A DNA stretch of 64,000 nt. It comes from Alphaproteobacteria bacterium (GTDB taxonomy: Bacteria > Pseudomonadota > Alphaproteobacteria > Bin95). The position numbers and the translations under genes were made by a program. The notes under the pieces are model-generated. The model did not search any database and was not told the origin of the DNA. It saw only the letters and a list, made by a program, of their open reading frames with translations. Below are positions 1 through 64,000 of this stretch, piece by piece. The DNA lies in the NCBI GenBank assembly GCA_965222315.1, contig OZ244951.1, positions 1,999,893 to 2,063,892 on the forward strand. The letters run 5' to 3'. How positions within the stretch are numbered: the first letter of the stretch is position 1; every line of letters starts with the position of its first letter.

Positions 1-119
1 TTCCTCGACCGTCCCGGCCCGCAGGGTGACCCGCTTTGGCGCATCGGGAAACAGGGAGGCGAAAGGACGGGGCAGGATCACCGTTACCTCGGCGGGCGGT
101 TCGCGTACCATTGGGGGCC

Positions 120-1205
120 TCAGTTGCCGGTGCACAATACTTCGACCGAGAGGATCGAGGGCAGGTGCTCCGCGATCCTGCTCCAGTTATCGCCCTCGTC
201 CAGGCTCGCGTAGATCTCGCCGGAGGTGGTGCCGAAATAGAACCCTGCCGCGTCCTGCCCGTCCGTCGCCATCGCCTGGCGCAGCACGGAGAGGTAGGCG
301 TTCCGCTGAGGCAGGCCGTTGCGCAGCGCGGTCCAGGTTTGCCCGGCATCCCCGGTCCGCCACACCGCCGCCTGACCGTCCAGGGCGAAGCGGCCGCCGA
401 TATCGCTGTTCAGGGGGAAAAGATAGAGTGTATCCGGGTCCCGCGGATGGGCGATAGCTGGGAAGCCGAAGGTGGAGGGCAGGCCCGGCTCAATGCTTTC
501 CCAGGAAACCCCAGCATCGTCGCTGCGGTACATGCCGCAATGGTTCTGCTGATAGAGCCGGTCGGGCATTCCGGCCGCCATGGCGAGCGCGTGCACGCAT
601 TGCCCGAATTCCGGATAGCGGTCTGCTTCCGGGGCATAGTCCTGGCGGGTGCCCTTGTTGCGCATCTCCCAGGTTTGCCCGCCGTCCGCCGAGGCCAGCA
701 CGCCGACCGCCGATATGCCGATCCAGAGCCGTTCGCGATCGGAGGGGTGAATCAGGATGTGGTGCAGGATCAGTCCGGCTCCGCCCGGCGCCCAATCCGG
801 GCGGGTGGGGTGAGACTGAAGCCCCTCAAGGTGCTGCCAGTTTTCACCATTGTCGCCACTGAGGAACAGGCCGGCGGGCTGCACGCCCGCATAGAGCCGG
901 TCATCGTCCAGTGCCAGGCTCCAGACGGCGCCGATCGGCGCCTCGCCCTCCGCATAGGTTAGGCCGGCACTCGAATGGCTCCAGGTTTCACCGAAGTCGC
1001 CGGATTTCCAGACGGCGGGGCCAAACCATTCGTTGCCGCCGCCAGCGTAGATCGTGGCGGACGTCGGGTCGCCGATGGCATGGTTGATCGGCCAGGCCTC
1101 GCAATAGGGACCGGCGATGGACCACCCATCGCGGGCTCTGCCGCCATCCAGAACGAACAGGCCCTTTTTCGTGCCAACCAAGAGCCGGGTGTGAACACTC
1201 ATCTC
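120..1205 (-). CDS. BNR/Asp-box repeat protein (sialidase / glycoside-hydrolase-like beta-propeller)
   Basis: Six S/TxDxGxTW Asp-box motifs (SGDFGETWS, SGDNGENWQ, SADGGQTWE, SDDAGVSWE, TGDAGQTWT, SLDEGDNWS) in the 379-aa ORF. Start taken at internal MSVHTRL; the upstream extension is unsupported. Confidence 0.6.
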   Translation of the reverse strand, partial: EMSVHTRLLVGTKKGLFVLDGGRARDGWSIAGPYCEAWPINHAIGDPTSATIYAGGGNEWFGPAVWKSGDFGETWSHSSAGLTYAEGEAPIGAVWSLALDDDRLYAGVQPAGLFLSGDNGENWQHLEGLQSHPTRPDWAPGGAGLILHHILIHPSDRERLWIGISAVGVLASADGGQTWEMRNKGTRQDYAPEADRYPEFGQCVHALAMAAGMPDRLYQQNHCGMYRSDDAGVSWESIEPGLPSTFGFPAIAHPRDPDTLYLFPLNSDIGGRFALDGQAAVWRTGDAGQTWTALRNGLPQRNAYLSVLRQAMATDGQDAAGFYFGTTSGEIYASLDEGDNWSRIAEHLPSILSVEVLCTGN

Positions 1206-1277
1206 AGCATGCTCCGCGAATGGCGCGGGCTTCGCCGCGCGGATTGACTGTCTCTGCAATCACCGGCGGCAGAGTGA

Positions 1278-1299
1278 TTGACATTTAGTTTGATGTCAA
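1278..1299. promoter_or_regulatory. Candidate MarR operator: inverted repeat TTGACAT-N8-ATGTCAA between the divergent BNR gene and the MarR gene
   Basis: Perfect 7-bp arms read directly at 1278-1284 and 1293-1299, 13 bp upstream of the MarR ATG. A second inverted repeat CAATCAC..GTGATTG lies at 1257-1280. Confidence 0.4.
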
Positions 1300-1311
1300 C
1301 ATATTTGCAGG

Positions 1312-1785
1312 ATGAACAATTCGAAACCCCTGCACGCAGCCATGCGGGATGATCTTCCTCTTTCCATTACCCGCGAGGTGCGCAACCGTTGCATCTGCCT
1401 GCATTTGCAGCGTGCCACCCGCGCCGTTGCCCGCAGGTTCGACCAGGCATTGCGGCCGTTCGGTCTTACCAATGGCCAGTTTTCTCTGCTGATGGCGCTA
1501 AACCGGCCCAAAGCGCCGCCGATGAAGGACATAGCAGCCCTTCTGGCTATGGACCGGTCGACCCTGACCGCCACGCTGAAACCGCTGGAGCGCCGGGGAA
1601 TGGTCCGGGTCCTCCCTGACGAGGCCGACCGGCGCAGCCGGCTGCTCTATATTACCGACGCAGGCAGGGATGCACTGGCCGCGGCTTTGGATACGTGGCG
1701 CACGACCCACGATGAGATTGACCGCCTGGTGACGGATGGTTCCCTGGATGAAATGCGCAGCGGCCTCGAACAACTGGCGCGGTAA
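1312..1785 (+). CDS. MarR family transcriptional regulator
   Basis: 157 aa with a winged-HTH MarR signature (LTNGQFSLLMAL...MKDIAALLAMDRSTLTATLKPLERRGMVRV...DRRSRLLYITDAGRDAL). Confidence 0.8.
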   Translation: MNNSKPLHAAMRDDLPLSITREVRNRCICLHLQRATRAVARRFDQALRPFGLTNGQFSLLMALNRPKAPPMKDIAALLAMDRSTLTATLKPLERRGMVRVLPDEADRRSRLLYITDAGRDALAAALDTWRTTHDEIDRLVTDGSLDEMRSGLEQLAR

Positions 1786-1804
1786 TCCTAGGGGGAAATA
1801 ATCG

Positions 1805-2890
1805 CTAGTTCGGCCGGACGTCGTTCGCGACCGCACGAACCACCGTAAGCGCCTTGTCCACCATGGCCTCGTTCACGTCGAGATGGGTGACGGCGCGCAT
1901 CAGGCCCTTCGGGCCGTAGCCCGCGCCGATGCGGACGCCCTTTTCCAGCAGGCGCTGGTTCATCTCGACATTAGAAATACCCAGACCGCTGGCGTCGAAG
2001 AACACCATGTTGGTCGCGATCTCCGGCGGGTCGAGCACGATGCCCTCAATCTGCGCCAGGCCGCGGGCGAGGCGGCGCGCGTTCTCATGATCTTCCGCCA
2101 GGCGGTCGATATGGTGCTCGAAGGCATAGACGCCGGCCGCCGCAATGATACCCGCCTGCCGCATGGAGCCGCCGAACTGGTGCTTCCAGTGCCAAGCTTC
2201 GTGCATCAGGTCCTTGGAGCCGACCAGCACCGCGCCGACTGGGCAGCCCAGGCCCTTGGACAGGTCAATCCAGGTTGTGTCGCATAGCTGGGCAAAATCC
2301 TTCGCCGGGCGGCCGCTGGCCACCGCGGCATTCAGCAAGCGCGCGCCATCCATGTGCATGGCGAGGCCACGCTCCCGCGCCGCTTCACTCACGCCTTTCA
2401 TGGTCTCCCATGGCCAAACCGCGCCGCCGCCGAAGTTGGAGGTCTGCTCAACCGACACGACTTTCGCCTGCACCCGGTTGTGCTTGTAGGGCCGGATGGC
2501 GGCGTGCACTTGTTCGCCCGTGAAGATGCCCTGGTCACCTTTGACCGTAATCATCATCGCGCCGGAGAGGGCGGCGGGGCCACCCGCCTCCGCATGGATC
2601 GGATGAGCGAGTTCGTCCAGTATGACGCCATCGCCTTGCCGGCAATAAAGGCGGTAGGCAATGGCGTTGCACATGGTGCCGGACGGCACATAGACGGCGG
2701 CCTCATGCCCCGTCAGCTCGCATGCCATCTCGCAGAGCCTGTTTACCGTCGGGTCTTCACCCGCCTGTTCGTCGCCGACAACGGCGTCGGCCATAGCCTG
2801 CCGCATGGCCTGGGTGGGGCGGGTGCCGGTGTCGCTGCCGAAGTCGATTTCGATTGCTGGTAGAGCAGGCATGGAGGTGATGTCTCTCAA
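1805..2890 (-). CDS. ltaE: Low-specificity L-threonine aldolase (beta-eliminating lyase family)
   Basis: 361 aa of the PLP fold-type I threonine aldolase family; conserved MCNAIA, HMDGARL and SKGLGCPVGAVL regions visible. Confidence 0.7.
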   Translation of the reverse strand: MRDITSMPALPAIEIDFGSDTGTRPTQAMRQAMADAVVGDEQAGEDPTVNRLCEMACELTGHEAAVYVPSGTMCNAIAYRLYCRQGDGVILDELAHPIHAEAGGPAALSGAMMITVKGDQGIFTGEQVHAAIRPYKHNRVQAKVVSVEQTSNFGGGAVWPWETMKGVSEAARERGLAMHMDGARLLNAAVASGRPAKDFAQLCDTTWIDLSKGLGCPVGAVLVGSKDLMHEAWHWKHQFGGSMRQAGIIAAAGVYAFEHHIDRLAEDHENARRLARGLAQIEGIVLDPPEIATNMVFFDASGLGISNVEMNQRLLEKGVRIGAGYGPKGLMRAVTHLDVNEAMVDKALTVVRAVANDVRPN

Positions 2891-3398
2891 TTTGCGTTGA
2901 ACCCGTAAACTAGCAAACGCCCTAGTCCTTGCCTATCCGTCTGGCGTTGGTTCGGGGGCGGATTCAGGTGCTGGCAGGGGAAGCCACAGCGATAATTGCT
3001 GCGCTGACACCATTTTCCTCGCTGCCGGCCATGGCTTGGCTGATGGCGCCTGAAAAGGGTGTCCAGGTCTGGATGCGCCGCCGCCCCTGGGACCGCCAAC
3101 CGCCGGAATGAGCCGGTACAACAGAACAAGCGCGATTTGGCGGTGAACCCTACTGGCATGATGGACCAGGAAGGCCAAAATTATCTGTCGGACAAGATGG
3201 GTCCTGCCTCTACTCTCGGCGCCTATTGCACTGTGGCCTGATCATTTTCCCGGTGTTCTTACCTGGCCGATCAGTCCTTCGGCTAAGGAAGCTAGGGCTG
3301 CGGCATCGCATTGGCGACCTTCCCGCTAGCCTTTGCATCGATCCTTAACTAGGCTACCGGGCAATCAGAAATACCCTTAACAGAGTGATGGAGAAGGT

Positions 3399-5003
3399 AT
3401 GTCCACCTACGATTATATCGTTGTCGGTGCCGGTTCCGCCGGTTGTGTGATTGCGGCGCGCCTGAGCGAAGATTCGTCGAAATCCGTGCTGCTGCTGGAG
3501 GCAGGACCGGAGGACAAGTCCATGTGGATCGACATTCCCGCCGGCTTCTCCAAGCTGCTGAACAACACCACCTACAACTGGAATTTCGAGACTGAGCCCG
3601 AGCCCACCATGCACAACCGCCAGATCCCCATTCCGCGGGGAAAGACGCTGGGCGGCTCGTCTTCCATCAACGGTATGCTTTACGTACGCGGTAACCCGCT
3701 CGACTACAATTCCTGGAGCCAGCTTGGGAATCGCGGCTGGTCCTACGAGAGTGTGCTGCCTTACTTTAAAAAATCTGAAAATTTCGAGGGCGACGCTGAC
3801 GATTCCCGCGGCAAGGGCGGTCCGCTTAACGTGGCGCACATGCGCGAGCATCACGAAATCTGCGACGCCTGGATCAAGGCAGCGGGCGCTCAGGGTTACC
3901 CGATCAACAAGGATTACAACAACGGGAACCAGGAAGGCTTCGGCTACTACCAGGTGACGCAGAAAGACGGCAAGCGCCACTCGCTCGCCCGCGCGTTCCT
4001 CGACCCGGCCAAGGGCCGCAAGAACCTGCATATCGTCACCAACGCCATGACCGAGCGGGTTGTGTTGGAAGGCAAGAAAGCGGTGGGCGTGGAGTACTCC
4101 GTCCACGGCAAGAAAGAAATCGCCAATGCGGGGCGCGAAGTGATCGTCTGCGCCGGCGCCGTCTCTTCGCCGGGCATTTTGGAGCATTCCGGCATCGGCC
4201 GTGCCGACGTGCTGAAGCCGCTCGGCATAGACGTACAGCACGAATTGCTAGGCGTCGGTGAGAATTACGGTGACCACTGCGCTCCCCGGATGCGCTGGCG
4301 CGTGACCAAGCCCATCACCCTGAACGAGCAGAGCCGCGGCTTCAGCCTCGTGAAGGAAGTGTTGAAATATTACACCGGCGGTAAGGGCATCCTGACCCTG
4401 ACCGCCGGTGTCGCCTATGGCTTCATCAAGACCAACGAGCATGTCGAGGAACCGGACATGCAGTTCCACTTCGCCCCGGCCTCCTATGGCACGGCGGCGA
4501 CGCGCGAATTGGAGAAGGAGCCGGGCATGACCACGGTCATTGGCCAGTGCCGCCCGGAAAGCCGTGGTTCCATTCATCTGAAATCCGCCCGCGTTGGCGA
4601 AGCACCGGCCATCCGCCCGAATTTCCTCTCAGAGAAAGTTGATCAGGACTGCACCGTTGCCGGTCTGATGGCGGCACGGAGCATCATCGAGAACCCGATC
4701 ATGGACCCCTACCGGAAGTTCGAGGCCGCGCCGGGTGCTGACTGCAACACCTATGACGAGTGGCTGGACTTTGCCCGCTCCAACGCCCAGACGACCTACC
4801 ACGTGGTCGGGACCTGTAAAATGGGGCTGGCGACGGACCGCATGGCGGTGGTGGACGACGAATTGCGGGTCCATGGTATTGAGGGGCTGCGGGTGATCGA
4901 TGCCTCCATCATGCCGACGGTCCCCAGCGGCAATACCAATGCCCCGACCATCATGGTGGCGGAGAAGGGGGCGGACCTGATCAAGGCCGCCGCGGCCGCC
5001 TAG
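3399..5003 (+). CDS. GMC family oxidoreductase (choline/alcohol dehydrogenase-like flavoprotein)
   Basis: N-terminal FAD motif [25 protein letters not shown] signature 1 ([18 protein letters not shown]) and a C-terminal HxxGTCKMG active-site region. Confidence 0.8.
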
Positions 5004-5443
5004 AGCGCCAGCGCCATCACCAGCGCATCGACCCGGCCGGCGCCGCGCTTGTAGTAGCCGGTCCGCCGGCCGGCTGTTTCGAAGCCGGCCTCTTCATAGA
5101 ATCGCTGGGCTGGCAGGTTGTCGACGGCAACTTCCAGCAACAGCCGTTTCACCTTTAGTGCCTTCAGTGCAATGCAGGCTGTCTCCAGCAGCGCGCAGGC
5201 CACGCCTTGGCGGCGGGCGGCGGGCGCGACGCCGATAGTGAAAATTTCGGCTTCGTCAGCTGCGTGGCGGACGAGGATCAGTCCCTTGTCAGGCATCATC
5301 CAGCCGAAAGTGCCGGGCGTGCCCAGCAATGTTCTGAAAGTCTCCGCACTCCAGGCAGCGCCGCCCAAGCCTTCCGCCATGGCCTGGGCATGCAGGCGGG
5401 CTGCGTCATCCGTATTGTCTGGGCGGAGCGCGACCAGTTCCAC
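5000..5443 (-). CDS. rimI: GNAT acetyltransferase, ribosomal-protein-alanine N-acetyltransferase RimI-like
   Basis: GNAT motif (IFTIGVAPAARRQGVACALL...RFYEEAGF) immediately downstream of tsaB, as in the conserved tsaB-rimI pair. The start is uncertain; the ORF extends to 5569 but a GTG/ATG near 5440 fits RimI length. Confidence 0.55.
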   Translation of the reverse strand: MELVALRPDNTDDAARLHAQAMAEGLGGAAWSAETFRTLLGTPGTFGWMMPDKGLILVRHAADEAEIFTIGVAPAARRQGVACALLETACIALKALKVKRLLLEVAVDNLPAQRFYEEAGFETAGRRTGYYKRGAGRVDALVMALAL

Positions 5444-5447
5444 GGCT

Positions 5448-6155
5448 TCAGTCCGTCCGTGCGCGCAGGCGGCCACCGTCCTTTGGCAGTTTTGCCCGTG
5501 GCGGTGCGAGATAGAGCGGCTGTGCCGGCCAGCCGGTCCTACCCTTGGCAAGTTGCTGCATCGCTGCATTGGCGACCATTGGGGCCGTCAATGCGCGTGC
5601 GCCGGTATCCTGGCAAGGCAACCCGGCTGCCAGCAGCGCTGGCACGCCGTCCCCCGCTAGCAGGGTATCGTGGCCCGCCAGAGCCTCAACGGCTTCCTCA
5701 GCGGTCAGGTTGCGGCCCTCCGCAGGCCAGCCCGGCGCAGGTGCGAGAGCGGCATCGAGTAGCTGGACGTAGAGGCTACGCGCCTTGCTGTCGAAGGCCA
5801 CTGCGATAGGCCTGCGTTCAAGATTGGGCAAGCTGGCTGCCAATGCGGTGAAGCGGTCGATCCCAACCAGCGTCAGACCCGCGCCATACGCCAACCCTTG
5901 AGCGGCGGAGAGCCCGGTACGCAGGCCGGTGAACGAGCCCGGCCCGACGGTCGTCGTCAGCGCATCCAAATCGCGAAGCTTCACCCCTGCTGCGGCAAGC
6001 ACCTTTTGTACCGAGGGCAGCAAAAACTCCACATGCCCCCGCTGCATGGGCAGATGCATTGCGGCAAGTGCGCGACGGCCCTGGCAGATGGCGATGCTCA
6101 GCGCAGCGCCAGCCGTGTCGAAGGCTAAGATGGCGGGAGGGGGCTTCTCAGGCAT
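5448..6155 (-). CDS. tsaB: tRNA threonylcarbamoyladenosine biosynthesis protein TsaB (YeaZ)
   Basis: 235 aa; the N-terminus ILAFDTAGAALSIAI...VGPGSFTGLRTGLSAAQGLA is typical of the inactive Kae1/TsaD paralog. Confidence 0.75.
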   Translation of the reverse strand: MPEKPPPAILAFDTAGAALSIAICQGRRALAAMHLPMQRGHVEFLLPSVQKVLAAAGVKLRDLDALTTTVGPGSFTGLRTGLSAAQGLAYGAGLTLVGIDRFTALAASLPNLERRPIAVAFDSKARSLYVQLLDAALAPAPGWPAEGRNLTAEEAVEALAGHDTLLAGDGVPALLAAGLPCQDTGARALTAPMVANAAMQQLAKGRTGWPAQPLYLAPPRAKLPKDGGRLRARTD

Positions 6156-6969
6156 AGGCCAGCAATAGCAGCAACACGCCCAGGCCCAAACGATAGATCA
6201 CAAAGGGTAGGAAGCTCGCCCGCGCCAGCCAGCGCATCATCAGGATGATGGCAAGCCAGGCGCTGGCGAAGGCCAAGCCGGCTCCGATCATCGCATCGTG
6301 TTCCAACTGCACGTTGCCGGACTTGACTAGGTCGAGCCCCGCCAGCGCGCCAGCCCCCAGGATCGTCGGGATTGAGAGCAGTAGGGCGAAGCGCGCTGCA
6401 TCGACCCGGTTCAGGCCGACCGCCCGGCCCATGGTCATGCAAATTCCGGAGCGGCTGACGCCCGGTATCAAGGCCAGCACCTGCGCCAGACCGATGGCCA
6501 ATGCCCGGCCATAGCCCAGCTGCGGCAGCGCCAGCCGGGTCCCCATTCGGTCGGAGAGCCAGAGCGCAACGCCAAAGATCAGTGTGGTCCAGCCGATCAC
6601 CTCCACGGTTCGGGCATTGTCGGTGATCAGGTCTTTGACCAGAAAGCCGACGATGAACACAGGGATTGTCGCCAGCGCCACTTGCCAGGCCAGATGCCAG
6701 CCGTCATTCCGCTTGCCGGTGATACCCTGCAGCAGCCCCGCGATGACCTGCCACAGATCGCGCCAGACATAGAGAATGACCGCACCCAACGTGCCCACAT
6801 GCAGGGCGACGTCCATCACCAGATCGGCGTTCGCGTTGGCGCCGACCGTATCCAGCCCGGCAGATGCGCCGAATTCCCGCATCAGGATCAGGTGGCCGGA
6901 CGAACTGATCGGCAAAAACTCCGTGATACCCTGAACGAGAGCCAGGACTACAATGGCGGCCAAAGACAT
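6148..6969 (-). CDS. uppP: Undecaprenyl-diphosphatase (UppP/BacA)
   Basis: Polytopic membrane protein carrying the BacA motifs GITEFLPISSSGHL and PGVSRSG. Start taken at MSLAAIVVL. Confidence 0.8.
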   Translation of the reverse strand: MSLAAIVVLALVQGITEFLPISSSGHLILMREFGASAGLDTVGANANADLVMDVALHVGTLGAVILYVWRDLWQVIAGLLQGITGKRNDGWHLAWQVALATIPVFIVGFLVKDLITDNARTVEVIGWTTLIFGVALWLSDRMGTRLALPQLGYGRALAIGLAQVLALIPGVSRSGICMTMGRAVGLNRVDAARFALLLSIPTILGAGALAGLDLVKSGNVQLEHDAMIGAGLAFASAWLAIILMMRWLARASFLPFVIYRLGLGVLLLLLAYA

Positions 6970-7061
6970 CGGGCAGACTCCAAGGCGGGCGTGACGGTAT
7001 AGACGGCGTGACGAAGGCGCACTGCCCAAAATGACGGCAATTCGTTAAGAGTGTTCTCACC

Positions 7062-7730
7062 ATGCCAATGCTTTTTCACCTCCCACTTTCCCCTTTCTGC
7101 CGCAAGGTCCGCTTGGTCGCGGCGGAAAAGAGCGTTGGCGTTGAGCTTCAGGTTGAGGAGCCCTGGCGGCGGAACGAAGAGTTTCTGGCGCTGAACCCGG
7201 CCTGTGTCGTGCCGGTGTGGGTGGAGGACGATGGGTCGGTACTCGCCGAGTCGTCTGCGATCTGCGAGTACCTGGACGATATTGACATGAGCGCCAGCCT
7301 GCTGGGCGATACGCCCGGCGACCGGGCCGAGACACGGCGGCTGGCAGCTTGGTTTGACATCAAGTTCTATCGGGAAGTCACCGACTATCTGTACGGCGAG
7401 CGCGTGTTAAAGCGTATCCGCCGGACGGGCGAGCCCAACTCCGCCGCCATTCGCGCCGGTCGGCAGAACATCACCTATCACCTGGACTATATCGCCTGGC
7501 TGACGGAGCGGCGGAACTGGCTGGCGGGCGGCAGGCTCAGCCTTGCGGATCTTGCCGCGGCTGCCCAATTGTCGACTCTCGACTATCTGGGCGAGGTGCC
7601 GTGGGACCATTCTGAAGGCGCGAAGGTCTGGTATCAGCGGGTCAAGTCCCGCCCTAGCTTCCGCACCCTGCTGGCCGATTCGGTGCCCGGCTTCCCGCCA
7701 CCCGCTCACTACGCTGATTTGGACTTTTAG
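7062..7730 (+). CDS. Glutathione S-transferase family protein
   Basis: 222 aa with an N-terminal thioredoxin-like GST domain (LFHLPLSPFCRKVRL...ALNPACVVPVW...SSAICEYL) and a helical C-terminal domain. Confidence 0.75.
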   Translation: MPMLFHLPLSPFCRKVRLVAAEKSVGVELQVEEPWRRNEEFLALNPACVVPVWVEDDGSVLAESSAICEYLDDIDMSASLLGDTPGDRAETRRLAAWFDIKFYREVTDYLYGERVLKRIRRTGEPNSAAIRAGRQNITYHLDYIAWLTERRNWLAGGRLSLADLAAAAQLSTLDYLGEVPWDHSEGAKVWYQRVKSRPSFRTLLADSVPGFPPPAHYADLDF

Positions 7731-7749
7731 ATTTCCGAAAGGGTCCGCC

Positions 7750-8427
7750 ATGAAGTATTTGCTCGCCGCGATCGGCATCCTTCTCCTGGCTATGCCTGCA
7801 TGGGCTGACGAACGCCCGGACGATCCCTCGCAGATTGTGCTGGAATTGGTTGAAGAAGCCTGGGTCGAGACAAAGACGGCGCGCGTAGCGTTGCAGCTCA
7901 AGACCCTGCTGACCGATGACAAAGCGGCGGAGCCGGTGGTGGAGCCGAATGCCTTGTTTTCGCCGGTCGTCGATGGCGTTTGGCAGATGACGGAGTTCCA
8001 CCGCGGCCAGACGGATACCGGCTTCGAGCAATGGGTGATTGTCGCGGAAGCCCGCATCCCGCAGACGGCGCTTACCGGTATTTATGACCGGGTGAAGCAG
8101 GCGAGTAGCCGGGGACGGACTTTCACCGTCCGCGAGGTAGACTTTACGCCCTCGCTGGCAGAACGCCAGGCGACGGCGGCCAAGCTGAGGGCCGCGCTTT
8201 ACAAGCGCGCGTCCGACGAAGCCGACGCCATCGCCGCAATATTCCCTGGCAGGGGGTTCGCGGTGCATCGGGTGGACTTTGGTGGTGCGGCAGTGCCCGC
8301 GCCCGTCATGATGCGCGCTCAGGCGGAGGACGCTCGCGCTTATGCCGGAAATGCGAAGCACGCTGGACCGTCGGTGTCTGAGCGGATGGTGCTGCGAGCG
8401 ACGGTTGTCGTAGCCTCGGATGATTGA
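7750..8427 (+). CDS. Hypothetical exported protein (signal peptide MKYLLAAIGILLLAMPAWA)
   Basis: The in-frame ATG at 7750 gives a 225-aa protein with a classic Sec signal. The ORF-track extension to 7543 overlaps the GST gene and is unlikely. No recognisable family. Confidence 0.45.
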   Translation: MKYLLAAIGILLLAMPAWADERPDDPSQIVLELVEEAWVETKTARVALQLKTLLTDDKAAEPVVEPNALFSPVVDGVWQMTEFHRGQTDTGFEQWVIVAEARIPQTALTGIYDRVKQASSRGRTFTVREVDFTPSLAERQATAAKLRAALYKRASDEADAIAAIFPGRGFAVHRVDFGGAAVPAPVMMRAQAEDARAYAGNAKHAGPSVSERMVLRATVVVASDD

Positions 8428-8548
8428 CGAGACCGGCGAATAAACGACGTGAAACACCCTGCCGCTTGCGGTTAAGCCGCTCGCACGGCATACCAACCGC
8501 AGAGACGCCTGTCCCCCGGCAGGATTGGAAACGGTAGAGCGAGGCTCC

Positions 8549-9502
8549 ATGGCGATGGCGGCACAACGCGTTGTAGTGTTTGGTGGCTCCGGCTTTGTCG
8601 GACGGTATGTGGTCAAGCGTCTGGCGGCGGCGGGTTCGCCGGTGCGGGTGGCGTGCCGTGACACGGAAGCAGCCAAGTTTCTGAAGCCCATGGGCGCAGT
8701 CGGTCAGGTCAGCCTGATGCAGACGAACGTGCGCTATCCCGAAACCGTGGCCCGTGCCTGCGAAGGTGTGGACGCCGTGGTGAACCTTGTCGGCATCCTG
8801 TCGGAGTTCGGTGCGCAGCAATTCCGCGCCGTGCAGGCGGAGGGCGCGGACACGATCGCCAAGGCCGCCGCGGCGGCCGGCGTCAAGACCATGGTGCATC
8901 TCTCCGCCATCGGTGCGGATGCAGACAGCGATTCCCTTTATGCCCAGTCAAAGGCCGAGGGGGAGGCCGCAGTCCGCGCCGCGATGCCGGATGCCACGAT
9001 TATCCGGCCGAGCGTGGTCTTCGGGCCGGAAGACGACTTCTTCAACCGTTTCGCCGATCTGGCGCGGTTTGCGCCGGCTCTGCCGCTGATCGACGGCGGG
9101 CACAACAAAATGCAGCCGGTCTATGTTGGCGATGTGGCCGACGCTATATGCGAGGCGCTCTCCGATCCGGCGTGCGCTGGCCAGACCTATGAGATAGGCG
9201 GGCCGGATGTGATGACCATGAAGGAAATCATGAAATACACGCTGGAGCAAACGGGTCAGAAGCGGTTCCTCGCACCCTTGCCGTCTTTCATCGCAGCAAT
9301 TCAAGCGCGCTTCCTGGAATTGTTGCCGAATCCTCCGCTCACCCGCGACCAGCTCAAGCTTCTGGACCAGGACAATGTGGTGAGCGAAGGTGCGAAAGGG
9401 CTGGCCGATCTTGGTATTGACCCGACGCCGGTAGGGGCGGTCGTGCCCCGCTACCTCGGCCGTTTCAAGGGCGCACAGCCGCACGAAACCAGCATGGCCT
9501 AG
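8549..9502 (+). CDS. NAD(P)-binding epimerase/dehydratase-fold protein, complex I NDUFA9 (39 kDa)-like
   Basis: Rossmann motif VVFGGSGFVGRYVVKRL and an overall NmrA/NDUFA9-like layout of about 318 aa, common as a standalone gene in alphaproteobacteria. Confidence 0.6.
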   Translation: MAMAAQRVVVFGGSGFVGRYVVKRLAAAGSPVRVACRDTEAAKFLKPMGAVGQVSLMQTNVRYPETVARACEGVDAVVNLVGILSEFGAQQFRAVQAEGADTIAKAAAAAGVKTMVHLSAIGADADSDSLYAQSKAEGEAAVRAAMPDATIIRPSVVFGPEDDFFNRFADLARFAPALPLIDGGHNKMQPVYVGDVADAICEALSDPACAGQTYEIGGPDVMTMKEIMKYTLEQTGQKRFLAPLPSFIAAIQARFLELLPNPPLTRDQLKLLDQDNVVSEGAKGLADLGIDPTPVGAVVPRYLGRFKGAQPHETSMA

Positions 9503-9562
9503 CCCACACTGGCGTCCTAACCGCAGGCATGCCAAGCTTCCGGCCAGCATAAGCCAGACGCA

Positions 9563-10948
9563 GTGAGCCAGACGCCCATGACGTTCCTTCCCAATTCACT
9601 GTCCGCCCGTGACATCGCGGCCATTGTCCATCCGCAAACCGATCTGCGCAGTCATCTGGAGCGCGGGCCGGATGTGATCACTCGCGGCAGCGGCGTGCGC
9701 ATTTTTGATGAGGACGGCAAGGAATTTATCGACGGCGCGGCGGGGCTCTGGTGCGCGTCTCTGGGCTTTGCATCGGAGAGGCTGGCCAAGGTCGCCTACG
9801 ACCAGATGGTCAAACTCGGCTACTATCATCTTTACCGCCATAATTCGAACGAGCCGAGCGTCCTTCTGGCGGAAGAACTCCTGAAAATTGCGCCGGTACC
9901 AATGGCGAAGGTGTTGTTCCAATGCTCCGGCTCGGAGGCGAATGACGCCGCGATCAAGCTCGCCTGGTACTATTTTGCTGCTCAGGGAAAGCCAGAGAAG
10001 ATCAAGATTATTGGCCGGCAGCGCGGCTATCACGGCTCTACCGCTGCGGCGATCAGCGTGTCGGGCAAGCCGGACATGCATGCGGACTTCAACCTGCCCT
10101 TCGCCATGTTCCGGCACACCAGCTTCCCACACTACTACGCGCAGCACCTGGACGGGGAGAGCGAAGAGGATTTCGCGACCCGTATGGCCCAGGACCTGGA
10201 AGATCTCATCCTGGCCGAAGGGCCGGAAACCGTTGCCGCGTTCTTCGCCGAACCGGTGATGGGCGCGGGCGGCGGTATCGTGCCGCCTGTCACCTATTTC
10301 ACCAAGATCCAAGCAGTGTTGGGCAAGTACGACGTGCTGTTCGTAGCCGACGAGGTCATCTGTGGTTTCGGGCGGACGGGCAAAATGTGGGGCAGCCAGA
10401 CGTTCGACCTGCAACCGGATATGATCTCTTCCGCCAAGGCACTATCTGCGGCGATGCAGCCCATCTCCGCGCTGCTTATCAACCAACGGGTGTATGAGGG
10501 GATGTTGAGCGAAAGCGACAAGCTCGGCAGCTTCGCTCATGGCTCAACCTATGCCGGACACCCTGTTGCGGCGGCGGTCGCGCTGGAAACACTGAAGATC
10601 TATGAGGAGATCGATGTTGTTGGCCGCGCACGGGAGATGGGCGCGATCCTGAACGAAAGGCTGGCTGTGCTGGAAAGCCACCCGCTGGTCGGCAACGCCA
10701 ACGGCGTTGGCCTGATGGGCGGGCTGGAATTGGTGGCGGACAAGGAAACCCGAACGCCATTCCCGGCGGCCGAACAGGTCGGGTCCCGTGTTGGCGATGC
10801 TGCGCGTGAACGCGGCCTGATCTGCCGTATCGTTGGCGACCGGGTCGTGTTCTCCCCGCCGCTGGTTATCACCGGTGACGAGGTGCACGCGCTGGCCGAC
10901 AGACTCACCGGTGCGCTCGACCAGATTGCAGCAGAGTTGGACCGGTAG
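9563..10948 (+). CDS. Class III (omega) aminotransferase, PLP-dependent
   Basis: 461 aa with the aminotransferase III signature (FVADEVICGFGRTGKMWG) and the lysine-bearing SSAKALSA segment. Confidence 0.8.
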   Translation: MSQTPMTFLPNSLSARDIAAIVHPQTDLRSHLERGPDVITRGSGVRIFDEDGKEFIDGAAGLWCASLGFASERLAKVAYDQMVKLGYYHLYRHNSNEPSVLLAEELLKIAPVPMAKVLFQCSGSEANDAAIKLAWYYFAAQGKPEKIKIIGRQRGYHGSTAAAISVSGKPDMHADFNLPFAMFRHTSFPHYYAQHLDGESEEDFATRMAQDLEDLILAEGPETVAAFFAEPVMGAGGGIVPPVTYFTKIQAVLGKYDVLFVADEVICGFGRTGKMWGSQTFDLQPDMISSAKALSAAMQPISALLINQRVYEGMLSESDKLGSFAHGSTYAGHPVAAAVALETLKIYEEIDVVGRAREMGAILNERLAVLESHPLVGNANGVGLMGGLELVADKETRTPFPAAEQVGSRVGDAARERGLICRIVGDRVVFSPPLVITGDEVHALADRLTGALDQIAAELDR

Positions 10949-10962
10949 TAGTACTGGGAAAT

Positions 10963-10985
10963 GAATGCTGCTGGATTAAGCATTC
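10963..10985 (+). terminator. Putative rho-independent terminator after the aminotransferase gene
   Basis: Hairpin GAATGCT-GCTGGATTA-AGCATTC followed by TTATAAAATT, read directly at the start of an unusually AT-rich intergenic island. Confidence 0.4.
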
Positions 10986-11169
10986 TTATAAAATTGTGAA
11001 TAGCAACATATGGTTGCTGCATTACTCTCCTGATTATGCCAGATTAATGTTCCGGTTTAGGCCGCCATTAGAATGTGCTAGAGCCGTGCGCGGTTTGCGT
11101 GACCAATTTCATAGGTGGGCAGCACACGGTAAGGGCATATAGGCGTTGTTCATATGGAGAGTTGCGACA

Positions 11170-14100
11170 ATGACAATAGATCAAAACAATAGCGGCGTCT
11201 CTGCAACGTCCGGTTCCGGCGGCGGCTTCCTTTCCGGTGAGGTAATCGTTCGCTTTGGCGACAGCAGCCTGAGCCAGGAGGCGAAAAGCGCCCTCCGCGA
11301 TTCTGTTGGCGCAGAATTGGTGTCGTCCACCCAGAAATGGGGTTTCGAGCTCTGGCAGTTTGATGGTGTTGCAACTGATGTCGCCATCGAGCAATTGCAT
11401 GCAAGCGGCGTTGCGGACTACGCCGAGTATGTCCAGGCCAACTATGTGCTTACGGCGGCGGACTTTGAAGCCGAAGCCACGATCCCGACAGACCCGCAGT
11501 TCGGCAACCTCTGGGGCCTGAACAATACGGGCCAATCCAACGGCACCGTCGATGCGGACATCGATGCGCCGGAAGCCTGGGATGTCAGCACAGGCGCGGG
11601 CGTCGTCGTTGCCGTGATCGACAGCGGCGTCGATTACAACCATCCCGATCTGATGAACCAGATGTGGATCAATACCGGCGAGATTGCGGGCAACGGTATC
11701 GACGACGACAATAACGGCTTCGTCGATGACTATTATGGCTACGACTTCGCCAATGACGATGGCGACCCATGGGACGACGACAGCCACGGCACGCACGTCG
11801 CGGGCACCATCGCCGCCCAGGCAAACAATGGGACGGGCATCACGGGTGTAGCCTACGACGCCGATATTATGGCGCTGAAGTTCCTGGATGCTACCGGCTC
11901 CGGCAGCACTTTCGATGCGATCCGCGCGATTGAATATGCAACGCTGATGGGAGCCGACATTACCAATAACAGCTGGGGCGGCGGCGGCTTTTCTCAGGCG
12001 CTCTACGACGCAATTGATTTGTCGGGACAGGGTGGTTCGTTGTTCGTCGCGGCTGCCGGCAATGGCGGCGCGGATCAAATTGGCGACAACAATGACAACC
12101 TGCCGCACTATCCGTCCAACTATGACTTGAGCAACCTCATTTCGGTTGCTGCCACCGACCGGAATGACAATCTGACGTCGTTCTCGAATTTTGGCGCAAC
12201 TGCCGTGGACCTTGCGGCCCCCGGCAGTTCCATCCTCAGCAGCGTGCCTGGCGGCGGTTACGCATGGTTCAACGGCACGTCGATGGCGACACCTCACGTC
12301 GCGGGCGTTGCTGCTTTGCTGCTCGCCAGCGAGCCGGGCCTGACGCCGGAACAGGTCAAAGACCGCATTCTGGACTCGGTCGATCCGCTTCCCGGTCTGG
12401 ATGGCATTACCGTGACGGGCGGCCGCCTGAACGCCGCCAATACGCTTGCACCGCCGCAGCCGGGCTCGATTTCCGGCACGGTTTGGGACGATGCCGACAA
12501 TGACGGTGTGCAGGATGCTGGCGAGGCTGGCCTGTCCGGCTGGACCGTATTCTTGGATGCCAACCAGAACGGTAGTCTGGACGGGGGGGAAGCCACCGCA
12601 ACCACCAATGGAGCCGGGGACTACACGTTCTCCAATGTTGCCCCTGGCTCTTATCAGGTGCAGCAGGTTGTGCAGAGCGGCTGGACGCAGACAGCGCCAC
12701 TTTTTGCGGGAAATTATGCCTATTCAGACAGCAATAGTGCAGGCGGGCCTGCCTATAACTGGTTCGACATTTCCGGTGTCGGCACGCAGATTGCGCTGAC
12801 TGACGATTCATTCGCGACGGTTGCCTTGCCCTTCTCGTTCGATTTTTATGAGCAGACTGAAACGTCGGTGAAGATTTCCTCCAACGGATACCTGACCTTC
12901 GGCGCGGACGGAACGGACTACAGCAACGAAGCCATCCCCAGTGCGACGGACCCGGACGCGATTATCGCGCCGTTCTGGGATGACCTGAACCCGGGGAATG
13001 GCGGCAACATTTACTATTACGATGACGCAGCCAACAACCGCTTCATTGTGGAATATGACAGCATCCAACCCTATGCCGGTTCGGGCAACTATACCTTCCA
13101 GGCGATCCTGAATGCGGACGGCAGCATCGGATTCCAATACCAGGCGATGAGCGGGACGCTAAATAGCGCAACCATCGGTATCGAAAATTACGCCGGCAAT
13201 GGTGGGTTGCAGGTCGCCTACAACGCCAACTACGTCCAGAATGGCCTTGCTGTGCTGATCGACGATGCGGCGGGTCAGCCGACTTTTAACGCAGTTACGG
13301 TGTCCAGCGGCCAGGCCGTCACGGGCGCCGACTTCGGCAACCACGATCCAAGCGGCGGCGGTGGTGGAAACCCCACCGACGACACGTTTATCGGCGGCGC
13401 AATCGACAATGTGTTCGACGGCGGTGGCGGCGATGACTCATTTTTGCTGCGGTACGGTAACGACACGGCTACCGGCGGCACGGGCGCGGATGAGTTCAAG
13501 ATTGACGGCCGCTTCGTCAACGATGGGGATGCGCACACCATTACCGACCTCACCTTCGGCGATGGTGACACGTTGGTGCTCCGGTTCTTCGAGCCGAACT
13601 CGTTCAGCAACGCGCCCGATCCTTCCAACCATCTGAATATCGGCAATAATGGTCGCACCGCAACGATCGACAGTATCGAGGACATCGTCGAAGCTCATGA
13701 CCATGGCGTTATGCAGGCATCCGACTCGGGCGACGGCGATACGCTGCTCAGCATCAGCGTTGCTGGTGATGAGGTGACTGTTGAACTGGACGGCATTTCC
13801 TTTGCCTCGCTCGGCATTGGCGGCGGTCCTCCGGTCGATCCATCGCCCGGCGATGATAGTTTTATTGGTGGCGGGGCGGATAATACCTTCCTGGGCTGGG
13901 GCGGGGACGACGACTTCCTGTTGCGCTATGGCAACGATACGGCTACCGGCGGCACAGGCGCGGACACGTTCAAGTTCGATGGCCGCTACGTCAACGACGG
14001 CGACTCGCACACCGTCACCGACCTCAATTTTGCCGAGGGCGACGTGATGATCATGCGCTTCTTTGAGACCGGCACGTTTGACAATGCGGTGGACCCGTCT

Positions 14101-14283
14101 AACCACCTGAGCGTCGGAAACAGTGGCGGCACTGCGACCTTCGACAGCGTAGAGGACATTTTGGAGGCGCACGCCAATGGCGTTATGACCGCTGCGGACG
14201 ACGGCTTTGGCGGTACGAACCTGAGTGTGTCCGTGGGCGGCGAGCTGTTGACCGTTACTCTGGACGGCTGGGATATCATTTAA
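11170..14283 (+). CDS. Subtilisin-like S8 serine peptidase with I9 propeptide, Cna-B/SdrD-like domain and C-terminal RTX-type calcium-binding repeat modules
   Basis: Catalytic triad regions VAVIDSGVDYNHPDL (Asp), HGTHVAGTIAA (His) and GTSMATPHVAGVAALL (Ser). No N-terminal hydrophobic signal peptide. GGxGxDxUx nonapeptides (GGGGDDSFL, GGTGADEFK, GGTGADTFK). The C-terminus ends ...TLDGWDII, resembling a type I secretion signal. Confidence 0.8.
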   Translation: MTIDQNNSGVSATSGSGGGFLSGEVIVRFGDSSLSQEAKSALRDSVGAELVSSTQKWGFELWQFDGVATDVAIEQLHASGVADYAEYVQANYVLTAADFEAEATIPTDPQFGNLWGLNNTGQSNGTVDADIDAPEAWDVSTGAGVVVAVIDSGVDYNHPDLMNQMWINTGEIAGNGIDDDNNGFVDDYYGYDFANDDGDPWDDDSHGTHVAGTIAAQANNGTGITGVAYDADIMALKFLDATGSGSTFDAIRAIEYATLMGADITNNSWGGGGFSQALYDAIDLSGQGGSLFVAAAGNGGADQIGDNNDNLPHYPSNYDLSNLISVAATDRNDNLTSFSNFGATAVDLAAPGSSILSSVPGGGYAWFNGTSMATPHVAGVAALLLASEPGLTPEQVKDRILDSVDPLPGLDGITVTGGRLNAANTLAPPQPGSISGTVWDDADNDGVQDAGEAGLSGWTVFLDANQNGSLDGGEATATTNGAGDYTFSNVAPGSYQVQQVVQSGWTQTAPLFAGNYAYSDSNSAGGPAYNWFDISGVGTQIALTDDSFATVALPFSFDFYEQTETSVKISSNGYLTFGADGTDYSNEAIPSATDPDAIIAPFWDDLNPGNGGNIYYYDDAANNRFIVEYDSIQPYAGSGNYTFQAILNADGSIGFQYQAMSGTLNSATIGIENYAGNGGLQVAYNANYVQNGLAVLIDDAAGQPTFNAVTVSSGQAVTGADFGNHDPSGGGGGNPTDDTFIGGAIDNVFDGGGGDDSFLLRYGNDTATGGTGADEFKIDGRFVNDGDAHTITDLTFGDGDTLVLRFFEPNSFSNAPDPSNHLNIGNNGRTATIDSIEDIVEAHDHGVMQASDSGDGDTLLSISVAGDEVTVELDGISFASLGIGGGPPVDPSPGDDSFIGGGADNTFLGWGGDDDFLLRYGNDTATGGTGADTFKFDGRYVNDGDSHTVTDLNFAEGDVMIMRFFETGTFDNAVDPSNHLSVGNSGGTATFDSVEDILEAHANGVMTAADDGFGGTNLSVSVGGELLTVTLDGWDII
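13375..14280 (+). repeat. Tandem duplication of a ~150-aa RTX-containing module inside the subtilase gene
   Basis: Unit 1 (DDTFIGGAIDNVFDGGGGDDSFLLRYGNDTATGGTGADEFKIDGRFVNDGDAHTITDL...) and unit 2 (DDSFIGGGADNTFLGWGGDDDFLLRYGNDTATGGTGADTFKFDGRYVNDGDSHTVTDL...) align end to end at roughly 60-65% identity. Confidence 0.6.
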
Positions 14284-14309
14284 AATCAGCCTCTGTTAGG
14301 ATTGCGTGA

Positions 14310-14342
14310 GCCGGTCCGGACGGTGTGTCCGGGCCGGTTTTC
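14310..14342 (+). terminator. Rho-independent terminator downstream of the subtilase gene
   Basis: GC-rich hairpin GCCGGTCCGGAC-GGTG-TGTCCGGGCCGG followed by TTTTCCGTTTC. Confidence 0.5.
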
Positions 14343-14414
14343 CGTTTCAGGTCTTGAGAATCTTGGCCGGTTGGCCGAGCCTGTCGCAACCCTTTCACAT
14401 GGAAGCATTGCCCG

Positions 14415-16670
14415 TTGAGCGACAGCGATATTCCCACGCCCGACAATGATGATGGCCCTACCGGGCGCGATCCCATCCGCCCAGTAGGTTTCGAACAGGC
14501 CCTGTCGGAGCGGTATCTGGCCTATGCGCTCTCCACCATCATGTCGCGCTCCCTGCCGGATGTCCGCGATGGGTTGAAGCCGGTGCACCGCCGGCTGCTC
14601 TACGCCATGCGCGAACTGGGGCTGAACCCGCGCGCGGGCTTCAAAAAATGTGCCCGGGTTGTCGGCGACGTGATGGGTAAGTTCCATCCGCATGGCGACG
14701 CCGCCATTTACGACGCCATGGTGCGGCTCGCCCAGGAATTTGCCGTGCGCTACCCGCTGGTCGAGGGCCAAGGCAATTTCGGCAATATCGACGGCGATAA
14801 CGCCGCCGCCATGCGCTACACCGAAGCGCGCCTGACCGCCGTCGCCGAGGCGCTGCTCGAAGGCATCGGGGAAGACGCGGTCGACTTCCGCGACACCTAT
14901 GACGGGGAGGGGGCAGAGCCCGTTGTTCTGCCCGCCGCCTTCCCGAACCTGCTGGCCAATGGTTCGCAGGGCATTGCGGTGGGCATGGCGACCAACATCC
15001 CGCCGCACAATGCCGACGAGCTTTGTGCCGCCCTGCTGCTGCTGATCAAGAACCCGGATGCGTCGCTCGCGCAGGTGATGAAGCGCCTGCCTGGGCCTGA
15101 CTTCCCCACAGGCGGCATTCTGGTGGAGGATACCGACAAGATCCGTCAGGCCTACGAGACCGGCCGGGGCTCGCTGCGCCTGCGCGCGCGGTGGGAGAAG
15201 GAAGACCTCGGCCGTGGCACCTGGCAGGCCGTGGTGACCGAAATCCCCTACCAGGTGCAGAAGAGCCGTCTGGTGGAGAAAATGGCGGAGCTGTTGGAGG
15301 CGCGGAAACTGCCGCTGCTCGCCGACGTACGCGACGAGTCGGCGGAGGACGTGCGTCTGGTGTTGGTGCCGCGCACCCGCACCATTCCGCCGGAAGCTCT
15401 CATGGAGTCCCTGTTCCAGCAAACCGAACTGGAAACACGCTTCGGCCTGAACATGAACGTGCTGGATGGTGGCACGGTTCCACGGCTGATGGGCGTGATC
15501 GAGGTGCTGAAGGCTTTCCTCGACCATCGGCTGGAGGTGCTGGAGCGCCGTACCCGCCACCGGCTTGGCCAGATCGCCCACCGGCTGGAGGTGCTGGCAG
15601 GCTACCTGATCGTCTATGCCAATCTGGACGAGGTGATCGCCCTCATCCGCGCTTCCGAGGAGCCGAAGCCCGCCCTTATGGCGCGCTGGGACCTGACCGA
15701 AGTCCAGGCCGACGCGATCCTGAACATGCGGCTGCGTGCGCTTGCCAAGCTCGAGGAAATCGAGATCCGCAAGGAATATGACGCGCTCGCGGGAGAGCAG
15801 GCCGAGTTGGAGGCTCTGCTCGGCAGCGAGGAGTTGCAGTGGGAAAAGATCGCTGAACAGGTCGAAGAGACCCGGCAGAAATTCGGCCGCAAGACCGAAC
15901 TCGGCAAGCGCCGGACCACCATCGCCGACGCCCCGGAAGAAATCGACCTCTCCGTCGAAGCGCTGGTGGAACGTGAGCCGATCACCGTGGTTGTCTCGGA
16001 GCAGGGCTGGGTGCGCGCCTTGAAAGGCCACCTCGCGCCGGATGCGGACGTAAAATACAAGGACGGTGACGGTGAGCGCTTCCGTCTTCCGTGCCAGACC
16101 ACCGACCGCATCCTGCTGTTCACGGCATCGGGCCGGGTCCATACATTGACTGCCGATAAGCTGCCGGGCGGTCGCGGGCAGGGCGAACCCCTGCGCCTGT
16201 TGGTCGGCCTCGCTGCGGAGGACACGCCGGTCGCAATGCTTCTGGCAACGAAAGGGCAGCAACTCATCCTGGCCTCCAGTGATGGCCGCGGCTTCCGGAT
16301 CGATGCGGAGGCTTGCATTGCCCAGACCAAAAACGGCCGTCAGGTGATGAACCCGGTGGGCGGGGCTTCTCTAAGCTGTGTCGTGCCTGTAGCGGGCGAT
16401 CATGTGGCGGCAATCGGCGACAATCGCCGCCTATTGGTGTTCCCGCTGGATGAACTGCCGGAGATGACTCGCGGCAGGGGAGTGATGCTCCAGCGCTACA
16501 AGGATGGCGGGCTGAGTGACGTCACAACCATTCTGCTGGCGGAGGACTTTTCCTGGGAAGTCGGTGAGCGGACTTGGTCGAAGAATCTGGCGGATTGGCT
16601 CGGCAAGCGGGGTGCAACCGGCCGCCTGCCGCCTCGCGGCTTTCCATTGAACAATAAGTTCTTTACTTGA
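14415..16670 (+). CDS. parC: DNA topoisomerase IV subunit A
   Basis: 751 aa of the GyrA/ParC family ([21 protein letters not shown]...[10 protein letters not shown]). Its length matches alphaproteobacterial ParC rather than the ~900-aa GyrA. Confidence 0.8.
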
Positions 16671-16686
16671 GGCGGGCCGCAGGGCT

Positions 16687-17748
16687 CTACCCGGCCCGCT
16701 GCAAATCCTGAATTACCTCGCGCAGCGCGCCGGCGTCGGCCTCGTTCTCGACCGGCATGGCGAATTCGATGGACGTGATGCAATCATCGTAGCGCTCATG
16801 CAGTTTGGCGGCGATGGTGTCATAAGTCCCTACAGTGACGAAGTCGTGGTAGAGGTCATCCGGCACCCACGCCTGCATCTCGTCCCAGCGTTGCGCTTTC
16901 GATAGTTGGGCCATCTCCGCTGCGAGGTCGCCATAGCCGTGAAGTTCAAAGGGGCGGCGATAGCTGGGGGTGGATGCGTAGAAGGCGATGCGGGCGCGGG
17001 TCTCATCGATCTTGGCGGCCAGCGCGTCTTCGGTGCGGGCAGCGGCGACCAGGGGTTTCATAGCGACCTGAAAGTGGTCGAGACTGCGACCGGCCTTGGC
17101 CGCCCCGCGCTCGGCCGCCGGTTGCATCACTTCCTTGATGTAGCGCGGCGTGCATACGGGGTGCGGCCGCATTCCATCCGCACACTCGCCGGAAATCCGG
17201 CACATGACTTCGTTTACCACGGCGACGTGGATCGGCGGCGGCGGGTGGTCGATGGGGCCCGGATCGAACAGCGGCACCATCAGCGAGAGATTGTAGCGCT
17301 CGCTCTCATAGTTAAGCTTTTCGCCCGTCTGCCACGTGTGCCAGACAGCCCGGACCGCGCCGATATAGTCCCGCATCCAGGGGCCGGGCGGGTGATACTC
17401 CATGCCGAAGCGGCGCATGATGTGTCCGCGCACCTGGCTGCCGAGGCCGAGCGTGAACCGTCCCTTCGAGAGGCGCTGTAGCGACCAGGCGCTCATGGCA
17501 GTGATGGCGGGCGCCCGTGGAAAGGCCATGGCGACGGAAGTGGCGAGCTTCAGCGTTGACGTGCCAGCCGCGGCGATGGCCATCACCTGGTATGGGTCAT
17601 CCTTGGTTTCCTCCACCACCAGCGTGTCGTAGCCGAGGTCTTCGACCTGTTTGGCGTCTTCCAGCAGGGTCGAGAGGTCGATGGCCTTGTCCGGCGCACG
17701 GATGCCCGGATCGGTTTTACCGAGGGGGAGATAGGTTTCGACTTTCAT
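16687..17748 (-). CDS. LLM-class (luciferase-like) flavin/F420-dependent oxidoreductase
   Basis: 353 aa of the TIM-barrel luciferase-like monooxygenase family. Confidence 0.7.
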   Translation of the reverse strand: MKVETYLPLGKTDPGIRAPDKAIDLSTLLEDAKQVEDLGYDTLVVEETKDDPYQVMAIAAAGTSTLKLATSVAMAFPRAPAITAMSAWSLQRLSKGRFTLGLGSQVRGHIMRRFGMEYHPPGPWMRDYIGAVRAVWHTWQTGEKLNYESERYNLSLMVPLFDPGPIDHPPPPIHVAVVNEVMCRISGECADGMRPHPVCTPRYIKEVMQPAAERGAAKAGRSLDHFQVAMKPLVAAARTEDALAAKIDETRARIAFYASTPSYRRPFELHGYGDLAAEMAQLSKAQRWDEMQAWVPDDLYHDFVTVGTYDTIAAKLHERYDDCITSIEFAMPVENEADAGALREVIQDLQRAG

Positions 17749-19061
17749 GAGCGTTGTGGCGTTTCCGTATTGGTTAGCGGTGGCGCAAAGAGTTGCACGG
17801 GGTCGGAAATACCCCGCAAGCGAAAGGAACCCAGCGCCTCCATCGGATCGTCTAAGAGCGCGGCGACCGGTTCCGTCACCAACAGAGGCCGCCGCAATTC
17901 CTTGGTCATTGTCTCAACCCGGGCCGCCACGTTTACCGCGGGACCGATCACCGTGAAATCCAGGCGGTCAGGCGAGCCGATATTGCCGAAGAACACTTCG
18001 CCCGTGTGGAGCGCCAAGCCAATGCGCAGTGGCTGCCAGCCACCGATTCCGGCCAGCGGTTCCGGCGGTTCGGCAGAGAGACGGGCAATGCGGTCGCGAG
18101 CGTTGCGGGCCGCAGCAAATGCCTGCCGTGCCGTTTCGCGGCGGGCCGTTTCAGGGCCGTTGGTGAAAACCGCGAGCAGCCCGTCACCCATGAATTTCAG
18201 CACTTCTCCACCCTGTTCCTGGATGGCGGCTACCAGCGCTTCGAAATAGGCGTTCAGCAACGCCAGCATATTTTGAGGCGTTAAGCGGCTGGAAAGCTCT
18301 GTGAACCCGCGCATGTCAGACACCAGAACCACCGCGTCGAGAGGCGCGCCCGTGCCGCGGGTAATGGAGCCGTCCAGGACTTGTCGCGCTGCATTTCGGC
18401 CCAGGTAGGCTGTGGCAATATTCTCTGACACCAATAAGGCCATCAATCGCGCCACATGAATGGCGAGCAACCGGACCAGATTGTTGATGATCTCAAACGA
18501 AGGGCCGGAAAGACCGCCCGCCTCCACTGAGGCCATGGTAACCGTCATACTCTCCCGGCGCAGACCTTCGATCGATGTCAGTGGCATCACCAGATAATCT
18601 TTGAAGCCGCGCTCCGCCAATTCGCCCATGATCGGAAACCGCTCCGCCATGGCCGGGTCCCGTGGATCACCATGCAGGGTCTCTCCATGCTCGATGGCTA
18701 GATAGAGCGGGCTCTTAAGGTAAGAGGGATGCTCCAAGGTATCCGGATGAATGCGAATTTCGTCGCAAAGGCCGTCGTCCGCTTCCCAAATCCAGGAGTG
18801 CCCCAGGAGTTGCGGATGCAAGGTACCGGCGGAGAACGCCAATCGGGTCACCGGCAGCCCTGCGGCGACCAGCCGCCAGCAAAACGCTTCGGCCAGATCC
18901 AGCATGTTTCGGCAGAGCAGGGCCTCGCCCAGCAGCCAGGTTTCGACATCCGCTGGTGTGGCCGTGGTCCCGGCAACCGGAGGACCGTTGGCCGCCCGGG
19001 CATTCAGTTCGATATTCGCAGCGTACTGCCGTGGGGCTGGATCGAAACGGTGTGGGTGCAT
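17745..19061 (-). CDS. Class III adenylate/guanylate cyclase with an N-terminal domain of unknown function
   Basis: The C-terminal CYC domain is visible (VVLVSDMRGFTELSS...LKFMGDGLLAVF...IGLHTGEVFFGNIGS...VIGPAVNVAARVE). The N-terminal ~200 aa is unassigned. Its start overlaps the preceding gene's stop by 4 nt. Confidence 0.7.
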   Translation of the reverse strand: MHPHRFDPAPRQYAANIELNARAANGPPVAGTTATPADVETWLLGEALLCRNMLDLAEAFCWRLVAAGLPVTRLAFSAGTLHPQLLGHSWIWEADDGLCDEIRIHPDTLEHPSYLKSPLYLAIEHGETLHGDPRDPAMAERFPIMGELAERGFKDYLVMPLTSIEGLRRESMTVTMASVEAGGLSGPSFEIINNLVRLLAIHVARLMALLVSENIATAYLGRNAARQVLDGSITRGTGAPLDAVVLVSDMRGFTELSSRLTPQNMLALLNAYFEALVAAIQEQGGEVLKFMGDGLLAVFTNGPETARRETARQAFAAARNARDRIARLSAEPPEPLAGIGGWQPLRIGLALHTGEVFFGNIGSPDRLDFTVIGPAVNVAARVETMTKELRRPLLVTEPVAALLDDPMEALGSFRLRGISDPVQLFAPPLTNTETPQRS

Positions 19062-19075
19062 GACAGGGGCGCGGC

Positions 19076-19840
19076 CTAGAGAAACACCGTGCCGCCATCC
19101 ACCATGATGGTCTGGCCGGTCACGAACTTGCTGGCGTCGCTGGCCAGATAGACGATGGTGCCGACTAGGTCCTTGGCCTCCAGGCTGCGCTGCAGGGCCT
19201 GGCCCTTTGCGATCACATCAGCGGCCTTGTCCAGGCGTTCACCGAAGAACTCCTTGGTGCCCTCGGTCATCACGGCGCTAGGGGCGACGGCGTTCACGCG
19301 GATCCAGTCGCGGCCGACCTCTCGGGCCATGGCGCGGGTCATGCCAATGACGGCACCCTTGCTCATGGCGTAGTGCACGCCGAAGGGAAAGCCATAGACG
19401 GCGGCCAGTGACGAAATATTGATGATGGAGCCGCCGCCTGCCGTCCGCATCGGCGCGATCACCGCCTTGCAGCAATGCCAGATGCCGGTGATGTTCACAT
19501 CCATCATCTTCTGCCATTCGGCAGGCTCCAGTGTTTCGAAGCGGCCGCCCTTCATGTCGGCATAGAGGGCGGCGTTGTTCACCAGCGCTTGGATGCCGCC
19601 GAACTGCTCAATGGCAGCGTCGGCCATCGCCTGACACGACGCCATGTCGGTAACATCCAGGCTCACACCGAGCGCATTGCCGCCTGCAGCTTCGATGGCG
19701 GCAACAATCTCGCCGCAATCGCGGATATCGCCGCAGACAACGTTCGCGCCCTCCTTCGCCAAGGCTTCGGCATAGGCGCGACCGAGCCCGCGGGCAGCCC
19801 CGGTGACAATCGCGGTTTTGCCCGTCATGGAGGTGGTCAT
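19076..19840 (-). CDS. SDR family oxidoreductase (short-chain dehydrogenase)
   Basis: TGAARGLG glycine motif near the N-terminus and a YxxxK-containing active site (VHYAMSKGAV). Confidence 0.8.
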   Translation of the reverse strand: MTTSMTGKTAIVTGAARGLGRAYAEALAKEGANVVCGDIRDCGEIVAAIEAAGGNALGVSLDVTDMASCQAMADAAIEQFGGIQALVNNAALYADMKGGRFETLEPAEWQKMMDVNITGIWHCCKAVIAPMRTAGGGSIINISSLAAVYGFPFGVHYAMSKGAVIGMTRAMAREVGRDWIRVNAVAPSAVMTEGTKEFFGERLDKAADVIAKGQALQRSLEAKDLVGTIVYLASDASKFVTGQTIMVDGGTVFL

Positions 19841-19970
19841 GCTTGCGTTTCCCATTATTCGTGGCCATCTGTTGCCTGAACTATTCTGGACCGGCAAGGC
19901 GCTGACAAGAGACCTGTCTGCGCCGGTCCGAGCTCGGTGGGGCCGCCAGCCAAATAGCGAAGGACGAGAG

Positions 19971-20432
19971 ATGCGTTGTTTTCTGGGAGTGATGATGGTG
20001 GCTGGCCTGTTGGCGTATGGCCCGGCACAAGCGGTATCTCTCTCCGATACAGTCAGTATGGAATTGTCGGAAATTCAGACCCTCATTGAAGAAGGCGAAC
20101 ACGAGAAAGCCATCGACGAATTATGGCACTATGTGGAGGCCAAACCGGACAGTGCCGATGCCTACAACCTGCTCGGTTACAGCTACCGCAAAGACAAACA
20201 GTTCGACCGCGCAAAGCAATCCTATGACCGGGCGCTGCAACTGGACCCGGAACATAAGGGCGCGCACGAATACCTAGGGGAGCTTTACCTGCAAACCGGC
20301 AAGCCTGAATTGGCGGAGGCGCAGTTGGAAAAGCTGGCGGAGATCTGTGGCCTGGAAGGCTGTGACGAGTATGAGGAACTCCGCGTTGCCATCGGCGAAT
20401 TCAAACGGGGAAAATCCACCGGAAAGTGGTGA
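19971..20432 (+). CDS. TPR-repeat exported protein
   Basis: Signal peptide MRCFLGVMMVAGLLAYGPAQA followed by TPR-like helices (ADAYNLLGYSYRKDKQFDRAKQSYDRALQLDP...). Confidence 0.6.
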   Translation: MRCFLGVMMVAGLLAYGPAQAVSLSDTVSMELSEIQTLIEEGEHEKAIDELWHYVEAKPDSADAYNLLGYSYRKDKQFDRAKQSYDRALQLDPEHKGAHEYLGELYLQTGKPELAEAQLEKLAEICGLEGCDEYEELRVAIGEFKRGKSTGKW

Positions 20433-20475
20433 CGGCGACGGCCGTCCGGGTTGACTCCTCTGGCCAGCAAAATTA

Positions 20476-20490
20476 GAACTAAATAGGAAC
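20476..20490 (+). promoter_or_regulatory. Alphaproteobacterial LexA (SOS) box GAAC-N7-GAAC
   Basis: GAACTAAATAGGAAC read directly at 20476-20490, 48 bp upstream of the ATG of the ImuA-like gene and within an AT-rich promoter segment. Confidence 0.6.
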
Positions 20491-20537
20491 ATATAGGAAA
20501 TATTGTAATGTGCCGGTAAGGGCGCAGGCAGGGTGTT

Positions 20538-21311
20538 ATGGCCGGTAAGCTCGCCCATTTGGCAGCGCAAATCGCTAAGATCGAGGCGGATACCAGCCGC
20601 CGGACGGAGCCGCTGCCGGCGGTGCCGCTGCAATGCCCGGACATCGACGCAACCTTGCCGGGGCAGGGCCTTGCCCGTGGGGCGGTGCATGAGATGATGG
20701 GGCCGGGCCATGACGGCGACCAGAGGGGCGATGGCGCGCTGATGGGTTTTGCTTGCGTCGCGCTCGCCCGGCTGATGCACGCAGACGAGCATGCCCGCCC
20801 GGCGCTCTGGTGCATGAATCAGCGCCTGCAGCAGGTGGGGGGTCTGCTCTCGGGCCTGGTCTATCCGCCGGGCCTTCAGATGATGGGTGTGCCGGTGGAG
20901 CGGCTGCTGCTTGCCTACACCAACAACGATGCCGACACGCTCTGGGCGATGGAGGAGGCGTTGCAAAGCCGCGCCGTCTCCGCCGTACTGGGGGAGTTGA
21001 ACCGGTTCGAGCCGGTGGCGGCGCGCCGCCTCCAACTGGCAGCGCAAACCCATGCGGGCACGGCGCTGGCGCTCTGGCCGGGGAAGGGGGGCAATGCCGC
21101 CAGCTTTGCCGAAACACGCTGGCGGCTCACCAACCTGCCCAGCACCGGTAACATGATGGAACCCCATTGGAAGGTCACCCTGGTGCGCGCCCGCCGCAGC
21201 GCGGTGACGGCGGAATGGTCTGTGCGTTGGCGGGATGGGCGGCTGGAGGCCGATGCGCTGGAGCAGGCATCGCCGCAGGCGTCCCTTACGGCTAGCACTC
21301 ATCGGGGTTAG
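20538..21311 (+). CDS. imuA: ImuA-like SOS mutagenesis protein (RecA/SulA-fold, inducible mutagenesis cassette component)
   Basis: 257 aa with ImuA landmarks: LP.G..L..GA.HE near the N-terminus, LWAMEEAL, RRLQLAAQ, and a C-terminal TRWRLTNLPS...HWKVTLVRAR. A LexA box lies directly upstream. The assignment rests on pattern recall, not alignment. Confidence 0.5.
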   Translation: MAGKLAHLAAQIAKIEADTSRRTEPLPAVPLQCPDIDATLPGQGLARGAVHEMMGPGHDGDQRGDGALMGFACVALARLMHADEHARPALWCMNQRLQQVGGLLSGLVYPPGLQMMGVPVERLLLAYTNNDADTLWAMEEALQSRAVSAVLGELNRFEPVAARRLQLAAQTHAGTALALWPGKGGNAASFAETRWRLTNLPSTGNMMEPHWKVTLVRARRSAVTAEWSVRWRDGRLEADALEQASPQASLTASTHRG

Positions 21312-21351
21312 CCCGTACTTTATCCCCAGTACGAACCGGAGGAATGCACCA

Positions 21352-22281
21352 ATGAAACTCTGCTATTTTAACGATTTCCGCTTGGGCGTGGTGAAGGGGG
21401 ATAACGTCGTCGATATCACCGATGCCGTCAGCCGCCTGCCGCATCGCGATAGCCGCGACCTGATCTGCGCCCTGATTGCCGATTGGGCGGACCAGAAGGG
21501 TAAGGTGGAAGACGCCGTTGCTGCCGGTGCCAGTGTACCGCTTTCCGGCGTTCGTCTGCGCGCGCCGGTGCCGATGCCGGGCAAGATCGATTGCATGGCC
21601 GTCAACTACATGGAAAACGGCCTGCTGGAGAAGGCAGCCCCCATCAACGCCTTCCACAAGACCCCGGCCTCCCTCATCGGCATGGGCGACACCATGGTGC
21701 TGCCCGACATTCCAGCCGGCATTTTCGAGGGCGAGGCCGAACTGGCGCTGGTTATCGGCAAGACGGCCAAGAATGTTAGCCAGGCCGATGCCATGGGCTA
21801 CATTTTCGGGTACATGAATTTCATCGACGGCTCGGCCCGGGACATGCCACCGCCCGGCAACGTGTTCTTCCAGGCGAAGAGCCGGGACACGTTCGCGCCG
21901 ACCGGCCCGTTCCTGGTGACCGCGGACGAGGTGCCGGACCCGCAGAACCTGGACGTGAAGCTGACCAACAACGGCACCGTCTATCAGGACTTCAACACGG
22001 ACGACATGGCCCACCAGATCCCGCGCATCATCGAGTGGTTGTCGTCTATCCACACGCTGGAGCCGGGCGACATCGTCGCGACCGGCACCAACCACCAGGG
22101 CCTGAACCCGTTCCAGGACGGTGACAAGGTCACCCTGGAAGTCGGCCCGCTCGGCAAGCTGGAATTCAGCGTTTCTGACCCCTTGAAGCGCACCTGGGCG
22201 CGCGTGACCCGCGCCGGCCACCGCGAGTCCGGCGAGCCCGGCAACTACACCCCGCAGCTGACGGGCAAGTACGCGAAGTAA
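21352..22281 (+). CDS. Fumarylacetoacetate hydrolase (FAH) family protein
   Basis: FAH-fold features (MAVNYMEN...GEAELALVIGK...) in a protein of about 309 aa. Start taken at MKLCYF. Confidence 0.75.
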   Translation: MKLCYFNDFRLGVVKGDNVVDITDAVSRLPHRDSRDLICALIADWADQKGKVEDAVAAGASVPLSGVRLRAPVPMPGKIDCMAVNYMENGLLEKAAPINAFHKTPASLIGMGDTMVLPDIPAGIFEGEAELALVIGKTAKNVSQADAMGYIFGYMNFIDGSARDMPPPGNVFFQAKSRDTFAPTGPFLVTADEVPDPQNLDVKLTNNGTVYQDFNTDDMAHQIPRIIEWLSSIHTLEPGDIVATGTNHQGLNPFQDGDKVTLEVGPLGKLEFSVSDPLKRTWARVTRAGHRESGEPGNYTPQLTGKYAK

Positions 22282-22461
22282 GGGATGAGATGAGCCTACC
22301 CCCGTCTCTCCCCATTCCCTGAAGCCGCATTGCGGCATTCAGGACCCATTCCAGAGGCGCTTGACTTCAAGCGCCTGACGCTTCGGGTTTACAGTCTCTG
22401 GCGTGGGTTCTGACTTCCGTCAGGAAAATGGTGGCGCGAGGGTAGGCGCGCCCGAGCCTTC

Positions 22462-23490
22462 TCATGAACTCCCGATGTTGAGCAGGTTCACCACCGGCTT
22501 GTAGAGTTCTTCCAGGTAGGCCACGTCCTCTGCGGGCAGTTCGATATCCGCAGCCGCCACCAGCTGGTCCAGTTGCGATAGTTTGGAGACGCCGACTACC
22601 GGCGCGGTGACTTCCGGCTTGCTCAGCAGCCATGCAACCGCCACCTGCGCCGGGGAATGGCCTAGCTTCTCCGCCACTTCCACCACGCGGTCAGCGATTT
22701 TGAAATCCATTTCGCCTTGGTAAAGGCCGCGGGTCCGCTCCTTGTCGCCGCCCTGACTGCGCTGGGTGGTGCCCGCGTCGAGTGAGCCCTTGTAAGCCCC
22801 GGTAAGGATGCCGCGTGCCAGCGGCGACCAGGGCGTCAGGCCGACACCGGTTGCGGCGCAATAGCGGTTCATTTCCCGCTCTTCCTCGCGGTAGATCAGG
22901 TTGTAGTGGTTCTGCATTGAAATGAACTTGGTCCAGCTGTTCCGCTCCGCTGTCATTTGCAACTCGCAGAATTGCCAGGCGAACATGCTGGAGGCACCAA
23001 GATACAGCACCTTGCCAGCCTTCACCACATCGTGCAGCGCTTCCAGGCTCTCCTCGATCGGCGGATGGGCAACGCCGGGGAAGCCGTGCGGATGGCGGTG
23101 AATAATCAGCTGGTCGATATAGTCGAGACCCGTGCGCTTCAACGAGGCATCGACGCTTTCCATGATGTGCTTGCGGTTCAGCCCGCCCTTGTTCGGGCCA
23201 CGGCCCATGGGGGCGGCAACCTTGGTCGCAAATACATAGTCCTCCCGCCGGAACAGTTCGCGCAACAGCTTGCCGACCACCCGCTCGCACGCCCCAAGGC
23301 CGTAGGCATTGGCGCAATCATAGTAGAACAGGCGGTGGTCCATTGCGGCCTTGAGTATCGGCCGGGCCTCGTCGATGGGCAGGGTCCAATCGCCCTGGTG
23401 GCCGACACCGGGCTCGCCGAAATTCATGGTGCCGAGCGCGAGCCGCGAAACCTGCAGGCCGCTTTTGCCGAGTTGGGTGGCTTTGAGCAT
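22462..23490 (-). CDS. Aldo/keto reductase
   Basis: AKR signatures (LGTMNFG, YYDCANAYG, IIHRHPHGF...) in 343 aa from MLKATQLG. The ORF-track N-terminal extension is rejected. Confidence 0.8.
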   Translation of the reverse strand: MLKATQLGKSGLQVSRLALGTMNFGEPGVGHQGDWTLPIDEARPILKAAMDHRLFYYDCANAYGLGACERVVGKLLRELFRREDYVFATKVAAPMGRGPNKGGLNRKHIMESVDASLKRTGLDYIDQLIIHRHPHGFPGVAHPPIEESLEALHDVVKAGKVLYLGASSMFAWQFCELQMTAERNSWTKFISMQNHYNLIYREEEREMNRYCAATGVGLTPWSPLARGILTGAYKGSLDAGTTQRSQGGDKERTRGLYQGEMDFKIADRVVEVAEKLGHSPAQVAVAWLLSKPEVTAPVVGVSKLSQLDQLVAAADIELPAEDVAYLEELYKPVVNLLNIGSS

Positions 23491-23534
23491 GGGGCGTTCC
23501 TGTTCGACTTTCCGAGCGTGGGTGTTGGGCGGCC

Positions 23535-24422
23535 TCATTCGGCCAGGGAATTGTCCACCATGGTGGCGAAATCGGTGCCGGTCTTGATGAAGCCGGAGCC
23601 GATCATGGATTGGCGCAGGCGGTCGAAACCGGCCTCCTGTAACGCACCCGTGCGGTTCCAGAGGCCGAGGTCGCAATAGCGCCGCACGCAGGCTGCCAGC
23701 AACTCAAGCGGGAAGTCAGGGAACAGGCGGGTCATGGCCTTGGCCGTCTCCTCCGGCGGCTGGTCGTAGGTGTCGTTCACCGCCCGGCGGACGGCCCGGA
23801 CCATGGCGGTGAAATCGTCCCGCCGCCGCTCAACCGTGCTCTTGATGGAATAGAAGCAGGTATAGGCCGCCGGGCCCCGGTTGGCTGCGGCATACATCAG
23901 ATGCCCGCCCGCGCGGATTGCCTGCTCGGCATAAGGCTGAAAGGTCTGGAATACATCCAGCGAACCTGCCGCCAGCGCATCCCGGTTTTCCGCCATGCCT
24001 GGCTTCTGCACCGCACCCAGAGACTGCGGGTCGATGCCCAGGTCGCGCAGGTCTTCCTGCAGGCAGATCCAGGGTGTCGGCACTTCGCTCACTACATGGA
24101 GACTACGGCCTAGCAGGTCTTTGAGCCCGCCCGGCTCCCGCCCGATCAGGAAGAACGGATCGCGGCCCACTACCTCGCCAAAGCACACGAGTCCGCAGTC
24201 GGGCTGCTGGTCGTATTTGCGCAGGATGCGGAGCGGGCCGCCCCAGCAAACGTCGATTTCGCCGGACAACAGGCGTGGCAGCGTATCGGTCGGGTCGTAG
24301 CTTTCCTGCATCACCACGTCGACACCTTCTGCCTGGAAGTAGCCGCGCTCGAACGCAAGGTAGAAAGGCGCGTAAAAGACCGCGCGCAGGTTCTCTAGCA
24401 GGGTAATGGGGGTGCCGGTCAT
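23535..24422 (-). CDS. NMT1/THI5-like (SsuA/TauA-like) domain protein, cytoplasmic
   Basis: N-terminus LRAVFYAPFYLAFERGYFQAEGVDV is typical of NMT1/THI5-like periplasmic-binding-fold proteins; no signal peptide. Confidence 0.45.
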   Translation of the reverse strand: MTGTPITLLENLRAVFYAPFYLAFERGYFQAEGVDVVMQESYDPTDTLPRLLSGEIDVCWGGPLRILRKYDQQPDCGLVCFGEVVGRDPFFLIGREPGGLKDLLGRSLHVVSEVPTPWICLQEDLRDLGIDPQSLGAVQKPGMAENRDALAAGSLDVFQTFQPYAEQAIRAGGHLMYAAANRGPAAYTCFYSIKSTVERRRDDFTAMVRAVRRAVNDTYDQPPEETAKAMTRLFPDFPLELLAACVRRYCDLGLWNRTGALQEAGFDRLRQSMIGSGFIKTGTDFATMVDNSLAE

Positions 24423-24452
24423 GGGGATATCCTCCGATTCTCTTGGGGAAGG

Positions 24453-24911
24453 TTACCCCCAATAACGCCCGCTCGCACCTATCGCGGCAGTGATCAGGCC
24501 GAGCGCCAGGTTAGTTGCGACAATCATGCGGATCTGGCCGATCTGTTTGGCCGCGGTGGGTGGGTCCTCAGCGGCAACGGCGGCTGTCAGACGGCTGAAC
24601 GGCGCGAAGTAGAGATGGGCGAACAGCGCCATCATGATCAGGCCGAGCAACAGCATGGTGTGGGCGTGCATCCCGGCATTGGCGAAGCCGCCCCACTCCA
24701 CCAGCATGATCCAGAAGCCGCTCACCAGCAATACGATCACGCACAGCCAAACCCACGGAAAAAACTTAGCGAAGACCCTTGCCCAAAGCGCCACCCGCTC
24801 CGGCGGCTGGAGCGGGCCGACCGAGGGACGGAGGCAGACATAGGCGAAGAACATGCCGCCCACCCAGATGATTGCCGCAAGGGCATGTACCGCTGTCATT
24901 AATGCAATCAT
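24453..24911 (-). CDS. Small integral membrane protein (CopD-like / DUF-type, 4 TM)
   Basis: 152 aa, very hydrophobic with four predicted TM helices. The family is uncertain. Confidence 0.35.
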   Translation of the reverse strand: MIALMTAVHALAAIIWVGGMFFAYVCLRPSVGPLQPPERVALWARVFAKFFPWVWLCVIVLLVSGFWIMLVEWGGFANAGMHAHTMLLLGLIMMALFAHLYFAPFSRLTAAVAAEDPPTAAKQIGQIRMIVATNLALGLITAAIGASGRYWG

Positions 24912-25128
24912 CGACCGTCAACCTCCTCTGGCGTGAGGTACAAGGTTTGATGGAGCCAGACGGGCTTGGCAAGACTGTTGCATTGGCAATCGGCCCCGCA
25001 GCCTCACGGTAGTGTGAGATGGTTTGACCTGACCCGCATTCGGCATCAGCTTATACCGTTGAATTTTGCAGGCCTGCCGTAATGCGGCGCAACAACAATA
25101 GACTCAACAGGAACCGGAACAGGGCACC

Positions 25129-26340
25129 GTGAGCGCATCCCCCAAGAAACTGCCGCGGCGCCAGCGCGACCGGCGGCTCGACTTTTTCCGCGGCATGGCG
25201 ATGTTCATCATCCTCATCGCCCACATACCGAACGATTGGTGGGCGCTATGGATTCCCGCCCGGTTCGGCTTTTCGGATGGGGCAGAGATGTTCGTGTTTT
25301 GCTCCGGCATGGCCTCGGCGCTGGCGTTCGGCAGTCTCTATCGTTCGCACGGGTTCGGCACTCTGCTGGCCCGCGTGTCCTTCCGGGTCTGGCAGATCTA
25401 CTGGGCGCATATCACCCTGTTTCTGACGACGGTGGTTGTATTGTTGGCGGGAGACGCTTTGCTCGACACCGGTGTGGTCTACACCCAGCGTCTATGGGTC
25501 GTGCCATTCCTGGAGGATACTGCCACGTACCTGCCGGCACTGCTGACCTTGAACTATGTGCCCGGCCTGTTCGACATGCTGCCCATGTATGTGGCGGTAT
25601 TATGCCTGTTGCCCATCGTGGCGACGCTCGGCAGCATCAACCGCGTCTATGCCGGCGTGTTCGTCGTGAGCCTCTGGTTGCTGTCGACCACCAACACCGT
25701 CGATTTGCCAGGCAGCCCCGTTACGGATCATGTCTGGTTCTTTAACCCGTTTGGCTGGCAGTTGGTGTTCTACACCGGATTTGCATTTGCCATGGGCTGG
25801 CTGAAACCGCCACCGATCGAGCGGAAGTATGTGCTGATCACGCTGGCGATCGTGTTGATTTCGGTGCCGCTCGCCTACTACCGGGTTTATACGGCCGTCC
25901 CGGCGTTGCAGGATTTGCGGGAGGCGCTGCAGCCGTTTTGGGCCAAAACCGACTATGGCATTTTCCGCTATATCCACTTCCTGTCGCTCGCCTACTTGGC
26001 CTACGCCGCTGTGGGCGAGGGCGGCCGCCGCCTGTTCGTTGAAGGCATTCTGGGGCGCATCGTCAATATTTTCCGCACCGTCGGCCAGCAATCGCTGGCG
26101 GTTTTCATGGCCAGCATTGTGCTGTCACAGATTCTGGGCATGGCCTTCGATGTGATCGGGCGCAATCACTGGACGATGATCGTCGTCAACCTGTTCGGCT
26201 TTGCGTGCCTCATCGCGGTCGCCAAGGTAGTGACATGGTACAAGTCCGAACCCTGGCGGAAAGTCCCGGAGAAGAAGCCGCATCCGGCGGTGGACCCGGC
26301 CCAGCCGCCTGCCGCCGCTGCCGTGCAACCTGCGGAGTAG
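25129..26340 (+). CDS. OpgC/MdoC family acyltransferase (osmoregulated periplasmic glucan modification)
   Basis: 403-aa polytopic membrane protein whose N-terminus RRLDFFRGMAMFIILIAH is characteristic of the OpgC family. Confidence 0.7.
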   Translation: MSASPKKLPRRQRDRRLDFFRGMAMFIILIAHIPNDWWALWIPARFGFSDGAEMFVFCSGMASALAFGSLYRSHGFGTLLARVSFRVWQIYWAHITLFLTTVVVLLAGDALLDTGVVYTQRLWVVPFLEDTATYLPALLTLNYVPGLFDMLPMYVAVLCLLPIVATLGSINRVYAGVFVVSLWLLSTTNTVDLPGSPVTDHVWFFNPFGWQLVFYTGFAFAMGWLKPPPIERKYVLITLAIVLISVPLAYYRVYTAVPALQDLREALQPFWAKTDYGIFRYIHFLSLAYLAYAAVGEGGRRLFVEGILGRIVNIFRTVGQQSLAVFMASIVLSQILGMAFDVIGRNHWTMIVVNLFGFACLIAVAKVVTWYKSEPWRKVPEKKPHPAVDPAQPPAAAAVQPAE

Positions 26341-26344
26341 CGGA

Positions 26345-27193
26345 ATGCTATTCCGTATCATCGGTTTCGCCTTGTTTGGGGTAGTCATGTCCTTGGGCGT
26401 TGCACGGGCGGACACCTGCGGGGCGGCTTTGCCTTGCCAGGTGGAGGACGGGCAGTATCTGATAGAGTTGCCGCGAGGAGCATCCGCCGCAAAGCCGGTG
26501 GGCGCGATCGTCTACTTCCACGGCTACCGCAGCAGTGCCAAGGCCAGCATGCGCTTCAAGAGCCTCAGGGCCGCAGCGGCAGAGTTGGGCGTTGCCTTGA
26601 TCGCTCCCGATGGCCTGGAGAGAAGTTGGTCTTTCCCAAACGCCCCGAGCAAGCGTCGCGATGAGATCGCTTTTGTTGGTCGGGTGCTGGACGATGCCCT
26701 GGCCCGGTTCCCCATCGACCGGGAGCGGATCATGTCGGCAGGCTTTTCCATCGGCGGCACGATGAGTTGGTACATGGCCTGCTATCTGGGGGAACGGTTT
26801 GCCGGGCACACGCCGATTGCCGGCACGTTTTGGCGGCCCTATCCGGCCGAATGCTCCGGCTACGACCCATTTATCAGCCACGTGCACGGGACCGCCGACA
26901 AGACTTTTCCGCTGGCGGGGCGGGTAATCCGCCAGAAGTTCCACCAGGGCGACACGCGCGAGACCGTTGCCTTCTTCCGCGATCGGGGCGGCAATGATCC
27001 CTCGGTAGAGCACTACACAGACGGCACGCTCGATTGCACCAAAGCCGTCACGGCAAACGGCGGCGCGGTTGAGCTATGCCTGCATGACGGTGGCCATAGC
27101 ATCCGTGGCGAATGGATCAAGCGCGGCTGGATGCGCTTGGCAGCCTTCAAGGGGTGGAGCGAGTTCCAACAGGCGGCGGAGGCAGCAAAGTAG
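26345..27193 (+). CDS. Secreted alpha/beta-hydrolase esterase (PHB-depolymerase / LpqC-like family)
   Basis: Signal peptide, GFSIGG nucleophile elbow and the HG(T)AD motif. Its start is 4 nt after the opgC stop, suggesting translational coupling. Confidence 0.6.
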   Translation: MLFRIIGFALFGVVMSLGVARADTCGAALPCQVEDGQYLIELPRGASAAKPVGAIVYFHGYRSSAKASMRFKSLRAAAAELGVALIAPDGLERSWSFPNAPSKRRDEIAFVGRVLDDALARFPIDRERIMSAGFSIGGTMSWYMACYLGERFAGHTPIAGTFWRPYPAECSGYDPFISHVHGTADKTFPLAGRVIRQKFHQGDTRETVAFFRDRGGNDPSVEHYTDGTLDCTKAVTANGGAVELCLHDGGHSIRGEWIKRGWMRLAAFKGWSEFQQAAEAAK

Positions 27194-27198
27194 ACCCT

Positions 27199-27513
27199 TC
27201 AGGCGTCCGGCGAGAAACTCGCCGGTGCCATGATCCGGTCTTCCTGGTGCTGGACCATGCCCTCGGTCTTGGCGAGGTATTCTGCCCATGCCGGGTCCTT
27301 GTCCCGCGCTGCGCGTTTGGCTTCCAGATCGGCCATGTTCTCGTACTTGTAGATGTGGATGACCTGGTTCAGCTGCCCGTGCTTGGCCACATAATAGCCC
27401 AACAGCTCAAAGCCGTGCTTCAGCATCACGGGCAAGCCATGGCTTTCCACAAGCGTCAGATATGGCCCCATCTTGCGCGGAACGATGGTGTAGGTGCGGT
27501 GGTTGATGATCAT
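27199..27513 (-). CDS. NIPSNAP family protein
   Basis: 104 aa with the conserved HIYKYENMADLEAKRAA core of NIPSNAP/dimeric alpha+beta barrel proteins. Confidence 0.65.
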   Translation of the reverse strand: MIINHRTYTIVPRKMGPYLTLVESHGLPVMLKHGFELLGYYVAKHGQLNQVIHIYKYENMADLEAKRAARDKDPAWAEYLAKTEGMVQHQEDRIMAPASFSPDA

Positions 27514-27581
27514 GGCGAAAGGTCTCCCCTTTTCGAATTGAGGCGTTAGTCTGCACTCTACCCTAAATCGGAGATTACTCC

Positions 27582-29225
27582 ATGACTGACCAAGTCACTG
27601 GCGGCGAAGCCATCGTCCGCTCCCTGATTGCCCATGGCGTCGATACCGTTTTCGCGCTGCCGGGCGTGCAGACCTATCCGGTCATGGATGCGCTGGCGCG
27701 CAACAAGGACAAAGTCCGCACCTACAGTGCCAGGCACGAGCAGGCGACCGCCTATATGGCGTTCGGCTATGCCCAGGCGACAGGCAAGGTTGGCGTCTAC
27801 TCGGTCGTGCCGGGGCCGGGGGTGCTTAACACAATGGGTGCGCTTTGCACGGCTTGGGGGTGCAACATGCCGGTGCTCTGCATCACGGGCCAGGTGCCGA
27901 GTGCCTACCTGGAAGGCGGGCGCGGCCACCTGCACGAAATCCCGGACCAACAGGGCACGGTCTCGCGCCTCTGCAAGTACACGGCGCGGGTGGAGCGTCC
28001 AGAGGATGCGCCACGGATCATCGCCGAAGCCTTCAAGGCCATGACCTCTGGCCGCCCCGGACCCGCGCTGGTTGAGATGTGCTGGGACGACATGGCGGCG
28101 ACCGGCCCCTACCAGGAGGTCGCGCCGCTGCCGCTTGATCCGCTGCCGCAGGTTAATGCAGACGCCATCGCCAAGGCCGCGGACCTGCTGCGCAAGGCTG
28201 AACGCCCGATGATCATGGTCGGATCGGGTGCGCGCCACGCGCAGGCGGAGGTTATCGAGCTGGCCGAAAAGCTGAATGCGCCGGTGACTGCTTTCCGCGG
28301 CGGGCGGGGCATCGTACCTGCGGACCATCCGCTTGCCCTTTCGAGCTATGCCGCCTGGCAGCTATGGGAGGAGACGGACTGCGTCATCGGCATCGGCTCT
28401 CGTATGGAAATGATCTACATGCGCTGGATGGGTATGGGCAGCCGAATCATGGAGCCTGAAGCTCCGCCGCACCTGATCCGCATCGACATCGACCCGGAGG
28501 AGATGATCCGCCTGGTGCCGCACGTACCGGTGTTGGCGGACTCTAAGGAGGCGACGGCTGCGCTCGTGAAGGCGCTGGAGGCAGGCGCAGCGCCGGCGTC
28601 GAAGGATCTGGGCCGGCTCGACCGAGCCCGGCAGACGGCGCAGCAGGCCATCGCGGCGGTGCAGCCGCATGTAACCCATCTGGAATATCTGCGCGAAGCG
28701 CTGCCGCGTGAGGGCATCTTTGCGGAGGAACTGACTCAGGCCGGCTATGCCAGCTTCTTCGCCTGGGACGTGTTCGCGCCCCGCACCTACATCACCAGCG
28801 GTTTCCAGGGGAACCTAGGCTACGGCTTCATGACCTCGCTGGGCGTGAAGGTCGGGCGGCCGGATGTGCCAGTAGTCTCCGTCACCGGCGACGGCGGCTT
28901 CATGTATGGCTCCAGCGAATTGTCGACGGCGGTGAAGGAGCAGATCCCGCTGATCGTGCTGCTCTTCAACAACGGGGCTTATGGCAACGTGCGCCGCGAC
29001 CAGCAAACCAACTTCGACGGCCGCACCATCGCCAGCGATTTCGCCAACCCGGACTTCGAATTGCTGGCCAAGGCCTATGGCGTCAACTACCTGCGCGCCG
29101 AGGATGGGCCCGGCATCGCCGCGGCGGTGAAAGCGGCAATCCCAAATAAGGGCCCAACCCTGATCGAGGTGCCGGTTGACCTCTCCACCGAGGTCAACCC
29201 CTGGCCCTATATCCTGACGCGGTAG
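27582..29225 (+). CDS. Thiamine-diphosphate-dependent enzyme (acetolactate synthase large-subunit-like)
   Basis: 547 aa with N-terminal TPP_enzyme_N, a central domain, and the C-terminal TPP-binding motif GDGGFMYGSSELSTAVKEQIPLIVLLFNNGAYG. Confidence 0.8.
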   Translation: MTDQVTGGEAIVRSLIAHGVDTVFALPGVQTYPVMDALARNKDKVRTYSARHEQATAYMAFGYAQATGKVGVYSVVPGPGVLNTMGALCTAWGCNMPVLCITGQVPSAYLEGGRGHLHEIPDQQGTVSRLCKYTARVERPEDAPRIIAEAFKAMTSGRPGPALVEMCWDDMAATGPYQEVAPLPLDPLPQVNADAIAKAADLLRKAERPMIMVGSGARHAQAEVIELAEKLNAPVTAFRGGRGIVPADHPLALSSYAAWQLWEETDCVIGIGSRMEMIYMRWMGMGSRIMEPEAPPHLIRIDIDPEEMIRLVPHVPVLADSKEATAALVKALEAGAAPASKDLGRLDRARQTAQQAIAAVQPHVTHLEYLREALPREGIFAEELTQAGYASFFAWDVFAPRTYITSGFQGNLGYGFMTSLGVKVGRPDVPVVSVTGDGGFMYGSSELSTAVKEQIPLIVLLFNNGAYGNVRRDQQTNFDGRTIASDFANPDFELLAKAYGVNYLRAEDGPGIAAAVKAAIPNKGPTLIEVPVDLSTEVNPWPYILTR

Positions 29226-29290
29226 GTGGAAGAAGACGACCCGGCCCCGGAAAACGCCTCAGCGGTTCCGGGGATGCTAGTGCCTTTTGT

Positions 29291-29809
29291 TCAATAGTTC
29301 GCTTTGTCGTCCACTGCATGGCCGGTGAAGGGCACCAGGAAGGAGCGCTCATAGCTCATGAACTTAGTGCCGTCCTGCTTGAAGGCGCGGGTCTCGACCT
29401 TGACGATGCCCTGATTGGGGCGGCTCTTGCTCTCGCGTTTGTCGAGCACTTCCGATTCGGCATAGATCGTATCGCCGACGAAGACCGGCGCGGTCAGCTT
29501 GATCTTGTCCCACCCCAGATTGGCAATCGCTTTCTGGGAGGTGTCTGACACGCTCATGCCCGCGACGACAGCCAGGGTGAAGGCGCTGTTCACCAGCGGC
29601 TTTCCAAACTCGGAGTGCTTGGCGTATTCGTGGTCGAAGTGCAGTGGGTGCGTATTCATGGTCAGCAATGTGAACCAGCTATTGTCCGCCTCATTAATGG
29701 TGCGGCCGGGGCGGTGCTCGTAAATGTCACCGACGGAGAAATCCTCGAAATAGCGGCCGAGGCTCTCGCGGTAACGGTTCTCGCCGACTTTCTTGGCCGA
29801 ATAGCTCAT
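29291..29809 (-). CDS. MaoC-like (R-specific enoyl-CoA hydratase fold) dehydratase
   Basis: Hot-dog fold sequence (FEDFSVGDIYEHRPGRTINEADNSWFTLLTMNTHPLHFD). Start taken at MSYSAKK; ATGA overlap with the upstream MFS gene. Confidence 0.7.
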   Translation of the reverse strand: MSYSAKKVGENRYRESLGRYFEDFSVGDIYEHRPGRTINEADNSWFTLLTMNTHPLHFDHEYAKHSEFGKPLVNSAFTLAVVAGMSVSDTSQKAIANLGWDKIKLTAPVFVGDTIYAESEVLDKRESKSRPNQGIVKVETRAFKQDGTKFMSYERSFLVPFTGHAVDDKANY

Positions 29810-31062
29810 GTCTGATTGGTCCTGAGTTGGGGTGTCATTTGGCGCAGGCGCAGCACGTACCACAGCAATGCCGCCAACTGAATGCCGAGCATGACGGCAA
29901 GCGCTGTCCAATGGGCGGCAGGTGAATACCCTCCGCCAGCGGGCAGGGTGAACTGGTTAATGATGATGCCCACTCCCCATTGCGCGGCGAAAGCACCCGC
30001 AAACATCAGGAAGTTCAGGGTCGTGTTCACCCGGCCCGCCACCGCTGGATCGAAGTGGCGTACCAGCCAGGCAAAGAGCGTAACCGTGCTTGCCGAACCG
30101 AGCGCGAACAGGGGCCAAATAAGCCAGGCGATGGCCGTCAATTCGAACAGTGCCAGCACCTGCGCGAGCATCGCGATGCCCATGCCGCTGAATACCACCC
30201 ACAACAAGCTGATGCCGCGCTTCATCAATGTCTGGCTGATATAGCCCGCCGTTAGCATGCCGGCCATGGTCGTGGTCATATAGGCGAACAGAGACCATTC
30301 CTGTGCGCTCTGACCGAAGCCTGCCACGTCGCGCAACCAGATGGGCGCCCAAAGGCTCAGATAGGCGCTGTTGACGCCGACGCTGGCGATGGATGTCGGC
30401 GCCACCAGCCAGACCAGCGGCGAGCGCAGCACGCCACTCAATTCCCGGAAGCTGGAACCCCAGGTGACGCCGGCAGGGCCAGGGGCGCTGGGCACGCGGA
30501 TGGCGATGAACAGCATCAGCAGGGCGCTGTACCCCATGATGGCGAGGAGCCCGCCGCGCCAGCCGACTTCGGCGATCAGCATGCCCATGGGCGCGGTGCC
30601 GATCATGCCACCGACACCGGTCATGGCAAACAGGCTGGCGGTGATGAACGGCAGACGGTCGGTGGGCGCCCAGATGCGTGCCGCCTTCAGCCCGCTCATC
30701 ATGCTGCCCGCGACGCCCAGGCCGATCAGAAAACGCCCGGCAATTAGCCATACCGGATCGGGCGCCAGCATGAAGATCGCAGCGCCGGCGGTCGCCACCA
30801 GATAGAGCGCGATAATGACTGGGCGAGGGCCATACCGGTCCAGCAGCACGCCTAGCGGCAATTGCATTGCACCGAAGCCGAAGAAGAACGAGCCGGTAAT
30901 GAGGCCCAGTTCCGCGGGCGACAGTCCGAACTCCGCCACCAATTCCGGCGCGATCAAGGCGTTCAGCATCCGGTAGAGGAAGGACAGGATCGGCGTGCAG
31001 TAAAACGGCAGCAAGATCAGGAGAAAGGACTTGCCGGAGGGGGAAGGCACGGGGGCGATCAA
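29806..31062 (-). CDS. MFS transporter
   Basis: 418 aa with about 12 TM helices and an MFS loop motif (GAMQLPLGVLLDRYGPR). Confidence 0.75.
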   Translation of the reverse strand: MIAPVPSPSGKSFLLILLPFYCTPILSFLYRMLNALIAPELVAEFGLSPAELGLITGSFFFGFGAMQLPLGVLLDRYGPRPVIIALYLVATAGAAIFMLAPDPVWLIAGRFLIGLGVAGSMMSGLKAARIWAPTDRLPFITASLFAMTGVGGMIGTAPMGMLIAEVGWRGGLLAIMGYSALLMLFIAIRVPSAPGPAGVTWGSSFRELSGVLRSPLVWLVAPTSIASVGVNSAYLSLWAPIWLRDVAGFGQSAQEWSLFAYMTTTMAGMLTAGYISQTLMKRGISLLWVVFSGMGIAMLAQVLALFELTAIAWLIWPLFALGSASTVTLFAWLVRHFDPAVAGRVNTTLNFLMFAGAFAAQWGVGIIINQFTLPAGGGYSPAAHWTALAVMLGIQLAALLWYVLRLRQMTPQLRTNQT

Positions 31063-31138
31063 CCGTCAACCACGGGGAGGGATGACCGCTAGGATATGGG
31101 TATGCACGGATGATGGGGATGCTCCATCATGTCCATGT

Positions 31139-33412
31139 CTACTTTGTCTTCGCCTCGTAGACGCCGTCCCAGCCGTCGCCTGGCGGGTCTGCGCGCAGTT
31201 CATTGATGCGCAGGGCATATTCTTCGTAAAGCCCAGTCAGGCCGCCTGGATTGGGCGCTATGTCTTCGGGCGGGCCTTCTTGAGCATATGCTAAGGCGCT
31301 ATCCCAGTCCTGGGCACGGTAGGCGCTGAGCATTGCATCGACATGCGCCTTCGTTCGCGCGAATTGCGGCGTGGCGGCCATCGCGGCATCACCCAGCACG
31401 GTGAATACCCGCACGGCTTGTGTCTTGCCCTTCACTTGCAGCAGATCCAGTTCCAGGTAGGCGAAACCGGGGGCAAGGTTGGCCGTATCCTCCGACACAA
31501 CCAGGTCCGTGCCATACATCTTACTTTGCCCCTCCAGGCGGGAGGCGGTGTTGACCGTGTCGCCCAGGCAGGAATAGTCGAAGCGCAAGTCGCTGCCCAT
31601 ATTGCCGACAACGCAATCGCCCGTGTTAAGGCCCATGCCGATACGTACGGGCGGCAGGGCGCGGCCTTCTTCCGCCGCTTCCGCCTGCCATTCCGGCACC
31701 AGTTCCGCGAGTCTTGCGCGGATGGTTAACGCTGCGCCCACCGCTTGGGTGGCGTGATCGGGCTCGTCCACCGGGGCGTTCCAGAAGGCCATGATCGCAT
31801 CACCCATGTATTTGTCGATGGTGCCGCCGCTCTCCATGATGATGTCGGTCATTGGGGTGAGGAACTTGTTGATAAACTGGGTGAGCTGAATTGGCGTCAT
31901 GCTTTCAGAGATCGGCGTAAACCCTCTTATGTCGCAGAAAAAAAGTGTTAACGGACGGAGTTCTCCGCCCAATTGCGGTTCCTGGCCGGACTCCGCCATG
32001 CGCGAGACCAGCGCCGGGGAAAGGTAGCGCCCGAAGGTAGAACGCACCCGTTGCCGCTCCCTTTCGCTAAGGAGGTATTGAGTGGAGGTAACGACCAGAT
32101 AAACTATCAACGCGCCAACGGCCGGGTAGAGCGGGTCCACCAACAACCGGGCTTCCGAGTAGGCCAGCCATGAGCCAATGCCGCCACCTGCGGCGGCAAC
32201 CAGCCCGATCAGCGCGCAAGGTACCGGTCCCAGCCACGGCAGCAGGAAGACGAACACAAGGCCCATCATACCAAGCCCTAAGAACTCGGCTGCATCTGCC
32301 CAGCCTGGCCGGATCAAGTAATGGCCCAAGATCATCTGCTCAAGTGCCTGAGCATGAACGTAAATTCCCGGTACGCCACTGGTGAGTGATGTGGCGCGGA
32401 GATCCCGCAAACCCGGCGCTGTCGCGCCGATTAGCATGATTTGGCCCTCGACCAGCTCGATGAGCGCTTCCGGTTCTTGCAGCACGCGCCAAGCGGGAAT
32501 CGTGCGTTCGGGGATATCCTCTGAGTAGTGAATCCAGAATTGCGTGTCCTGCGCCATTGGTATTTCGAGTGCGCCGACTCGAAGGAGGTTCAAGCCATAG
32601 AATGCGCCTAGCCGGAACTCGCCCTGTGCATGAGCGGACCGCGCCACCAACGTGCTGGCGCCCTGGGCGACGCGCAGTGCCTCGACGGAGATCGTCGGGA
32701 TAATCGCATCGTCGATTTTCGAGAGCAGGGGCATGCGCCGGACAATCCCATCGCGCTCCGGCAGGTACGAGAAGTTGGCAAAGCCGGTGGCGGCCTCTTC
32801 CAGAACGGCTAGGTTACGGGTGGCGTGATCGAACTTTGGAATTGAATCGATCACGTCCTGATGGCCGGCAAATCCGACGCGCTTGGGCAAAGGTTCGGTG
32901 TTGCCTGCCTCACCGTGAAAGATCATGCCTAAAACACTTGGCGAGTTCGCGATGGCTTCGGCAAGGCGGTCGTCGTGGTCGCGAAGGCTCCGGAGGTGCG
33001 GCGCGATTTGTTCGCGAACTTCCTCCGGCAGTTTCCAGTCGCGGATGACTGTTGCCGGCGATGTGCGGTCTGGCTCAGCAAAAACAATATCAAACCCGAT
33101 CGCAGCAGAGCCGAGCGCGTTGAGATTGTCCACCAGATCAGCCATGATATGCCGCGGCCAGGGCCATTGGCCGAAGCGCCGCAGCGATTCCTCGTCCACG
33201 GCGATGACACGCACCGGGGCGGCCTCGTAGGTGCGGGGCGCGAGTTGTTGATAGCGGTCAAATACAAGGAAACGCGCAATTTTCAGGCCACCAGGATCCG
33301 CCCAACGGAGGGCCAAGGCCGCAAATAGTGCCAGTAACCCAGCAAGTATCACAATACCGCGGCGGCTAAAAATTCGTCGAGTGTGCTTTTTTTCACTCTC
33401 ATTTTTTGCCAT
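31139..33412 (-). CDS. CHASE2 sensor-domain adenylate/guanylate cyclase
   Basis: N-terminal TM segment, periplasmic CHASE2 region and three TM helices, then a class III cyclase domain (FFCDIRGFTPISE...KYMGDAIMAFWNAP...IGMGLNTGDCVVGNMGS...GDTVNTASRLE). Confidence 0.75.
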   Translation of the reverse strand: MAKNESEKKHTRRIFSRRGIVILAGLLALFAALALRWADPGGLKIARFLVFDRYQQLAPRTYEAAPVRVIAVDEESLRRFGQWPWPRHIMADLVDNLNALGSAAIGFDIVFAEPDRTSPATVIRDWKLPEEVREQIAPHLRSLRDHDDRLAEAIANSPSVLGMIFHGEAGNTEPLPKRVGFAGHQDVIDSIPKFDHATRNLAVLEEAATGFANFSYLPERDGIVRRMPLLSKIDDAIIPTISVEALRVAQGASTLVARSAHAQGEFRLGAFYGLNLLRVGALEIPMAQDTQFWIHYSEDIPERTIPAWRVLQEPEALIELVEGQIMLIGATAPGLRDLRATSLTSGVPGIYVHAQALEQMILGHYLIRPGWADAAEFLGLGMMGLVFVFLLPWLGPVPCALIGLVAAAGGGIGSWLAYSEARLLVDPLYPAVGALIVYLVVTSTQYLLSERERQRVRSTFGRYLSPALVSRMAESGQEPQLGGELRPLTLFFCDIRGFTPISESMTPIQLTQFINKFLTPMTDIIMESGGTIDKYMGDAIMAFWNAPVDEPDHATQAVGAALTIRARLAELVPEWQAEAAEEGRALPPVRIGMGLNTGDCVVGNMGSDLRFDYSCLGDTVNTASRLEGQSKMYGTDLVVSEDTANLAPGFAYLELDLLQVKGKTQAVRVFTVLGDAAMAATPQFARTKAHVDAMLSAYRAQDWDSALAYAQEGPPEDIAPNPGGLTGLYEEYALRINELRADPPGDGWDGVYEAKTK

Positions 33413-33519
33413 ATGTGACCACCATCAATAGATTTTCCGGCTGAATGTGCGTATATTCGTATGAAGCTGGTTTGATTCGATGTTAAAGAAACTGGCGTTG
33501 GACCTTTGGGCGTAACCTA

Positions 33520-35037
33520 GTGAGCCAAGCAAGGCAGACCATTAATCGCAAATACTCGCAACCTGCGCCTGCGCGGGTGGCGATGCTTGTTTGCGTCCTG
33601 GCGGTTGCATTGTTCTCGTTTCTCATGGCGGGCGCTCCGGTACAAGCAGCCCCGGTTATTGGCTCGGCGTCAACAGTTGTACGTGACGTGAAAGGGCAAT
33701 TGGAGCGCAATTGGCGCGAGGTCGTCATTCACGACGACGTTCATCAGGACGAATTGATTAAGACGGGATCCGCTAGTGCAGCCCGACTAGTGTTTGCCGA
33801 CCGCACCGACTTTATGATCGGCGCAGAGTCCGAGGTTGTGCTGGACAAGTTCATTTATGATGCGACTTCAAACTCCGGGCAGTTGGTTCTGCGGGCAACC
33901 AAGGGTCTGATGAAGTTCCGCACGGGCAGTATGTCCAGCCGTTCATACCGTATCGACACGCCGGTCGCGACCGTCGGCGTACGCGGCACCGAGTTTGTAC
34001 TCCAGGTCTTCGAGGGCGGCGGCTCGTACATCAAAGTGATATCGGGCGAAGTGGTCGTGACGGATCACCGGAACAAATCGCTTTCTGTAAAAGCCGGTGA
34101 AACGGCAATTGTGTTCCCAGAATCCGATGCCCGCGCCGCGGCCGGTCCACGCTTGATCGCCGCAGGGGACTTTGCCCTGAGCGACCAGACTCGCGAAATG
34201 ATCGCACAGATCGTCTTTTCGGAAAGTACGACACAGACTCAACTGACAACCCAGGGGCAGCAAGCGGCTTCCTTTTCCGGCAATACGATCCAACTCAGTG
34301 CGATTGCCAATGGTGGCAACTCTCCAATTGCGGTCAATCCTGTAAAGCCTGCGCCACAGATTAAAACGGGATCCTCCGGCTCCTCCTTGCAGTCGCTTGT
34401 CCCTTCGCGGCAAGTTTTCGTGCCCCGCGGCTTACCCGGTTCATTCTTCAATAGCGGTTTCGACTCGGGGTTGAGCGGCTGGACATTTAGAGGCTCGGGG
34501 TCGGTGACTGTCATTCCTGATCCAGCTGATTCATTGAACAATGTGGCCCAACTGACAACCGGATCGCCAGTTTCGCTGGAGCAGACTTTTGAGCCGCTTG
34601 ATGAACCGTTCTCCATCAAGTTTTGGCGGCGGTTCTTGAGCGACAAGGGCGTGTTGTGCGTTTACGTCGAACCGGTAGAAGGTGATGCGGGTGAAAGCGC
34701 CAGCGCGAAGAATGATCCCGAACCCGCTTGTGATTCGGGCGCCCTGGCGGCTTTCGCATCGGTCGGTGCCGAACTTGCGATGCAGGAAGTAAGCATCGAT
34801 GTTCTGGATGAAGCGCTGTACGGTCTCGATCAATTGTTGCTGCGGCTGGTTTTCACCGCGGAAGAGGGTGGAGTTCAGGTGTTGCTGGACGACCTGACGA
34901 CGGTGCCCTATGTCGAGGGAGAGCCAGGTTCGACCGAGGTTCCGCTGGCACCGTCTATCGTATTTGTGGCCGGTACCTTCATCGTTGCTGGTCTGGCTGC
35001 TCGGTGGAGGCGGCGTCGGTCACAGGCCCTCTGGTAG
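33520..35037 (+). CDS. FecR-domain exported protein with a C-terminal VPLPA-CTERM-like sorting tail
   Basis: N-terminal signal/TM segment and a FecR-like beta domain (...ATVGVRGTEFVLQV...GEVVVTD...). The C-terminus is ...EVPLAPSIVFVAGTFIVAGLAARWRRRRSQALW (motif + TM + Arg-rich). Divergent from the CHASE2 cyclase. Confidence 0.55.
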   Translation: MSQARQTINRKYSQPAPARVAMLVCVLAVALFSFLMAGAPVQAAPVIGSASTVVRDVKGQLERNWREVVIHDDVHQDELIKTGSASAARLVFADRTDFMIGAESEVVLDKFIYDATSNSGQLVLRATKGLMKFRTGSMSSRSYRIDTPVATVGVRGTEFVLQVFEGGGSYIKVISGEVVVTDHRNKSLSVKAGETAIVFPESDARAAAGPRLIAAGDFALSDQTREMIAQIVFSESTTQTQLTTQGQQAASFSGNTIQLSAIANGGNSPIAVNPVKPAPQIKTGSSGSSLQSLVPSRQVFVPRGLPGSFFNSGFDSGLSGWTFRGSGSVTVIPDPADSLNNVAQLTTGSPVSLEQTFEPLDEPFSIKFWRRFLSDKGVLCVYVEPVEGDAGESASAKNDPEPACDSGALAAFASVGAELAMQEVSIDVLDEALYGLDQLLLRLVFTAEEGGVQVLLDDLTTVPYVEGEPGSTEVPLAPSIVFVAGTFIVAGLAARWRRRRSQALW

Positions 35038-35078
35038 TAGAGCCCGCAGCAATGAGTAACAAATCAAGTCAGCGACCT

Positions 35079-35107
35079 AGAGCCGGGCGGAGCAAATGCC
35101 CGGCTCT
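35079..35107. terminator. Bidirectional terminator hairpin between convergent FecR-like and cysteine synthase genes
   Basis: AGAGCCGGGC-GGAGCAAAT-GCCCGGCTCT: perfect 10-bp stem with a 9-nt loop. Confidence 0.45.
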
Positions 35108-35122
35108 ACGTGCTTCGAGGTT

Positions 35123-36205
35123 TTAGCCCATCTGATAGCCGGGCGTGGACTGAGAAATGGCGATCTCGTCGTTGCTCATTTCCTCCTCAATCCCCTCGAA
35201 TAGAGGCGTGGAGAGGTAGCGCTCGCCGGTGTCCGGCAGCATGGCTAGGATGACTGAGCCAGGCTCCGCCTTTTCCGCAATCTGCATGGCGATGGCGAGG
35301 GATGAGCCGCCGGAAATGCCGGTGAGAATGCCTTCCTTGGACGCCAATTCTTTTGCCCATTTAATGCCATCCGGGCCGGCGACGGGTATCAATTCGTCGT
35401 AAAGATTGTTGTCTATCGATTCCTGCAGGACGTAGGGGATGAAGTCCGGGGTCCAGCCCTGGATGGGATGGGGTTCGAAGGCAGGGTGGCTCACGGCTGG
35501 GGAGTTGGCCGCATTACGCTTCTGGGCATGGCCGCTGCCGACGATCTGCGCATTGGCAGGCTCACTCAGGATGATTTTCGTATCGGGCCGTTCCTTACGC
35601 AGCACCCGGCCAACGCCGGTGACAGTGCCGCCGGTACCATAGCCGGTCACGAAATAGTCCAGGCGGTCGCCAGCGAAGTCCGTCATGATCTCCCTTGCCG
35701 TCGTCGTCTCGTGAATGTCGGCATTGGAGGCGGTTTCGAACTGGCTTGCCAGGAACCAGCCGTTCTTCTCTGCCAGTTCGACGGCCTTGTTGTACATGCC
35801 GAAGCCCTTTTCGGCCCGCGGGGTCAGCACCACTTTCGCGCCGAACATTCGCATCAGCTTGCGCCGTTCAATGGAGAAACTGTCGGCCATGGTGATGACC
35901 AGAGGATAGCCTTTTTGTGCGCACACCATGGCAAGGCCGATGCCGGTGTTGCCACTGGTGGCTTCCACAACAGTCTGGCCGGGCTTGAGCGCGCCACTGC
36001 GCTCGGCAGCCTCGATGATGTTGACGGCGAGTCTGTCTTTGACGGAGGCAGCGGGGTTGAAAAACTCTGCCTTAACGTAGAGCCGGACGCCAGGCGGCGC
36101 GATATTTTTGACTTCGATGCAGGGCGTATTGCCCACGGTTTCGATGATGCCTTCATAAAGGCGGCCGCGGCCCGCGGTGGCGCGGACGTTTGGATCGTTT
36201 GGCAT
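35123..36205 (-). CDS. Cysteine synthase / cystathionine beta-synthase family PLP enzyme
   Basis: PALP-fold signatures (lysine motif SVKDRLA, glycine loop TSGNTGIGLA, ...GISGGSS...) with a ~40-aa C-terminal extension. Start taken at MPNDPN. Confidence 0.75.
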   Translation of the reverse strand: MPNDPNVRATAGRGRLYEGIIETVGNTPCIEVKNIAPPGVRLYVKAEFFNPAASVKDRLAVNIIEAAERSGALKPGQTVVEATSGNTGIGLAMVCAQKGYPLVITMADSFSIERRKLMRMFGAKVVLTPRAEKGFGMYNKAVELAEKNGWFLASQFETASNADIHETTTAREIMTDFAGDRLDYFVTGYGTGGTVTGVGRVLRKERPDTKIILSEPANAQIVGSGHAQKRNAANSPAVSHPAFEPHPIQGWTPDFIPYVLQESIDNNLYDELIPVAGPDGIKWAKELASKEGILTGISGGSSLAIAMQIAEKAEPGSVILAMLPDTGERYLSTPLFEGIEEEMSNDEIAISQSTPGYQMG

Positions 36206-36351
36206 GAGGTTCCTCCAGAAAAGCCGTAATGTGCGGAGCCGCACATTGCGACAGAAGAGGTGGGCAGGGAACCGCAAAGTACCGTCAATACGAAAACCTC
36301 TGGAAACACGGTGCATTTCCAGGGGGTGTAAGCAAATAACCTGAAGAACCG

Positions 36352-37206
36352 TCAGGCTTGGTCGATGATCTTCACGATGAAGTTGGGTAGCGCAAACGAC
36401 GCTACGTGAGTCGCCGGGTTGTAGTATAGGGTCTCGATTCCCAGCGCATCGAAACGGGCCTGGATGGTCTCCAGGCTCTGGTGGCGCAGGTCAGCGTCAT
36501 CTGTTGCCCAGCCGAGCGTCATAAAGCCCAGCGCATAGGTCGGGCAGGAAATGACGTAGCAGCCGGCATCATCAAACAGCGACCGAAAGTGCCTGACAGA
36601 GCTTTTCAATTCATCGCCCTGAACGAACGGCACGCCGTTCTGGGTGACGAGAATACCACCCGGTGTCAGGCAATTTTTACAGTGGCTGTAGAACTCATGC
36701 GTAAAGAGGACAGCGCCCGGTCCAATCGGATCGGTCGAATCGACCAGCACTAAGTCAAACTTCTGGTCGGTCTCGGCGACGAATTTTGCGCCGTCGCCGA
36801 TGACCAGGTTGACCCTGGGATCGTCATAGGCCTGGCCGCAGATGCTGGAGAGGTGCTCTTTCGAGATCTCCACAACACCGCCGTCCAGTTCGACTTCGGT
36901 GACATGCTCGACATCGTGCTTCAGCACTTCTTCCAGCAAACCACCGTCGCCGCCGCCGATGATCAGCACGCGCTTTACAGACCCATGGGCCAGCAGCGGC
37001 ACGTGCGCGAACATCTCGTGGTAGACGAACTCGTCGCCCTCTGTCGTTTGCACGACACCGTCCAACGTCATGAAGCGGCCGAATTTCCGGTTCCGCATGA
37101 TCTTGATGTCCTGAAAGCCGGTATGGCCTTCATAGAGGACTTCTTCGATCTCCAGACGCTGGCCGACTCCGTCGTGCAGGACTTCGTCGAACCAGGTTCC
37201 GCTCAT
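36352..37206 (-). CDS. speE: Polyamine aminopropyltransferase (spermidine synthase)
   Basis: WFDE...GQRLEIEEVLYE...VLIIGGGDGG...VIVDSTDP motifs in about 284 aa. ATGA overlap with the upstream speH. Confidence 0.8.
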   Translation of the reverse strand: MSGTWFDEVLHDGVGQRLEIEEVLYEGHTGFQDIKIMRNRKFGRFMTLDGVVQTTEGDEFVYHEMFAHVPLLAHGSVKRVLIIGGGDGGLLEEVLKHDVEHVTEVELDGGVVEISKEHLSSICGQAYDDPRVNLVIGDGAKFVAETDQKFDLVLVDSTDPIGPGAVLFTHEFYSHCKNCLTPGGILVTQNGVPFVQGDELKSSVRHFRSLFDDAGCYVISCPTYALGFMTLGWATDDADLRHQSLETIQARFDALGIETLYYNPATHVASFALPNFIVKIIDQA

Positions 37207-37784
37207 TTCAGTGCGCTGACCTGCAAGCCGCGGCGATGCTCCGTCAGATTGACGGTCGCCGGAGAGAAGGCTTCCTTCAGCACCTTGATGGCGTTGTAGG
37301 GATTGCAGTCGCCGCACATGAAGATATCCAGCGCTGCAAAGTTCCGCTCCGGCCAGGTGTGAATGCTGATATGGCTCTCGGAGAGAACCACTACGCCGGA
37401 AACGCCGCCATTTGGCTGAAAATGGTGCAGGTCGACGTTCAGGATGGTCGCGCCCGATACAATGGCCGACTTGCGTAACGCAGCCTCCACCGTTTCCAGG
37501 TCGTCCAGATTGGACGCACCGGCCAGATCGATCAGCAGGTGAATACCGGCAAATTCCAGGCCATCTTTCTTCACAAAGAAGTCCAGACGTTCGTCTTCGG
37601 CAGGCGCAACGTACTCCGTCACGCCGGCGGTATGCCTCTGATCAGCCTGATCGCGATCCATACAATGAGGATCGACAACCCGAACGGCTTCGTGTTCTTC
37701 AGGCTGTAGAGCGGACGGGACGTCAAAAGACGACTCGTACCCCGCGGCAACAGCCAGCTCTTCGAAAGTGCGATTATCATTCAT
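37203..37784 (-). CDS. speH: S-adenosylmethionine decarboxylase proenzyme (class 1B)
   Basis: Self-cleavage/active-site region VVLSESHISIHTWPE in a 193-aa protein. Confidence 0.8.
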   Translation of the reverse strand: MNDNRTFEELAVAAGYESSFDVPSALQPEEHEAVRVVDPHCMDRDQADQRHTAGVTEYVAPAEDERLDFFVKKDGLEFAGIHLLIDLAGASNLDDLETVEAALRKSAIVSGATILNVDLHHFQPNGGVSGVVVLSESHISIHTWPERNFAALDIFMCGDCNPYNAIKVLKEAFSPATVNLTEHRRGLQVSALK

Positions 37785-38054
37785 CGCAAATCTCCCGTGA
37801 ACCGGTATTGGGGGGTGGCAGGAAAGGCGCGCCTTATGACGGAAAGGTTCCGGTGGCGCAAGTTATTTCTTCGTACAACATCAAAGATTTTTTTCCTGCC
37901 TGAATGAAGGGCGCATGCGGGCCGCCCATTGCCCTGAAAACAGGCAGTGAAGCAAGCGGCGCAAACCTGCCTGATAGGCAAGAAATAGCGCACTGAGTGC
38001 GCAATTCAAGGGAAGATATCTAGCCCGTGCAGTATGCGGTACCCGGGCGACGCT

Positions 38055-38723
38055 TTAGGTCCGGCGGTTCCGGCGACGACCGAGGCGAAGACTCCCGGAC
38101 GTCAGCACCGCTGCAGCGAGAAGGCTGATGGAAGCTGGCAGTGGCACCGTGGTTGGGGCTGGCACCGGCGGGGAGGCCGTGCCGATCAGTTGGTGACCGG
38201 CGTTTTGATGGGAGACGATGGAGCGGCTTTCCGCAACGTTGGTGTCAACCCAGTATTGCTCGTCCGGCGTGCCCAGATCACTAGCGCAAAAGTTCGTACC
38301 GATACACCAGGCAAAAGCAGCGCCGGCAGACCTCCCTGATATGGAAAACACGCTATAGACGCCGGAGTAGGAAGGTTCGAACCGGAACTCCATCTCGGTG
38401 GCGGTCGCGAACATGCCATGGCCATAATTGGCCGGACCTTCGATATCGTATGTCAGTATGGAGCTTGCGGCCGTAGCAGCCGCAGACTGCGAACCGGTGG
38501 CAATCGCCAAATTCCAGCCGACAATGTCACCTGGGGCCAACAGACCGATGGTGCCGTCGGTTGTAATCGTGCCTTGCAGCCGCGCCGACGGGCCGAAACC
38601 GGTTGCCGCGCCCGTAAATATCCGGTCGACGGAATACGAGATGCTGGCGGCGCTACCAGCCGTTGGCAGCACCGCAATTGCGCAGCAAAACGCTGCCACG
38701 AGCCTGTTCATCTGACCTGCCAT
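38055..38723 (-). CDS. Secreted protein with VPLPA-CTERM sorting domain (paralog A)
   Basis: Signal peptide, conserved core (GTITTDGTIG...FAWCIGTNFC..DLGTPDE), and the C-terminus ...TVPLPASISLLAAAVLTSGSLRLGRRRNRRT. Confidence 0.55.
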   Translation of the reverse strand: MAGQMNRLVAAFCCAIAVLPTAGSAASISYSVDRIFTGAATGFGPSARLQGTITTDGTIGLLAPGDIVGWNLAIATGSQSAAATAASSILTYDIEGPANYGHGMFATATEMEFRFEPSYSGVYSVFSISGRSAGAAFAWCIGTNFCASDLGTPDEQYWVDTNVAESRSIVSHQNAGHQLIGTASPPVPAPTTVPLPASISLLAAAVLTSGSLRLGRRRNRRT

Positions 38724-38955
38724 CTCCTGCTATCGCCTAGTCAAGCGCCGGATGCCGGAAGCGTGGCCCAGCGCATGGCACAACTATAAAGAGATATTCA
38801 GGTGAGAAAACAGCAATATAAATGTTGAATTATTCAGGTACGACACATCGGGGCCGGAACTGTGGATAACCTCGATCCGGCCAATTCTCCCGCAGCCCCG
38901 GTTGGCCTCTGCGCGCGATGCGGCGGGCGGCCGCATTACCGGGTCCAGTGTGGAT

Positions 38956-39645
38956 TTAAGCGCGGAGGGGAGGGGACGGCAGTCTGGGGGCTTGTTTTCG
39001 GCGGCGCCGCGCTTGGCGCAAGCCGCTGCCTGCGGCGGCCATCAAGCCGGCGCTGGCAAGTAACAGGATGCCGCCCGGCAATGGCACCGGCGCTGCCAGG
39101 TTTTCCCGGTCTGCCGTACCATATTCCGCGACGGTCCGGCTCTCGTCTTTGTCGAAGCGGATCAGGACCAGTTCATCGGGAATACCGAAATCGTTGTTGC
39201 AGAAGTTGGTTCCGATGCACCAGGCGAAGAAATTGGGAAGCGAGGTGTCTCCGGTAACCGAACTGCCCCCCCAGATGCCGAAAATGGAGTAGAGCGAGCT
39301 GAAGGCAGGCCCGAAAACAAAGTCCAGCCCGGACGGGCCAGCGAACAATCCCTGGTTGTACAAGGTCGGGTCCACTGTTTGGAAGTCGAGCAGTGAGTTG
39401 GAGGGATCGACCGACAGTTGATAAGGGCCGGTCGTCAGCGAAAGGCTCCAATCAAGGATGTTGGACGGCGTAAGGAAGCCAAATGTACCGTCCGTGGTGA
39501 TCGTGCCTTTGACTTGGGCCGGCGGGCCAAAGACTGTTTTACCGGGCGTCAAGGTTCGTTCGACCGAGTAAATGACGTTCGCGGCAGCGCGTGTGCCGTA
39601 CACGGTCAGCACCAAGGCTGCCAATAAAATTCCAAGCTTCCGCAT
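38956..39645 (-). CDS. Secreted protein with VPLPA-CTERM sorting domain (paralog B)
   Basis: Signal peptide MRKLGILLAALVLTVYGTRAAA, the same conserved core (GTITTDGTFG...FAWCIGTNFC..DFGIPDE), and the C-terminus ...PVPLPGGILLLASAGLMAAAGSGLRQARRRRKQ. Confidence 0.55.
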   Translation of the reverse strand: MRKLGILLAALVLTVYGTRAAANVIYSVERTLTPGKTVFGPPAQVKGTITTDGTFGFLTPSNILDWSLSLTTGPYQLSVDPSNSLLDFQTVDPTLYNQGLFAGPSGLDFVFGPAFSSLYSIFGIWGGSSVTGDTSLPNFFAWCIGTNFCNNDFGIPDELVLIRFDKDESRTVAEYGTADRENLAAPVPLPGGILLLASAGLMAAAGSGLRQARRRRKQAPRLPSPPLRA

Positions 39646-39848
39646 GGTCACCCCTACCGTATCCGTACTCATAATGGCACGCCGACGCGCATACCAAAAT
39701 ATCCGTTACGCATACAATTATAGGGAATGGAGGTGGCGGTCAAACCCTCATGTATTGGGTATGGGGTGTCATAGTTGATAGTGCATACACATATATTCGG
39801 CTTCTTACAGGGGTTGGGCAGGGCGGGCTAACCCAACCGGGCGATGGT

Positions 39849-41624
39849 CTAAAACGCGTCTGCGCTCATCTCCGCCACCAGCGCGCCGCCTGTAACGATG
39901 GGGCGTTCCATGGCGGTGCCTTCGGGGATCAGTTGCTCTGCGAAAAAGCGGGCGACCTTGCGTTTCTGCTTGGCAAAGGCGCTGTCGTCGCCGACCGTCG
40001 CCAGCGCCGAATTCGCCATGAGCCAGCCGCCCGTCACATAGCCAGCCAGTTTCATATAGCTGGTCGCGCCTGCCAGGGCCTCGCCTGGCTGTGTGCCCAA
40101 ATGCGCCACCATCCAGGCGGTGCAGCGCTCCAAACTTTCCAGGCCCTCAGCCAGGGGCGCGCGGATTGCGGCCAGATCGGCATTGTCGTGATTGGCCAGT
40201 TCGGCGACCGTTGCGGCAATCTCCGCTGCGACTGCCGCCATGGCCTCGCCGCCGTCGCGGCCGAGCTTCCGCCCGACAAGGTCGATGGACTGGATGCCGT
40301 TGGTGCCCTCGTAGATCGAGGAAATCCGAACATCGCGCAGGTGCTGTGCGGCTCCCGTTTCTTCGATAAAGCCCATGCCGCCGTGCACCTGGACGTTGGT
40401 AGAGGTAACCTCCAGACCCACATCGGTGCTCCAGGCCTTGACGATCGGGATCAGTAAATCGACCCGCCGCTGCGCCAGCTTGCGTGCCTCCGGATCGGGC
40501 AGGCGCTTGGCCAAGTCCAGGCCGGCTGCCGCAGTATAGGCGAGGCAGCGCATGGCTTCCACTTGGGCGCGCATCCGCAAGAGCATGCGGCGCACGTCCG
40601 GGTGATGGATGATGGTCACCGGATCACGGCTGCCATTGACGGCGTCGCGCATCTGCACCCGGTCTTTGGCAAAGGCGACGGCCTGTTGGTAGGCGCGCTC
40701 CGCCACCGAGAGGCCCTGCAGGCCGACGCCCAGGCGGGCGTTGTTCATCATGGTGAACATGTACTCAATGCCGCGGCATTCCTCGCCAATCAGGTAGCCG
40801 ACAGCGCCGTCGTTCTCGCCAAATAGCATAACGGCGGTGGGGGAGGCATGGATCCCGAGTTTGTGCTCCAGGGAGCCGGGGCGCAGATCATTTCGCTGAC
40901 CGAGAGAGCCGTCATCGTTCACCAAGAATTTCGGCACGACAAAAAGGGAAATGCCTTTGATGCCCTCCGGCGCGCCCTCGGTGCGGGCCAAGACCAGATG
41001 AACGATATTCTCTGTCATCTCGTGGTCGCCATAGGAGATGTAAATCTTCTGACCGGAGATTCGGTAGTGATCACCCTCTTTCACCGCCTTGGTCCGCAGC
41101 GCGCCGACGTCGGAGCCCGCCTGCGGCTCGGTCAAATTCATGGTACCGGACCAAGTGCCGGTAATCATGTTCTCCAGGTATTTGTCCTTCTGCGCGGGCG
41201 AGCCATGCACCTCCAGCAGTTCGACCGCGCCTTGCGTCAGCAGCGGCCCGAGGGAAAAGCCCAGATTGGCCGAGCCCCAGATCTCGTTCAGCACCGTGCC
41301 TACCAGCCATGGCAGCCCTTGACCGCCACGCTCGGGATCGAAGACCGGGCCGTTCCAGCCGCCATCCACATAGGCCTTATAGGCTTCCGGAAAGCCATCG
41401 GGCATCCGCACAACGCCATTTTCCAGGCGCGCGCCCTGGGTATCGCCGACCCGAAGAAGCGGCGCCAGCACGCCGCTTGCGAACTTATCCGCTTCGTCCA
41501 GCACTGCGTCGACCAATTCGGTCGAAAGATCTTCAAAGCCTTCCAGCGCTAGCACATTTTCCAGCCCCGCTATTTTGCTGAGGGTAAAGCGGATATCGGC
41601 GAGCGGGGCGGCATAGTTGGACAT
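39849..41624 (-). CDS. Acyl-CoA dehydrogenase (long, ~590-aa FadE-like class)
   Basis: ACAD N, middle and C-terminal domains (..YISYGDHE..., IYEGTNGIQ) plus the C-terminal extension typical of ~600-aa ACADs. Confidence 0.8.
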   Translation of the reverse strand: MSNYAAPLADIRFTLSKIAGLENVLALEGFEDLSTELVDAVLDEADKFASGVLAPLLRVGDTQGARLENGVVRMPDGFPEAYKAYVDGGWNGPVFDPERGGQGLPWLVGTVLNEIWGSANLGFSLGPLLTQGAVELLEVHGSPAQKDKYLENMITGTWSGTMNLTEPQAGSDVGALRTKAVKEGDHYRISGQKIYISYGDHEMTENIVHLVLARTEGAPEGIKGISLFVVPKFLVNDDGSLGQRNDLRPGSLEHKLGIHASPTAVMLFGENDGAVGYLIGEECRGIEYMFTMMNNARLGVGLQGLSVAERAYQQAVAFAKDRVQMRDAVNGSRDPVTIIHHPDVRRMLLRMRAQVEAMRCLAYTAAAGLDLAKRLPDPEARKLAQRRVDLLIPIVKAWSTDVGLEVTSTNVQVHGGMGFIEETGAAQHLRDVRISSIYEGTNGIQSIDLVGRKLGRDGGEAMAAVAAEIAATVAELANHDNADLAAIRAPLAEGLESLERCTAWMVAHLGTQPGEALAGATSYMKLAGYVTGGWLMANSALATVGDDSAFAKQKRKVARFFAEQLIPEGTAMERPIVTGGALVAEMSADAF

Positions 41625-41954
41625 GGGAGGGATCCCGGAGATGAAGAGAACCGATGGCGGGATGTAGGCGAGCAGGCCTGCAAATGCAAAGAAGAATTCC
41701 GAACGTTCTTCAACGATGAATAGGAGGGCAAATGATGTTTGCTCCTATTAGTTATAAGCTACCCAGCAAAATATGGGTTCTGATGAAGGTCGCGACGATG
41801 GAATGCGTTTCGCATTTCACCCGAATGTCGTTGTCGCTGGCTTCACATCCGCACGGCACACTGAAGTGAATTATGACATCGTCCACAAGGACCAGAGCCC
41901 ACACGGTTGACGTCAGCGCTGAGGGCTTTATTTTGAGTTAAAGCCATCGACCTC

Positions 41955-42170
41955 TGCGGGAGAGCTCGTCCCTTGGCAGTAGCCATCGGATGACGCCGAA
42001 GGAGCAACCGGCCCCGGAAACTCTCAGGCACCGTGGACCGCAGGGTGAGGCACCTCTGGAAAGAGAGCGCGCTTTTCGAAGCGCTCTCCGCCGAAGAAGT
42101 AAGCGATGGACAGGCGGCAGAGATTGCCGAACCGTTTGCGTGAATCTTTCAGGCATAGGAGACAGAGCGG
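41955..42170 (+). ncRNA. Tandem glycine riboswitch (two aptamers) in the gcvT leader
   Basis: Aptamer 1: GGGAGAG...CGCCGAAGGAGCAA...CTCTCAGGCA...GGACCG. Aptamer 2: CTCTGGAAAGAGAGCGC...CTCTCCGCCGAAGAAGTAAGCG...CTTTCAGGCATAGGAGACAGAG. Both match the conserved glycine riboswitch cores and sit directly upstream of gcvT. Confidence 0.75.
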
Positions 42171-42231
42171 GGCTGTGTTTGGACCAATCATGGTTCGAAT
42201 GGCAGCAACCGCGACTCCGGAGGTTCAAACC

Positions 42232-43356
42232 ATGGCGAACCACAGCGACGAGACCCTGCTTGAGACGCCCCTTGCCGCGCTGCATGTGCGGCTCGGTGCC
42301 AAAATGGTGCCGTTTGCCGGCTATTCCATGCCAGTTCAGTACAAAGACGGGGTCCTGAAAGAACACCTGCACACCCGCGCTGCCGCGGGCCTGTTCGATG
42401 TCTCCCACATGGGACAGGCGGGCCTGAGCGGACCAGGCGCCGCAGAATTCCTGGAAACCCTGGTCCCGGGCGACATCTTGGGGCTGGAGCCAGGGCGTAT
42501 GCGCTATACCGTGCTGATGGGCGCTGACGGCGGCATTCTGGACGATTTGATGGTGCTGCGGATGGCGGACAACGCCTTTCACCTGGTGGTGAACGCTGCC
42601 TGCAAGACGGAAGATTTCGCGCATATCGAGGCACATCTGCCAGCCGGCCTGATTTTCACGCCGCGGCCTGAACTGGCGCTCATTGCGCTGCAGGGACCGG
42701 AAGCCGCGGCCACGTTGGCGCAATTGGCGCCGGGGGTGGACCGGATCGACTTCATGCAGTGCGCCAGCGTTTCCGTAGACGGCGCGGACGTGCTCGTCAC
42801 CCGCTCCGGCTACACCGGCGAGGACGGCTATGAACTCAGCCTGCATGAAAGCCAGGCGGAGGCGCTGGCCGAAAAGTTGCTCTCGTTCGAGGCGGTCAAA
42901 CCGATTGGGCTCGGCGCGCGGGATTCGCTGCGGTTGGAAGCGGGGCTTTGCCTATATGGCCATGACATCGACACAACCACCTCTCCCATCGAGGCCGGAC
43001 TGATCTGGATCATCCCGAAGGCCCGTCGGGGCGCGGATGCCGGCTATCCCGGTGCCGCGCGGATCGCGGAGGAGATCGCAAACGGCGCCTCCCGCCGCCG
43101 CGTCGGCATTCAGCCGGAAGGCCGGGTGATCGCGCGTGAAGGTTCTCCCGTATTGGATGCCGACGGCAATCGCATTGGTACGGTAACTTCCGGTGGCTTC
43201 GGGCCGTCTGTGGCGGGCCCCGTTGGCATGGGGTATGTGGAACCGCCTCACAACAAGATCGGTACGGCGTTGCAGGTGGAGGTGCGCGGCAAACTGCATC
43301 CGGCAAGCGTCGTCAAGCTGCCGTTCGCCCCTCATCGCTACCATCGCGCCGGTTGA
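42232..43356 (+). CDS. gcvT: Glycine cleavage system aminomethyltransferase T
   Basis: N-terminus TPLAALHVRLGAKMVPFAGYSMPVQY. GGAGG RBS lies 9 nt upstream of the ATG at 42232. The ORF-track extension to 42106 would overlap the riboswitch. Confidence 0.85.
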   Translation: MANHSDETLLETPLAALHVRLGAKMVPFAGYSMPVQYKDGVLKEHLHTRAAAGLFDVSHMGQAGLSGPGAAEFLETLVPGDILGLEPGRMRYTVLMGADGGILDDLMVLRMADNAFHLVVNAACKTEDFAHIEAHLPAGLIFTPRPELALIALQGPEAAATLAQLAPGVDRIDFMQCASVSVDGADVLVTRSGYTGEDGYELSLHESQAEALAEKLLSFEAVKPIGLGARDSLRLEAGLCLYGHDIDTTTSPIEAGLIWIIPKARRGADAGYPGAARIAEEIANGASRRRVGIQPEGRVIAREGSPVLDADGNRIGTVTSGGFGPSVAGPVGMGYVEPPHNKIGTALQVEVRGKLHPASVVKLPFAPHRYHRAG

Positions 43357-43388
43357 GCCCAAAAATTTCGAAAAGGAGATCAAGAGTC

Positions 43389-43769
43389 ATGGCAAGTGAG
43401 CGTTACACGGAAGAGCATGAATGGGTCCGCATCGAGGGCTCGATTGCTACCTGCGGCATCAGTGAATACGCCCAGGAACAACTAGGCGATGTCGTGTTCG
43501 TCGATCTTCCGGAGATAGGCATGGTTGTCTCCCAGAATGACGAGATTGCTGTTGTTGAGTCGGTCAAAGCCGCAAGCGACATCTATGCGCCCATCAGCGG
43601 AGAGGTGGTCGAGGTAAATGAGGCCGTCGAAGACGCTCCGGAAACGGTCAACGAGGATGCGCTCGGCAAGGGCTGGCTGTTTAAGATCAAGGTATCGGAT
43701 GAAGGCGAAGCCGATGCGCTGATGGATGACAGCAGCTACGCAGATTTTGTGGCCGGATTGGACGAATAA
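43389..43769 (+). CDS. gcvH: Glycine cleavage system H protein (lipoyl carrier)
   Basis: Lipoyl-lysine region [35 protein letters not shown] upstream. Confidence 0.85.
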
Positions 43770-43773
43770 CCTG

Positions 43774-45126
43774 ATGCGCTATTTGCCTCTGACGCCGGAC
43801 GACCGGGCGTCGATGCTGGAGACCATTGGCGTCGCCAGCGTGGATGAACTCTTCCGGGACGTGCCGGATGCTGCTCGCCTGAATGCACCGCTAGACCTGC
43901 CACCGCACGCCAGCGAAATGGCGGTGGAGCGTGCGCTGACAAAGATGGCCAGGATGAACCATGCCGCCGGAGACGGGCCGTTCTTCTGCGGCGCAGGAGC
44001 ATACCGCCATCACGTGCCGGCGACAGTGGATTACCTGATCCAGCGCGGTGAATTCCTGACGGCCTACACGCCCTATCAGCCGGAAATCGCGCAGGGCACG
44101 CTGCAGGTATTGTTCGAGTTCCAGACGCAGGTCGCAATGCTGACTGGCATGGATGTCGCCAATGCCTCCATGTATGACGGCGCGACTTCCTGCGCAGAGG
44201 CGGTGACGATGGCGGCGCGGGTGACGCGGCGGCACAAGGCAGTGCTCTCCGGCAACCTGCATCCTCACTACCGTGACGTGACCAGTACGCTTTGCGAGAT
44301 GACGGACTATCCGCTGTCGGTGACACCGGTGAACCTCGCCGGACCGGACCTGGATGCATTGGCGGACGCGGTTGACGACGAAACGGGCTGCGTTGTCGTA
44401 CAGTATCCGGACGTATTCGGCCATATCGCCGACCTCTCACCGCTGGCTGAGGCCTGCCACGAAAAAGGCGCACTGCTGGTCGTCGTGGTGACGGAGGCCG
44501 TGGCGCTGGCCGGGCTGAAGACGCCGGGCGAGATGGGCGCGGATATCGTGGCAGCGGAGGGTCAATCCTTTGGCAATGGCCTGAACTTTGGCGGCCCATA
44601 TGTCGGCCTGTTCGCAACGCGGGACAAGCTGGTGCGCCAGATGCCGGGGCGGCTCTGCGGCCAGACCGTGGATGCAGACGGAAAACGGGGTTTTGTCCTC
44701 ACGCTATCGACTCGCGAGCAACATATCAGGCGGGAGAAGGCGACCAGCAATATCTGCACCAATTCGGGCCTATGCGCACTCGCATTTTCGATCCGTGTAT
44801 CCCTGCTGGGTGAGCGCGGCATGCAGGAATTGGCGGCGCGCAACCACGCCATGGCGGTGAAGACCGCCGAGCGGCTGGAGGCAATCGACGGTGTTGAACA
44901 ACTGACGCCTGCTTTCTTCAACGAATTCGCGCTGCGCTTGCCGAAAGCGGCCGCCGACGTGGTCGAGACCTTGGCTGCGGATGGGGTCCTTGCGGGGGTG
45001 CCGGCCTCGCGCCTCTATCCGGAGGATGCTTCGTTGGCGAACGTGCTGTTGGTGGCGGCGACAGAATTGCTGATGGATGAAGACATCGACGCGCTTGCGA
45101 CTGCGCTGGAAGGGGTGCTGGCATGA
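43774..45126 (+). CDS. gcvPA: Glycine dehydrogenase (decarboxylating) subunit 1
   Basis: N-terminus [27 protein letters not shown] and a ~450-aa length typical of split P-protein subunit 1. Confidence 0.85.
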
Positions 45127-46685
45127 GCATGAACAATCAAGGACGCCCGACCGCGCCCGCGAGTGAGAGCGGTGTGGCAAACAATGGTCCCCAGACGTTC
45201 ACTGGCAACCGCGCGCTGGCGCAGGACGAGACGCTGATCTTCGAGCAGGGGGCAGAGGGGCGCAGCGGCACCGATTTGGGGCCAACACCAGAAGTGACCG
45301 ACAGGCGAGGGGGGCTTGCCAGGGATGGCGAGATTGGCCTTCCTGGATTGTCGGAGCCGCAAGTGGTGCGGCATTACACGCGCCTTAGTCAGCAGAATTA
45401 CTCCATCGACACAGGGGTATTTCCGCTTGGCTCCTGCACCATGAAGCACAACCCGCGATTGAATGAACGCATGGCTCGCCTGCCAGGCTTCAGCGATATT
45501 CATCCCCTGCAGCCGGAAACCACGGTGCAGGGTGCGCTGCAGCTGATGCAGGAGCTTTCGCACTGGATCCTGACCCTGACCGGCATGCCTGCCGTAGCAC
45601 TGTCGCCGGGTGCGGGGGCGCATGGCGAGTTGACCGGCATGGCGGCGATCCGGGCGGCGCTGGAGCACCGCGGGGAGTCAGCCACCAGGCGTAAGGTGCT
45701 GGTGCCGGAATCGGCGCACGGCACCAATCCGGCGACTGCTGCGGCGCTCGGCTTCAAGATTGAAAGCATCGAAGAGGACGAGCACGGGCGCGTCGACCTT
45801 AAGGCGTTCGAAAAGCATGTTGGCGACGACGTGGCCGGAATCATGCTGACCAATCCCAATACCTGCGGCGTGTTCGAGTATGACATCCGCCGCATCGCCG
45901 ACGCTCTGCACGAGGCCGGCGGTTATTTCTATTGCGACGGCGCGAACTTCAACGCCATCGTGGGGCGGGTCAGGCCGGGCGACCTCGGCATCGACGCCAT
46001 GCACCTGAATCTGCACAAGACTTTCTCGACCCCGCATGGCGGCGGCGGGCCTGGTAGCGGGCCTGTGGTTTACTCTGAAGCCCTGGCGCCATTCGCGCCG
46101 GTGCCGAGGGTCGAGCAGAGCGCAGACGGTACGCTGCGATTGGTGGAGCGCTCCAATGGCGAGGCGGCGGAGGCTTTTGGCCGGGTGAAGGGTTTCCACG
46201 GTCAGATGGGCATGTTCGTCCGCGCGCTCGCCTACATGATGAGCCATGGCGGCGATGGCCTGAAACAGGTGGCAGAGGACTCCGTGCTGAACGCCAACTA
46301 CCTGAAAGAACGTCTCAAGAGCGAGTTCAGCCTGCCTTACACTGACGGTCCCTGCATGCACGAGGTGCTGTTTGACGACAGCTTCCTGAAGGGGACGGGT
46401 GTTTCCACGCTCGATTTTTCCAAGGCGATGATCGACGAAGGCTACCACCCGATGACCATGTACTTCCCGTTGGTGGTCCACGGGGCCATGCTGATCGAGC
46501 CGACCGAGACCGAAAGCAAGCAGTCGCTGGACCAATTCGCCGACTCGCTACTGAGCCTTGCCAAGGCCGCAAAAGCGGGCGAGAAGGACCGTTTTACCCA
46601 GGCCCCGTACTATGCGCCGCGCAGCCGCCTGGACGAGACGGCGGCGGCAAGGAAGCCGGTGCTGCGCTGGAAGCCGGAGGCCTGA
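45123..46685 (+). CDS. gcvPB: Glycine dehydrogenase (decarboxylating) subunit 2
   Basis: ATGA overlap with gcvPA. PLP-lysine region [21 protein letters not shown]. Confidence 0.85.
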
Positions 46686-46787
46686 AAGGCGGCTTCCGGT
46701 ACAAAACCAGCCGGGACGGCAGAGCGGACTTGACCGGTCGGAAGGCCGTGCAACACTGCTGCACCGCATTCACTTGGCCGATACCGC

Positions 46788-47282
46788 TTGGAAGCCGATA
46801 CTGAGAATGAGTTGAGCGCGTCGGAGCTGCGTGATTTCCGGCGGCTGACGGCAATCATGATTCCGGCGTCTGACGAGTTCGGTCTGCCGGGAGCTGGCGA
46901 CGAAGCGATCTTCGCCGATATTGTCGGCTCCCTCGGCCGCGATCTTCCTGCCGTTCGGCAAGCTCTTGGCGAGTTGGCCCGGATGTCAGGCGGTCACTTT
47001 TCGGAACTGACGGATTCAGCGGCGGAAATGACCGCCATGGCTCTGCTAAATCGGCCAGGACCGGTGACCGCCGCACTGGGACAGGCGGTGCTGCAGTGCT
47101 ACTACAGGGATAGTCGCGTGTTTCTGGCTTTGGGCCGGGAGTACCGGCCGCCATTTCCGAAAGGCCACGTGCTGGAGCAGGGCGATTTCGGCCTGTTGGA
47201 GGCGGTGCAGGGGCGGCCGCGCATGTGGCGCGATCTTGACAGTGGCAAATCAGGACTCGGCGGGGCGAGCGATGAACACTGA
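46788..47282 (+). CDS. Gluconate 2-dehydrogenase subunit 3-like small subunit
   Basis: 164-aa protein directly upstream of and overlapping a GMC flavoprotein gene. The start codon appears to be TTG. The family assignment is tentative. Confidence 0.45.
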   Translation: MEADTENELSASELRDFRRLTAIMIPASDEFGLPGAGDEAIFADIVGSLGRDLPAVRQALGELARMSGGHFSELTDSAAEMTAMALLNRPGPVTAALGQAVLQCYYRDSRVFLALGREYRPPFPKGHVLEQGDFGLLEAVQGRPRMWRDLDSGKSGLGGASDEH

Positions 47283-48903
47283 TAATGCCAGCGCATCCCG
47301 GCCAACGGACGAAATCGTCGATGTGCTGATTATTGGCTCTGGCGCGTCCGGTGCTGCAGTGGCGTGGAGCCTTGCCGATACACGGATGCGGATCCTTTGC
47401 CTGGAGCAGGGCGACTGGGTAAAGCCGACTGACTTTCCGACCAACGGGCTGGATTGGGAGGTCCGGCGCTTCAGCGATGCCGCCATCCTGCCGAATAGGA
47501 GGGGATTACCGGCGGACTACCCGGTGAACGACGACAATTCGCTCATGAAGGTTGCCAATTATAACGCCGTCGGCGGCGCAACCGTGCATTACACCGCGCA
47601 TTTCCCGCGGATGCACCCGTCGGATTTCAAGGTGAAGACGCTGGATGGCGTCGCCGACGATTGGCCGCTCGACTATTGGACGCTGGAGCCCTACTTCGCC
47701 GAGAATGACCGGATAACGGGCGTGGCGGGACTGGCAGGCGATCCGTCATACCCGCCTCATGAGCCGACCATGCCGCCGGTGCCACTTGGCAAGACCGGCA
47801 CGCGTTTCGCCCAGGCCACCAACAAGCTGGGCTGGCACTGGTGGCCATCAGACATTGCGATCAACACAGTTGAATATGACGGACGTGCGCCCTGTATCAA
47901 CCTTGGCAACTGCACGCCCGGTTGTGCACAGGGCGCCAAGTCGAGCGTCGATATCACCTACTGGCCGGCTGCGATCAGGGCAGGGGTGGAGTTGCGCACG
48001 AATTGCCGGGTGCGCGAGATCCTTACCAACGAGTACGGGATGGCGTCGGGCGTGGTCTACTACGACCCAGACGGCGTCGAGCGCTTCCAGCCGGCGGAAG
48101 TGGTGATCCTGGCGGCCAATGGTGTCGGAACGCCCAGGCTATTGTTGAATTCCGCGTCGGGTCGGTTCCCGGACGGACTCGCGAATTCTTCCGGGCTGGT
48201 CGGCAAGAACCTAATGCTGCATCCCTGGCCGCAAGTAACCGGCTACGTGGACGAGGAGATGGACGGCGACCGGGGACCGCAAACGGTCATGTGGGGCAAG
48301 GAATTTTATGAGACCGATCGCACCCGTGGCTTCGTGCGCGGCTACACCCTGCAATATGCGCGCGGGACCGGGCCGGTGAACGAGGCGGTGACGAGCATGC
48401 TGGCGGGCCGGCTGCCATGGGGAAGGGACCATCATCGCGTCTACCGTACCCTTTACCAGAGGCGTCTGCAGATCGGTATCGCCTGCGAAGACCTGCCGGA
48501 GGAGCACAATCGGGTGACGCTCGATCCCGTGTTGAAAGACAGCCACGGCATTCCGGCGCCGAAGGTAGACTACACCATCAGCGCGAACACGGCGGCGATG
48601 ATGGAGCACGGCATCGCGCGCGCGACGGAGATCCTGGAGGCGGCGGGAGCGAACAATATTTCATGCTCCCGCACAGCGCTGAACTATCCGGGGCATTTGC
48701 TCGGCACCGCGCGGATGGGACTGGACCCGGAACGTTCAGTCGTGAACGAATGGGGGCGGTCCCATGACGTCAAGAACCTGTTCATCGTCGATGGCAGTAT
48801 CTGGGTTACGTCCGGCGGCGTTAACCCGACATCCACGATTCAGGCACTGGCGCTCTATATCGCGGACCAGATGAAGCAGCGGTTGGCAAACCTGTTCGAC
48901 TGA
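47272..48903 (+). CDS. GMC family oxidoreductase (gluconate 2-dehydrogenase flavoprotein-like)
   Basis: FAD motif VDVLIIGSGASGAAVAWSL near the N-terminus and a GMC C-terminal domain (HLLGTARMG). Start ambiguous between 47236 and 47272. Confidence 0.75.
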   Translation: MNTDNASASRPTDEIVDVLIIGSGASGAAVAWSLADTRMRILCLEQGDWVKPTDFPTNGLDWEVRRFSDAAILPNRRGLPADYPVNDDNSLMKVANYNAVGGATVHYTAHFPRMHPSDFKVKTLDGVADDWPLDYWTLEPYFAENDRITGVAGLAGDPSYPPHEPTMPPVPLGKTGTRFAQATNKLGWHWWPSDIAINTVEYDGRAPCINLGNCTPGCAQGAKSSVDITYWPAAIRAGVELRTNCRVREILTNEYGMASGVVYYDPDGVERFQPAEVVILAANGVGTPRLLLNSASGRFPDGLANSSGLVGKNLMLHPWPQVTGYVDEEMDGDRGPQTVMWGKEFYETDRTRGFVRGYTLQYARGTGPVNEAVTSMLAGRLPWGRDHHRVYRTLYQRRLQIGIACEDLPEEHNRVTLDPVLKDSHGIPAPKVDYTISANTAAMMEHGIARATEILEAAGANNISCSRTALNYPGHLLGTARMGLDPERSVVNEWGRSHDVKNLFIVDGSIWVTSGGVNPTSTIQALALYIADQMKQRLANLFD

Positions 48904-48930
48904 GATGCCTGGCCGGCTGGTTCCGCAAGA

Positions 48931-50085
48931 CTAGCGCAGGATATCGCGCAGTGCGTCAACGCAGCGGGCGCAGTCTTCGTCGTCATTGTAGACATGCGGG
49001 CTGATGCGCAGCCGTCCGAGCCTGGCGGCGGCATAGACGCCACGTTCGGCAAGCCGCTCCGGCAGCCCCTCGGGCATGCCGTCCGGGAAGCCGATGCTCA
49101 GAATGTTGGGAGCGCGCAAGTCCCGTTGGAGCCATTCGACCGGCACGCCGTCGGCCTTTAGACCCGCTTCGAGCCTGTCGGTCAGCATTGAGAGCCGCGC
49201 GCGGATCGGTTGGATTCCCCACTGGAGCAACAGTTCCATGCTGGTGGCCGCTACATCGAGCGAGACGAAGAAGTCCCGCTCCCCCATATCATAGCGCCGG
49301 GCGCTATCCACATAGTCCAAGTCGGTGAAATATGTGTCGTCGGTTGCCCGTACCCGCTTGCGGCCATAGCTTGTCTGCTCCAGCGGCATACCTGTTTGGT
49401 GGCGTTTGGCGACATACAGGAAGGCGCGGCCATAGGGTCCGAGGAGCCACTTGTAGGTCGGGAAGATGACGAAATCCGGGTCCAGGGCCGTAACGTCGAG
49501 ATCGACCACCCCAGCGCCATGGGTTGCATCGACAAGCAGCTTGCCACCGTGGGGACGGAGCGCCGCTTGCACCCGGTCGAGGTCGATCAGACCGCCATCC
49601 GACCAATGAATGCTGGAGATCGAGACAAGGGCAACCGGCGGTTTGCCGGGCTGGGCCAGAGCTTCTTCCAAGGCGCCCGTCCAATCATGGTTCGCGCCGG
49701 GCGTAACCGTCTCGATCCGGAAATCCATCTCTTGTGCTCGGCTCATCCACTCCAGAACCGGCGATGTGTGGTCCCGATCCAGCACGAGGATGCTGCTGCC
49801 GCGGGGGAGGTTGAGGATTTTGGCTGCTGTCGAAACGCCATAACCGACCGACGAGATCAGCGCGATGTCGCCTGGCTCCGCATTGATGATAGCGGCGGCG
49901 GCTGTTCTGGCCCGCTCTATCTGCTGCTCCTGAAAGGAGTCCGCCAGTTCCCACGGGCGCGCCTTTCTGGCTGCCCCGATCTGTCCTGCTTCGACCGAAG
50001 GCATCGGCAGTGGGCTCCATGCCGCAGCGTTCAGGTAGGAGACCTCGCGAGGCATGTCGAACAGGTGGCGTTGTGAGGATAGCAC
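48931..50085 (-). CDS. Aminotransferase class V-fold PLP-dependent enzyme
   Basis: 384 aa, class V fold (SISSIHWSDGGLIDL...FPTYKWLLGPYG). Confidence 0.65.
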   Translation of the reverse strand: MLSSQRHLFDMPREVSYLNAAAWSPLPMPSVEAGQIGAARKARPWELADSFQEQQIERARTAAAAIINAEPGDIALISSVGYGVSTAAKILNLPRGSSILVLDRDHTSPVLEWMSRAQEMDFRIETVTPGANHDWTGALEEALAQPGKPPVALVSISSIHWSDGGLIDLDRVQAALRPHGGKLLVDATHGAGVVDLDVTALDPDFVIFPTYKWLLGPYGRAFLYVAKRHQTGMPLEQTSYGRKRVRATDDTYFTDLDYVDSARRYDMGERDFFVSLDVAATSMELLLQWGIQPIRARLSMLTDRLEAGLKADGVPVEWLQRDLRAPNILSIGFPDGMPEGLPERLAERGVYAAARLGRLRISPHVYNDDEDCARCVDALRDILR

Positions 50086-50264
50086 TGGCGCTCTCCAAAT
50101 TGGCGGGTGAAGAAAGGCCGTTTTCAGCCTTCACCATCCGGTGCCAGACCGCCATTGTCGAGGCCGTCCGGATGTGTGTGCGATGGCCTGGCCTGATAGG
50201 ATGGATAGACGAGCCTGGACCGGGCTTATAGGAGTGCGGTGAACGTGGCGGTCAGTCCGGTTGC

Positions 50265-51214
50265 TCACGCAGCCTGTGCCAGGCTAAGGGCGTTTTCGCG
50301 CGGCATTTTGCGGATGTGGCTGGCTTCGAACGCGCCGGGTAGCGCCGCCGCTATGTCGCCCGCCTCCAGGAGCTTTTCCAGGTCGATGCCGGTCTCGATG
50401 CCCATGCGCTCCATCAGGTAGACGATATCTTCGCTCGGGATATTGCCGGACGCTCCCGGCGCATAGGGGCACCCGCCCAGACCCGCTACCGACACGTCGA
50501 AACTGCGGAGCCCCGCTTCCATCCCGGCCAGGATGTTGGCGACTCCGAAGCCGGACGTGTCGTGGCCATGGAAGATGAAACTCGCGTCGCCGCTGAACTG
50601 GGCCAGAGCCTGGCCTGCAAGTGATTTAACGCTCATGGGCAGGGCCATGCCCGTTGTATCTGACAGGGCGAATTCCAGGCCGGAGCGGATTTTCAGCATC
50701 TTTCGATATTGGCGAGCACCACTTTCTCCGGCGTCAGCCCTTCGAACGGGCAGTGGAAGGAAGTGGCGAGGCCGATGCGCAAGGTCAGCTTTTGCTCCGG
50801 GTCGACCTCGGTCAGCAGATAGGCAAGGTCGGTGATCGACTCCGCTGTGGGGCGGCCGACATTGCTGTTGTTATGCCCGTCAGTCATGGAGATCACCATT
50901 TCCATATCGGTGATGCCATGGCTGGCGGCCCGGCGCGCGCCCTTGGAATTCGGGACCAGCACCATGCCTGTGACGCCCGGCATCGGCCCGAGGCCCTGGA
51001 CCACCTCGTCCATGTCCCGCATCTGGGGGATGGCCTTGGGGCTGACGAACGAGCCGATCTCCATCCGCTTGAAGCCCGCCGCGGCGAGCGCATGGATCAG
51101 GCGGATTTTCGTCTCGGTCGGCACGAACTGCTTGATGTTCTGCAAACCGTCCCGCGGTCCCACCTCGACGAGTTCGATCCGGTCCATGATTGCGCCTCGC
51201 TTGTCAAAATGCAT
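50265..51214 (-). pseudogene. Hydroxymethylglutaryl-CoA lyase, disrupted by a frameshift near codon 165
   Basis: The N-terminal half (ORF 50693-51214: LVEVGPRDGLQN...EIGSFVSPKAIPQM...PEKVVLANIERC*) and C-terminal half (ORF 50265-50699: MLKIRSGLEFALSDTTG...HGHDTSGFGVANI...VAGLGGCPYAPGASGN...) are contiguous HMG-CoA lyase sequence in two frames. On the minus strand, GAAAGA|TGCTGA is where a 1-nt gap would restore ...IER-xL-KIRSG. Confidence 0.6.
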
Positions 51215-51262
51215 GTGCCATGGTGTTTAGCGGAAACCGTTCCCTTTCGCCAACAGGACGTC

Positions 51263-52447
51263 ATGACTGATCATCTGTCCGGCCAATCATCCGGCCAGCC
51301 GCTTGCCGGTTACCGCGTCGTTGACCTCACCCGCGTGCTCTCCGGCCCGTTTCTGACACAGATCCTGGGTGATCTCGGTGCCGACGTCATCAAGATCGAG
51401 GCCGATGTGGGCGACTCAGTGCGCACCCAAGGGGACCTAGTCGATGGTTTCAGTTGGTATTTTGCGGGCTTCAACCGCAACAAACGTTCCATGGTCCTCA
51501 ACCCCAAGACGCCGGAAGGCAAGGAAACGCTGGAAGCCTTGGTCCGCACGGCAGATGTGCTGGTTGAGAATTTCCGGCCGGGCGTGATGGAGCGGTTGGG
51601 ATTCGGCCCGGCGCGGCTGGAGGAATTGCGTCCCGGTCTGATTACTTGCGCGGTCACGGGCTTCGGCGCGGATGGGCCTTACCGCGACCGCCCCGCTTTC
51701 GATTTTATCGCCCAGGCCATGAGCGGTTTCATGAGTTCAAACGGCAGAGAGGGCGATCCGCCGATGCGGTCCGGCCTGCCGATCAGCGATCTGGTGACGG
51801 GAATATATGGCGCGCTTGGCGTGACGGCGGCGCTCCTGCGCCGGGAGCGGAACCCGGGCGCAGGCGAGCATGTGGATGTTGCCCTGACCAACTCCATGAT
51901 CAGCCTGCTCGCTTATCTGGCGGGGAATTACTTTGCCAGTGGCCGGGTCACGCCGCGCTCCGGCAACGACCACCCCATTGCTGCCCCCTATGGCCTGTTC
52001 GAGACGGCTGACGTTCCCATCGCCGTTGCGCCGAACGACGATGTGTTCTTCGGCCGCCTGATGGATGCGCTCGACCTTTCGGAACTGAAAGACGATCCGG
52101 ATTTCGCCAGCAATCACCTGCGCGTCGCCAACCGCGAGCGGCTGAACAAGGCGGTGACCGGAAGGCTCGCCACCGCAGGCGCCGAGTATTGGATCGAGAA
52201 GATCAACGCTGGCGGCGTGCCATGCAGCCGGGTCAACGATGTAGCCGGTGTCTTTGCCGACCCGCAGGTGCAGTCCCAGCAAATGGAGTTGGACATCGAG
52301 CACCCGGCGCATGGAAACATGAAAGTGTTGGGCTTCCCCATGAAATTCCGCGAGGCCCCCTGTGTGATCCATACCCACCCGCCGGATTTGGGGGAGCACA
52401 CCGACGAGATTCTCACGGAGTTGGGACTAAAAAAAGGGCAGGGGTGA
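51263..52447 (+). CDS. CoA-transferase family III (CaiB/BaiF) protein
   Basis: 394 aa: LAGYRVVDLTRVLSGPFLTQILGDLGADVIKIE...NKRS and the catalytic Asp region (PISDLVTG). The ORF-track extension to 50654 is antisense overlap with the lyase gene. Confidence 0.8.
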   Translation: MTDHLSGQSSGQPLAGYRVVDLTRVLSGPFLTQILGDLGADVIKIEADVGDSVRTQGDLVDGFSWYFAGFNRNKRSMVLNPKTPEGKETLEALVRTADVLVENFRPGVMERLGFGPARLEELRPGLITCAVTGFGADGPYRDRPAFDFIAQAMSGFMSSNGREGDPPMRSGLPISDLVTGIYGALGVTAALLRRERNPGAGEHVDVALTNSMISLLAYLAGNYFASGRVTPRSGNDHPIAAPYGLFETADVPIAVAPNDDVFFGRLMDALDLSELKDDPDFASNHLRVANRERLNKAVTGRLATAGAEYWIEKINAGGVPCSRVNDVAGVFADPQVQSQQMELDIEHPAHGNMKVLGFPMKFREAPCVIHTHPPDLGEHTDEILTELGLKKGQG

Positions 52448-52466
52448 GAGGTTGGTAAACCATTAT

Positions 52467-52515
52467 CCGGCGTCATTGCTTCGCCTGGAAAAATCCGGGC
52501 GAAGCAATGACGCCG
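52467..52515. terminator. Long perfect hairpin (18-bp stem) between convergent CoA-transferase and SMP-30 genes: bidirectional terminator or REP-like element
   Basis: CCGGCGTCATTGCTTCGCC-TGGAAAAATCCG-GGCGAAGCAATGACGCCG read directly; a second small hairpin GGAGCGCGGCTCC follows. Confidence 0.5.
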
Positions 52516-52543
52516 TTAGGGTTGGGGAAGGAGCGCGGCTCCT

Positions 52544-53503
52544 TTAAAACTCCCAATGCACCAGCGGCGCGCCTTTGATCGGGGAGCGGAAGGTTTGGAT
52601 GCCGTCATGGGCGAGCGAGCCCATGTAAACCGTGTGCAGGTCCCGTCCGCCAAAGCCGATGCTCGCGATGTTGGCGAGCCGCCGCTTGCCGCCGATCTCG
52701 ATTATCTCCCGCACCGGTTCGCCGCGGTCGAAGGCGGCCTGCAACTCGGTTATTGCTGCCGGGTCGGCGTCCTCATAGACGATATTCTGCTTGCCGTTCC
52801 GGTCCACATGGATGATGCGGTTGCTTCCAACGCTGACCATCCAGATCCCGCCGTTGGCATCGAAGGTGAAGCCGTCCGGGAAGGTGCCTCCCGGATAATC
52901 CGCCACGGTTTCCTTCGGCCCGAGTGTGGCGTCGGCGTAGATCGCATAGCGGGAGGTGCATTGCCCCACGGTCTCGTTCACATAGATCCATTCACCGGTG
53001 GGGTCGACGATGGCCTCGTTGGTGAAGGCGATGCTATCGGCAACGACGCGGGTCGCGCCCCGGTCATGCACGGCGATGAAGCCATCAGCATGGCCCTTCT
53101 TGAAGGCCGGGTGACGCGGTAGTGCGCGGGTCGAGACCGAAATCCAGATGCGGCCCCTGGCGTCCAGCCCGACAAAGTTCACGGGCGGCAGAACCTCGCC
53201 ATCTGCCTCCGCTAAAAAAGGACTGGCCTGGCCGTCCGGTTTGATCCGCCACACGCCGCTGCTATCGGCCAGGTTTGCTGCCAGAACGTCCCGGCCCGGC
53301 AGCAGGGCGATTCCGTTCGGCATGAAATCCGCCGGCGCGCCGATGGCCTGTACAAAGCGGCTCTGACCGTCGGGCTTGACGATGTTGTAGCCACCCCGCC
53401 TGTCGGAGCAGAACAGGTCGCCTGACTTGGTAGCCAGAACGCATTCCGGTCGTTGCATGCCGCTGCCGATAGCGGTGATGTCGTCGGGAGATAGGGTGAA
53501 CAT
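52544..53503 (-). CDS. SMP-30/gluconolactonase/LRE family protein
   Basis: Six-bladed propeller SGL-family sequence in about 320 aa from MFTLSPDD. The N-terminal extension in the ORF track is rejected. Confidence 0.6.
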   Translation of the reverse strand: MFTLSPDDITAIGSGMQRPECVLATKSGDLFCSDRRGGYNIVKPDGQSRFVQAIGAPADFMPNGIALLPGRDVLAANLADSSGVWRIKPDGQASPFLAEADGEVLPPVNFVGLDARGRIWISVSTRALPRHPAFKKGHADGFIAVHDRGATRVVADSIAFTNEAIVDPTGEWIYVNETVGQCTSRYAIYADATLGPKETVADYPGGTFPDGFTFDANGGIWMVSVGSNRIIHVDRNGKQNIVYEDADPAAITELQAAFDRGEPVREIIEIGGKRRLANIASIGFGGRDLHTVYMGSLAHDGIQTFRSPIKGAPLVHWEF

Positions 53504-53605
53504 TGCCTTGTCCTTCAGTCGTCGGTGCGAAATGATCGCGTCATTGCCTCGCCCGAGTCTATGGCGAAGCCAAAAGATCACAACGTCCCCCTTGGAGGAA
53601 GCCAC

Positions 53606-54151
53606 ATGGCACGCGTTCCTGTCTTCAAATCGCCCGATGAACTGACCGGGGAGGCCCGCCGGATTGCCGAGAGGATCGTCGATACCCGCCGGTCGCTGGA
53701 AGGCCCGTTTTCGGTCTGGATGCACGCGCCAGAATGGGCCGAACGCGTCGCACACCTGGGCGCACTGGTCCGTTGGGAAGGCACGCTGGAGTTGCGTATC
53801 AGAACCCTGGCGGCTCTTGTCGTCGGCCGGCACCTCCAGGCCCAATACGTTTGGGGCATTCAGGGCGTCATTGGCGCGGAACGTGGCATACCCCGATCGA
53901 CCATCGACGCCATTCGCGACGATCATTCGGATGCTGTTCCGGCAGAGGATTTGCAGATCATCGACTTTGCCCGGCAATTGCTGCGCAACAACCGTGTTGA
54001 CGAACCGTTAGCGGCAGCCGTTATGGCGCGTTTGGGCGCTGACGAGTACGTGCAGTTGACCACCTGCATCGGCTATTACGCCATGCTGGCGATGACCGTG
54101 AATGGGGTCGAACTGGAGCCGAACCCGAAGCACGAAGCGCTCTCAGTTTAG
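53606..54151 (+). CDS. Carboxymuconolactone decarboxylase (CMD/AhpD-like) family protein
   Basis: 181 aa from MARVPVF. Two-repeat CMD architecture. Confidence 0.65.
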   Translation: MARVPVFKSPDELTGEARRIAERIVDTRRSLEGPFSVWMHAPEWAERVAHLGALVRWEGTLELRIRTLAALVVGRHLQAQYVWGIQGVIGAERGIPRSTIDAIRDDHSDAVPAEDLQIIDFARQLLRNNRVDEPLAAAVMARLGADEYVQLTTCIGYYAMLAMTVNGVELEPNPKHEALSV

Positions 54152-54173
54152 CGTAGCCGGATGCGCTATCCTT

Positions 54174-55565
54174 CTAAAGATGCAGGCCGCGGCCGAGCGC
54201 CATGAAGGCCGCTTCCTGGACGGCCTCACTGCGGGAGGGGTGCGCGTGAACCGTGCCGGCCAGGTCTTCCAGCGTCGCGCCCATTTCCAGCGCCAGGGCA
54301 AACTCTGCGGCCAGTTCGGCGACACCCTCGCCAACAGCCTGCATGCCGACCACCAGGTCATTGTCCGCTCTCGCGACCACGCGAACGAAGCCATCGTCGC
54401 GGCCAGTGGTCATGGCGCGGCCATTGGCGCGGAACGGGAAGGTGCCGGTGCTGACCTCAAGTCCCTGTTCGCTTGCCTCGTCCGGTGACAGGCCGGCGGT
54501 GACAATTTCCGGGTCGGTGAAGCAGATTGCTGGAATGCATTGCTTGTCCCATGCCCGCCGCTCGCCAGCCACGATCTCCGCCACCATTTCGCCCTGGGCC
54601 ATGGCGCGGTGGGCGAGCATGGGTTCGCCGGTCACGTCGCCGATGGCGTAGACGCCACGCATGGCGGTGCGGCATTGCTCGTCGATGCGTACTGCGCGTC
54701 CGTCCATCTCCAGCGCGATTTCTTCCAGGCCGCATCCGCCGGTTTGGGGGTGGCGGCCAATGGCGACCAAGACCTTATCTGCCGGCAGTCTGCTCTCCTC
54801 GCCATCGGCGCTTTCGACCAGCAACGAATCCCCAACCATGCGCCGGGCTTTCGCACCCAGCAGAACCTCCACACCCAAGGCTTTCAGCCTTTCGGCCACG
54901 GGCCGGCTGAGCGCAGCGTCGTATTGGGGCAGAATGCGGTTTTCTGCCTCTACCACGGTTACGTTCGCGCCGAGCTTCGCATAGGCCGTGCCGATTTCCA
55001 GGCCGATATAGCCGGCGCCCACGACGATAAGCTTGTCCGGCACGGTCGGCTGGGCAAGCGCCTCGGTTGAGGAGATCACCGGGCCGCCGAAGGGCAGGTC
55101 CGGCAGGGCGACGGTTTCGGAACCGGTTGCGATGACGATTGCCTCCGCCCGCACCGTCTGTTCGCCGGTGATGGTGGAAACCTGGACGGTTTTGCCGTCT
55201 TTAAAACGGGCACTTCCTTCGATGATCTTGACGCCCGCGCCCTTCAACAAGCCCGATACACCGCCGGTCAGACGGCGGACAATGCCGTCTTTCCAGCCCT
55301 GGGTCTTGGCGAATTCCAGGCTTGGCTTGCCGGCCGTGACGCCAGGCACGCCTGCGCCACCCGAGGCTTGGGTGGCCCGATGGAACTCCTCGGCCGCATG
55401 GATCAGCGCCTTGGAGGGAATGCAGCCGATGTTCAGGCAAGTGCCGCCCAGGCTGGCTTTTTCAACCAGAATGGTGTTCAGGCCCAATTGCCCCGCGCGG
55501 ATGGCGCAGACATAGCCGCCGGGGCCGCCGCCAATGACCAGCAGCTTGCAGGTGATTTCCGGCAT
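54174..55565 (-). CDS. lpdA: Dihydrolipoyl dehydrogenase (E3)
   Basis: FAD motif LLVIGGGPGGYVCAIRAGQLG, redox-active disulfide GGTCLNIGCIPSK, and the C-terminal HAHPSRSE dimerisation/active-site His. Confidence 0.85.
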   Translation of the reverse strand: MPEITCKLLVIGGGPGGYVCAIRAGQLGLNTILVEKASLGGTCLNIGCIPSKALIHAAEEFHRATQASGGAGVPGVTAGKPSLEFAKTQGWKDGIVRRLTGGVSGLLKGAGVKIIEGSARFKDGKTVQVSTITGEQTVRAEAIVIATGSETVALPDLPFGGPVISSTEALAQPTVPDKLIVVGAGYIGLEIGTAYAKLGANVTVVEAENRILPQYDAALSRPVAERLKALGVEVLLGAKARRMVGDSLLVESADGEESRLPADKVLVAIGRHPQTGGCGLEEIALEMDGRAVRIDEQCRTAMRGVYAIGDVTGEPMLAHRAMAQGEMVAEIVAGERRAWDKQCIPAICFTDPEIVTAGLSPDEASEQGLEVSTGTFPFRANGRAMTTGRDDGFVRVVARADNDLVVGMQAVGEGVAELAAEFALALEMGATLEDLAGTVHAHPSRSEAVQEAAFMALGRGLHL

Positions 55566-55569
55566 CGGC

Positions 55570-56867
55570 TCAATCCTCCACAAAGATCATGGCAGGGGTT
55601 TCCAACAAGCCTTTTAGCGTGTGGACGAATTGGGCAGCGTTCCAGCCATCGACAACCCGGTGATCAAAGCTGCAAGAAAGGTTCATCATCTTGCGAGGCT
55701 GGAACGCTGCGCCGTCCCACACGGGCCGGGTGGCGATCTTGTTGACGCCGACGATGGCCACCTCCGGATGGTTGATGACCGGCGTCGTCGCAATCGCGCC
55801 GAGCGGCCCCAGCGAGGTGATGGTGATGGTGGAGCCGGTCAGTTCATCACGGCTTGCCTGGCCGTTGCGCGCCGCTTCTGACACGCGGGCCAGTTCCGCC
55901 GCACAGTTCCAAATGTTTAGCGACTCGGCGTGGTGGATCACCGGCACCATCAGACCCGCATCGGTCTGGGTGGCGATGCCGATGTGCAGGCCGCCATGCT
56001 GATGGATGGTCTCTGTCTCCTCGTCATAGAGGGCGTTGACCTCTGGATGCCCGACAACGGCTTTCACCATGGCGCGCATCAGGAAGGGCAGGATGGTGAG
56101 CCGGGGGCGGTCGTCCCGCTTGGTCCGGTTCATGCTGGCGCGCAGTTCTTCCAGAGCGGAGACATCGATTTCTTCCACGATGGAGTAGTGCGGAATGCTG
56201 CGCTTGGAGAGCGCCATCTTGGCGGCGATGCGCCGGCGGAGGCCGACGACCTTGATTTCCCGGACGCTGGTATTGGCAGCGAGACCAGCACCTGCCCGTG
56301 TGCCCGGCCCCTGCTTGAAGAACGCTTCCAGGTCGGTATGAGTGATCCGTCCCGCAGGACCGGTGCCCGGTACCTGGCGCAGATCAACACCGCCGTCGCG
56401 CGCCCGTTTGCGAACAGCCGGCGACGCCAGGGGGCGTTGGCCCTCACCTCGGGGCGGGCCACTGCCGCGGCCTGGAGGCGGTAGAAGCGATGGCGGGGCG
56501 GAAGGCGAGGAGCGGGAAGGCTGAGCCGCCTCTTGGGGCTTGGGCGCTGCCTGTTCAGGTTCGGGTTCAGGCTCCGTTGGCGGGGAGGCTTCGAGCGGGC
56601 TTGCATCGGCGACGGCATTGCCCTCGCCCTCCACCTCCATGCGGATTAACTCAGCGCCGACGGCCAGGGTATCGCCGATAGCCCCGCCCAGGCGCAGAAC
56701 CTTGCCATCGGCGGGCGCGGGTATTTCAACCGTCGCCTTGTCGGTCATGACGGCGACCAGCACGTCGTCTTCCCGCACCAGGTCGCCTTCCTTGACGTGC
56801 CATTCGACCAGTTCAGCCTCGGCCACGCCCTCGCCGACGTCCGGCAGTTTGATGGAAAGCTCGCCCA

Positions 56868-56868
<1 letters not shown>
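55570..56868 (-). CDS. bkdB: Branched-chain alpha-keto acid dehydrogenase E2 (dihydrolipoamide acyltransferase)
   Basis: Lipoyl domain (IKLPDVGEGVAEAELVEWHVKEGDLV...VMTDKATVEIP), Pro/Ala-rich linker, subunit-binding domain, and catalytic domain with DHRVVDG. Confidence 0.8.
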
Positions 56869-57884
<1,016 letters not shown>

Positions 57885-57887
57885 GGC

Positions 57888-59138
<1,251 letters not shown>

Positions 59139-59246
59139 TCACAGCCTCGCGATGCTCAGGCGGATTCTGCGCAGGTGCGATGGCGGCCAAGTTTGTTCGC
59201 TGGCCTAGATGTGGGTGGCATACCGGCTTTTGACCAACGAAACCGG

Positions 59247-59597
59247 TTATGACCTAGGGCACGTTATCAAAGACGGCCGCCCTGCGCGCCTATTAAGCGG
59301 GGCAACCAGTGTCTGTCCATTCGCTACGCCGAGCGCCGCTAAGAGCTCGACTCGAAAATCGATCAGGAATGTCGATATCTTGCGAGGCGTAGGGCGTAGA
59401 CGTATGTGAGCGACGTTGACCCAAGCCTCGGCAGAAGCGATGGAATTCTTCGCCAGTCTGCGGCATCGGCCGAGCCAGGCGAAGGTGCGTTCCACAATCC
59501 AGCGATCCGGCCAGCGCGCGCCCTTCGCTCCGCCAATTACTCGTTCTTTTTCGGCCTCCATCAGCCGTTCAGCCGCAAAAGCCAGCATGTCGCGCAC
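59247..59597 (-). mobile_element. IS5/IS4-superfamily (DDE_Tnp_1) transposase C-terminal fragment (IS remnant)
   Basis: The ORF contains RWIVERTFAWLGRCRRLAKNSIASAEAWVNVAHIRL, the conserved C-terminal block of IS5-family transposases. Only about 40-60 aa are recognisable, with no catalytic N-terminal part. Confidence 0.55.
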
Positions 59598-59913
59598 TGA
59601 ATCAGCGTCCGCGCTGTTTTCTACAAGTTAAATCAGAGCCATCCTCTCGTCGGCCATTGGCATCTCCGGATCGGTTTCGAGCTTTGCGACAAGAACCTCT
59701 GCCGAAGATAGGCAATGATTGCCCACGCCGGCCTCCCTCTGTTACAGCGCTATGGGAGGCGTGCATGTGGACGGCGTTGCTGCCGCCTGCTGTTTACACC
59801 CCGCTATGGGACACGGCTGGAGGCACCTGCAGTGTGTTGTTGACTATCTCTGTCCAAGCCCTGAACCTGTTCGTGAAATGCACTTTCGCGCTTCAGGCAA
59901 GGAGGCCTACTTC

Positions 59914-60834
59914 ATGAACTCGGAATGGACGGTCTGGCTGAACGGTGAAATGGTTCCCGAAACCCAGGCGCGGGTGCCGTTTCGGGACCGCGGCTTCAAA
60001 TACGGCGACGCTGCTTTTGATACGACCCGCACCTTCGGCCACAAGATTTTCAAGCTGGAAGAGCACCTGGACCGCTTCTGGCGCTCCCTGAACTACCTCC
60101 AGATCGATCCCGGCATCAGCAAGGCCGCGCTGATCGAAGCGACGGAGCAGGTGGCGGAAGCGAACTTGAAAATGGTCGGCCAGGACGAGGACATCTGGCT
60201 GACCCAGCGCGTGACACGCGGCCTCGACCCCAGCGACCGCGAGCGTTGGCCCGGATACCCGGAGCGTACGGTGATCGTGGAGGCGTCTCCCCTGCCGCTC
60301 CGCCAGCGTTCGGAACTCTACCGCAAGGGCCTGAAGGTCATCACGCCCGCGACCCGGCGCACGCCGCCGGACTCGCTCAGCCCGCGCGCCAAGACACACA
60401 ACTACCTGAACCTGATCATGGGCGATTTGGAGGTGCAGGCGCAGGACCCGGATGCCATGGCGATCCTGCTGGACACTAACGGCAGCTTCTCGGAGGGCAA
60501 GGGTTCCAACATCTTCTTCGTGAAGGATGGCGCAATCCAGACACCGAAGGAACGCTACGTCCTGCCGGGCGTCAGCCGCGAGACAACGTTCGACCTCGCC
60601 CGCGCTGCCGGCCTGCGGGTGGAGGAAACCGATCTCGACATGTTTGACGCGCTCGGCAGCGCGGAGTCATTCATCACCTCGACCAGCTTTTGCATTTGCC
60701 CGGTGTCTAGCATCAACGGCGTCACCATTGGCGACGGCCAGGTGCCTGGACCGGTCACGAAGCAGCTGATCGACGCCTATGTCGATTTCGTTGGCTTCGA
60801 CTGGCACGAGCAATACTTGCGCGCCGGAAACTGA
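59914..60834 (+). CDS. Class IV aminotransferase (branched-chain amino acid / D-amino acid aminotransferase family)
   Basis: 306 aa from MNSEWTVWLNGEMVPETQARVPFRDRGFKYGDAAFDTTRTFGHKIF (fold-type IV N-terminus). GGAGG RBS 9 nt upstream. Confidence 0.75.
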   Translation: MNSEWTVWLNGEMVPETQARVPFRDRGFKYGDAAFDTTRTFGHKIFKLEEHLDRFWRSLNYLQIDPGISKAALIEATEQVAEANLKMVGQDEDIWLTQRVTRGLDPSDRERWPGYPERTVIVEASPLPLRQRSELYRKGLKVITPATRRTPPDSLSPRAKTHNYLNLIMGDLEVQAQDPDAMAILLDTNGSFSEGKGSNIFFVKDGAIQTPKERYVLPGVSRETTFDLARAAGLRVEETDLDMFDALGSAESFITSTSFCICPVSSINGVTIGDGQVPGPVTKQLIDAYVDFVGFDWHEQYLRAGN

Positions 60835-60875
60835 CCATCGTCTTAAACCCCCTCCGAACAGCGGGCAAGCCTTCC

Positions 60876-63800
60876 ATGTCCTCAGAATCCGGCGGCCTGG
60901 CCGCTCTCGCCGCGCCTTGGCGGATCGGCGTCGATGTCGGCGGCACCTTTACCGACCTGGTGCTGACGGATAGCGCCGCCCGGAGCCTGGTGGTCAAGGT
61001 GCCCTCCGTCCCCTCTGACCCCAGCCAAGGTGTGCTGGCGGCGCTGGAGCGGCTCGCGGGCAATCTCGGTTGCATGGTGACGGACGTGCTGGCGGACTGC
61101 GCCCTGTTCGTTCATGGCTCAACGGTGGCGACCAACACCATGCTGGAAGGCAAGGGTGCCACTGTTGGACTGCTGACGACGGCGGGCTTCCGCGACGCGC
61201 TTGAAATCCGCCGCGGCCTGCGGGAGGACCAGTGGAACCATCGGGAGCCGTTCGCGCCGGTGCTGGTCCCCCGGTACCTGCGCCTGGGCGTCGGCGGGCG
61301 GACCGATAGCGACGGCAGCGAGCACGAGCCCCTGCGTCTCGGCGATGTGGACGAGGCTCTTACGGCGTTCCGCAGCGAAGGTGTGGAGGCGGTTGCCGTC
61401 GCCTTCTTCAACAGCTTCCTGAACGGCGCGCACGAGAAAGCCGCAGCCTCCCGCTTGCGCCAGCAGTGGCCGGAGGCTTGGGTGACGGAATCCGCCGCTC
61501 TCTCCCCGACACTGGGAGAGTACGAGCGCACTTCCACTGCGGTAGTGAACGCCTGCCTCTCGCCACGCATCGTCTCCTATCTACGCTCGTTGGACGAGCA
61601 ATTGCGCAGTTTGGGCCTGAAGCCGCCGCTGTTGCTGGTGCAGTCGAACGGCGGTGCGATCTCGGTGGAGCAGGTAGCGCCCCGCCCGGTCAACCTGCTG
61701 CTGAGCGGCCCGGCGGCGGCGGTCGGTGCGCTGAACTACTACCGTGGTCTGCTGGAGCAGGGCGAGACGGGCGGCAATGATCCCGGCAACCTCATATCCA
61801 TGGAAATCGGCGGCACGTCCTGTGATGTACTGCTAATGTCGGCGGGCCAGGTGGCGATGAAGGACGATCTGATGATCGCCGGCTATCACGTCTCCACCCC
61901 GGCGATCGACATCCACACCATCGGCGCGGGCGGCGGCACGATTGCGGGCGTGGATGGGGCGGGCATGCTTTATGTGGGTCCTCAGGGTGCGGGCGCGGAC
62001 CCCGGTCCCGCGTGCTACGGCAAGGGCGGCGAAAACCCGACTGTCACCGACGCGCAACTGGTGCTGGGCAGGCTCCGCGCCGGGGCCTATGCCGAGGCTG
62101 GGCTGACGCTGGACCTGGAGGCGGCGCGGCGAGCTATACAGACAAAGGTCGCCGACCTGCTCAGGCTTTCGGTGGAGGATGCCGCGGTCGGCATCATTGC
62201 GCTCCTGGAACAGAACCTGCTGCACGCGGTTGAGTACATCTCCATCGAACGCGGGCACGCGCCCAGGCTGTTTACGCTGGTTGCGGCGGGCGGCGCCGGG
62301 CCGATGCACGGGGTGAGCGTCGCGCGCGGACTCGGCTGCGAACGGGTCTACGTGCCGCGCGATGCGGGTGCGCTCTGCGCTGTCGGGATGCTGCATGCGG
62401 ACGTGCGCCAGGATTTCCAGCGGTTCCTGCGTGGTGCCTTGGATGATCTGGACCCAAAGGTGGTTGAAACCGACCTGGCAGGACTGGACGCACAGGCGCT
62501 GGAAGCCATGCAGGCCGAGGGCTTCGGCGGGGACCAGGTGGCGTTGGAGCACGCCATTGACCTGCACTACACCGGCCAGCTTTCCTCCCTGCGCGTGATC
62601 CTGCCTGCGGGCGGCTTCGATACGAAGGCCGTGCGGGAGGTGTTCGAGACGGAATACCAGCGCCTCTATGGCCATGTGCAACCGGACGGCACGATCATGA
62701 GCGCCTCCCTCCGCGTCGCCGCCCGTGCCGCCACCGGCACGCCCAAGGCCAAGGCGGGCCATGCTCCCGCTGCCTCCTCCGCTGAGCCGCAAGAACGCCG
62801 GCAAGTCTGGCATGAGGGGCGTGGCATGCTGGAGACTGCGGTCTATGGCGGCACGGCGCTCGGCCTCGGCGCGACTGTCGAAGGGCCTGCCGTGATCGAG
62901 GAACGTACGACCACCGTCCTGCTCGGTCCTGGCGACCGCCTCGCCGTCGATGGCGCAGGCAATTTCATGATCCAGGTGGCGGAGGCTGCCGAGGCCGCAG
63001 AACACGCCCGGCAAGCTGCCCCGGAAGAAAAGCTCGACCCGGTCATCCTGGCGCTATTGCAGAACCGGCTCGACCAGATCAGCAAGCATATGGGCTGGGT
63101 CATGACCCGCACGGCCCGCAGCCCAATCTTCAGCCAGAGCCACGACTTCTCCTGCTACGTCACCACGCCGGATGGCACGCTGGTCGCCAATGCTGACGGC
63201 ATCCCTATTCACACCGGCGGCGGCGGCTTTGCCGTACGGGCGTTGCTGCGTGACTTCGAGGGACGGATCAATCCGGAGGACGTGTTCATCCTCTCCGACC
63301 CCTATGTCGCGGGCGGTAACCATTTGCCGGACTGGGTGATCGCGCGGCCGATCTTCGTCGGCGAACCCGCGCGGCTCGCGGGCTTCTGCTGCAACCGCGC
63401 CCACCAGTCCGACATCGGCGGTGGCCTCGCCGGCACCTACAACCCGGAGGCGACCGAGATCTGGCATGAGGGCATTCGCCTGCCGGTGATGAAGTTGGTG
63501 GACCGTGGCGAGTTGCGGGACGACCTCTGGAAGTTGCTGCTCATCAACTCCCGCACGTCGGAGCTTCTGGACGGAGACCTCCGCGCCATGTTGGGCTCGA
63601 CCCGTGTCGGCAGCGAGCGGGTGGCGGCGTTGGCGGGCGAGCTTGGCCTGGAATCCTACTTCGCCCATCTGGCCGGCGTGCTCGACCATGCCGACGCCCG
63701 CATGCGGGAGGCCGTGCGGGCGCTACCGGACGGCACCTATCTGGGAGAGGACAGCACCGACAACGATTGCTTCGACAAGATCGAGACCGCAATCCGCGTC

Positions 63801-64000
63801 GCGCTAACGGTTGAGGGCGACCGGCTGACGCTGGATTTCTCGAAAAGCGACCCGCAGATGCGAGGCTTCAAGAACTCCTCGCTCGCCAACACCTACTCGG
63901 CGGCGTTCCTGGCGCTTTCCTCCTTCTTCGACACCGACATTCCACGGAACGAGGGCACCTACCGCTGCGTTGAGATTATCGCGCCTAAAGGCTCCATCGT
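60876..64000 (+). CDS. Hydantoinase/oxoprolinase family protein, fused A (HyuA-like) and B (HyuB-like) domains; 3-prime end beyond window
   Basis: ATG at 60876 gives MSSESGGLAALAAPWRIGVDVGGTFTDLVL (HyuA phosphate-1 motif), later HGSTVATNTMLEGKGA and GFRDALEIRRG. The same frame continues through ...GAGNFMIQVAEAAE...KLDPVILALLQNRLDQISKHMGWVMTRTARSPIFSQSHDFSCYV (HyuB N-terminus) with no stop before the window end. Confidence 0.7.
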   Translation, partial: MSSESGGLAALAAPWRIGVDVGGTFTDLVLTDSAARSLVVKVPSVPSDPSQGVLAALERLAGNLGCMVTDVLADCALFVHGSTVATNTMLEGKGATVGLLTTAGFRDALEIRRGLREDQWNHREPFAPVLVPRYLRLGVGGRTDSDGSEHEPLRLGDVDEALTAFRSEGVEAVAVAFFNSFLNGAHEKAAASRLRQQWPEAWVTESAALSPTLGEYERTSTAVVNACLSPRIVSYLRSLDEQLRSLGLKPPLLLVQSNGGAISVEQVAPRPVNLLLSGPAAAVGALNYYRGLLEQGETGGNDPGNLISMEIGGTSCDVLLMSAGQVAMKDDLMIAGYHVSTPAIDIHTIGAGGGTIAGVDGAGMLYVGPQGAGADPGPACYGKGGENPTVTDAQLVLGRLRAGAYAEAGLTLDLEAARRAIQTKVADLLRLSVEDAAVGIIALLEQNLLHAVEYISIERGHAPRLFTLVAAGGAGPMHGVSVARGLGCERVYVPRDAGALCAVGMLHADVRQDFQRFLRGALDDLDPKVVETDLAGLDAQALEAMQAEGFGGDQVALEHAIDLHYTGQLSSLRVILPAGGFDTKAVREVFETEYQRLYGHVQPDGTIMSASLRVAARAATGTPKAKAGHAPAASSAEPQERRQVWHEGRGMLETAVYGGTALGLGATVEGPAVIEERTTTVLLGPGDRLAVDGAGNFMIQVAEAAEAAEHARQAAPEEKLDPVILALLQNRLDQISKHMGWVMTRTARSPIFSQSHDFSCYVTTPDGTLVANADGIPIHTGGGGFAVRALLRDFEGRINPEDVFILSDPYVAGGNHLPDWVIARPIFVGEPARLAGFCCNRAHQSDIGGGLAGTYNPEATEIWHEGIRLPVMKLVDRGELRDDLWKLLLINSRTSELLDGDLRAMLGSTRVGSERVAALAGELGLESYFAHLAGVLDHADARMREAVRALPDGTYLGEDSTDNDCFDKIETAIRVALTVEGDRLTLDFSKSDPQMRGFKNSSLANTYSAAFLALSSFFDTDIPRNEGTYRCVEIIAPKGSI

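Follow-up and report, generated by a model that had tools for sequence, protein, structure and literature searches.

ImuA has been described as a homologue of RecA that lacks the ATPase site (PMC6511836), and in the Rhodospirillales sampled for Table S4 of that study, which is centered on ImuB, the gene order is ImuA, ImuB and DnaE2. Other arrangements have been recorded. According to a review that cites Erill 2006 (PMC3901139), nearly all configurations of these genes occur, among them genomes in which imuA, imuB and imuC each occupy a separate locus with an SOS box of its own, and mycobacteria have a split system in which imuA'-imuB is separated from dnaE2 (PMC3901139, PMC6511836). The LexA motif published for Alphaproteobacteria is the direct repeat GTTC-N7-GTTC (PMC4951493, with reference to Fernandez de Henestrosa 1998 and Erill 2004).

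The locus analyzed here lies in a 64-kb stretch of alphaproteobacterial DNA, the whole of which we call the window. A preliminary description had reported a GAAC-N7-GAAC box at 20476-20490 upstream of an open reading frame for a 257-aa protein, with a gene of the FAH family downstream. Both are present: the box is on the plus strand with 47 nt between its end and the ATG, and the downstream gene matches the Pfam model FAA_hydrolase. The features of the locus, in window coordinates, are as follows:

About 19971-20432, plus strand: gene for a small TPR protein, upstream of the imuA-like coding sequence, identified by a domain match.
20451-20456, plus strand: -35-like hexamer TTGACT, exactly 17 nt before TAGAAC; a presumed promoter element.
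20474-20479, plus strand: -10-like hexamer TAGAAC, whose last four bases are the first GAAC of the operator; likewise a presumed element.
20476-20490, plus strand: putative LexA operator GAACTAAATAGGAAC, an exact direct repeat GAAC-N7-GAAC (equivalent to GTTC-N7-GTTC) conserved in orthologues.
20538-21311, plus strand: imuA-like coding sequence with an ATG start, 257 aa, taken from the list of open reading frames.
21352-22281, plus strand: gene for a FAH-family hydrolase (Pfam PF01557 FAA_hydrolase, E 3.9e-49), the next gene after the imuA-like coding sequence.

When the ImuB and DnaE2 sequences of a complete cassette locus (L007) were searched by tblastn, we found no credible imuB or dnaE2 across the 64-kb window, and none was found in any orthologous locus, in agreement with the earlier claim that neither gene follows. 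Two open reading frames that resemble the missing genes in size and order were set aside, one of 461 aa at 9563-10948, 10 kb upstream, with the size of an imuB product but encoding a class-III aminotransferase, and one of 1045 aa at 11146-14283, with the size of a dnaE2 product but encoding a subtilase. A weak tblastn match to the N-terminus of ImuB at 60876-61058 (E 0.043) falls outside any open reading frame and was dismissed. The subtilase carries SdrD_B and NIDO domains, and elsewhere in the window two proteins with adenylate/guanylate cyclase domains are encoded within 15 kb of each other on the minus strand (17745-19061 and 31139-33412), the second with a CHASE2 sensor domain; these cyclase-domain and subtilase genes are unrelated to the imuA finding. 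We also recorded a 116-aa open reading frame on the minus strand at 59247-59597, containing WIVERTFAWLGRCRRLAKN, which looks to us like the C-terminal portion of a DDE transposase of the IS5 family and is possibly the remnant of an insertion sequence.

By sequence similarity, the window protein is a member of the ImuA family, as had been proposed. It matches the NCBIfam model of ImuA (NF033429, ImuA_translesion) with an E-value of 1.1e-18 and a score of 67.8 bits, where the curated cut-off is 150, and it shares 40% identity with the L007 cassette ImuA in an alignment of 221 aa (E 1.6e-32). A database search returned a tight group of homologues at 45-100% identity followed by a continuum at 30-42% that JGI and NCBI name ImuA, the source names being ‘protein ImuA’ or ‘ImuA family protein’. 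The motifs that had been cited as ImuA hallmarks are all there (LWAMEEAL at 135-142, RRLQLAAQ at 163-170, TRWRL at 193-197, and the series W211, V213, L215, R217 and R219), and the protein retains 11 invariant and 25 nearly invariant columns of the family. The low NF033429 score is a property of the model and not of this gene, given that the model matches all 62 ImuA-family homologues of our alignment A2 and that every one of them falls well below the cut-off, with a best E-value of 1.8e-27. No Pfam model matches the window protein. With this gap in Pfam and the NF033429 cut-off as it stands, annotation of such genes may need other evidence for naming.

A confident AlphaFold2 (AF2) model of the window protein, computed with a 62-sequence alignment, reached a pLDDT of 86 and a pTM of 0.83, and its best Foldseek matches among solved structures were RecA (E about 1e-13, TM about 0.6). 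Aligned by family profile, the RecA Walker A sequence ‘SGKTT’ stands opposite the consensus ‘dGAAt’, which in the window protein is G66-A67-L68, indicating that the P-loop lysine and threonine are gone. The model thus points to a RecA-like core fold without a canonical ATPase site, and the protein is probably not an ATPase, in agreement with what has been described for ImuA. A single-protein phmmer search against PDB sequences gave nothing useful.

The sequence upstream of the gene provides a second line of evidence. We compared eight distinct orthologous upstream regions (the window, L001, L169, L172, L175, L003, L012 and L011), whose proteins share 49-81% identity with that of the window (P0008 of L169, 65-69%), and found the layout TTGnnn-N17-TAGAAC-N7-GAAC in all eight. 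The hexamer TAGAAC is invariant among them, and 17-47 nt separate the end of the box from the start codon; the intergenic DNA around the box is otherwise diverged and poorly conserved. Similar elements occur at cassette promoters: among 97 cassette imuA promoters, about 30 have TTGACx at the place of the -35-like hexamer, with the same 17-nt spacing, and 55 have ‘TA’ directly before the box. The cassette box consensus is GAAC-A-A/T-A-N4-GAAC, from which the window box departs at one spacer position (position 5). It was through this comparison of orthologues that the layout TTGACT-N17-TAGAAC was found; a generic sigma-70 scan did not call it because that scan demands a T at position 6 of the -10 hexamer, and its sole site was an unrelated one within the upstream gene. 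We therefore regard GAACTAAATAGGAAC as a putative LexA operator in the promoter of an SOS gene, which upholds the earlier proposal, the direct repeat matching the motif given in PMC4951493 and being conserved in orthologues. More generally, TTGACx-N17-TAGAAC-N7-GAAC is a useful signature of alphaproteobacterial imuA promoters.

By itself, GAAC-N7-GAAC is not significant in the window; position and conservation carry the significance. The 64 kb contain five exact copies of the repeat where 1.35 are expected, and a count of five arose in one of 100 shuffles. Three of the other four copies are inside coding ORFs and one is intergenic, and all four have G+C-rich spacers. The intergenic copy, GAACTGGAGCCGAAC at 54110-54124 on the plus strand, is located 133 bp upstream of a minus-strand gene resembling SGL/gluconolactonase (52544-53977), and it is probably a chance match because its spacer is G+C-rich, unlike those of real boxes. 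Upstream of imuA the picture is different: the exact GAAC-N7-GAAC or its complement was found at 85 of 86 imuA loci in a genome scan and, among the matches listed in a metagenome scan, at 70 of 75, giving 155 of the 161 alphaproteobacterial imuA loci examined (the metagenome part again being among the matches listed). The background rate is about 0.04 boxes per 450 bp, with the imuA sites themselves still counted in.

To place the window gene among its relatives, we compared gene contexts across the best 80 of 235 hits in a genome scan that covered species representatives, where the closest match to the window protein was 81% identical. All homologues at least 49% identical within these 80 are solo, and those at most 45% identical with enough flanking sequence are followed by imuB and dnaE2, with the exception of two Sabulicella isolates. 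The window gene sits in a monophyletic clade of genes, 45-90% identical to the window protein at the protein level, that are always unlinked from imuB-dnaE2; in the orthologous contexts examined, up to 10 kb of flank on each side (less at contig ends) contained neither gene. In a neighbor-joining tree this solo clade forms one group nested among the alphaproteobacterial cassette ImuAs. A search of metagenome contigs with the clade alignment returned cassette-type and other ImuAs but no solo-clade members among the matches listed. Three arrangements of the neighboring genes were seen in the clade:

TPR-imuA-FAH: the window and L169-171.
ApbA-imuA-FAH: L001.
rho-DLH-NIPSNAP-TPR-imuA-mnmE-gidA-gidB-parA-parB: L003-5 and L172-177.

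In the window, L001, L010 and L169-171, the FAH gene begins 33-107 bp past the imuA stop codon; its coordinates in the relatives are:

L001: 10775-11743.
L010: 727-1650.
L169: 5410-6342.

A scan of the window found no terminator-like site between the imuA-like gene and the FAH gene, and the two may be co-transcribed, which would make the FAH gene SOS-induced as well. We know of no link between FAH enzymes and DNA damage. On the other side, most members of each of the two subclades have a small TPR gene (about 145-153 aa) directly 5' of the solo imuA, with the LexA box between the two, although the downstream genes vary. The TPR genes beside solo imuA are:

Window: 19971-20432, plus strand.
L169: 4011-4457.
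L172: 226-663.
L175: 1944-2381.
L003: 2423-2860.

The N-terminus of the TPR protein, MRCFLGVMMVAGLLAYGPAQA, looks like a signal peptide when judged by eye, and the adjacency of the two genes is probably a relic of synteny because a DNA-repair factor is unlikely to have a partner that is exported. In the deeper subclade (L172 at 226-7405, L173, L175 and L003), the TPR-imuA pair lies between rho-DLH-NIPSNAP and mnmE-gidA-gidB-parA-parB. Clusters of the latter type usually adjoin the chromosomal replication origin in Alphaproteobacteria, and an origin-proximal place for an SOS gene may or may not mean anything.

The solo clade is under purifying selection, with a dN/dS of 0.18 between the window gene and its 81% orthologue and of 0.16-0.30 across the clade; the neighboring genes have values of 0.10-0.13. 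Of the 46 columns strongly conserved in cassette ImuA, 31 are fully kept in the solo clade. The clade also has two insertions of its own, one in the P-loop region (QRGD, 62-65) and one further along (GLLS, 102-105), as well as substitutions at residues that are otherwise conserved (R9A, G32Q, E230R and F238A), changes that could reflect an altered partner. The median identity of the solo clade to cassette ImuAs is 32-35%, compared with 38% among the cassette ImuAs themselves (5-95% range 36-41).

Detachment of imuA from its cassette is not confined to this clade. Independent detachment has occurred in at least four further lineages, namely Sabulicella (L082 S. glaciei and L088 S. rubraurantiaca), L093/L100, L101 and L146, where the 2.3-10 kb of available downstream flank contain no imuB or dnaE2. 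Each has an exact GAAC-N7-GAAC or GTTC-N7-GTTC upstream of its solo imuA, and their cassette relatives are 49-57% identical, so that loss of linkage looks recurrent. Among the best 120 ImuB matches to a Pseudoroseomonas query (L026), a list that ends at 50% identity and in which most entries are nameless, there were no Sabulicella entries. Other variation was seen in the cassettes themselves. In Parvibaculum MAGs (L015, L021, L030, L036 and L079) a gap of about 1 kb separates the tblastn matches to imuA and imuB, compared with about 50-250 bp in most other loci, which suggests that an extra gene is inserted within the Parvibaculum cassette, and in L007 a FitA-like RHH gene stands between imuB and dnaE2, with toxin-antitoxin genes flanking the cassette.

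Taken together, we consider it probable, with a modest degree of confidence, that the window gene is the LexA-repressed imuA half of a split system whose other half is imuB-dnaE2, and that it has kept a cassette-type promoter and operator. The dispersed configurations documented in PMC3901139 incline us to this explanation over the others, somewhat beyond an even chance, and the promoter/operator layout in common with many cassette promoters implies that an ancestral control region was retained when the linkage to imuB-dnaE2 was lost. Weighing against a split system are the lack of imuB and dnaE2 in the window and in the orthologous contexts, the divergence of the clade, and its specific insertions and substitutions. 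Under the proposed mechanism, a LexA dimer would occupy GAAC-N7-GAAC (20476-20490) in the undamaged cell, and as the operator overlaps TAGAAC of TTGACT-N17-TAGAAC, RNA polymerase would be excluded; an operator overlapping the -10 element implies repression by occlusion. After DNA damage, RecA-stimulated self-cleavage of LexA would free the promoter, and the 257-aa RecA-fold product without a functional P-loop would serve as the ImuA accessory subunit of the ImuB-DnaE2 translesion mutasome. LexA binding and damage induction of the window imuA are predicted here from its upstream sequence, and we infer that imuB and dnaE2 lie elsewhere in the genome, presumably behind an SOS box of their own, with products that would interact with the window protein. 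The locus offers a clean, well-conserved example of an apparently LexA-regulated imuA unlinked from imuB-dnaE2, a kind of dispersal that is already documented.

The leading alternative, which we rate as unlikely, is that the gene is a true orphan of a lineage that lost or never had imuB and dnaE2, its SOS-induced RecA-fold product acting alone, for example by limiting RecA filaments or recombination. Several observations are in keeping with this: the gene is solo in eight of eight orthologous contexts and throughout the 64 kb of the window, purifying selection and control by a LexA box persist although the clade is an old one with 45-50% identity across its members, family-conserved positions carry substitutions alongside the clade-specific insertions, and identity to cassette ImuAs is lower than these show to one another. 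There is also a precedent for an activity on RecA, since in vitro the ImuA of Myxococcus xanthus binds to RecA1 and is an inhibitor of both the recombinase activity of RecA1 and its binding to DNA (bioRxiv 10.1101/2020.12.14.422803). Against an orphan, most residues invariant across the family are kept, split arrangements with separate SOS boxes are on record (PMC3901139), and the other solo imuA genes are close to cassette genes (50-57% identity), pointing to detachment as a rearrangement that is common and neutral. In its fullest form the orphan explanation would mean that an uncultivated Rhodospirillales-like clade without ImuB or DnaE2 has long kept an SOS-induced, ATPase-dead RecA paralogue that may modulate RecA filaments or a fork-associated partner, and this we hold to be doubtful. 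If the gene were such an orphan, it would point to an ImuA function separable from translesion synthesis, and a lineage lacking imuB and dnaE2 would offer a handle on what ImuA does independently of ImuB, for example the modulation of RecA that has been reported in M. xanthus.

Less likely still is that a full imuA-imuB-dnaE2 cassette exists elsewhere in the genome and that the window copy is an extra, divergent duplicate with a modified or redundant role. The maximum identity of the clade to cassette ImuAs, 38-43%, is what an old duplicate might show, Alphaproteobacteria with more than one cassette in a genome are known (PMC3901139), and Table S4 of PMC6511836 has two ImuB entries for Tistrella. 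When we looked for a second, cassette-type imuA from the five solo-clade genomes, however, none was present among the best 80 of 235 hits, a result that speaks only weakly against a duplicate, given that coverage of the hits and the incompleteness of the MAGs.

Finally, the suggestion in the preliminary description that the protein might be a SulA-like SOS inhibitor of cell division that binds FtsZ is not favored and appears very improbable, since its matches to the SulA models NF007892 and TIGR00623 (E 3e-5 and 1e-4) score 23.7 and 21.9 bits against cut-offs of 162 and 150, far below the score of the ImuA model, and equally weak matches occur in 42 of the 62 ImuA-family homologues of A2; the family profile also matches P. 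aeruginosa SulA (1OFU, E 0.002) and the gene is, like sulA, solo and apparently SOS-regulated, but its close and distant homologues are all ImuA, and the modeled protein has the size of a full RecA core with an N-terminal helix and finds its best structural matches in RecA.

Among the known systems, the nearest to the window locus are the alphaproteobacterial cassettes, such as those of Caulobacter crescentus, L006, L007 and L014, whose ImuA belongs to the same family at 33-41% identity and, like the window protein, has a RecA-like fold without the Walker A lysine. The GAAC-N7-GAAC operator is common to both, and TTGACx-N17-TAGAAC is found in many cassettes. Unlike a cassette imuA, the window gene has no imuB-dnaE2 downstream, and the clade in which it falls is a distinct one, marked by two short insertions and several substitutions at conserved positions. 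The split imuABC systems, exemplified by imuA'-imuB and dnaE2 of M. tuberculosis, are comparable in that dispersed parts each keep LexA control, as PMC3901139 describes, but here imuA is the lone part, and the window locus is a probable member of this class. The ImuA of Myxococcus xanthus is, like the window protein, a RecA homologue of the ImuA family, and it reportedly binds both ImuB and RecA1 and inhibits the RecA recombinase; its R71 and T72 support ATPase activity (PMC11002988), whereas the residues of the window protein that align with Walker A are Ala-Leu, and the M. xanthus imuA adjoins imuB while the window imuA does not. SulA of E. coli and P. aeruginosa is also a small SOS-induced relative of the RecA core encoded by a single gene behind a LexA box, but the similarity of the window protein to it is marginal (22-24 bits) and common to 42 of 62 A2 homologues. 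RecA itself is the best structural match of the modeled window protein, the N-terminal helix included, from which the window protein differs in being 13-19% identical, in having neither the Walker A GKT nor the C-terminal domain of RecA, and in being about 100 residues shorter.

Follow-up and report, generated by a model that had tools for sequence, protein, structure and literature searches.

Two divergent genes, one encoding a CHASE2-containing class III cyclase and the other an exported FecR-domain protein, are retained side by side in related genomes, and sequence comparisons support their being a genuine conserved, presumably functional, pair rather than neighbours by chance. The protein encoded beside the cyclase, hereafter the partner, has a new build, in which a conserved FecR-type domain is followed by a disordered linker, a fast-evolving β-sandwich resembling carbohydrate-binding modules (CBMs) and a divergent PEP-CTERM-like tail. 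In the 64-kb stretch of DNA that was analysed (the window), the cyclase gene (757 aa) occupies positions 31139-33412 on the minus strand and the partner gene (505 aa) positions 33520-35037 on the plus strand; these are exactly the open reading frames proposed in an earlier sequence-only reading, with Pfam matches (PF05226, PF00211 and PF04773) to the domains it had named. The 107-bp AT-rich divergent spacer that it described is likewise present at 33413-33519 (no strand), with 43% GC compared to approximately 62% across the window. An alternative start of the partner at ATG 33583 (Met22) in place of GTG 33520 is possible because several homologues are called from that methionine. This start would widen the spacer to 170 bp, and both candidate starts yield a signal peptide with the conserved QA/AP junction at its end. 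The genes surrounding the pair are unrelated metabolic genes.

The cyclase is arranged as a short cytoplasmic N terminus, a first transmembrane (TM) helix, a periplasmic CHASE2 domain, three further TM helices, a cytoplasmic catalytic domain and a conserved C-terminal extension of 90 aa, with around 4 hydrophobic segments counted. The CHASE2 sensory domain (residues 29-385; 32258-33328, minus strand; PF05226, E = 6.3e-53) is predicted to be periplasmic and lies between the N-terminal TM helix and the TM helix cluster, as in receptors of the CyaD1/CyaK type. The catalytic domain (residues 487-667; 31412-31954, minus strand; Guanylate_cyc PF00211, E = 5e-19) aligns with the solved adenylate cyclases CyaB 3r5g (E = 9e-34) and 1wc0, and more than 3,700 homologues carry both domains. 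The set of canonical class III catalytic residues is complete, with D494 and D538 presumably coordinating metal, K534 and S614 contacting substrate, and N621 and R625 stabilizing the transition state; D494, D538, K534, N621 and R625 are invariant in the homologue alignment. Judged from its sequence, the protein appears capable of catalysis, as an adenylate cyclase (possibly a dual cyclase) of class IIIb type.

The partner begins with a signal peptide region (residues 1-43; 33520-33648, plus strand), recognized in the alignment and modelled with a hydrophobic helix at residues 17-37, which contains no lipobox and is predicted to be cleaved after VQA, ahead of the conserved APVIGSAS. The FecR-type β-domain (residues 44-215; 33649-34164, plus strand) matches PF04773 over residues 80-178 with an E-value of 6.3e-14 and a score of 52.6 bits (cut-off 24), which bears out the FecR-like assignment of the sequence-only reading. 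By model and alignment, a short helix and a low-complexity disordered linker follow (residues 216-310; 34165-34449, plus strand), with pLDDT below 50 for residues 222-308 and poor alignment among homologues. The next domain (residues 311-470; 34450-34929, plus strand; pLDDT of approximately 80) is a predicted jelly-roll β-sandwich whose Foldseek matches include CBM61, CBM4-2, CBM16 and a porphyran-binding CBM (TM-scores of 0.6-0.7), a resemblance to carbohydrate-binding modules that is one of fold only, in a medium-confidence model. PEP-CTERM proteins are distant sequence relatives of this sandwich, and the relatives finish in canonical VPEP...RRR tails.

The partner itself ends in a sorting-type tail (34930-35034, plus strand) composed of EVPLAPS, a hydrophobic helix (residues 478-501 in the model) and RWRRRR, which the alignment shows to be kept in all 13 of the partner homologues found. 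An exported protein with a sorting tail had been described earlier, and both the signal peptide, with its conserved junction, and the tail stand. Like PEP-CTERM and VPLPA-CTERM substrates, the window protein combines a short proline-containing motif, a hydrophobic helix and an arginine cluster at its C terminus, and the sandwich before it is a homologue of domains found ahead of canonical PEP-CTERM tails; its motif, however, reads E-V-P-L-x-P-S, where those substrates have PEP or VPLPA. No NCBIfam or Pfam model was significant on the three C-terminal tails scanned, and on the tail of the partner TIGR02595, TIGR03370 and all other models fell below significance. The tail is best described as a putative divergent PEP-CTERM/VPLPA-CTERM-like signal. 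Among the polytopic membrane ORFs of the window no exosortase was evident by a heuristic search and synteny with the orthologous locus L001; by that synteny these ORFs correspond to L001 genes matching MFS, CopD and OpgC, plus one unassigned 293-aa protein.

The two halves of the partner have diverged at different rates. Among orthologues, the FecR domain is 66-82% identical and the C-terminal domain 27-41%; for the orthologue in locus L003 the corresponding values against the window are 74% and 33%, with 79% for the periplasmic CHASE2 domain of the cyclase. The FecR domain of the partner is therefore conserved like CHASE2, and its CBM-like half evolves fast.

The pairing recurs well beyond the window. 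It is kept in 7/7 orthologous loci, three of which (L003, L085 and L086) retain it despite different flanks; two others (L001 and L002) are syntenic to the window along their full length, so that conservation of the pair in those two alone is uninformative. Among 80 loci of related cyclases (37-66% identical), PF04773 is encoded no more than 8 kb from the cyclase in 29, the arrangement being divergent in some and co-directional or convergent in others, and all 33 FecR neighbour genes of those cyclases were verified by Pfam. In the reverse direction, a metagenome scan built from 8 FecR sequences found a CHASE2 cyclase near 20 of 80 seeded loci, and near 16 of the 45 that were at least 8 kb long. 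The co-occurrence in related genomes that the sequence-only reading implied is thus real. In approximately 64% of the related cyclase loci, the 8-kb surroundings contain no FecR gene, so that the cyclase is not strictly dependent on a locally encoded partner. FecR-domain distances correlate with cyclase distances (mirror-tree r = 0.77, permutation p of approximately 5e-4), equally for the catalytic domain and for CHASE2, so that co-inheritance is established rather than a specific interface. CHASE2-specific co-evolution was rejected, the correlation being no higher than that with the catalytic domain.

Within the shared spacer, a palindrome-like box of the CRP/FNR type, TGTGACCACCATCAAT (33414-33429, no strand), forms a conserved island in 7 otherwise diverged orthologous spacers, with TGTGA kept in 7/7 and TCAAT in 6/7. 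Its core reads GTGA-N6-TCAA, and the extended motif occurs once in the window. We consider the box a putative regulator-binding site. It begins 2 nt from the cyclase start codon, and its centre also serves as the Shine-Dalgarno sequence of the cyclase on the minus strand; because of this overlap with the ribosome-binding site, the box owes some of its conservation to something else. A candidate -10 element, TATATT (33452-33457, plus strand), follows the box by 22 nt in 7/7 loci, with TAT invariant, and this fixed spacing would place the box centre at approximately -41.5/-42.5 of a rightward candidate promoter. A consensus promoter scan picks another candidate, TTGCCA-17-TAGATT at 33406-33434. 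The box is absent upstream of FecR genes in the wider locus set and is thus specific to the family. A Crp-family regulator gene lies two genes from the pair in L003 and L085; with these two regulators as tblastn queries, no Crp homologue was found in the window.

Related loci also connect the FecR-type domain to surface display. When 33 cyclase-linked FecR domains are combined into a profile, it matches PDB 5IX9 (E = 2.8e-11) over approximately 80 residues, which span only the N-terminal half of the domain; as a single-sequence query, the window partner alone gives E = 0.06. The matched structure is RIN, a domain that serves an RTX adhesin of the cell surface as its plug in the periplasm (PMC5550230). 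In Bradyrhizobium-type loci (L037, L040, L052, L056 and L077) the partner is an RTX/cadherin adhesin adjoining type I secretion genes, and in others (L008, L012, L029, L070 and L041) TPR and Slam-like barrel genes lie beside it. In RTX adhesins (MpIBP, PDB 5IX9; LapA), RIN is an N-terminal periplasmic β-sandwich of a surface-displayed protein; unlike these adhesins, the window protein is predicted to be Sec-dependent, is small and lacks RTX repeats. Neither a type I secretion signal nor RTX repeats nor type I secretion genes were found in the window partner and its neighbours, and no export machinery adjoins the window pair.

The sequence-only reading had treated the pairing of a FecR domain with CHASE2, instead of with an ECF sigma factor, as unusual. 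This part did not survive: the association is recurrent and already published for S. meliloti, Campylobacterota and Burkholderia (PMC5498481, PMC9239204, PMC5192318), so it is not a surprising departure from ECF-sigma pairing. In the S. meliloti locus cyaD1 (SMc02176)-smc02177-smc02178-clr, as in the window, an alphaproteobacterial CHASE2 adenylate cyclase adjoins an extracytoplasmic PF04773 gene, and a Crp-family regulator with a box is involved there and putatively also in the window (PMC5498481). In this locus, which belongs to the only system examined experimentally, smc02177, adjacent to cyaD1 and clr, is a Clr/cAMP target with a Clr box, required for the downstream phenotype and dispensable for perceiving the plant signal tested, which, as the authors note, is perceived via CyaK and not CyaD1 (PMC5498481). 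Compared by description, SMc02177 is reported just as a FecR-domain protein, with no CBM-like domain or sorting tail, and clr, adjacent in S. meliloti, is missing from the window. Signalling by the S. meliloti CHASE2 cyclases also needs the outer-membrane protein NsrA, through which an indirect protein signal is reported to act (PMC7529298).

The cAMP cluster of Campylobacterota likewise groups a CHASE2 cyclase with a FecR-domain outer-membrane protein, together with a phosphodiesterase and a TPR protein (PMC9239204). The last of these parallels the TPR and Slam-like barrel genes noted above, whereas the window pair has neither an adjacent phosphodiesterase nor a TPR/barrel gene and its partner carries a sorting tail. 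The Burkholderia 'BiofilmReg' operon (response regulator, LysM-FecR protein, CHASE2 histidine kinase) again sets a CHASE2 sensor gene beside one for an exported FecR-domain protein (PMC5192318). Its output is a histidine kinase, its partner has LysM and its genes form an operon; the window instead has a cyclase output, a CBM-like domain plus tail, and a divergent gene pair. The signals of CHASE2 domains were called unknown in that 2016 paper (PMC5192318), which predates the report on NsrA; no structure of the domain turned up in the present analysis.

We tentatively favour, at a confidence a little short of probable, a two-gene envelope signalling module in which the partner is a co-sensor with feedback. 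The partner would be exported via Sec, its constant FecR-type β-domain staying in the periplasm, where it may dock on or close to periplasmic CHASE2, and its variable half, the CBM-like sandwich with the PEP-CTERM-like anchor, facing outward or toward the ligand. It would then tune cyclase activity according to the anchoring of the variable half or to its ligand, for which a glycan of the envelope or the environment is the likeliest candidate. The cAMP made would act via a CRP/FNR-family regulator encoded elsewhere. With the conserved box lying in the shared spacer, feedback of such a regulator on the pair is conceivable: it would switch on the partner gene and at the same time occupy the cyclase leader. 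Arguing for this reading are the 7/7 pairing, the co-occurrence in 29/80 and 20/80 loci, the correlation of r = 0.77 and the conservation of the FecR domain on a par with CHASE2, as well as the RIN match, the RTX/Slam-like neighbours, the NsrA requirement, the conserved box and the Crp-family gene in L003 and L085. That FecR proteins accompany CHASE2 whatever the output, histidine kinase (PMC5192318) or cyclase (PMC9239204), also points to the sensor side. Counting against it are smc02177, as a Clr/cAMP target dispensable for perception (PMC5498481), the approximately 64% of loci without a FecR gene and the equal mirror-tree correlations, as well as the restriction of the box to the close family, its overlap with the ribosome-binding site, the lack of a Crp homologue in the window and the model-based nature of the CBM-like call. 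We give a low probability to a broader version, in which the FecR/RIN-type domain would be a general periplasmic 'foot' of surface-displayed proteins whose state is read by CHASE2, binding or pulling leading to cAMP. Type I secretion, Slam-like barrels or, in the window, an exosortase-type tail would bring such proteins to the surface, with the glycan-binding CBM-like domain as the surface part.

The S. meliloti data fit an arrangement that is possible, if on balance unlikely, in which the FecR protein is a cAMP-controlled effector associated with the surface or exopolysaccharide and not a sensor component. The cyclase would sense its signal unaided or together with some other outer-membrane protein, a CRP-family regulator loaded with cAMP would induce the partner from the box, and the partner, once exported and processed at its PEP-CTERM-like tail, would act on the cell surface via its CBM-like domain. 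smc02177 behaves in this way, being Clr/cAMP-activated, carrying a Clr box and being needed downstream but not for perception (PMC5498481). The conserved box stands at class II distance from the candidate -10 facing the partner gene, a Crp-like regulator is found near the pair in L003 and L085, and the C-terminal cassette is common to PEP-CTERM surface proteins. However, FecR genes beside CHASE2 histidine kinases (PMC5192318) are hard to fit with a link that runs via the cAMP output, the FecR domain equals CHASE2 in its tight conservation whereas the half taken to be the effector drifts, the box is confined to the close family, and the S. meliloti test covered only the CyaK-perceived signal, not CyaD1 (PMC5498481). 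The earlier proposal of a module converting a periplasmic signal into cAMP/cGMP is retained as to the conserved pair, but its direction, from FecR through CHASE2 to cAMP, is so far only a supposition; in S. meliloti the FecR gene is a Clr/cAMP target and dispensable for perceiving the plant signal tested (PMC5498481), and the conserved spacer box would suit a partner that is, in part or more, an output.

Rather improbable in our view is that the cyclase keeps watch over the partner's export route, over its biogenesis or its occupancy, with the FecR/RIN domain serving just as a periplasmic plug or for retention, as it does in LapA-like adhesins. In that case CHASE2 would detect whether the plug is engaged, cleaved or released, and cAMP would report the status of the surface protein rather than an external ligand. 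The profile match to the RIN plug (5IX9; PMC5550230; bioRxiv 10.1101/198937) and the type I secretion genes or Slam-like barrels adjoining the partner in related loci agree with this, as does the different sorting device borne by the window partner; set against them are the limitation of the RIN match to half of the domain, the Sec signal peptide of the window protein, which RTX adhesins do not have, and the window pair's lack of adjacent export machinery. That the two genes are mere neighbours, or that the partner is a classical anti-sigma factor whose ECF sigma factor is encoded elsewhere, is highly improbable. The unrelated metabolic surroundings and the synteny of L001 and L002 throughout would suit mere neighbours, but the linkage survives changed flanks, distant lineages and several orientations. 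FecR anti-sigma factors use the PF04773 domain for protein-protein signalling across the periplasm, and this periplasmic β-domain is what the window protein has in common with the E. coli FecI-FecR-FecA type; unlike E. coli FecR, it has a cleavable signal peptide in place of an N-in membrane anchor and cytoplasmic anti-sigma domain, and it lacks the FecR N- and C-terminal accessory domains, Pfam giving PF04773 only. In none of the orthologous loci does a gene for an ECF sigma factor or a TonB-dependent receptor adjoin the partner; the adjacent genes encode the cyclase, a PALP enzyme, a 2OG oxygenase or, in some loci, a Crp-like regulator, and an anti-sigma identity was rejected.

Should the partner prove to be no more than a surface protein under cAMP control, the locus would be one more ordinary example of an association already described. 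Together, the cyclase-linked FecR domains, the RIN plug and the three surface-export routes suggest a testable unifying hypothesis; the 'foot' reading, if true, would make the pair a trans-envelope device and supply an input class for the long-orphan CHASE2 domain. The window holds a compact two-gene version, in which the constant FecR-type and variable CBM-like domains are cleanly separable, so that tests of binding and activity are simple to design. For learning how CHASE2 receptors receive their input, an extracytoplasmic partner that recurs and is co-inherited offers the best handle at present.

The cyclase gene (31139–33412, minus strand, 757 aa) and the gene for its exported partner (33520–35037, plus strand, 505 aa) are open reading frames exactly where the sequence-only reading had placed them, and its description of a 107-bp AT-rich shared spacer was accurate, with 33413–33519 measuring 107 bp at 43% GC against around 62% for the window. 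In Pfam searches, residues 29–385 of the cyclase matched CHASE2 (PF05226, E = 6.3e-53) and residues 487–667 the class III cyclase domain (PF00211, E = 5e-19), an architecture common to more than 3,700 proteins. The catalytic domain aligns with the solved bacterial adenylate cyclases 3r5g (P. aeruginosa CyaB, E = 9e-34), 1wc0 and 2w01. The metal-binding residues D494 and D538, the substrate-contacting K534 and the transition-state residues N621 and R625 are all present and invariant in the cyclase alignment, as is S614, at a position equivalent to a threonine in CyaB. Among class III cyclases, a lysine with a Thr/Ser pair marks the class IIIb adenylate type. Dual AC/GC specificity of the window enzyme is possible, because the CHASE2 enzymes of S. 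meliloti are termed AC/GCs by those who work on them (PMC13001267). Elsewhere in the window, a 438-aa ORF (17745–19061, minus strand) may encode another class III nucleotide cyclase, judging from its C terminus (…FRLRGISDPVQLF…).

An HMM search confirmed the FecR-like domain proposed for the partner, with residues 80–178 matching PF04773 (E = 6.3e-14, 52.6 bits; cut-off 24). An ATG at 33583 is a possible alternative to the GTG start at 33520, and a signal peptide is present with either. Full-length homologues numbered only 13 among 5.8 billion clusters searched, all of them metagenomic. Their alignment and an AlphaFold model (mean pLDDT 55; around 80 in the C-terminal domain) divide the protein into a signal peptide with a conserved QA|AP at its end, a FecR-type β-domain (around residues 44–215), a disordered linker (222–308), a β-sandwich (around 311–470) and a tail, found in every aligned family member, in which E[VI]P[LV]xP[SA] precedes a hydrophobic helix and an Arg cluster. 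The β-sandwich superposes on CBM61, CBM4-2, CBM16 and a porphyran-binding CBM with TM-scores of 0.6–0.7 normalised to target. With the C-terminal 213 residues as query, an exhaustive HMMER search returned 69 relatives, and those outside the partner's own family were PEP-CTERM proteins with canonical VPEP...RRR ends; 47 relatives were scanned, with NF038120 matched in 36 and TIGR02595 in 26. Because the window tail fell below the threshold of every model scanned, we regard it as a probable divergent variant of the PEP-CTERM sorting signal and not as a certified member. The FecR domain and this C-terminal cassette occur together only in the 13-member family.

A VPLxP-type sorting system seems to serve several proteins in this genome, because two paralogous small secreted proteins in the window (38055–38723 and 38956–39672, both minus strand; 222 and 238 aa) also have C-terminal tails of VPLPA or VPLPG type, with a hydrophobic helix and an Arg cluster behind them. 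A weak VPLPA-CTERM / XDP1 match (E ~0.1) was obtained for one of the two, and Pfam and NCBIfam yielded nothing further for the two. Both are absent from the syntenic loci L001 and L002, and L084 has two genes (218–219 aa) at the same place. Third-position GC of the FecR-like gene, at 0.63, is the lowest among the genes checked, with flanking metabolic genes at 0.73–0.81. The stretch from 32000 to 40000 has 57–59% GC versus 61–66% elsewhere, and a 1045-aa ORF at 11146–14283 (plus strand), whose third-position GC of 0.71 is below that of its neighbours, may encode a large secreted protein.

The divergent pair is kept in all seven orthologous loci (the window, L001–L003 and L084–L086, from other genomes or metagenomes); in L084–L086 the contig ends within the upstream gene, whose N terminus is clearly that of the cyclase. 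L001 and L002 are syntenic throughout and thus uninformative on linkage by themselves, but the pair is still present in L003, L085 and L086, whose flanks differ from those of the window. A forward scan with the cyclase alignment, taking one genome per species, gave 80 loci at 37–66% identity, and an HMM of the FecR domain detected a FecR-domain gene within 8 kb in 29 of these; all 33 cyclase-linked FecR genes (window and L001–L003 included) matched PF04773. Conversely, seeding with the FecR motif TPVATxGxRG gave 80 metagenome loci, 20 of which contained a CHASE2 cyclase (16 of 45 among loci of at least 8 kb). Co-occurrence is thus seen in all three sets, and the sequence-only reading's idea of a functional module appears to be right. 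The arrangement of the two genes in related loci varies (divergent, co-directional upstream, convergent downstream, or with one to three genes between), a pattern diagnostic of selection for closeness and not of inherited synteny. Two to four FecR-domain genes stand in tandem in several metagenome loci (for example L154, L122 and L137). Pairwise FecR-domain distances track cyclase distances (r = 0.77, permutation p ~5e-4), and since they track the catalytic domain as well as CHASE2, the correlation shows that the two are inherited together and does not point to a specific interface.

Chance adjacency is effectively excluded, and so is an anti-sigma role for the partner. The sequence-only reading had treated pairing with CHASE2 as an unexpected alternative to ECF sigma factors, a premise that fails because the association is already in the literature: clr, cyaD1, smc02177 (with a FecR domain) and smc02178 have consecutive locus tags in S. 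meliloti (PMC5498481), and in Burkholderia the gene for a LysM–FecR protein is flanked by those for a response regulator and a CHASE2 histidine kinase (PMC5192318). The window pair is a new architectural variant.

Conservation within the proteins is modular. In a comparison of the window with L003, identity is 83% for the whole cyclase and 79% for its CHASE2 periplasmic part, and in the partner it is 74% for the FecR domain and only 33% for the C-terminal domain; family-wide, the FecR domain keeps 66–82% identity where the C-terminal domain drops to 27–41%. This pattern fits a protein in which one module stays constant opposite a conserved partner and the other varies along with a changing counterpart.

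Companion genes point to the cell surface. In L008, L012, L029, L070 and L041, the gene between cyclase and FecR gene encodes an N-terminal TPR region and a Slam-like outer-membrane β-barrel (PF04575 SlipAM / DUF2860); this conserved third gene accompanies the pair in Elusimicrobiota and several Alphaproteobacteria, and the 'TPR protein' described for the Campylobacterota cluster may be its counterpart. The partner reaches 1300–2000 aa in Bradyrhizobium-type loci, where its N-terminal FecR domain is followed by cadherin-like, Big_9 and RTX repeats. Giant RTX/cadherin-like adhesins of this kind were seen in L037, L045, L047, L050, L056 and L059 (Bradyrhizobium) and in L040, L077 and L052, the last three with adjoining type I secretion genes (ABC, HlyD or TolC-family); the adhesin gene either lies directly upstream of the CHASE2 cyclase or has type I secretion genes between it and the cyclase. 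Proteins with a FecR-type N-terminal domain reach 1450–2950 aa in the metagenome loci L134, L139, L142, L145, L151, L153 and L160. A profile of the 33 cyclase-linked FecR domains matched one solved structure, 5IX9 (E = 2.8e-11), the RIN domain of the RTX adhesin MpIBP, a match suggesting a relationship between PF04773 and the retention modules of adhesins. RIN remains periplasmic, plugging a TolC-like pore while the rest of the adhesin is displayed outside (PMC5550230), and it served as template for the LapA retention module (bioRxiv 10.1101/198937). The partner is thus tied to cell-surface routes in three ways: type I secretion, Slam-like barrels and, in the window, the PEP-CTERM-like tail. 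The FecR-type domain is expected to be the part that stays in the periplasm, where the CHASE2 domain is.

Alignment of seven spacers revealed one conserved island, directly beside the cyclase start codon, and an unalignable remainder. The island holds a palindrome-like box, TGTGAyCAyCrTCAAT (33414–33429), with TGTGA in 7/7 and TCAAT in 6/7 spacers and a TATAT element exactly 22 nt after it. Its core, GTGA-N6-TCAA, we take to be a hybrid of the CRP (TGTGA-N6-TCACA) and FNR (TTGAT-N4-ATCAA) consensus. The box is centred around 42 nt upstream of the transcription start predicted from the TATATT element, which would correspond to class II CRP-type promoter geometry reading into the partner gene; a consensus scan gave an alternative promoter, TTGCCA-17-TAGATT. 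On the other strand, the central six bases form the cyclase Shine–Dalgarno sequence (GGTGG, GGTGA or GAGGG, 6 nt before ATG), an overlap that explains part of the box's conservation but not its two conserved half-sites. The extended motif is unique within the 64-kb window, and the wider loci lack the box ahead of their FecR genes. L003 (6360–7070, plus strand) and L085 (4514–5224, plus strand) encode a Crp-family regulator (cNMP_binding and HTH_Crp_2) two genes downstream; there it and a 2OG-Fe(II) oxygenase stand in place of the cysteine synthase and spermidine genes downstream of the partner. The 64-kb window encodes no homologue of this regulator. A regulatory role for the box is putative.

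We tentatively favour a co-sensor model with feedback. In this model the partner's variable half, which is CBM-like and anchored, would provide the input, its periplasmic FecR-type domain would couple to CHASE2, and a feedback loop would run from cAMP via a CRP/FNR-family regulator to the box in the spacer. According to the main rival model, the partner would act solely as a surface effector under cAMP control. This seems rather unlikely to us, and it is the S. meliloti data that point to it: smc02177 carries a Clr box, is controlled by Clr/cAMP, and is required for control of secondary infection (PMC5498481). The same gene was dispensable for perceiving the plant signal tested, and the authors advise re-examination with other signals (PMC5498481). 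That CHASE2 instead performs surveillance, reading whether the plug or export route is engaged, we consider quite improbable. The pair offers a compact system for testing what feeds CHASE2 receptors, a long-standing question.

Follow-up and report, generated by a model that had tools for sequence, protein, structure and literature searches.

The nearest described counterparts of the C-terminal tails reported here belong to the PEP-CTERM/exosortase system (EpsH, XrtA; PMC1569441). Its cargo proteins have signal peptides, show low homology to each other, occur in several copies per genome and end in a tripartite layout of motif, transmembrane (TM) helix and basic cluster. The VPLPA-CTERM class (TIGR03370) is little studied, as the initial annotation of this DNA had stated: the literature searched holds one incidental mention of it. 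VPLPA-CTERM and PEP-CTERM annotations were found together in one Methylophaga genome (PMC12530212). For FecR-domain proteins, two cases next to CHASE2 receptors have been described. In S. meliloti, the FecR-domain protein SMc02177 has the locus tag that directly follows cyaD1 (SMc02176), which codes for a CHASE2 sensor (PMC5498481), and in a Burkholderia operon a secreted LysM-FecR protein is encoded beside a CHASE2 kinase (PMC5192318).

The 64-kb window, by which we mean the whole stretch of DNA analysed, encodes three proteins, A, B and C, which have the tripartite layout, the signal peptides and the low homology of PEP-CTERM cargo; with three tails in 64 kb, they may also resemble it in copy number per genome. 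Unlike the EpsH/exosortase system, the window contains neither an EpsH/exosortase gene nor an EPS locus. The tails are probably a diverged and fairly ordinary variant of the known PEP-CTERM/VPLPA-CTERM class of sorting signals.

Three tails with a tripartite layout

In all six frames, every stop-to-stop ORF of >=60 aa was scanned over its last 60 residues for [VIL]P[LIVA][PAST] followed by 12-24 hydrophobic residues and a basic cluster. In the whole window, only A, B and C have such an ending, in which VPL(P/A)x is followed by a hydrophobic helix and then by clustered Arg residues (Table 1). The initial annotation had described three secreted proteins with a motif, a TM helix and an Arg-rich tail. 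All three ORFs were confirmed, and the tails are kept in orthologs down to 44% identity. The C-termini that it quoted were correct for A and B, but C does not stop at ...RRRRKQ and is 11 residues longer. This extension, APRLPSPPLRA, is present in the 97%-identical homolog P0006 and absent from P0007. AF2 models show a helix over each hydrophobic tail segment modelled (residues 197-218 of B and 478-504 of A).

The tails were also compared with the attributes listed by Haft for tripartite sorting signals, of which up to seven out of eight are matched; those seen one by one are attributes 1, 4, 5, 6, 7 and 8. In A, B and C alike, the site is C-terminal (1), the hydrophobic stretch is of TM length (4), 2-5 basic residues follow (5), and an N-terminal signal peptide can be read from the sequences and alignments (6). 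The bearers are otherwise unrelated (7): A and B gave no BLASTP match, and hhalign paired tail with tail only, in register. For several copies per genome (2), three tails were counted within 64 kb. Replacement by another signal in other lineages (8) was found for B/C, where PEP, VPLPA and PEPxxWA/VPDSG look-alikes occupy the same aligned position; in the A family, no tail swap was seen among 13 orthologs.

Table 1. Genes and sequence features of the locus, numbered from the first letter of the window
Feature	Position	Strand	Remarks
CHASE2 adenylate/guanylate cyclase gene	31139..33412	-	PF05226 E 6e-53; PF00211 E 5e-19
Gene A	33520..35037	+	505 aa; other possible start Met22 at 33583
Predicted Sec signal peptide of A	33520..33648	+	aa 1-43, junction ...APVQA/AP; read from sequence
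FecR domain of A	33757..34053	+	aa 80-178; PF04773, 52.6 bits, E 6e-14
C-terminal beta-sandwich of A, CBM-like	34447..34914	+	aa ~310-465; pLDDT 73-88
Tail of A	34936..35034	+	EVPLAP + SIVFVAGTFIVAGLAA + RWRRRR + SQALW
Terminator-like hairpin	37988..38002	-	~50 nt past the B stop codon; regional count of such sites at chance
Gene B	38055..38723	-	222 aa; likely start 38711, giving 218 aa
Tail of B	38058..38150	-	TVPLPA + SISLLAAAVLTSGSL + RLGRRRNRRT
AT-rich island upstream of B	38769..38848		GC 0.36; no sigma-70, sigma-54 or Rfam match
Gene C	38956..39672	-	238 aa; likely start 39645, giving 229 aa; B paralog
Tail of C	38959..39090	-	PVPLPG + GILLLASAGLMAAAGSGL + RQARRRRKQ, then 11-residue non-conserved extension
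AT-rich island upstream of C	39716..39795		GC 0.425; TTGACC-N15-TATAAT read by eye

B and C had been taken for tandem paralogs, and this was confirmed: they are 40% identical (E 2e-46), have the GTITTDGT and FAWCIGTNFC..PDE blocks in common and are encoded on the same strand, 232 bp apart. The likely start of B agrees with its homologs, which begin MNRLV, and an AGGAG lies upstream of that ATG. Behind its signal peptide, B has an all-beta core, which includes GTITTDGT and a W-C-x5-C loop, and then the VPLP tail; in the AF2 model the core has 12 strands, with pLDDT >90 over most of it. Between C and its ortholog at locus L001, 16 synonymous and 8 nonsynonymous codon changes were counted. A plasmid search with C gave no match. 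The syntenic loci L045 and L002 contain two genes of ~210-220 aa that might have been displaced paralogs; on checking, they proved unrelated. The interval 33520-39672 also encloses three unrelated housekeeping genes, encoding a PALP enzyme, a spermidine synthase and an AdoMet decarboxylase. For a rough taxonomic placement, the acyl-CoA dehydrogenase was compared; it reached only 55% identity to Tistrella, which assigns the DNA to Pseudomonadota and to no narrower group.

Comparison with curated sorting-domain models

A, B and C were scanned both as full proteins and as isolated tails; members of the same family that served as positive controls passed. None of the three reached the cutoff of a curated sorting-domain HMM. 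The VPLPA-CTERM assignment put forward earlier was not borne out by TIGR03370, which gave the best result of all on B, scoring 12.9 bits over model positions 1-13 (E 0.081; cutoff 25.35), and did not match A or C. The PEP-CTERM models (TIGR02595, cutoff 16 bits; PF07589) had no match to A, B or C either, and the clade closest to B/C (P0007, P0008 and P0027) had no sorting-HMM match.

The motif reads VPLPA in B, VPLPG in C and VPLAP in A, with Leu or Ala at the Glu position of PEP. B and C share with VPLPA-CTERM the V-P-L-P-(A/G) motif, the hydrophobic helix, the C-terminal Arg cluster and secretion, whereas their helix, to judge from the sequences, is 2-4 residues longer and lacks the LLLsGLgGL-like pattern of members that pass the model. 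Compared with PEP-CTERM, the near-invariant Glu is replaced by Leu in the tails of B and C. This replacement places the B and C tags in the VPLPA-CTERM neighbourhood, yet they are too diverged for the curated model.

The PepA model (NF033554) was matched by 53 of 77 B/C-family members, with a best E of 1e-13, although none of the scores examined reached the 80-bit cutoff (the best was 51.7). Neither B nor C had a match, and their closest relatives P0009 and P0010 reached only E 0.002-0.006. The matches examined extend over both the tail and a large part of the core (residues 43-181 in a Roseateles homolog, for example), which suggests that the B/C core is distantly related to that of the flocculation-associated PEP-CTERM protein PepA; a functional inference from this would be unsafe. 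The earlier statement that B and C have no recognisable domain holds for Pfam and NCBIfam, but overlooked a very large family with weak, sub-cutoff similarity to PepA.

The B/C family and the exchange of its tails

The B/C family comprises 3910 representative clusters, and at E <= 1e-10 it has at least 1,600. The members checked have no Pfam domain, and no confident relative of solved structure was found. Two cysteines are retained as a pair in >=90% of members, and a C140-C146 disulfide is predicted in the B core. In the alignment, the VPLP of B and C is in register with the VPEP of homologs, and most homologs bear true PEP-CTERM tails at this position. Among the 146 top representatives outside the query alignment, the tail was of the PEP type in 120, PLP in 5 and VP[LIV]x in 3 (~80% classic VPEP). 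Both VP(L/E)P prolines are present in every sequence of alignments A1 (n=12) and A4 (n=77), at a core identity of ~24-39%. V, P, L and P are all invariant in the VPLP-tailed relatives of B/C, and P194 and P196 in the wider family. The motif prolines are fixed while the helix sequence drifts; in the A family this holds for one Pro, conserved at >=90%. The basic cluster is weak in one B/C relative (P0008, ...GYCRS).

Within the same cargo family, three members exceed the TIGR03370 cutoff (P0153, 35.2 bits; P0137, 30.6 bits; P0110, 26.2 bits). Two tails reach the PEP-CTERM cutoff, at 16.0 and 16.1 bits against 16, and both also match TIGR03370, P0110 above the cutoff of that model and P0150 below it, at 17.5 bits. 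Further members resemble PEPxxWA-CTERM or VPDSG-CTERM (matches at E <= 0.001), with every bit score examined short of the cutoff. The genome scan, in which relatives were found at <=50% identity over the matched segment, showed tail types that vary between lineages across 42 genome loci, and in one Burkholderiales MAG (locus L018) VPLPG and VPEPG tails lie <=20 kb apart. Such different CTERM tails at one aligned position are a classic hallmark of an exchangeable sorting signal.

Gene A and its CHASE2 neighbour

A consists of a signal peptide, a FecR domain, a disordered linker, a CBM-like sandwich and the tripartite tail. The QAAPVIGSAS signal-peptide junction is kept across orthologs, and the AF2 model has a helix at residues 16-37. 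The FecR domain scores well above the Pfam gathering threshold of 24 bits, is the best-conserved part of the A-family alignment (A2) and, in a Foldseek search with the AF2 model, resembles the FecR-type anti-sigma domains 4m0h and 6ovk. The same search related the beta-sandwich to CBM61, CBM16 and CBM22 (TM 0.6-0.7), and CBM_4_9 matches it weakly (E 0.12).

Thirteen full-length orthologs of A were found, all metagenomic and 43-99% identical, and all 13 have the A-type tail, [DE][VI]P[LVAI]xP[SAG] + TM + RRRR. The earlier reading of the motif as VPLPA therefore does not apply to A: its orthologs keep [VI]P[LV]xP, in which the second Pro is one position off that of VPLP (VPLAP in A itself). One Pro is conserved at >=90% in the A family and the second is shifted. 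Among the loci examined, this motif is confined to the A family.

The CHASE2 cyclase gene adjoins A divergently, and the pairing is retained in the ortholog locus L045. A is thus, like SMc02177 and the Burkholderia LysM-FecR protein, a secreted FecR protein next to a CHASE2 receptor. The CBM-like sandwich and the motif/TM/Arg tail of A go unmentioned in those papers, and the genes are divergent here, not co-oriented. A plasmid search with A returned FecR-domain fragments in rhizobial replicons only, and the one context checked had no CHASE2 gene.

Sortase genes and upstream DNA

The multi-TM ORFs of the window are all BacA, CopD, OpgC or MFS proteins; therefore, no exosortase-like gene is present in the window, in agreement with the initial annotation. 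No exosortase was found among the multi-TM ORFs at 10 sampled loci of the B/C family either. Taken over the window and the surroundings of family members, the multi-TM ORFs were BacA, CopD, OpgC, MFS, EamA, ABC permeases, Wzy and similar proteins.

Each gene had been said to lie behind an AT-rich promoter island. The AT-richness was confirmed, as the islands fall in the lowest 0.5% of 80-nt windows for GC (minimum per 80 nt 0.36 for B, 0.425 for C and 0.39 for A; 0.62 in the window), but the promoter role was not. The sigma-70 scan, whose spacer range starts above the 15 nt of the candidate upstream of C, gave a chance-level count of sites, with a site upstream of A only. PepA-type genes are linked to RpoN/sigma-54 promoters. 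In a consensus scan for such promoters, none of the three genes was preceded by a site, and sites across the window were as frequent as expected by chance. A c-di-GMP riboswitch upstream of B/C, an idea taken from Methylophaga (PMC12530212), was searched for in Rfam without a match at the gathering threshold or at E <= 5. An alignment of the DNA upstream of B, C and the L002 ortholog showed no conserved element.

Discussion

We consider it probable that B and C are small, secreted, beta-rich proteins with a PEP-CTERM-class sorting tag, and that A carries a related tail and is either sorted alike or anchored. The original proposal of PEP-CTERM/exosortase cargo keeps the support of the tripartite layout, the conservation in orthologs and the tail swaps of the B/C family, and loses that of the curated HMMs. 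In a mechanism modelled on the published PEP-CTERM scheme (PMC1569441), B and C would be exported by Sec and lose their signal peptides, after which the C-terminal helix would keep them in the inner membrane, with the Arg cluster in the cytoplasm and VPLP on the periplasmic side. There the motif would be recognised by a sorting endopeptidase embedded in the membrane, encoded outside the window and likeliest of the exosortase family, which would cut off the helix and hand the protein to the cell surface or matrix. A, whose [VI]P[LV]xP tail follows a FecR and CBM-like ectodomain and which is a conserved partner of the CHASE2 cyclase, may be sorted likewise or tail-anchored. By analogy with this scheme we infer that the tails are cleaved, which enzyme acts on them and where A, B and C end up.

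The tails might also be plain uncleaved membrane anchors, with A, B and C as bitopic inner-membrane proteins with periplasmic ectodomains and the proline motif as a helix cap or hinge. For the trio as a whole this seems unlikely, because in hundreds of homologs the tail position of B and C is taken by sorting domains that are recognised and exchangeable, as would hardly be expected of a generic anchor; the invariance of the motif Pro over a drifting helix also speaks against it. An anchor is most plausible for A, where it is a live rival because of the one-position shift of the second Pro. A has no sorting-HMM match, its motif type is seen in its own family only, its pairing with CHASE2 is conserved and has FecR-beside-CHASE2 precedents (PMC5498481, PMC5192318), and the window has no sortase. 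The FecR/CBM-like ectodomain of an anchored A could dock onto the periplasmic CHASE2 domain of the adjoining cyclase. That hydrophobic C-termini rich in Arg look alike by chance in a genome of high GC, on the other hand, is hardly credible. At 62% GC, short motifs are frequent, as are Arg-rich translations of the wrong frame, and several spurious tails do occur in non-coding frames of other loci. However, the conservation of the tails in orthologs effectively refutes this explanation: each of A, B and C is a genuine gene whose orthologs are conserved, synonymous changes are in excess in C, the prolines of the motif do not vary across families, and no further ORF of the window matches the pattern.

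The identity of the sorting enzyme bears on a different alternative, in which VPLP/VPLxP is an orphan signal for a non-exosortase enzyme (e.g. a CPBP/Rce1-like or rhomboid-type intramembrane protease) in an exosortase-free lineage. The tails are missed by every curated model, no exosortase was found in the window or at the 10 sampled family loci, VPLPA-CTERM is almost unstudied, and the enzyme for MYXO-CTERM went unidentified for >10 years (Haft preprint). Against this, VPLP and VPEP stand in register within one cargo family, two family tails at the PEP-CTERM cutoff also match TIGR03370, VPLPG and VPEPG occur within 20 kb in L018, and a Methylophaga genome bears both annotations (PMC12530212). 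These results suggest one enzyme class, and we regard an orphan signal as quite improbable. An extension of the same idea, in which a non-exosortase enzyme would place A on the surface and A would relay an external, perhaps glycan, cue to the CHASE2 cyclase as a surface-to-cAMP pair, is a rather doubtful proposition.

With the tails read as a PEP-CTERM-class sorting tag, the current understanding of PEP-CTERM biology is unchanged by A, B and C. For the FecR partner of a CHASE2 cyclase, a tail of the sorting type has not been reported before, and the tail of A could bear on signal reception by CHASE2 receptors. Because the curated models miss the whole VPLP-tailed clade, annotation pipelines will label such proteins as hypothetical and undercount surface cargo. 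The B/C family switches freely among PEP-CTERM-class tails and, being very large and without a Pfam domain or a confident solved-structure relative in the members checked, it is a convenient natural system for what each sortase recognises.

Three genes with VPL-type tails

The FecR-domain protein gene A and the paralogous small secreted protein genes B and C each end in a short motif, a hydrophobic stretch and a basic cluster. A six-frame scan of the 64 kb found this combination in A, B and C only. The translated tails are EVPLAPSIVFVAGTFIVAGLAARWRRRRSQALW for A, TVPLPASISLLAAAVLTSGSLRLGRRRNRRT for B and PVPLPGGILLLASAGLMAAAGSGLRQARRRRKQAPRLPSPPLRA for C. The initial annotation had quoted all three tails, but that of C was 11 residues too short, and the same 11-residue C-terminal extension is missing in P0007, a homolog with 88% identity. 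B and C had also been called tandem paralogs with common blocks, which was borne out (40% identity, E 2e-46; same strand, 232 bp between). The probable true start of B is MNRLV at 38711, with AGGAG ahead, and that of C is MRKLG at 39645; all homologs have the same starts. Compared with a 97%-identical ortholog, C showed 16 synonymous and 8 nonsynonymous codon differences, indicating that C is a genuine gene shaped by purifying selection.

The AT-rich islands noticed ahead of A, B and C were each among the lowest 0.5% of 80-nt windows and are only putative promoters. No c-di-GMP riboswitch was found upstream of B and C, no sigma-54 site upstream of A, B or C, and no upstream element common to B, C and the L002 ortholog. 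The interval spanning the three genes also holds three unrelated ones, for a PALP enzyme, spermidine synthase and AdoMet decarboxylase.

Positions of features in the window and in other loci
Sequence	Feature	Position	Strand	Description
Window	Gene A	33520-35037	+	505 aa ORF
Window	Gene B	38055-38723	-	222 aa ORF
Window	Gene C	38956-39672	-	238 aa ORF
Window	AdoMet decarboxylase-acyl-CoA dehydrogenase slot	37785-39848		2 B/C copies
L002	Same slot	9438-10850		1 B/C copy
L045	Same slot	14092-14267		0 B/C copies
Window	Class III cyclases	17745-19061; 31139-33412	-	one with CHASE2 sensor
Window	S8 subtilase	11146-14283	+	1045 aa
Window	Tandem glycine aptamers (RF00504)	41947-42167	+	60.1 and 35.8 bits
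Window	Longest ORFs of high-GC segment	61119-63689	-	probably miscalled
L018	VPLPG tail; VPEPG tail	2-607; 9476-10618		Burkholderiales MAG
L005	Two adjacent tailed genes	5009-5563; 9713-10552		alphaproteobacterial MAG
L017	Two adjacent tailed genes	9854-11209		alphaproteobacterial MAG
L025	Multi-GTITTDGT protein	9104-11074		Phycisphaerales
L026	Multi-GTITTDGT protein	10001-12367		Phycisphaerales

Curated models and exchange of tail types

The tails were compared with the curated sorting-signal models. Only B matched the VPLPA-CTERM model TIGR03370, scoring 12.9 bits (cutoff 25.35) over model positions 1-13 only, while the PEP-CTERM models PF07589 (Pfam) and TIGR02595 had no match to A, B or C. 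A and C gave no relevant NCBIfam match, either at full length or with the tail scanned alone, and the closest B/C relatives (P0007, P0008 and P0027) also had no sorting-model match. The initial annotation had named the absence of a significant match as grounds against its reading, and on those grounds membership of the tails in the curated families is not established.

When 1.84 billion representatives were searched with a profile, 3910 clusters matched at E ≤ 1e-3, 1634 of them at E ≤ 1e-10, which makes the B/C family a large one; its members are mostly secreted and 180-230 aa long. Close homologs are rare and metagenomic, and all retain VPLP(G/A), helix and basic cluster. PEP-motif ends were found in 120 of the 146 top representatives outside the query alignment, PLP in 5 and VP[LIV]x in 3. 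Although core identity is only ~24-39% in the alignments, of 12 and of 77 sequences, neither proline of VP(L/E)P varies, and VPLP stands exactly in register with VPEP. The 77 members scanned singly (E ≤ 0.001) gave 44 PEP-CTERM, 7 VPLPA-CTERM, 5 PEPxxWA-CTERM and 1 VPDSG-CTERM matches. Three family members passed the TIGR03370 cutoff (35.2, 30.6 and 26.2 bits); P0110 is at or above cutoff for PEP-CTERM as well as for VPLPA-CTERM, and P0150 reaches the PEP-CTERM cutoff with a below-cutoff 17.5 bits for TIGR03370. Tail type varies by lineage across 42 genome loci from Acidobacteriota, Burkholderiales, Alphaproteobacteria, Planctomycetota and Verrucomicrobiota. In L018, VPLPG- and VPEPG-tailed proteins lie within 20 kb, thus a single genome handles both motif types.

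Other arrangements were also seen. The adjacent genes of L005 and L017 carry (T/V)P(L/I/V)PAALPL tails, with an apparent frameshift inside the tail of the upstream L017 copy. Phycisphaerales proteins of 640-790 aa (at L025 and L026, also P0028-P0030) have 4-5 tandem GTITTDGT domains and end in a DFFDVSAFLQ...GCP repeat, not a TM tail; genes beside those of L025 and L026 have (V/I/T)PAPS + TM + RRRR tails.

Core and genomic setting of B and C

As had been noted, B and C contain no recognisable domain, none being assigned by Pfam or NCBIfam. In the AF2 model of B, 12 beta strands are followed by a disordered linker and then by the tail helix, and most of the core is confident (blocks over residues 31-180 mostly pLDDT >90). 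The family signature consists of GTITTDGT near the N-terminus and a W-C-x(5-7)-C loop, each Cys at least 90% conserved, and the pair would fit an extracytoplasmic disulfide. The model of PepA, a flocculation-associated PEP-CTERM protein, gave sub-cutoff matches in 53 of 77 members and none in B and C themselves, covering much of the core in individual cases examined; kinship to PepA should be taken as no more than a lead.

The backbone around the locus (acyl-CoA dehydrogenase, speD, speE, PALP, A, CHASE2 cyclase) is conserved, and the slot is a small variable island within it. L001, like the window, has two copies. The 0, 1 or 2 copies on a conserved backbone therefore indicate that B/C arose by lineage-specific insertion and then tandem duplication.

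A and the CHASE2 cyclase

In A, the signal peptide is followed by a FecR domain (PF04773, 52.6 bits), a disordered linker of ~85 residues, a beta-sandwich resembling CBM61/16/22 (Foldseek, TM 0.6-0.7) and the tail. Its whole-chain model is poor (pLDDT 55), with the CBM-like domain at 73-88. A adjoins a divergent CHASE2 adenylate cyclase, a pairing also present in the ortholog locus L045. FecR proteins beside CHASE2 sensors have precedent: in S. meliloti, SMc02177 has the next locus tag after the CHASE2-sensor gene cyaD1 (SMc02176) (PMC5498481), and a Burkholderia operon has a secreted LysM-FecR protein gene beside a CHASE2 kinase gene (PMC5192318). The two class III adenylate/guanylate cyclases of the window lie within 15 kb, suggesting that the organism makes much use of cAMP signalling.

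Other features in the window

The glycine aptamers immediately precede gcvT-gcvH-gcvP1-gcvP2. Because the longest gcvT ORF (start 42106) overlaps the second aptamer, translation of gcvT probably begins further downstream. The subtilase, which may be secreted, combines a fervidolysin-like prodomain with SdrD_B and NIDO domains. Towards its C-terminus there is a weak RTX-repeat match below cutoff, and the protein lacks a tripartite tail. The ORFs at the window's end have first-codon-position GC of 0.80-0.87, unusual for real genes. GC is high throughout this segment (0.67-0.69), and the calls are probably in the wrong frame or on the wrong strand.

Nature of the tails and processing enzyme

The tails could be PEP-CTERM-class sorting tags, as initially proposed, or generic membrane anchors. 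For B/C, the lack of HMM membership counts against the former and the exchanged tails of relatives at the aligned position count for it. Homologs elsewhere with a different sorting signal correspond to attribute 8 of Haft's tripartite-signal list; together with attributes 1 and 4-7 (C-terminal location, TM segment, basic cluster, signal peptide, bearers otherwise unrelated), this supports a sorting tag over a generic anchor. In the published model, such proteins are exported by Sec and stay held by their C-terminal helix, which leaves the motif on the periplasmic side, and EpsH/exosortase then recognises them (PMC1569441). For A, sorting signal and plain anchor are close to evenly balanced. 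Its tail is retained in 13/13 orthologs, with the consensus [DE][VI]P[LVAI]xP[SAG], and is all that A has in common with B, aligned in register by hhalign (prob 58%, E 1e-4). However, its second proline comes one position later than in VPLP, no A homolog was seen to carry a different tail, and the A-type motif occurred in no other family of the data.

The window indeed holds no exosortase-like enzyme, every multi-TM ORF being accounted for as BacA, CopD, OpgC or MFS. At other loci, ten multi-TM ORFs in the vicinity of family members were transporters and similar proteins, and the genome collection yielded no close relative. VPLPA-CTERM is little studied, as had been stated, with a single incidental mention in the searchable literature; the mention concerns a Methylophaga genome that also has PEP-CTERM genes (PMC12530212).

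Overall, the initial observation was confirmed and its interpretation partly supported. The tails of B and C are probably a diverged, VPLP-type form of the PEP-CTERM/VPLPA-CTERM sorting tag, attached to uncharacterised cargo proteins of a large family. The tail of A is related to these yet distinct, and it belongs to the FecR/CBM-like partner of the CHASE2 cyclase. What is new here is the variant; the class of system is already known.

Follow-up and report, generated by a model that had tools for sequence, protein, structure and literature searches.

A one-base frameshift in an HMGL-like lyase gene beside a family III CoA-transferase gene: recent strain-specific loss or consensus error

Two overlapping reading frames on the minus strand of an alphaproteobacterial contig together spell out most of an HMG-CoA-lyase-like protein, yet neither contains a whole enzyme. 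The locus raises three questions: whether the two frames are pieces of one gene, whether the organism itself carries the break, and whether the loss of this enzyme would touch leucine catabolism, as had been proposed from the surrounding genes. We addressed them within the 64-kb stretch of DNA that was analysed (here called the window) and by comparison with related proteins and contigs.

One lyase gene in two reading frames

The reading frames and their junction are arranged as follows.

50693 to 51187, minus strand: N-terminal fragment (fragment 1) of the HMGL-like lyase, 164 codons and a premature TGA at 50695-50693
50265 to 50699, minus strand: C-terminal fragment (fragment 2) of the HMGL-like lyase, 144 codons in the −1 frame, beginning at the native Met164 codon
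50693 to 50699, minus strand: 7-nt overlap ATGCTGA, where fragment 2 begins and fragment 1 terminates
50701 to 50703, minus strand: A3 run with one A missing, ancestrally GAA AAG (Glu162-Lys163) and now GAAAG

Fragment 1 matches positions 1-123 of the 260 positions of the HMGL-like family PF00682 (E=2.3e-11) and fragment 2 matches positions 158-258 (E=1.2e-20), while the 307-aa protein obtained by adding one base matches positions 1-258 (E=8.5e-37, 127 bits against a cut-off of 29 bits). All three matches are far above chance. The repaired protein also scores 277 bits against the NCBIfam model NF004283, "hydroxymethylglutaryl-CoA lyase" (cut-off 246), and is by both models a full-length member of the HMGL-like / HMG-CoA lyase family; a single uninterrupted frame for the whole barrel is absent, since a deletion of 1 nt breaks the gene at 50693-50703. 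Seven catalytic and metal-binding residues, R12, D13, E43, H207, H209, C240 and N249, align to R41, D42, E72, H233, H235, C266 and N275 of the human enzyme (2CW6) and are invariant among 19 family members. Arg12, Asp13 and Glu43 lie on fragment 1, and His207, His209, Cys240 and Asn249 on fragment 2. With the active site divided in this way over two products, each fragment by itself would be inactive, to judge from the residue positions. Within the window no second copy of the lyase was found.

Taken from its first ATG, the upstream frame covers 50693 to 51214 on the minus strand (173 aa). In an alignment of 18 homologues, however, the N-terminus is MDRIELVEV, which places the start of the window lyase at 51187; the in-frame ATG at 51214 lies upstream of it, and the homologues do not use that start.

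The downstream frame stays open well upstream of the junction, and homologues were therefore needed to place the lesion. A search covering 5.8 billion proteins returned matches that were mostly full-length (303-320 aa), the closest being 307 aa long with 82-91% identity; most of the 18 that were aligned carry the motif NIEKML at the junction. A syntenic Logan contig from the same species, L008 (22.8 kb), encodes P0129, a full-length protein that clusters with the best match at 90% identity. In the alignment of L008 to window positions 59426 to 40226 (19,202 columns), identity is 96.77%, and there are 620 mismatches and just one gap. That sole gap is the junction, where L008 reads ATCGAAAAGATG and the window ATCGAAA-GATG, that is, GAAAAG versus GAAAG. 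The DNA of five other relatives reads GAGAAA, GAAAAG or GAGAAC at this site. Thus the ancestral ATC GAA AAG ATG (I-E-K-M) has become ATC GAA AG. ATG, with an A lost from a four-A run in codon Lys163 of 307.

The broken form was found in a single assembly. Fragment 1 is identical to P0128 (164 aa) and fragment 2 to P0133 (144 aa), both from one NCBI/ENA contig of 5,157,465 bp, evidently the source genome; they are the only short members of the cluster that contains the best match (90% identity), and every other, full-length member is intact. A protein-guided scan of JGI metagenome contigs returned only intact relatives at 79-89% identity and one distant match at 42%, and the junction pattern with either A3 or A4 had 0 matches there. 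Across the protein cluster and the JGI contigs, no assembly other than the source holds the split allele, and the window reading frame is disrupted relative to its intact orthologues.

These results bear out the claim of the earlier note that the two minus-strand frames are halves of one HMG-CoA-lyase-family gene. Its one-base frameshift stands as well, in a gene of 307 rather than about 305 codons; its placing of the missing base after GAAAGA was right in essence but off by a base or two, the loss lying inside the A-run, and its gene start at 51214 gives way to 51187.

L008 differs from the window in other respects. At L008 positions 9161-9202 (window ~50265) the lyase stop codon has been lost, apparently by a TGA-to-TGG change, and the protein there is extended by 13 aa at its C-terminus to 320 aa, ending ...AAWATGLTATFTARL; the window lyase, unlike that of L008, retains the family-typical stop. 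Between 40226 and 59426 the two sequences diverge by 3.2% at the nucleotide level (620 mismatches) with one indel in 19.2 kb including intergenic DNA, an unusually clean collinearity. The divergence is uneven and peaks at ~76 mismatches per kb over the SMP-30/gluconolactonase-like (SGL) gene (dN 0.042).

Genomic setting and the leucine question

The genes nearest the lyase, and those of branched-chain amino acid (BCAA) catabolism farther off, are these.

51188 to 51262, no strand: intergenic region between lyase and CoA-transferase, 75 nt by coordinates
51263 to 52447, plus strand: intact family III (CaiB/BaiF-type) CoA-transferase, 394 aa, matching PF02515 at positions 1-366 of 366 (E=1e-125)
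52544 to 53503, minus strand: SGL protein (PF08450), 319 aa by comparison with the L008 gene
54174 to 59126, minus strand: BCKDH E1a, E1b, E2 and E3 (Pfam)
59719 to 60834: class IV aminotransferase, BCAT (Pfam)

The earlier note had described a cluster rich in leucine/BCAA catabolism genes, made up of BCKDH, BCAT, an acyl-CoA dehydrogenase and a CoA-transferase. BCKDH and BCAT genes are indeed nearby, with the SGL-family gene and the CoA-transferase standing between them and the lyase, but the adjacency of BCKDH was found only in the window and the same-species L008. BCKDH genes are absent near the lyase in eight of nine other loci (L002, L003, L005-L007, L009-L011), the flank of L004 being too short, and among L002-L007 the five loci with enough flank, examined over as much as 10 kb, lack BCKDH, gcv, class V aminotransferase and GMC genes. 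The other flank of the lyase has a class V aminotransferase, a GMC oxidoreductase and the gcvTHP glycine-cleavage operon; only past these, at 9 kb from the lyase, comes the acyl-CoA dehydrogenase, a 591-aa enzyme of the FadE type. The CoA-transferase is a family III enzyme and the conserved neighbour of the lyase.

A lyase serving leucine degradation would be expected among liu genes. No equivalents of liuA, liuB, liuC or liuD (isovaleryl-CoA dehydrogenase, methylcrotonyl-CoA carboxylase, methylglutaconyl-CoA hydratase) were detected in the 64-kb window, and no liuABCD genes in the examined flanks of the relatives. The window lyase is ~40% identical to both 6NDS and human 2CW6 and scores 221 bits against 6NDS and 196 bits against Brucella 1YDN, as opposed to 612 bits for members of its own subfamily; it is no nearer to the alphaproteobacterial Brucella HMG-CoA lyase than to the human one. 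Thus neither of the features looked for in a liuE orthologue, association with liuABCD and close similarity to characterised HMG-CoA lyases, was found. These comparisons suggest that the protein is not the leucine-pathway liuE but a paralogous HMGL-family lyase of a distinct alphaproteobacterial subfamily. Given the pairing with a CoA-transferase, the lack of liu genes, the NF004283 score of 277 against a cut-off of 246 and the ~40% identity, we read it as a paralogue acting on the CoA ester of a free acid, and the idea that its loss would be meaningful for BCAA catabolism finds no support on the same grounds.

What travels with the lyase in the relatives' loci examined is the family III CoA-transferase, its one conserved neighbour. 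In the window the two genes diverge, and the 75 nt between them would hold a putative shared promoter or regulatory region. The CoA-transferase adjoins the lyase in L002-L010, divergently wherever the strand was checked, and lies in the same cluster in L011/L012; within L002-L007 it stands beside the lyase in six of six loci, at 77-88% amino acid identity. The pair recurs in unrelated surroundings at 79% (L009) and 66% (L010) identity. L002-L004 and L008 also have an SGL gene next to the pair. The Acuticoccus lyase (62% identity) shares its cluster with an SGL protein, the CoA-transferase, a TRAP transporter and a LysR regulator. The full set of SMP-30/gluconolactonase-like protein, family III CoA-transferase and HMGL-like lyase (window 50265-53503) recurs in L002-L004, L008 and L011/L012.

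Several other features of the window were recorded. A tandem glycine riboswitch at 41947-42167 (plus strand), with two RF00504 aptamers of 60 and 36 bits, lies directly 5' of gcvT (42106/42232-43356), which is followed by gcvH, gcvP1 and gcvP2 in a textbook arrangement. At 46788-47282 (plus strand) a 164-aa ORF with no Pfam match overlaps the start of the GMC oxidoreductase gene (47236-48903); it is kept in L008, evolves fast (dN/dS 0.62 versus 0.02-0.24 in its neighbours) and may encode a putative small subunit of the GMC-type dehydrogenase. A long ORF from ~60834 to 63998 (plus strand), running past the window end, fuses hydantoinase/oxoprolinase A and B domains (PF05378, PF01968, PF19278, PF02538), and the minus-strand ORFs at 61112-63689, devoid of Pfam matches, are its antisense shadows. 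Two class III adenylate/guanylate cyclase genes and a FecR-domain protein gene occupy 17745-19061 (minus), 31139-33412 (minus) and 33520-35037 (plus); one of the cyclase genes, with a CHASE2 sensor domain, adjoins the divergent FecR-domain protein gene.

Origin of the missing base

Deletion of one A from GAAAAG (window 50701-50703, codon Lys163) would end translation four codons further on, and the 144-aa fragment would be left untranslated or be translated separately. The lyase gene shows no clear decay beyond this site, so that the lesion is a real frameshift of very recent date or else one isolated consensus error, the same pair of causes, pseudogene or sequencing/assembly error, between which the earlier note had hesitated. 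We favour a very recent, strain-specific loss-of-function frameshift in a lyase that lies outside the leucine pathway, with a probability of roughly 0.5, and by the same even odds the missing base would be absent from the DNA itself as well as from the consensus. Under this reading the strain would lose a peripheral CoA-ester pathway. In the competing account the gene is whole in the organism (307 codons, with GAAAAG) and the consensus dropped one homopolymer A, creating a split with no biology behind it. This account is only slightly less probable; the two fit the data about equally, and their order is not robust.

Much of the evidence can be turned either way. The close relatives examined are all intact, most of them 307 aa long with NIEKML, which we count for a real deletion, while the occurrence of the split in only one assembly among all relatives found is also what a consensus error would produce. 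A one-base homopolymer deletion is a typical error of long-read consensus, and long-read assembly is plausible for a single 5,157,465-bp contig whose relatives in the lineage are known as MAGs. The lyase is undamaged apart from the missing base, with its start, stop and catalytic residues kept and a pairwise dN/dS of 0.081 between window and L008 (13 neighbouring genes, 0.02-0.62), and its partner CoA-transferase is under strong constraint (dN/dS 0.022); both observations favour an intact gene in the organism. When changes were polarised with four outgroups, the window lineage of the lyase had 6 nonsynonymous and 7 synonymous substitutions and the L008 lineage 4 and 12, a weak hint of relaxed selection on the window lyase that is not significant. 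Against a consensus error stands the quality of the surrounding sequence. The 19.2 kb common to the window and L008, an independent short-read contig, contain 163 homopolymer runs of at least 4 bases (132 of 4, 27 of 5, three of 6 and one of 7 bases). With the junction gap as the sole indel of the alignment, none of them differs in length between the two, which argues that the assembly is not generally indel-prone. Homopolymer-biased error should strike the 31 runs of 5-7 bases first, and these are unaffected. No further truncated or split gene was found among ~55 ORFs checked across the window, whose domains are essentially complete by Pfam coverage, the measure used here as a GC3-based frameshift screen of the whole window was too noisy.

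A real deletion need not abolish the enzyme if its two products could cooperate. Ribosomes might stop at the TGA (50695-50693) and re-initiate at the ATG (50699-50697, native Met164), and the half-barrels might reassemble as an active lyase; other enzymes with (beta/alpha)8 barrels are known to show fragment complementation. Termination-reinitiation followed by complementation is conceivable here, as the ATG of native Met164 lies within the overlap that ends in the new TGA: this ATGCTGA stop/start geometry suits such coupling, fragment 2 begins at a native methionine, and the replacement of Lys163 by Arg-Cys is the only change. The gene is split in no relative, however, so the split is not an evolved arrangement, and no Shine-Dalgarno-like motif lies at a useful distance 5' of the ATG. 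We consider it very improbable that the locus would yield the predicted two-piece TIM-barrel lyase, a natural, freshly born split enzyme. Lower still, at a level near zero, is the chance of programmed recoding to a full-length protein by −1 ribosomal frameshifting or transcriptional slippage. In its favour are the −1 offset of the second frame from the first and the short A-run beside the site, but no X XXY YYZ slippery heptamer is present at the site, the relatives have a single ORF with no frameshift, and transcriptional slippage requires runs of ~8 or more, for which an A3 run is far too short. Phase variation, considered along with programmed frameshifting, was rejected with it because the frameshift is unconserved, the heptamer is missing and the A-run measures only 3-4 bases.

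If the very recent strain-specific deletion that we favour is real, one strain is newly deprived of a peripheral CoA-ester lyase, and the gene is a routine pseudogene at strain level; if not, the locus records one consensus error, the rest of the assembly being clean. Whichever holds, the partner of this subfamily is a family III CoA-transferase, often joined by an SMP-30-type lactonase, and this corrects the logic of its annotation: in view of that pairing, neither the presence nor the loss of such an "HMG-CoA lyase" should count as evidence on leucine catabolism.

A candidate pathway and comparison with known systems

The composition of the module suggests that the lyase cleaves the CoA ester of a hydroxy-acid that was activated from its free form, outside the canonical leucine pathway, the substrate class being deduced from the partner genes. 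A lactone, possibly, would be opened to a free 3-hydroxy-3-alkyl-dicarboxylate, which would receive CoA from the transferase, and the lyase would split the resulting ester into acetyl-CoA and a keto acid. As a separate matter from the fate of the window gene, the lactonase/family III CoA-transferase/HMGL-like lyase module may serve a catabolic route, not yet described, for a 3-hydroxy-3-alkyl-dicarboxylate derived from a lactone; a literature search found no description of a lactonase/CoA-transferase/HMG-CoA-lyase module or of bacterial hydroxymethylglutarate utilisation. The substrate of the module could merit a small biochemical study.

As a lesion, the deletion resembles ordinary bacterial frameshift pseudogenes, in which, as here, one base is lost from a short homopolymer in one strain and in an otherwise conserved gene; equally, no feature sets the present case apart from the homopolymer indel errors of long-read assemblies. 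As an enzyme, the lyase has its fold family and all catalytic residues in common with the canonical (S)-HMG-CoA lyase (LiuE/MvaB/HMGCL; PDB 2CW6, 1YDN, 1YDO, 2FTP), from which it differs by its ~40% identity, its position outside a liu operon, its family III CoA-transferase partner and its frameshift.

Two systems offer parallels for the proposed activation of a free acid. In mammals SUGCT (succinate-hydroxymethylglutarate CoA-transferase, EC 2.8.3.13) can form HMG-CoA from free HMG, which HMG-CoA lyase then cleaves; there the two genes are unlinked. By this analogy HMG, activated by SUGCT-like transfer, is the simplest guess at the substrate of the lyase/CoA-transferase pair. In Chloroflexus aurantiacus the gene of R-citramalyl-CoA lyase reportedly adjoins that of a class III succinyl-CoA:D-citramalate CoA-transferase. 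In that system a CoA-transfer reaction activates the free hydroxy-dicarboxylate, whose CoA ester is cleaved to acetyl-CoA and a keto acid. There too an HMGL-family lyase stands beside a family III CoA-transferase, a likeness of gene arrangement, to which the module described here often adds an SMP-30-type lactonase and a transporter.
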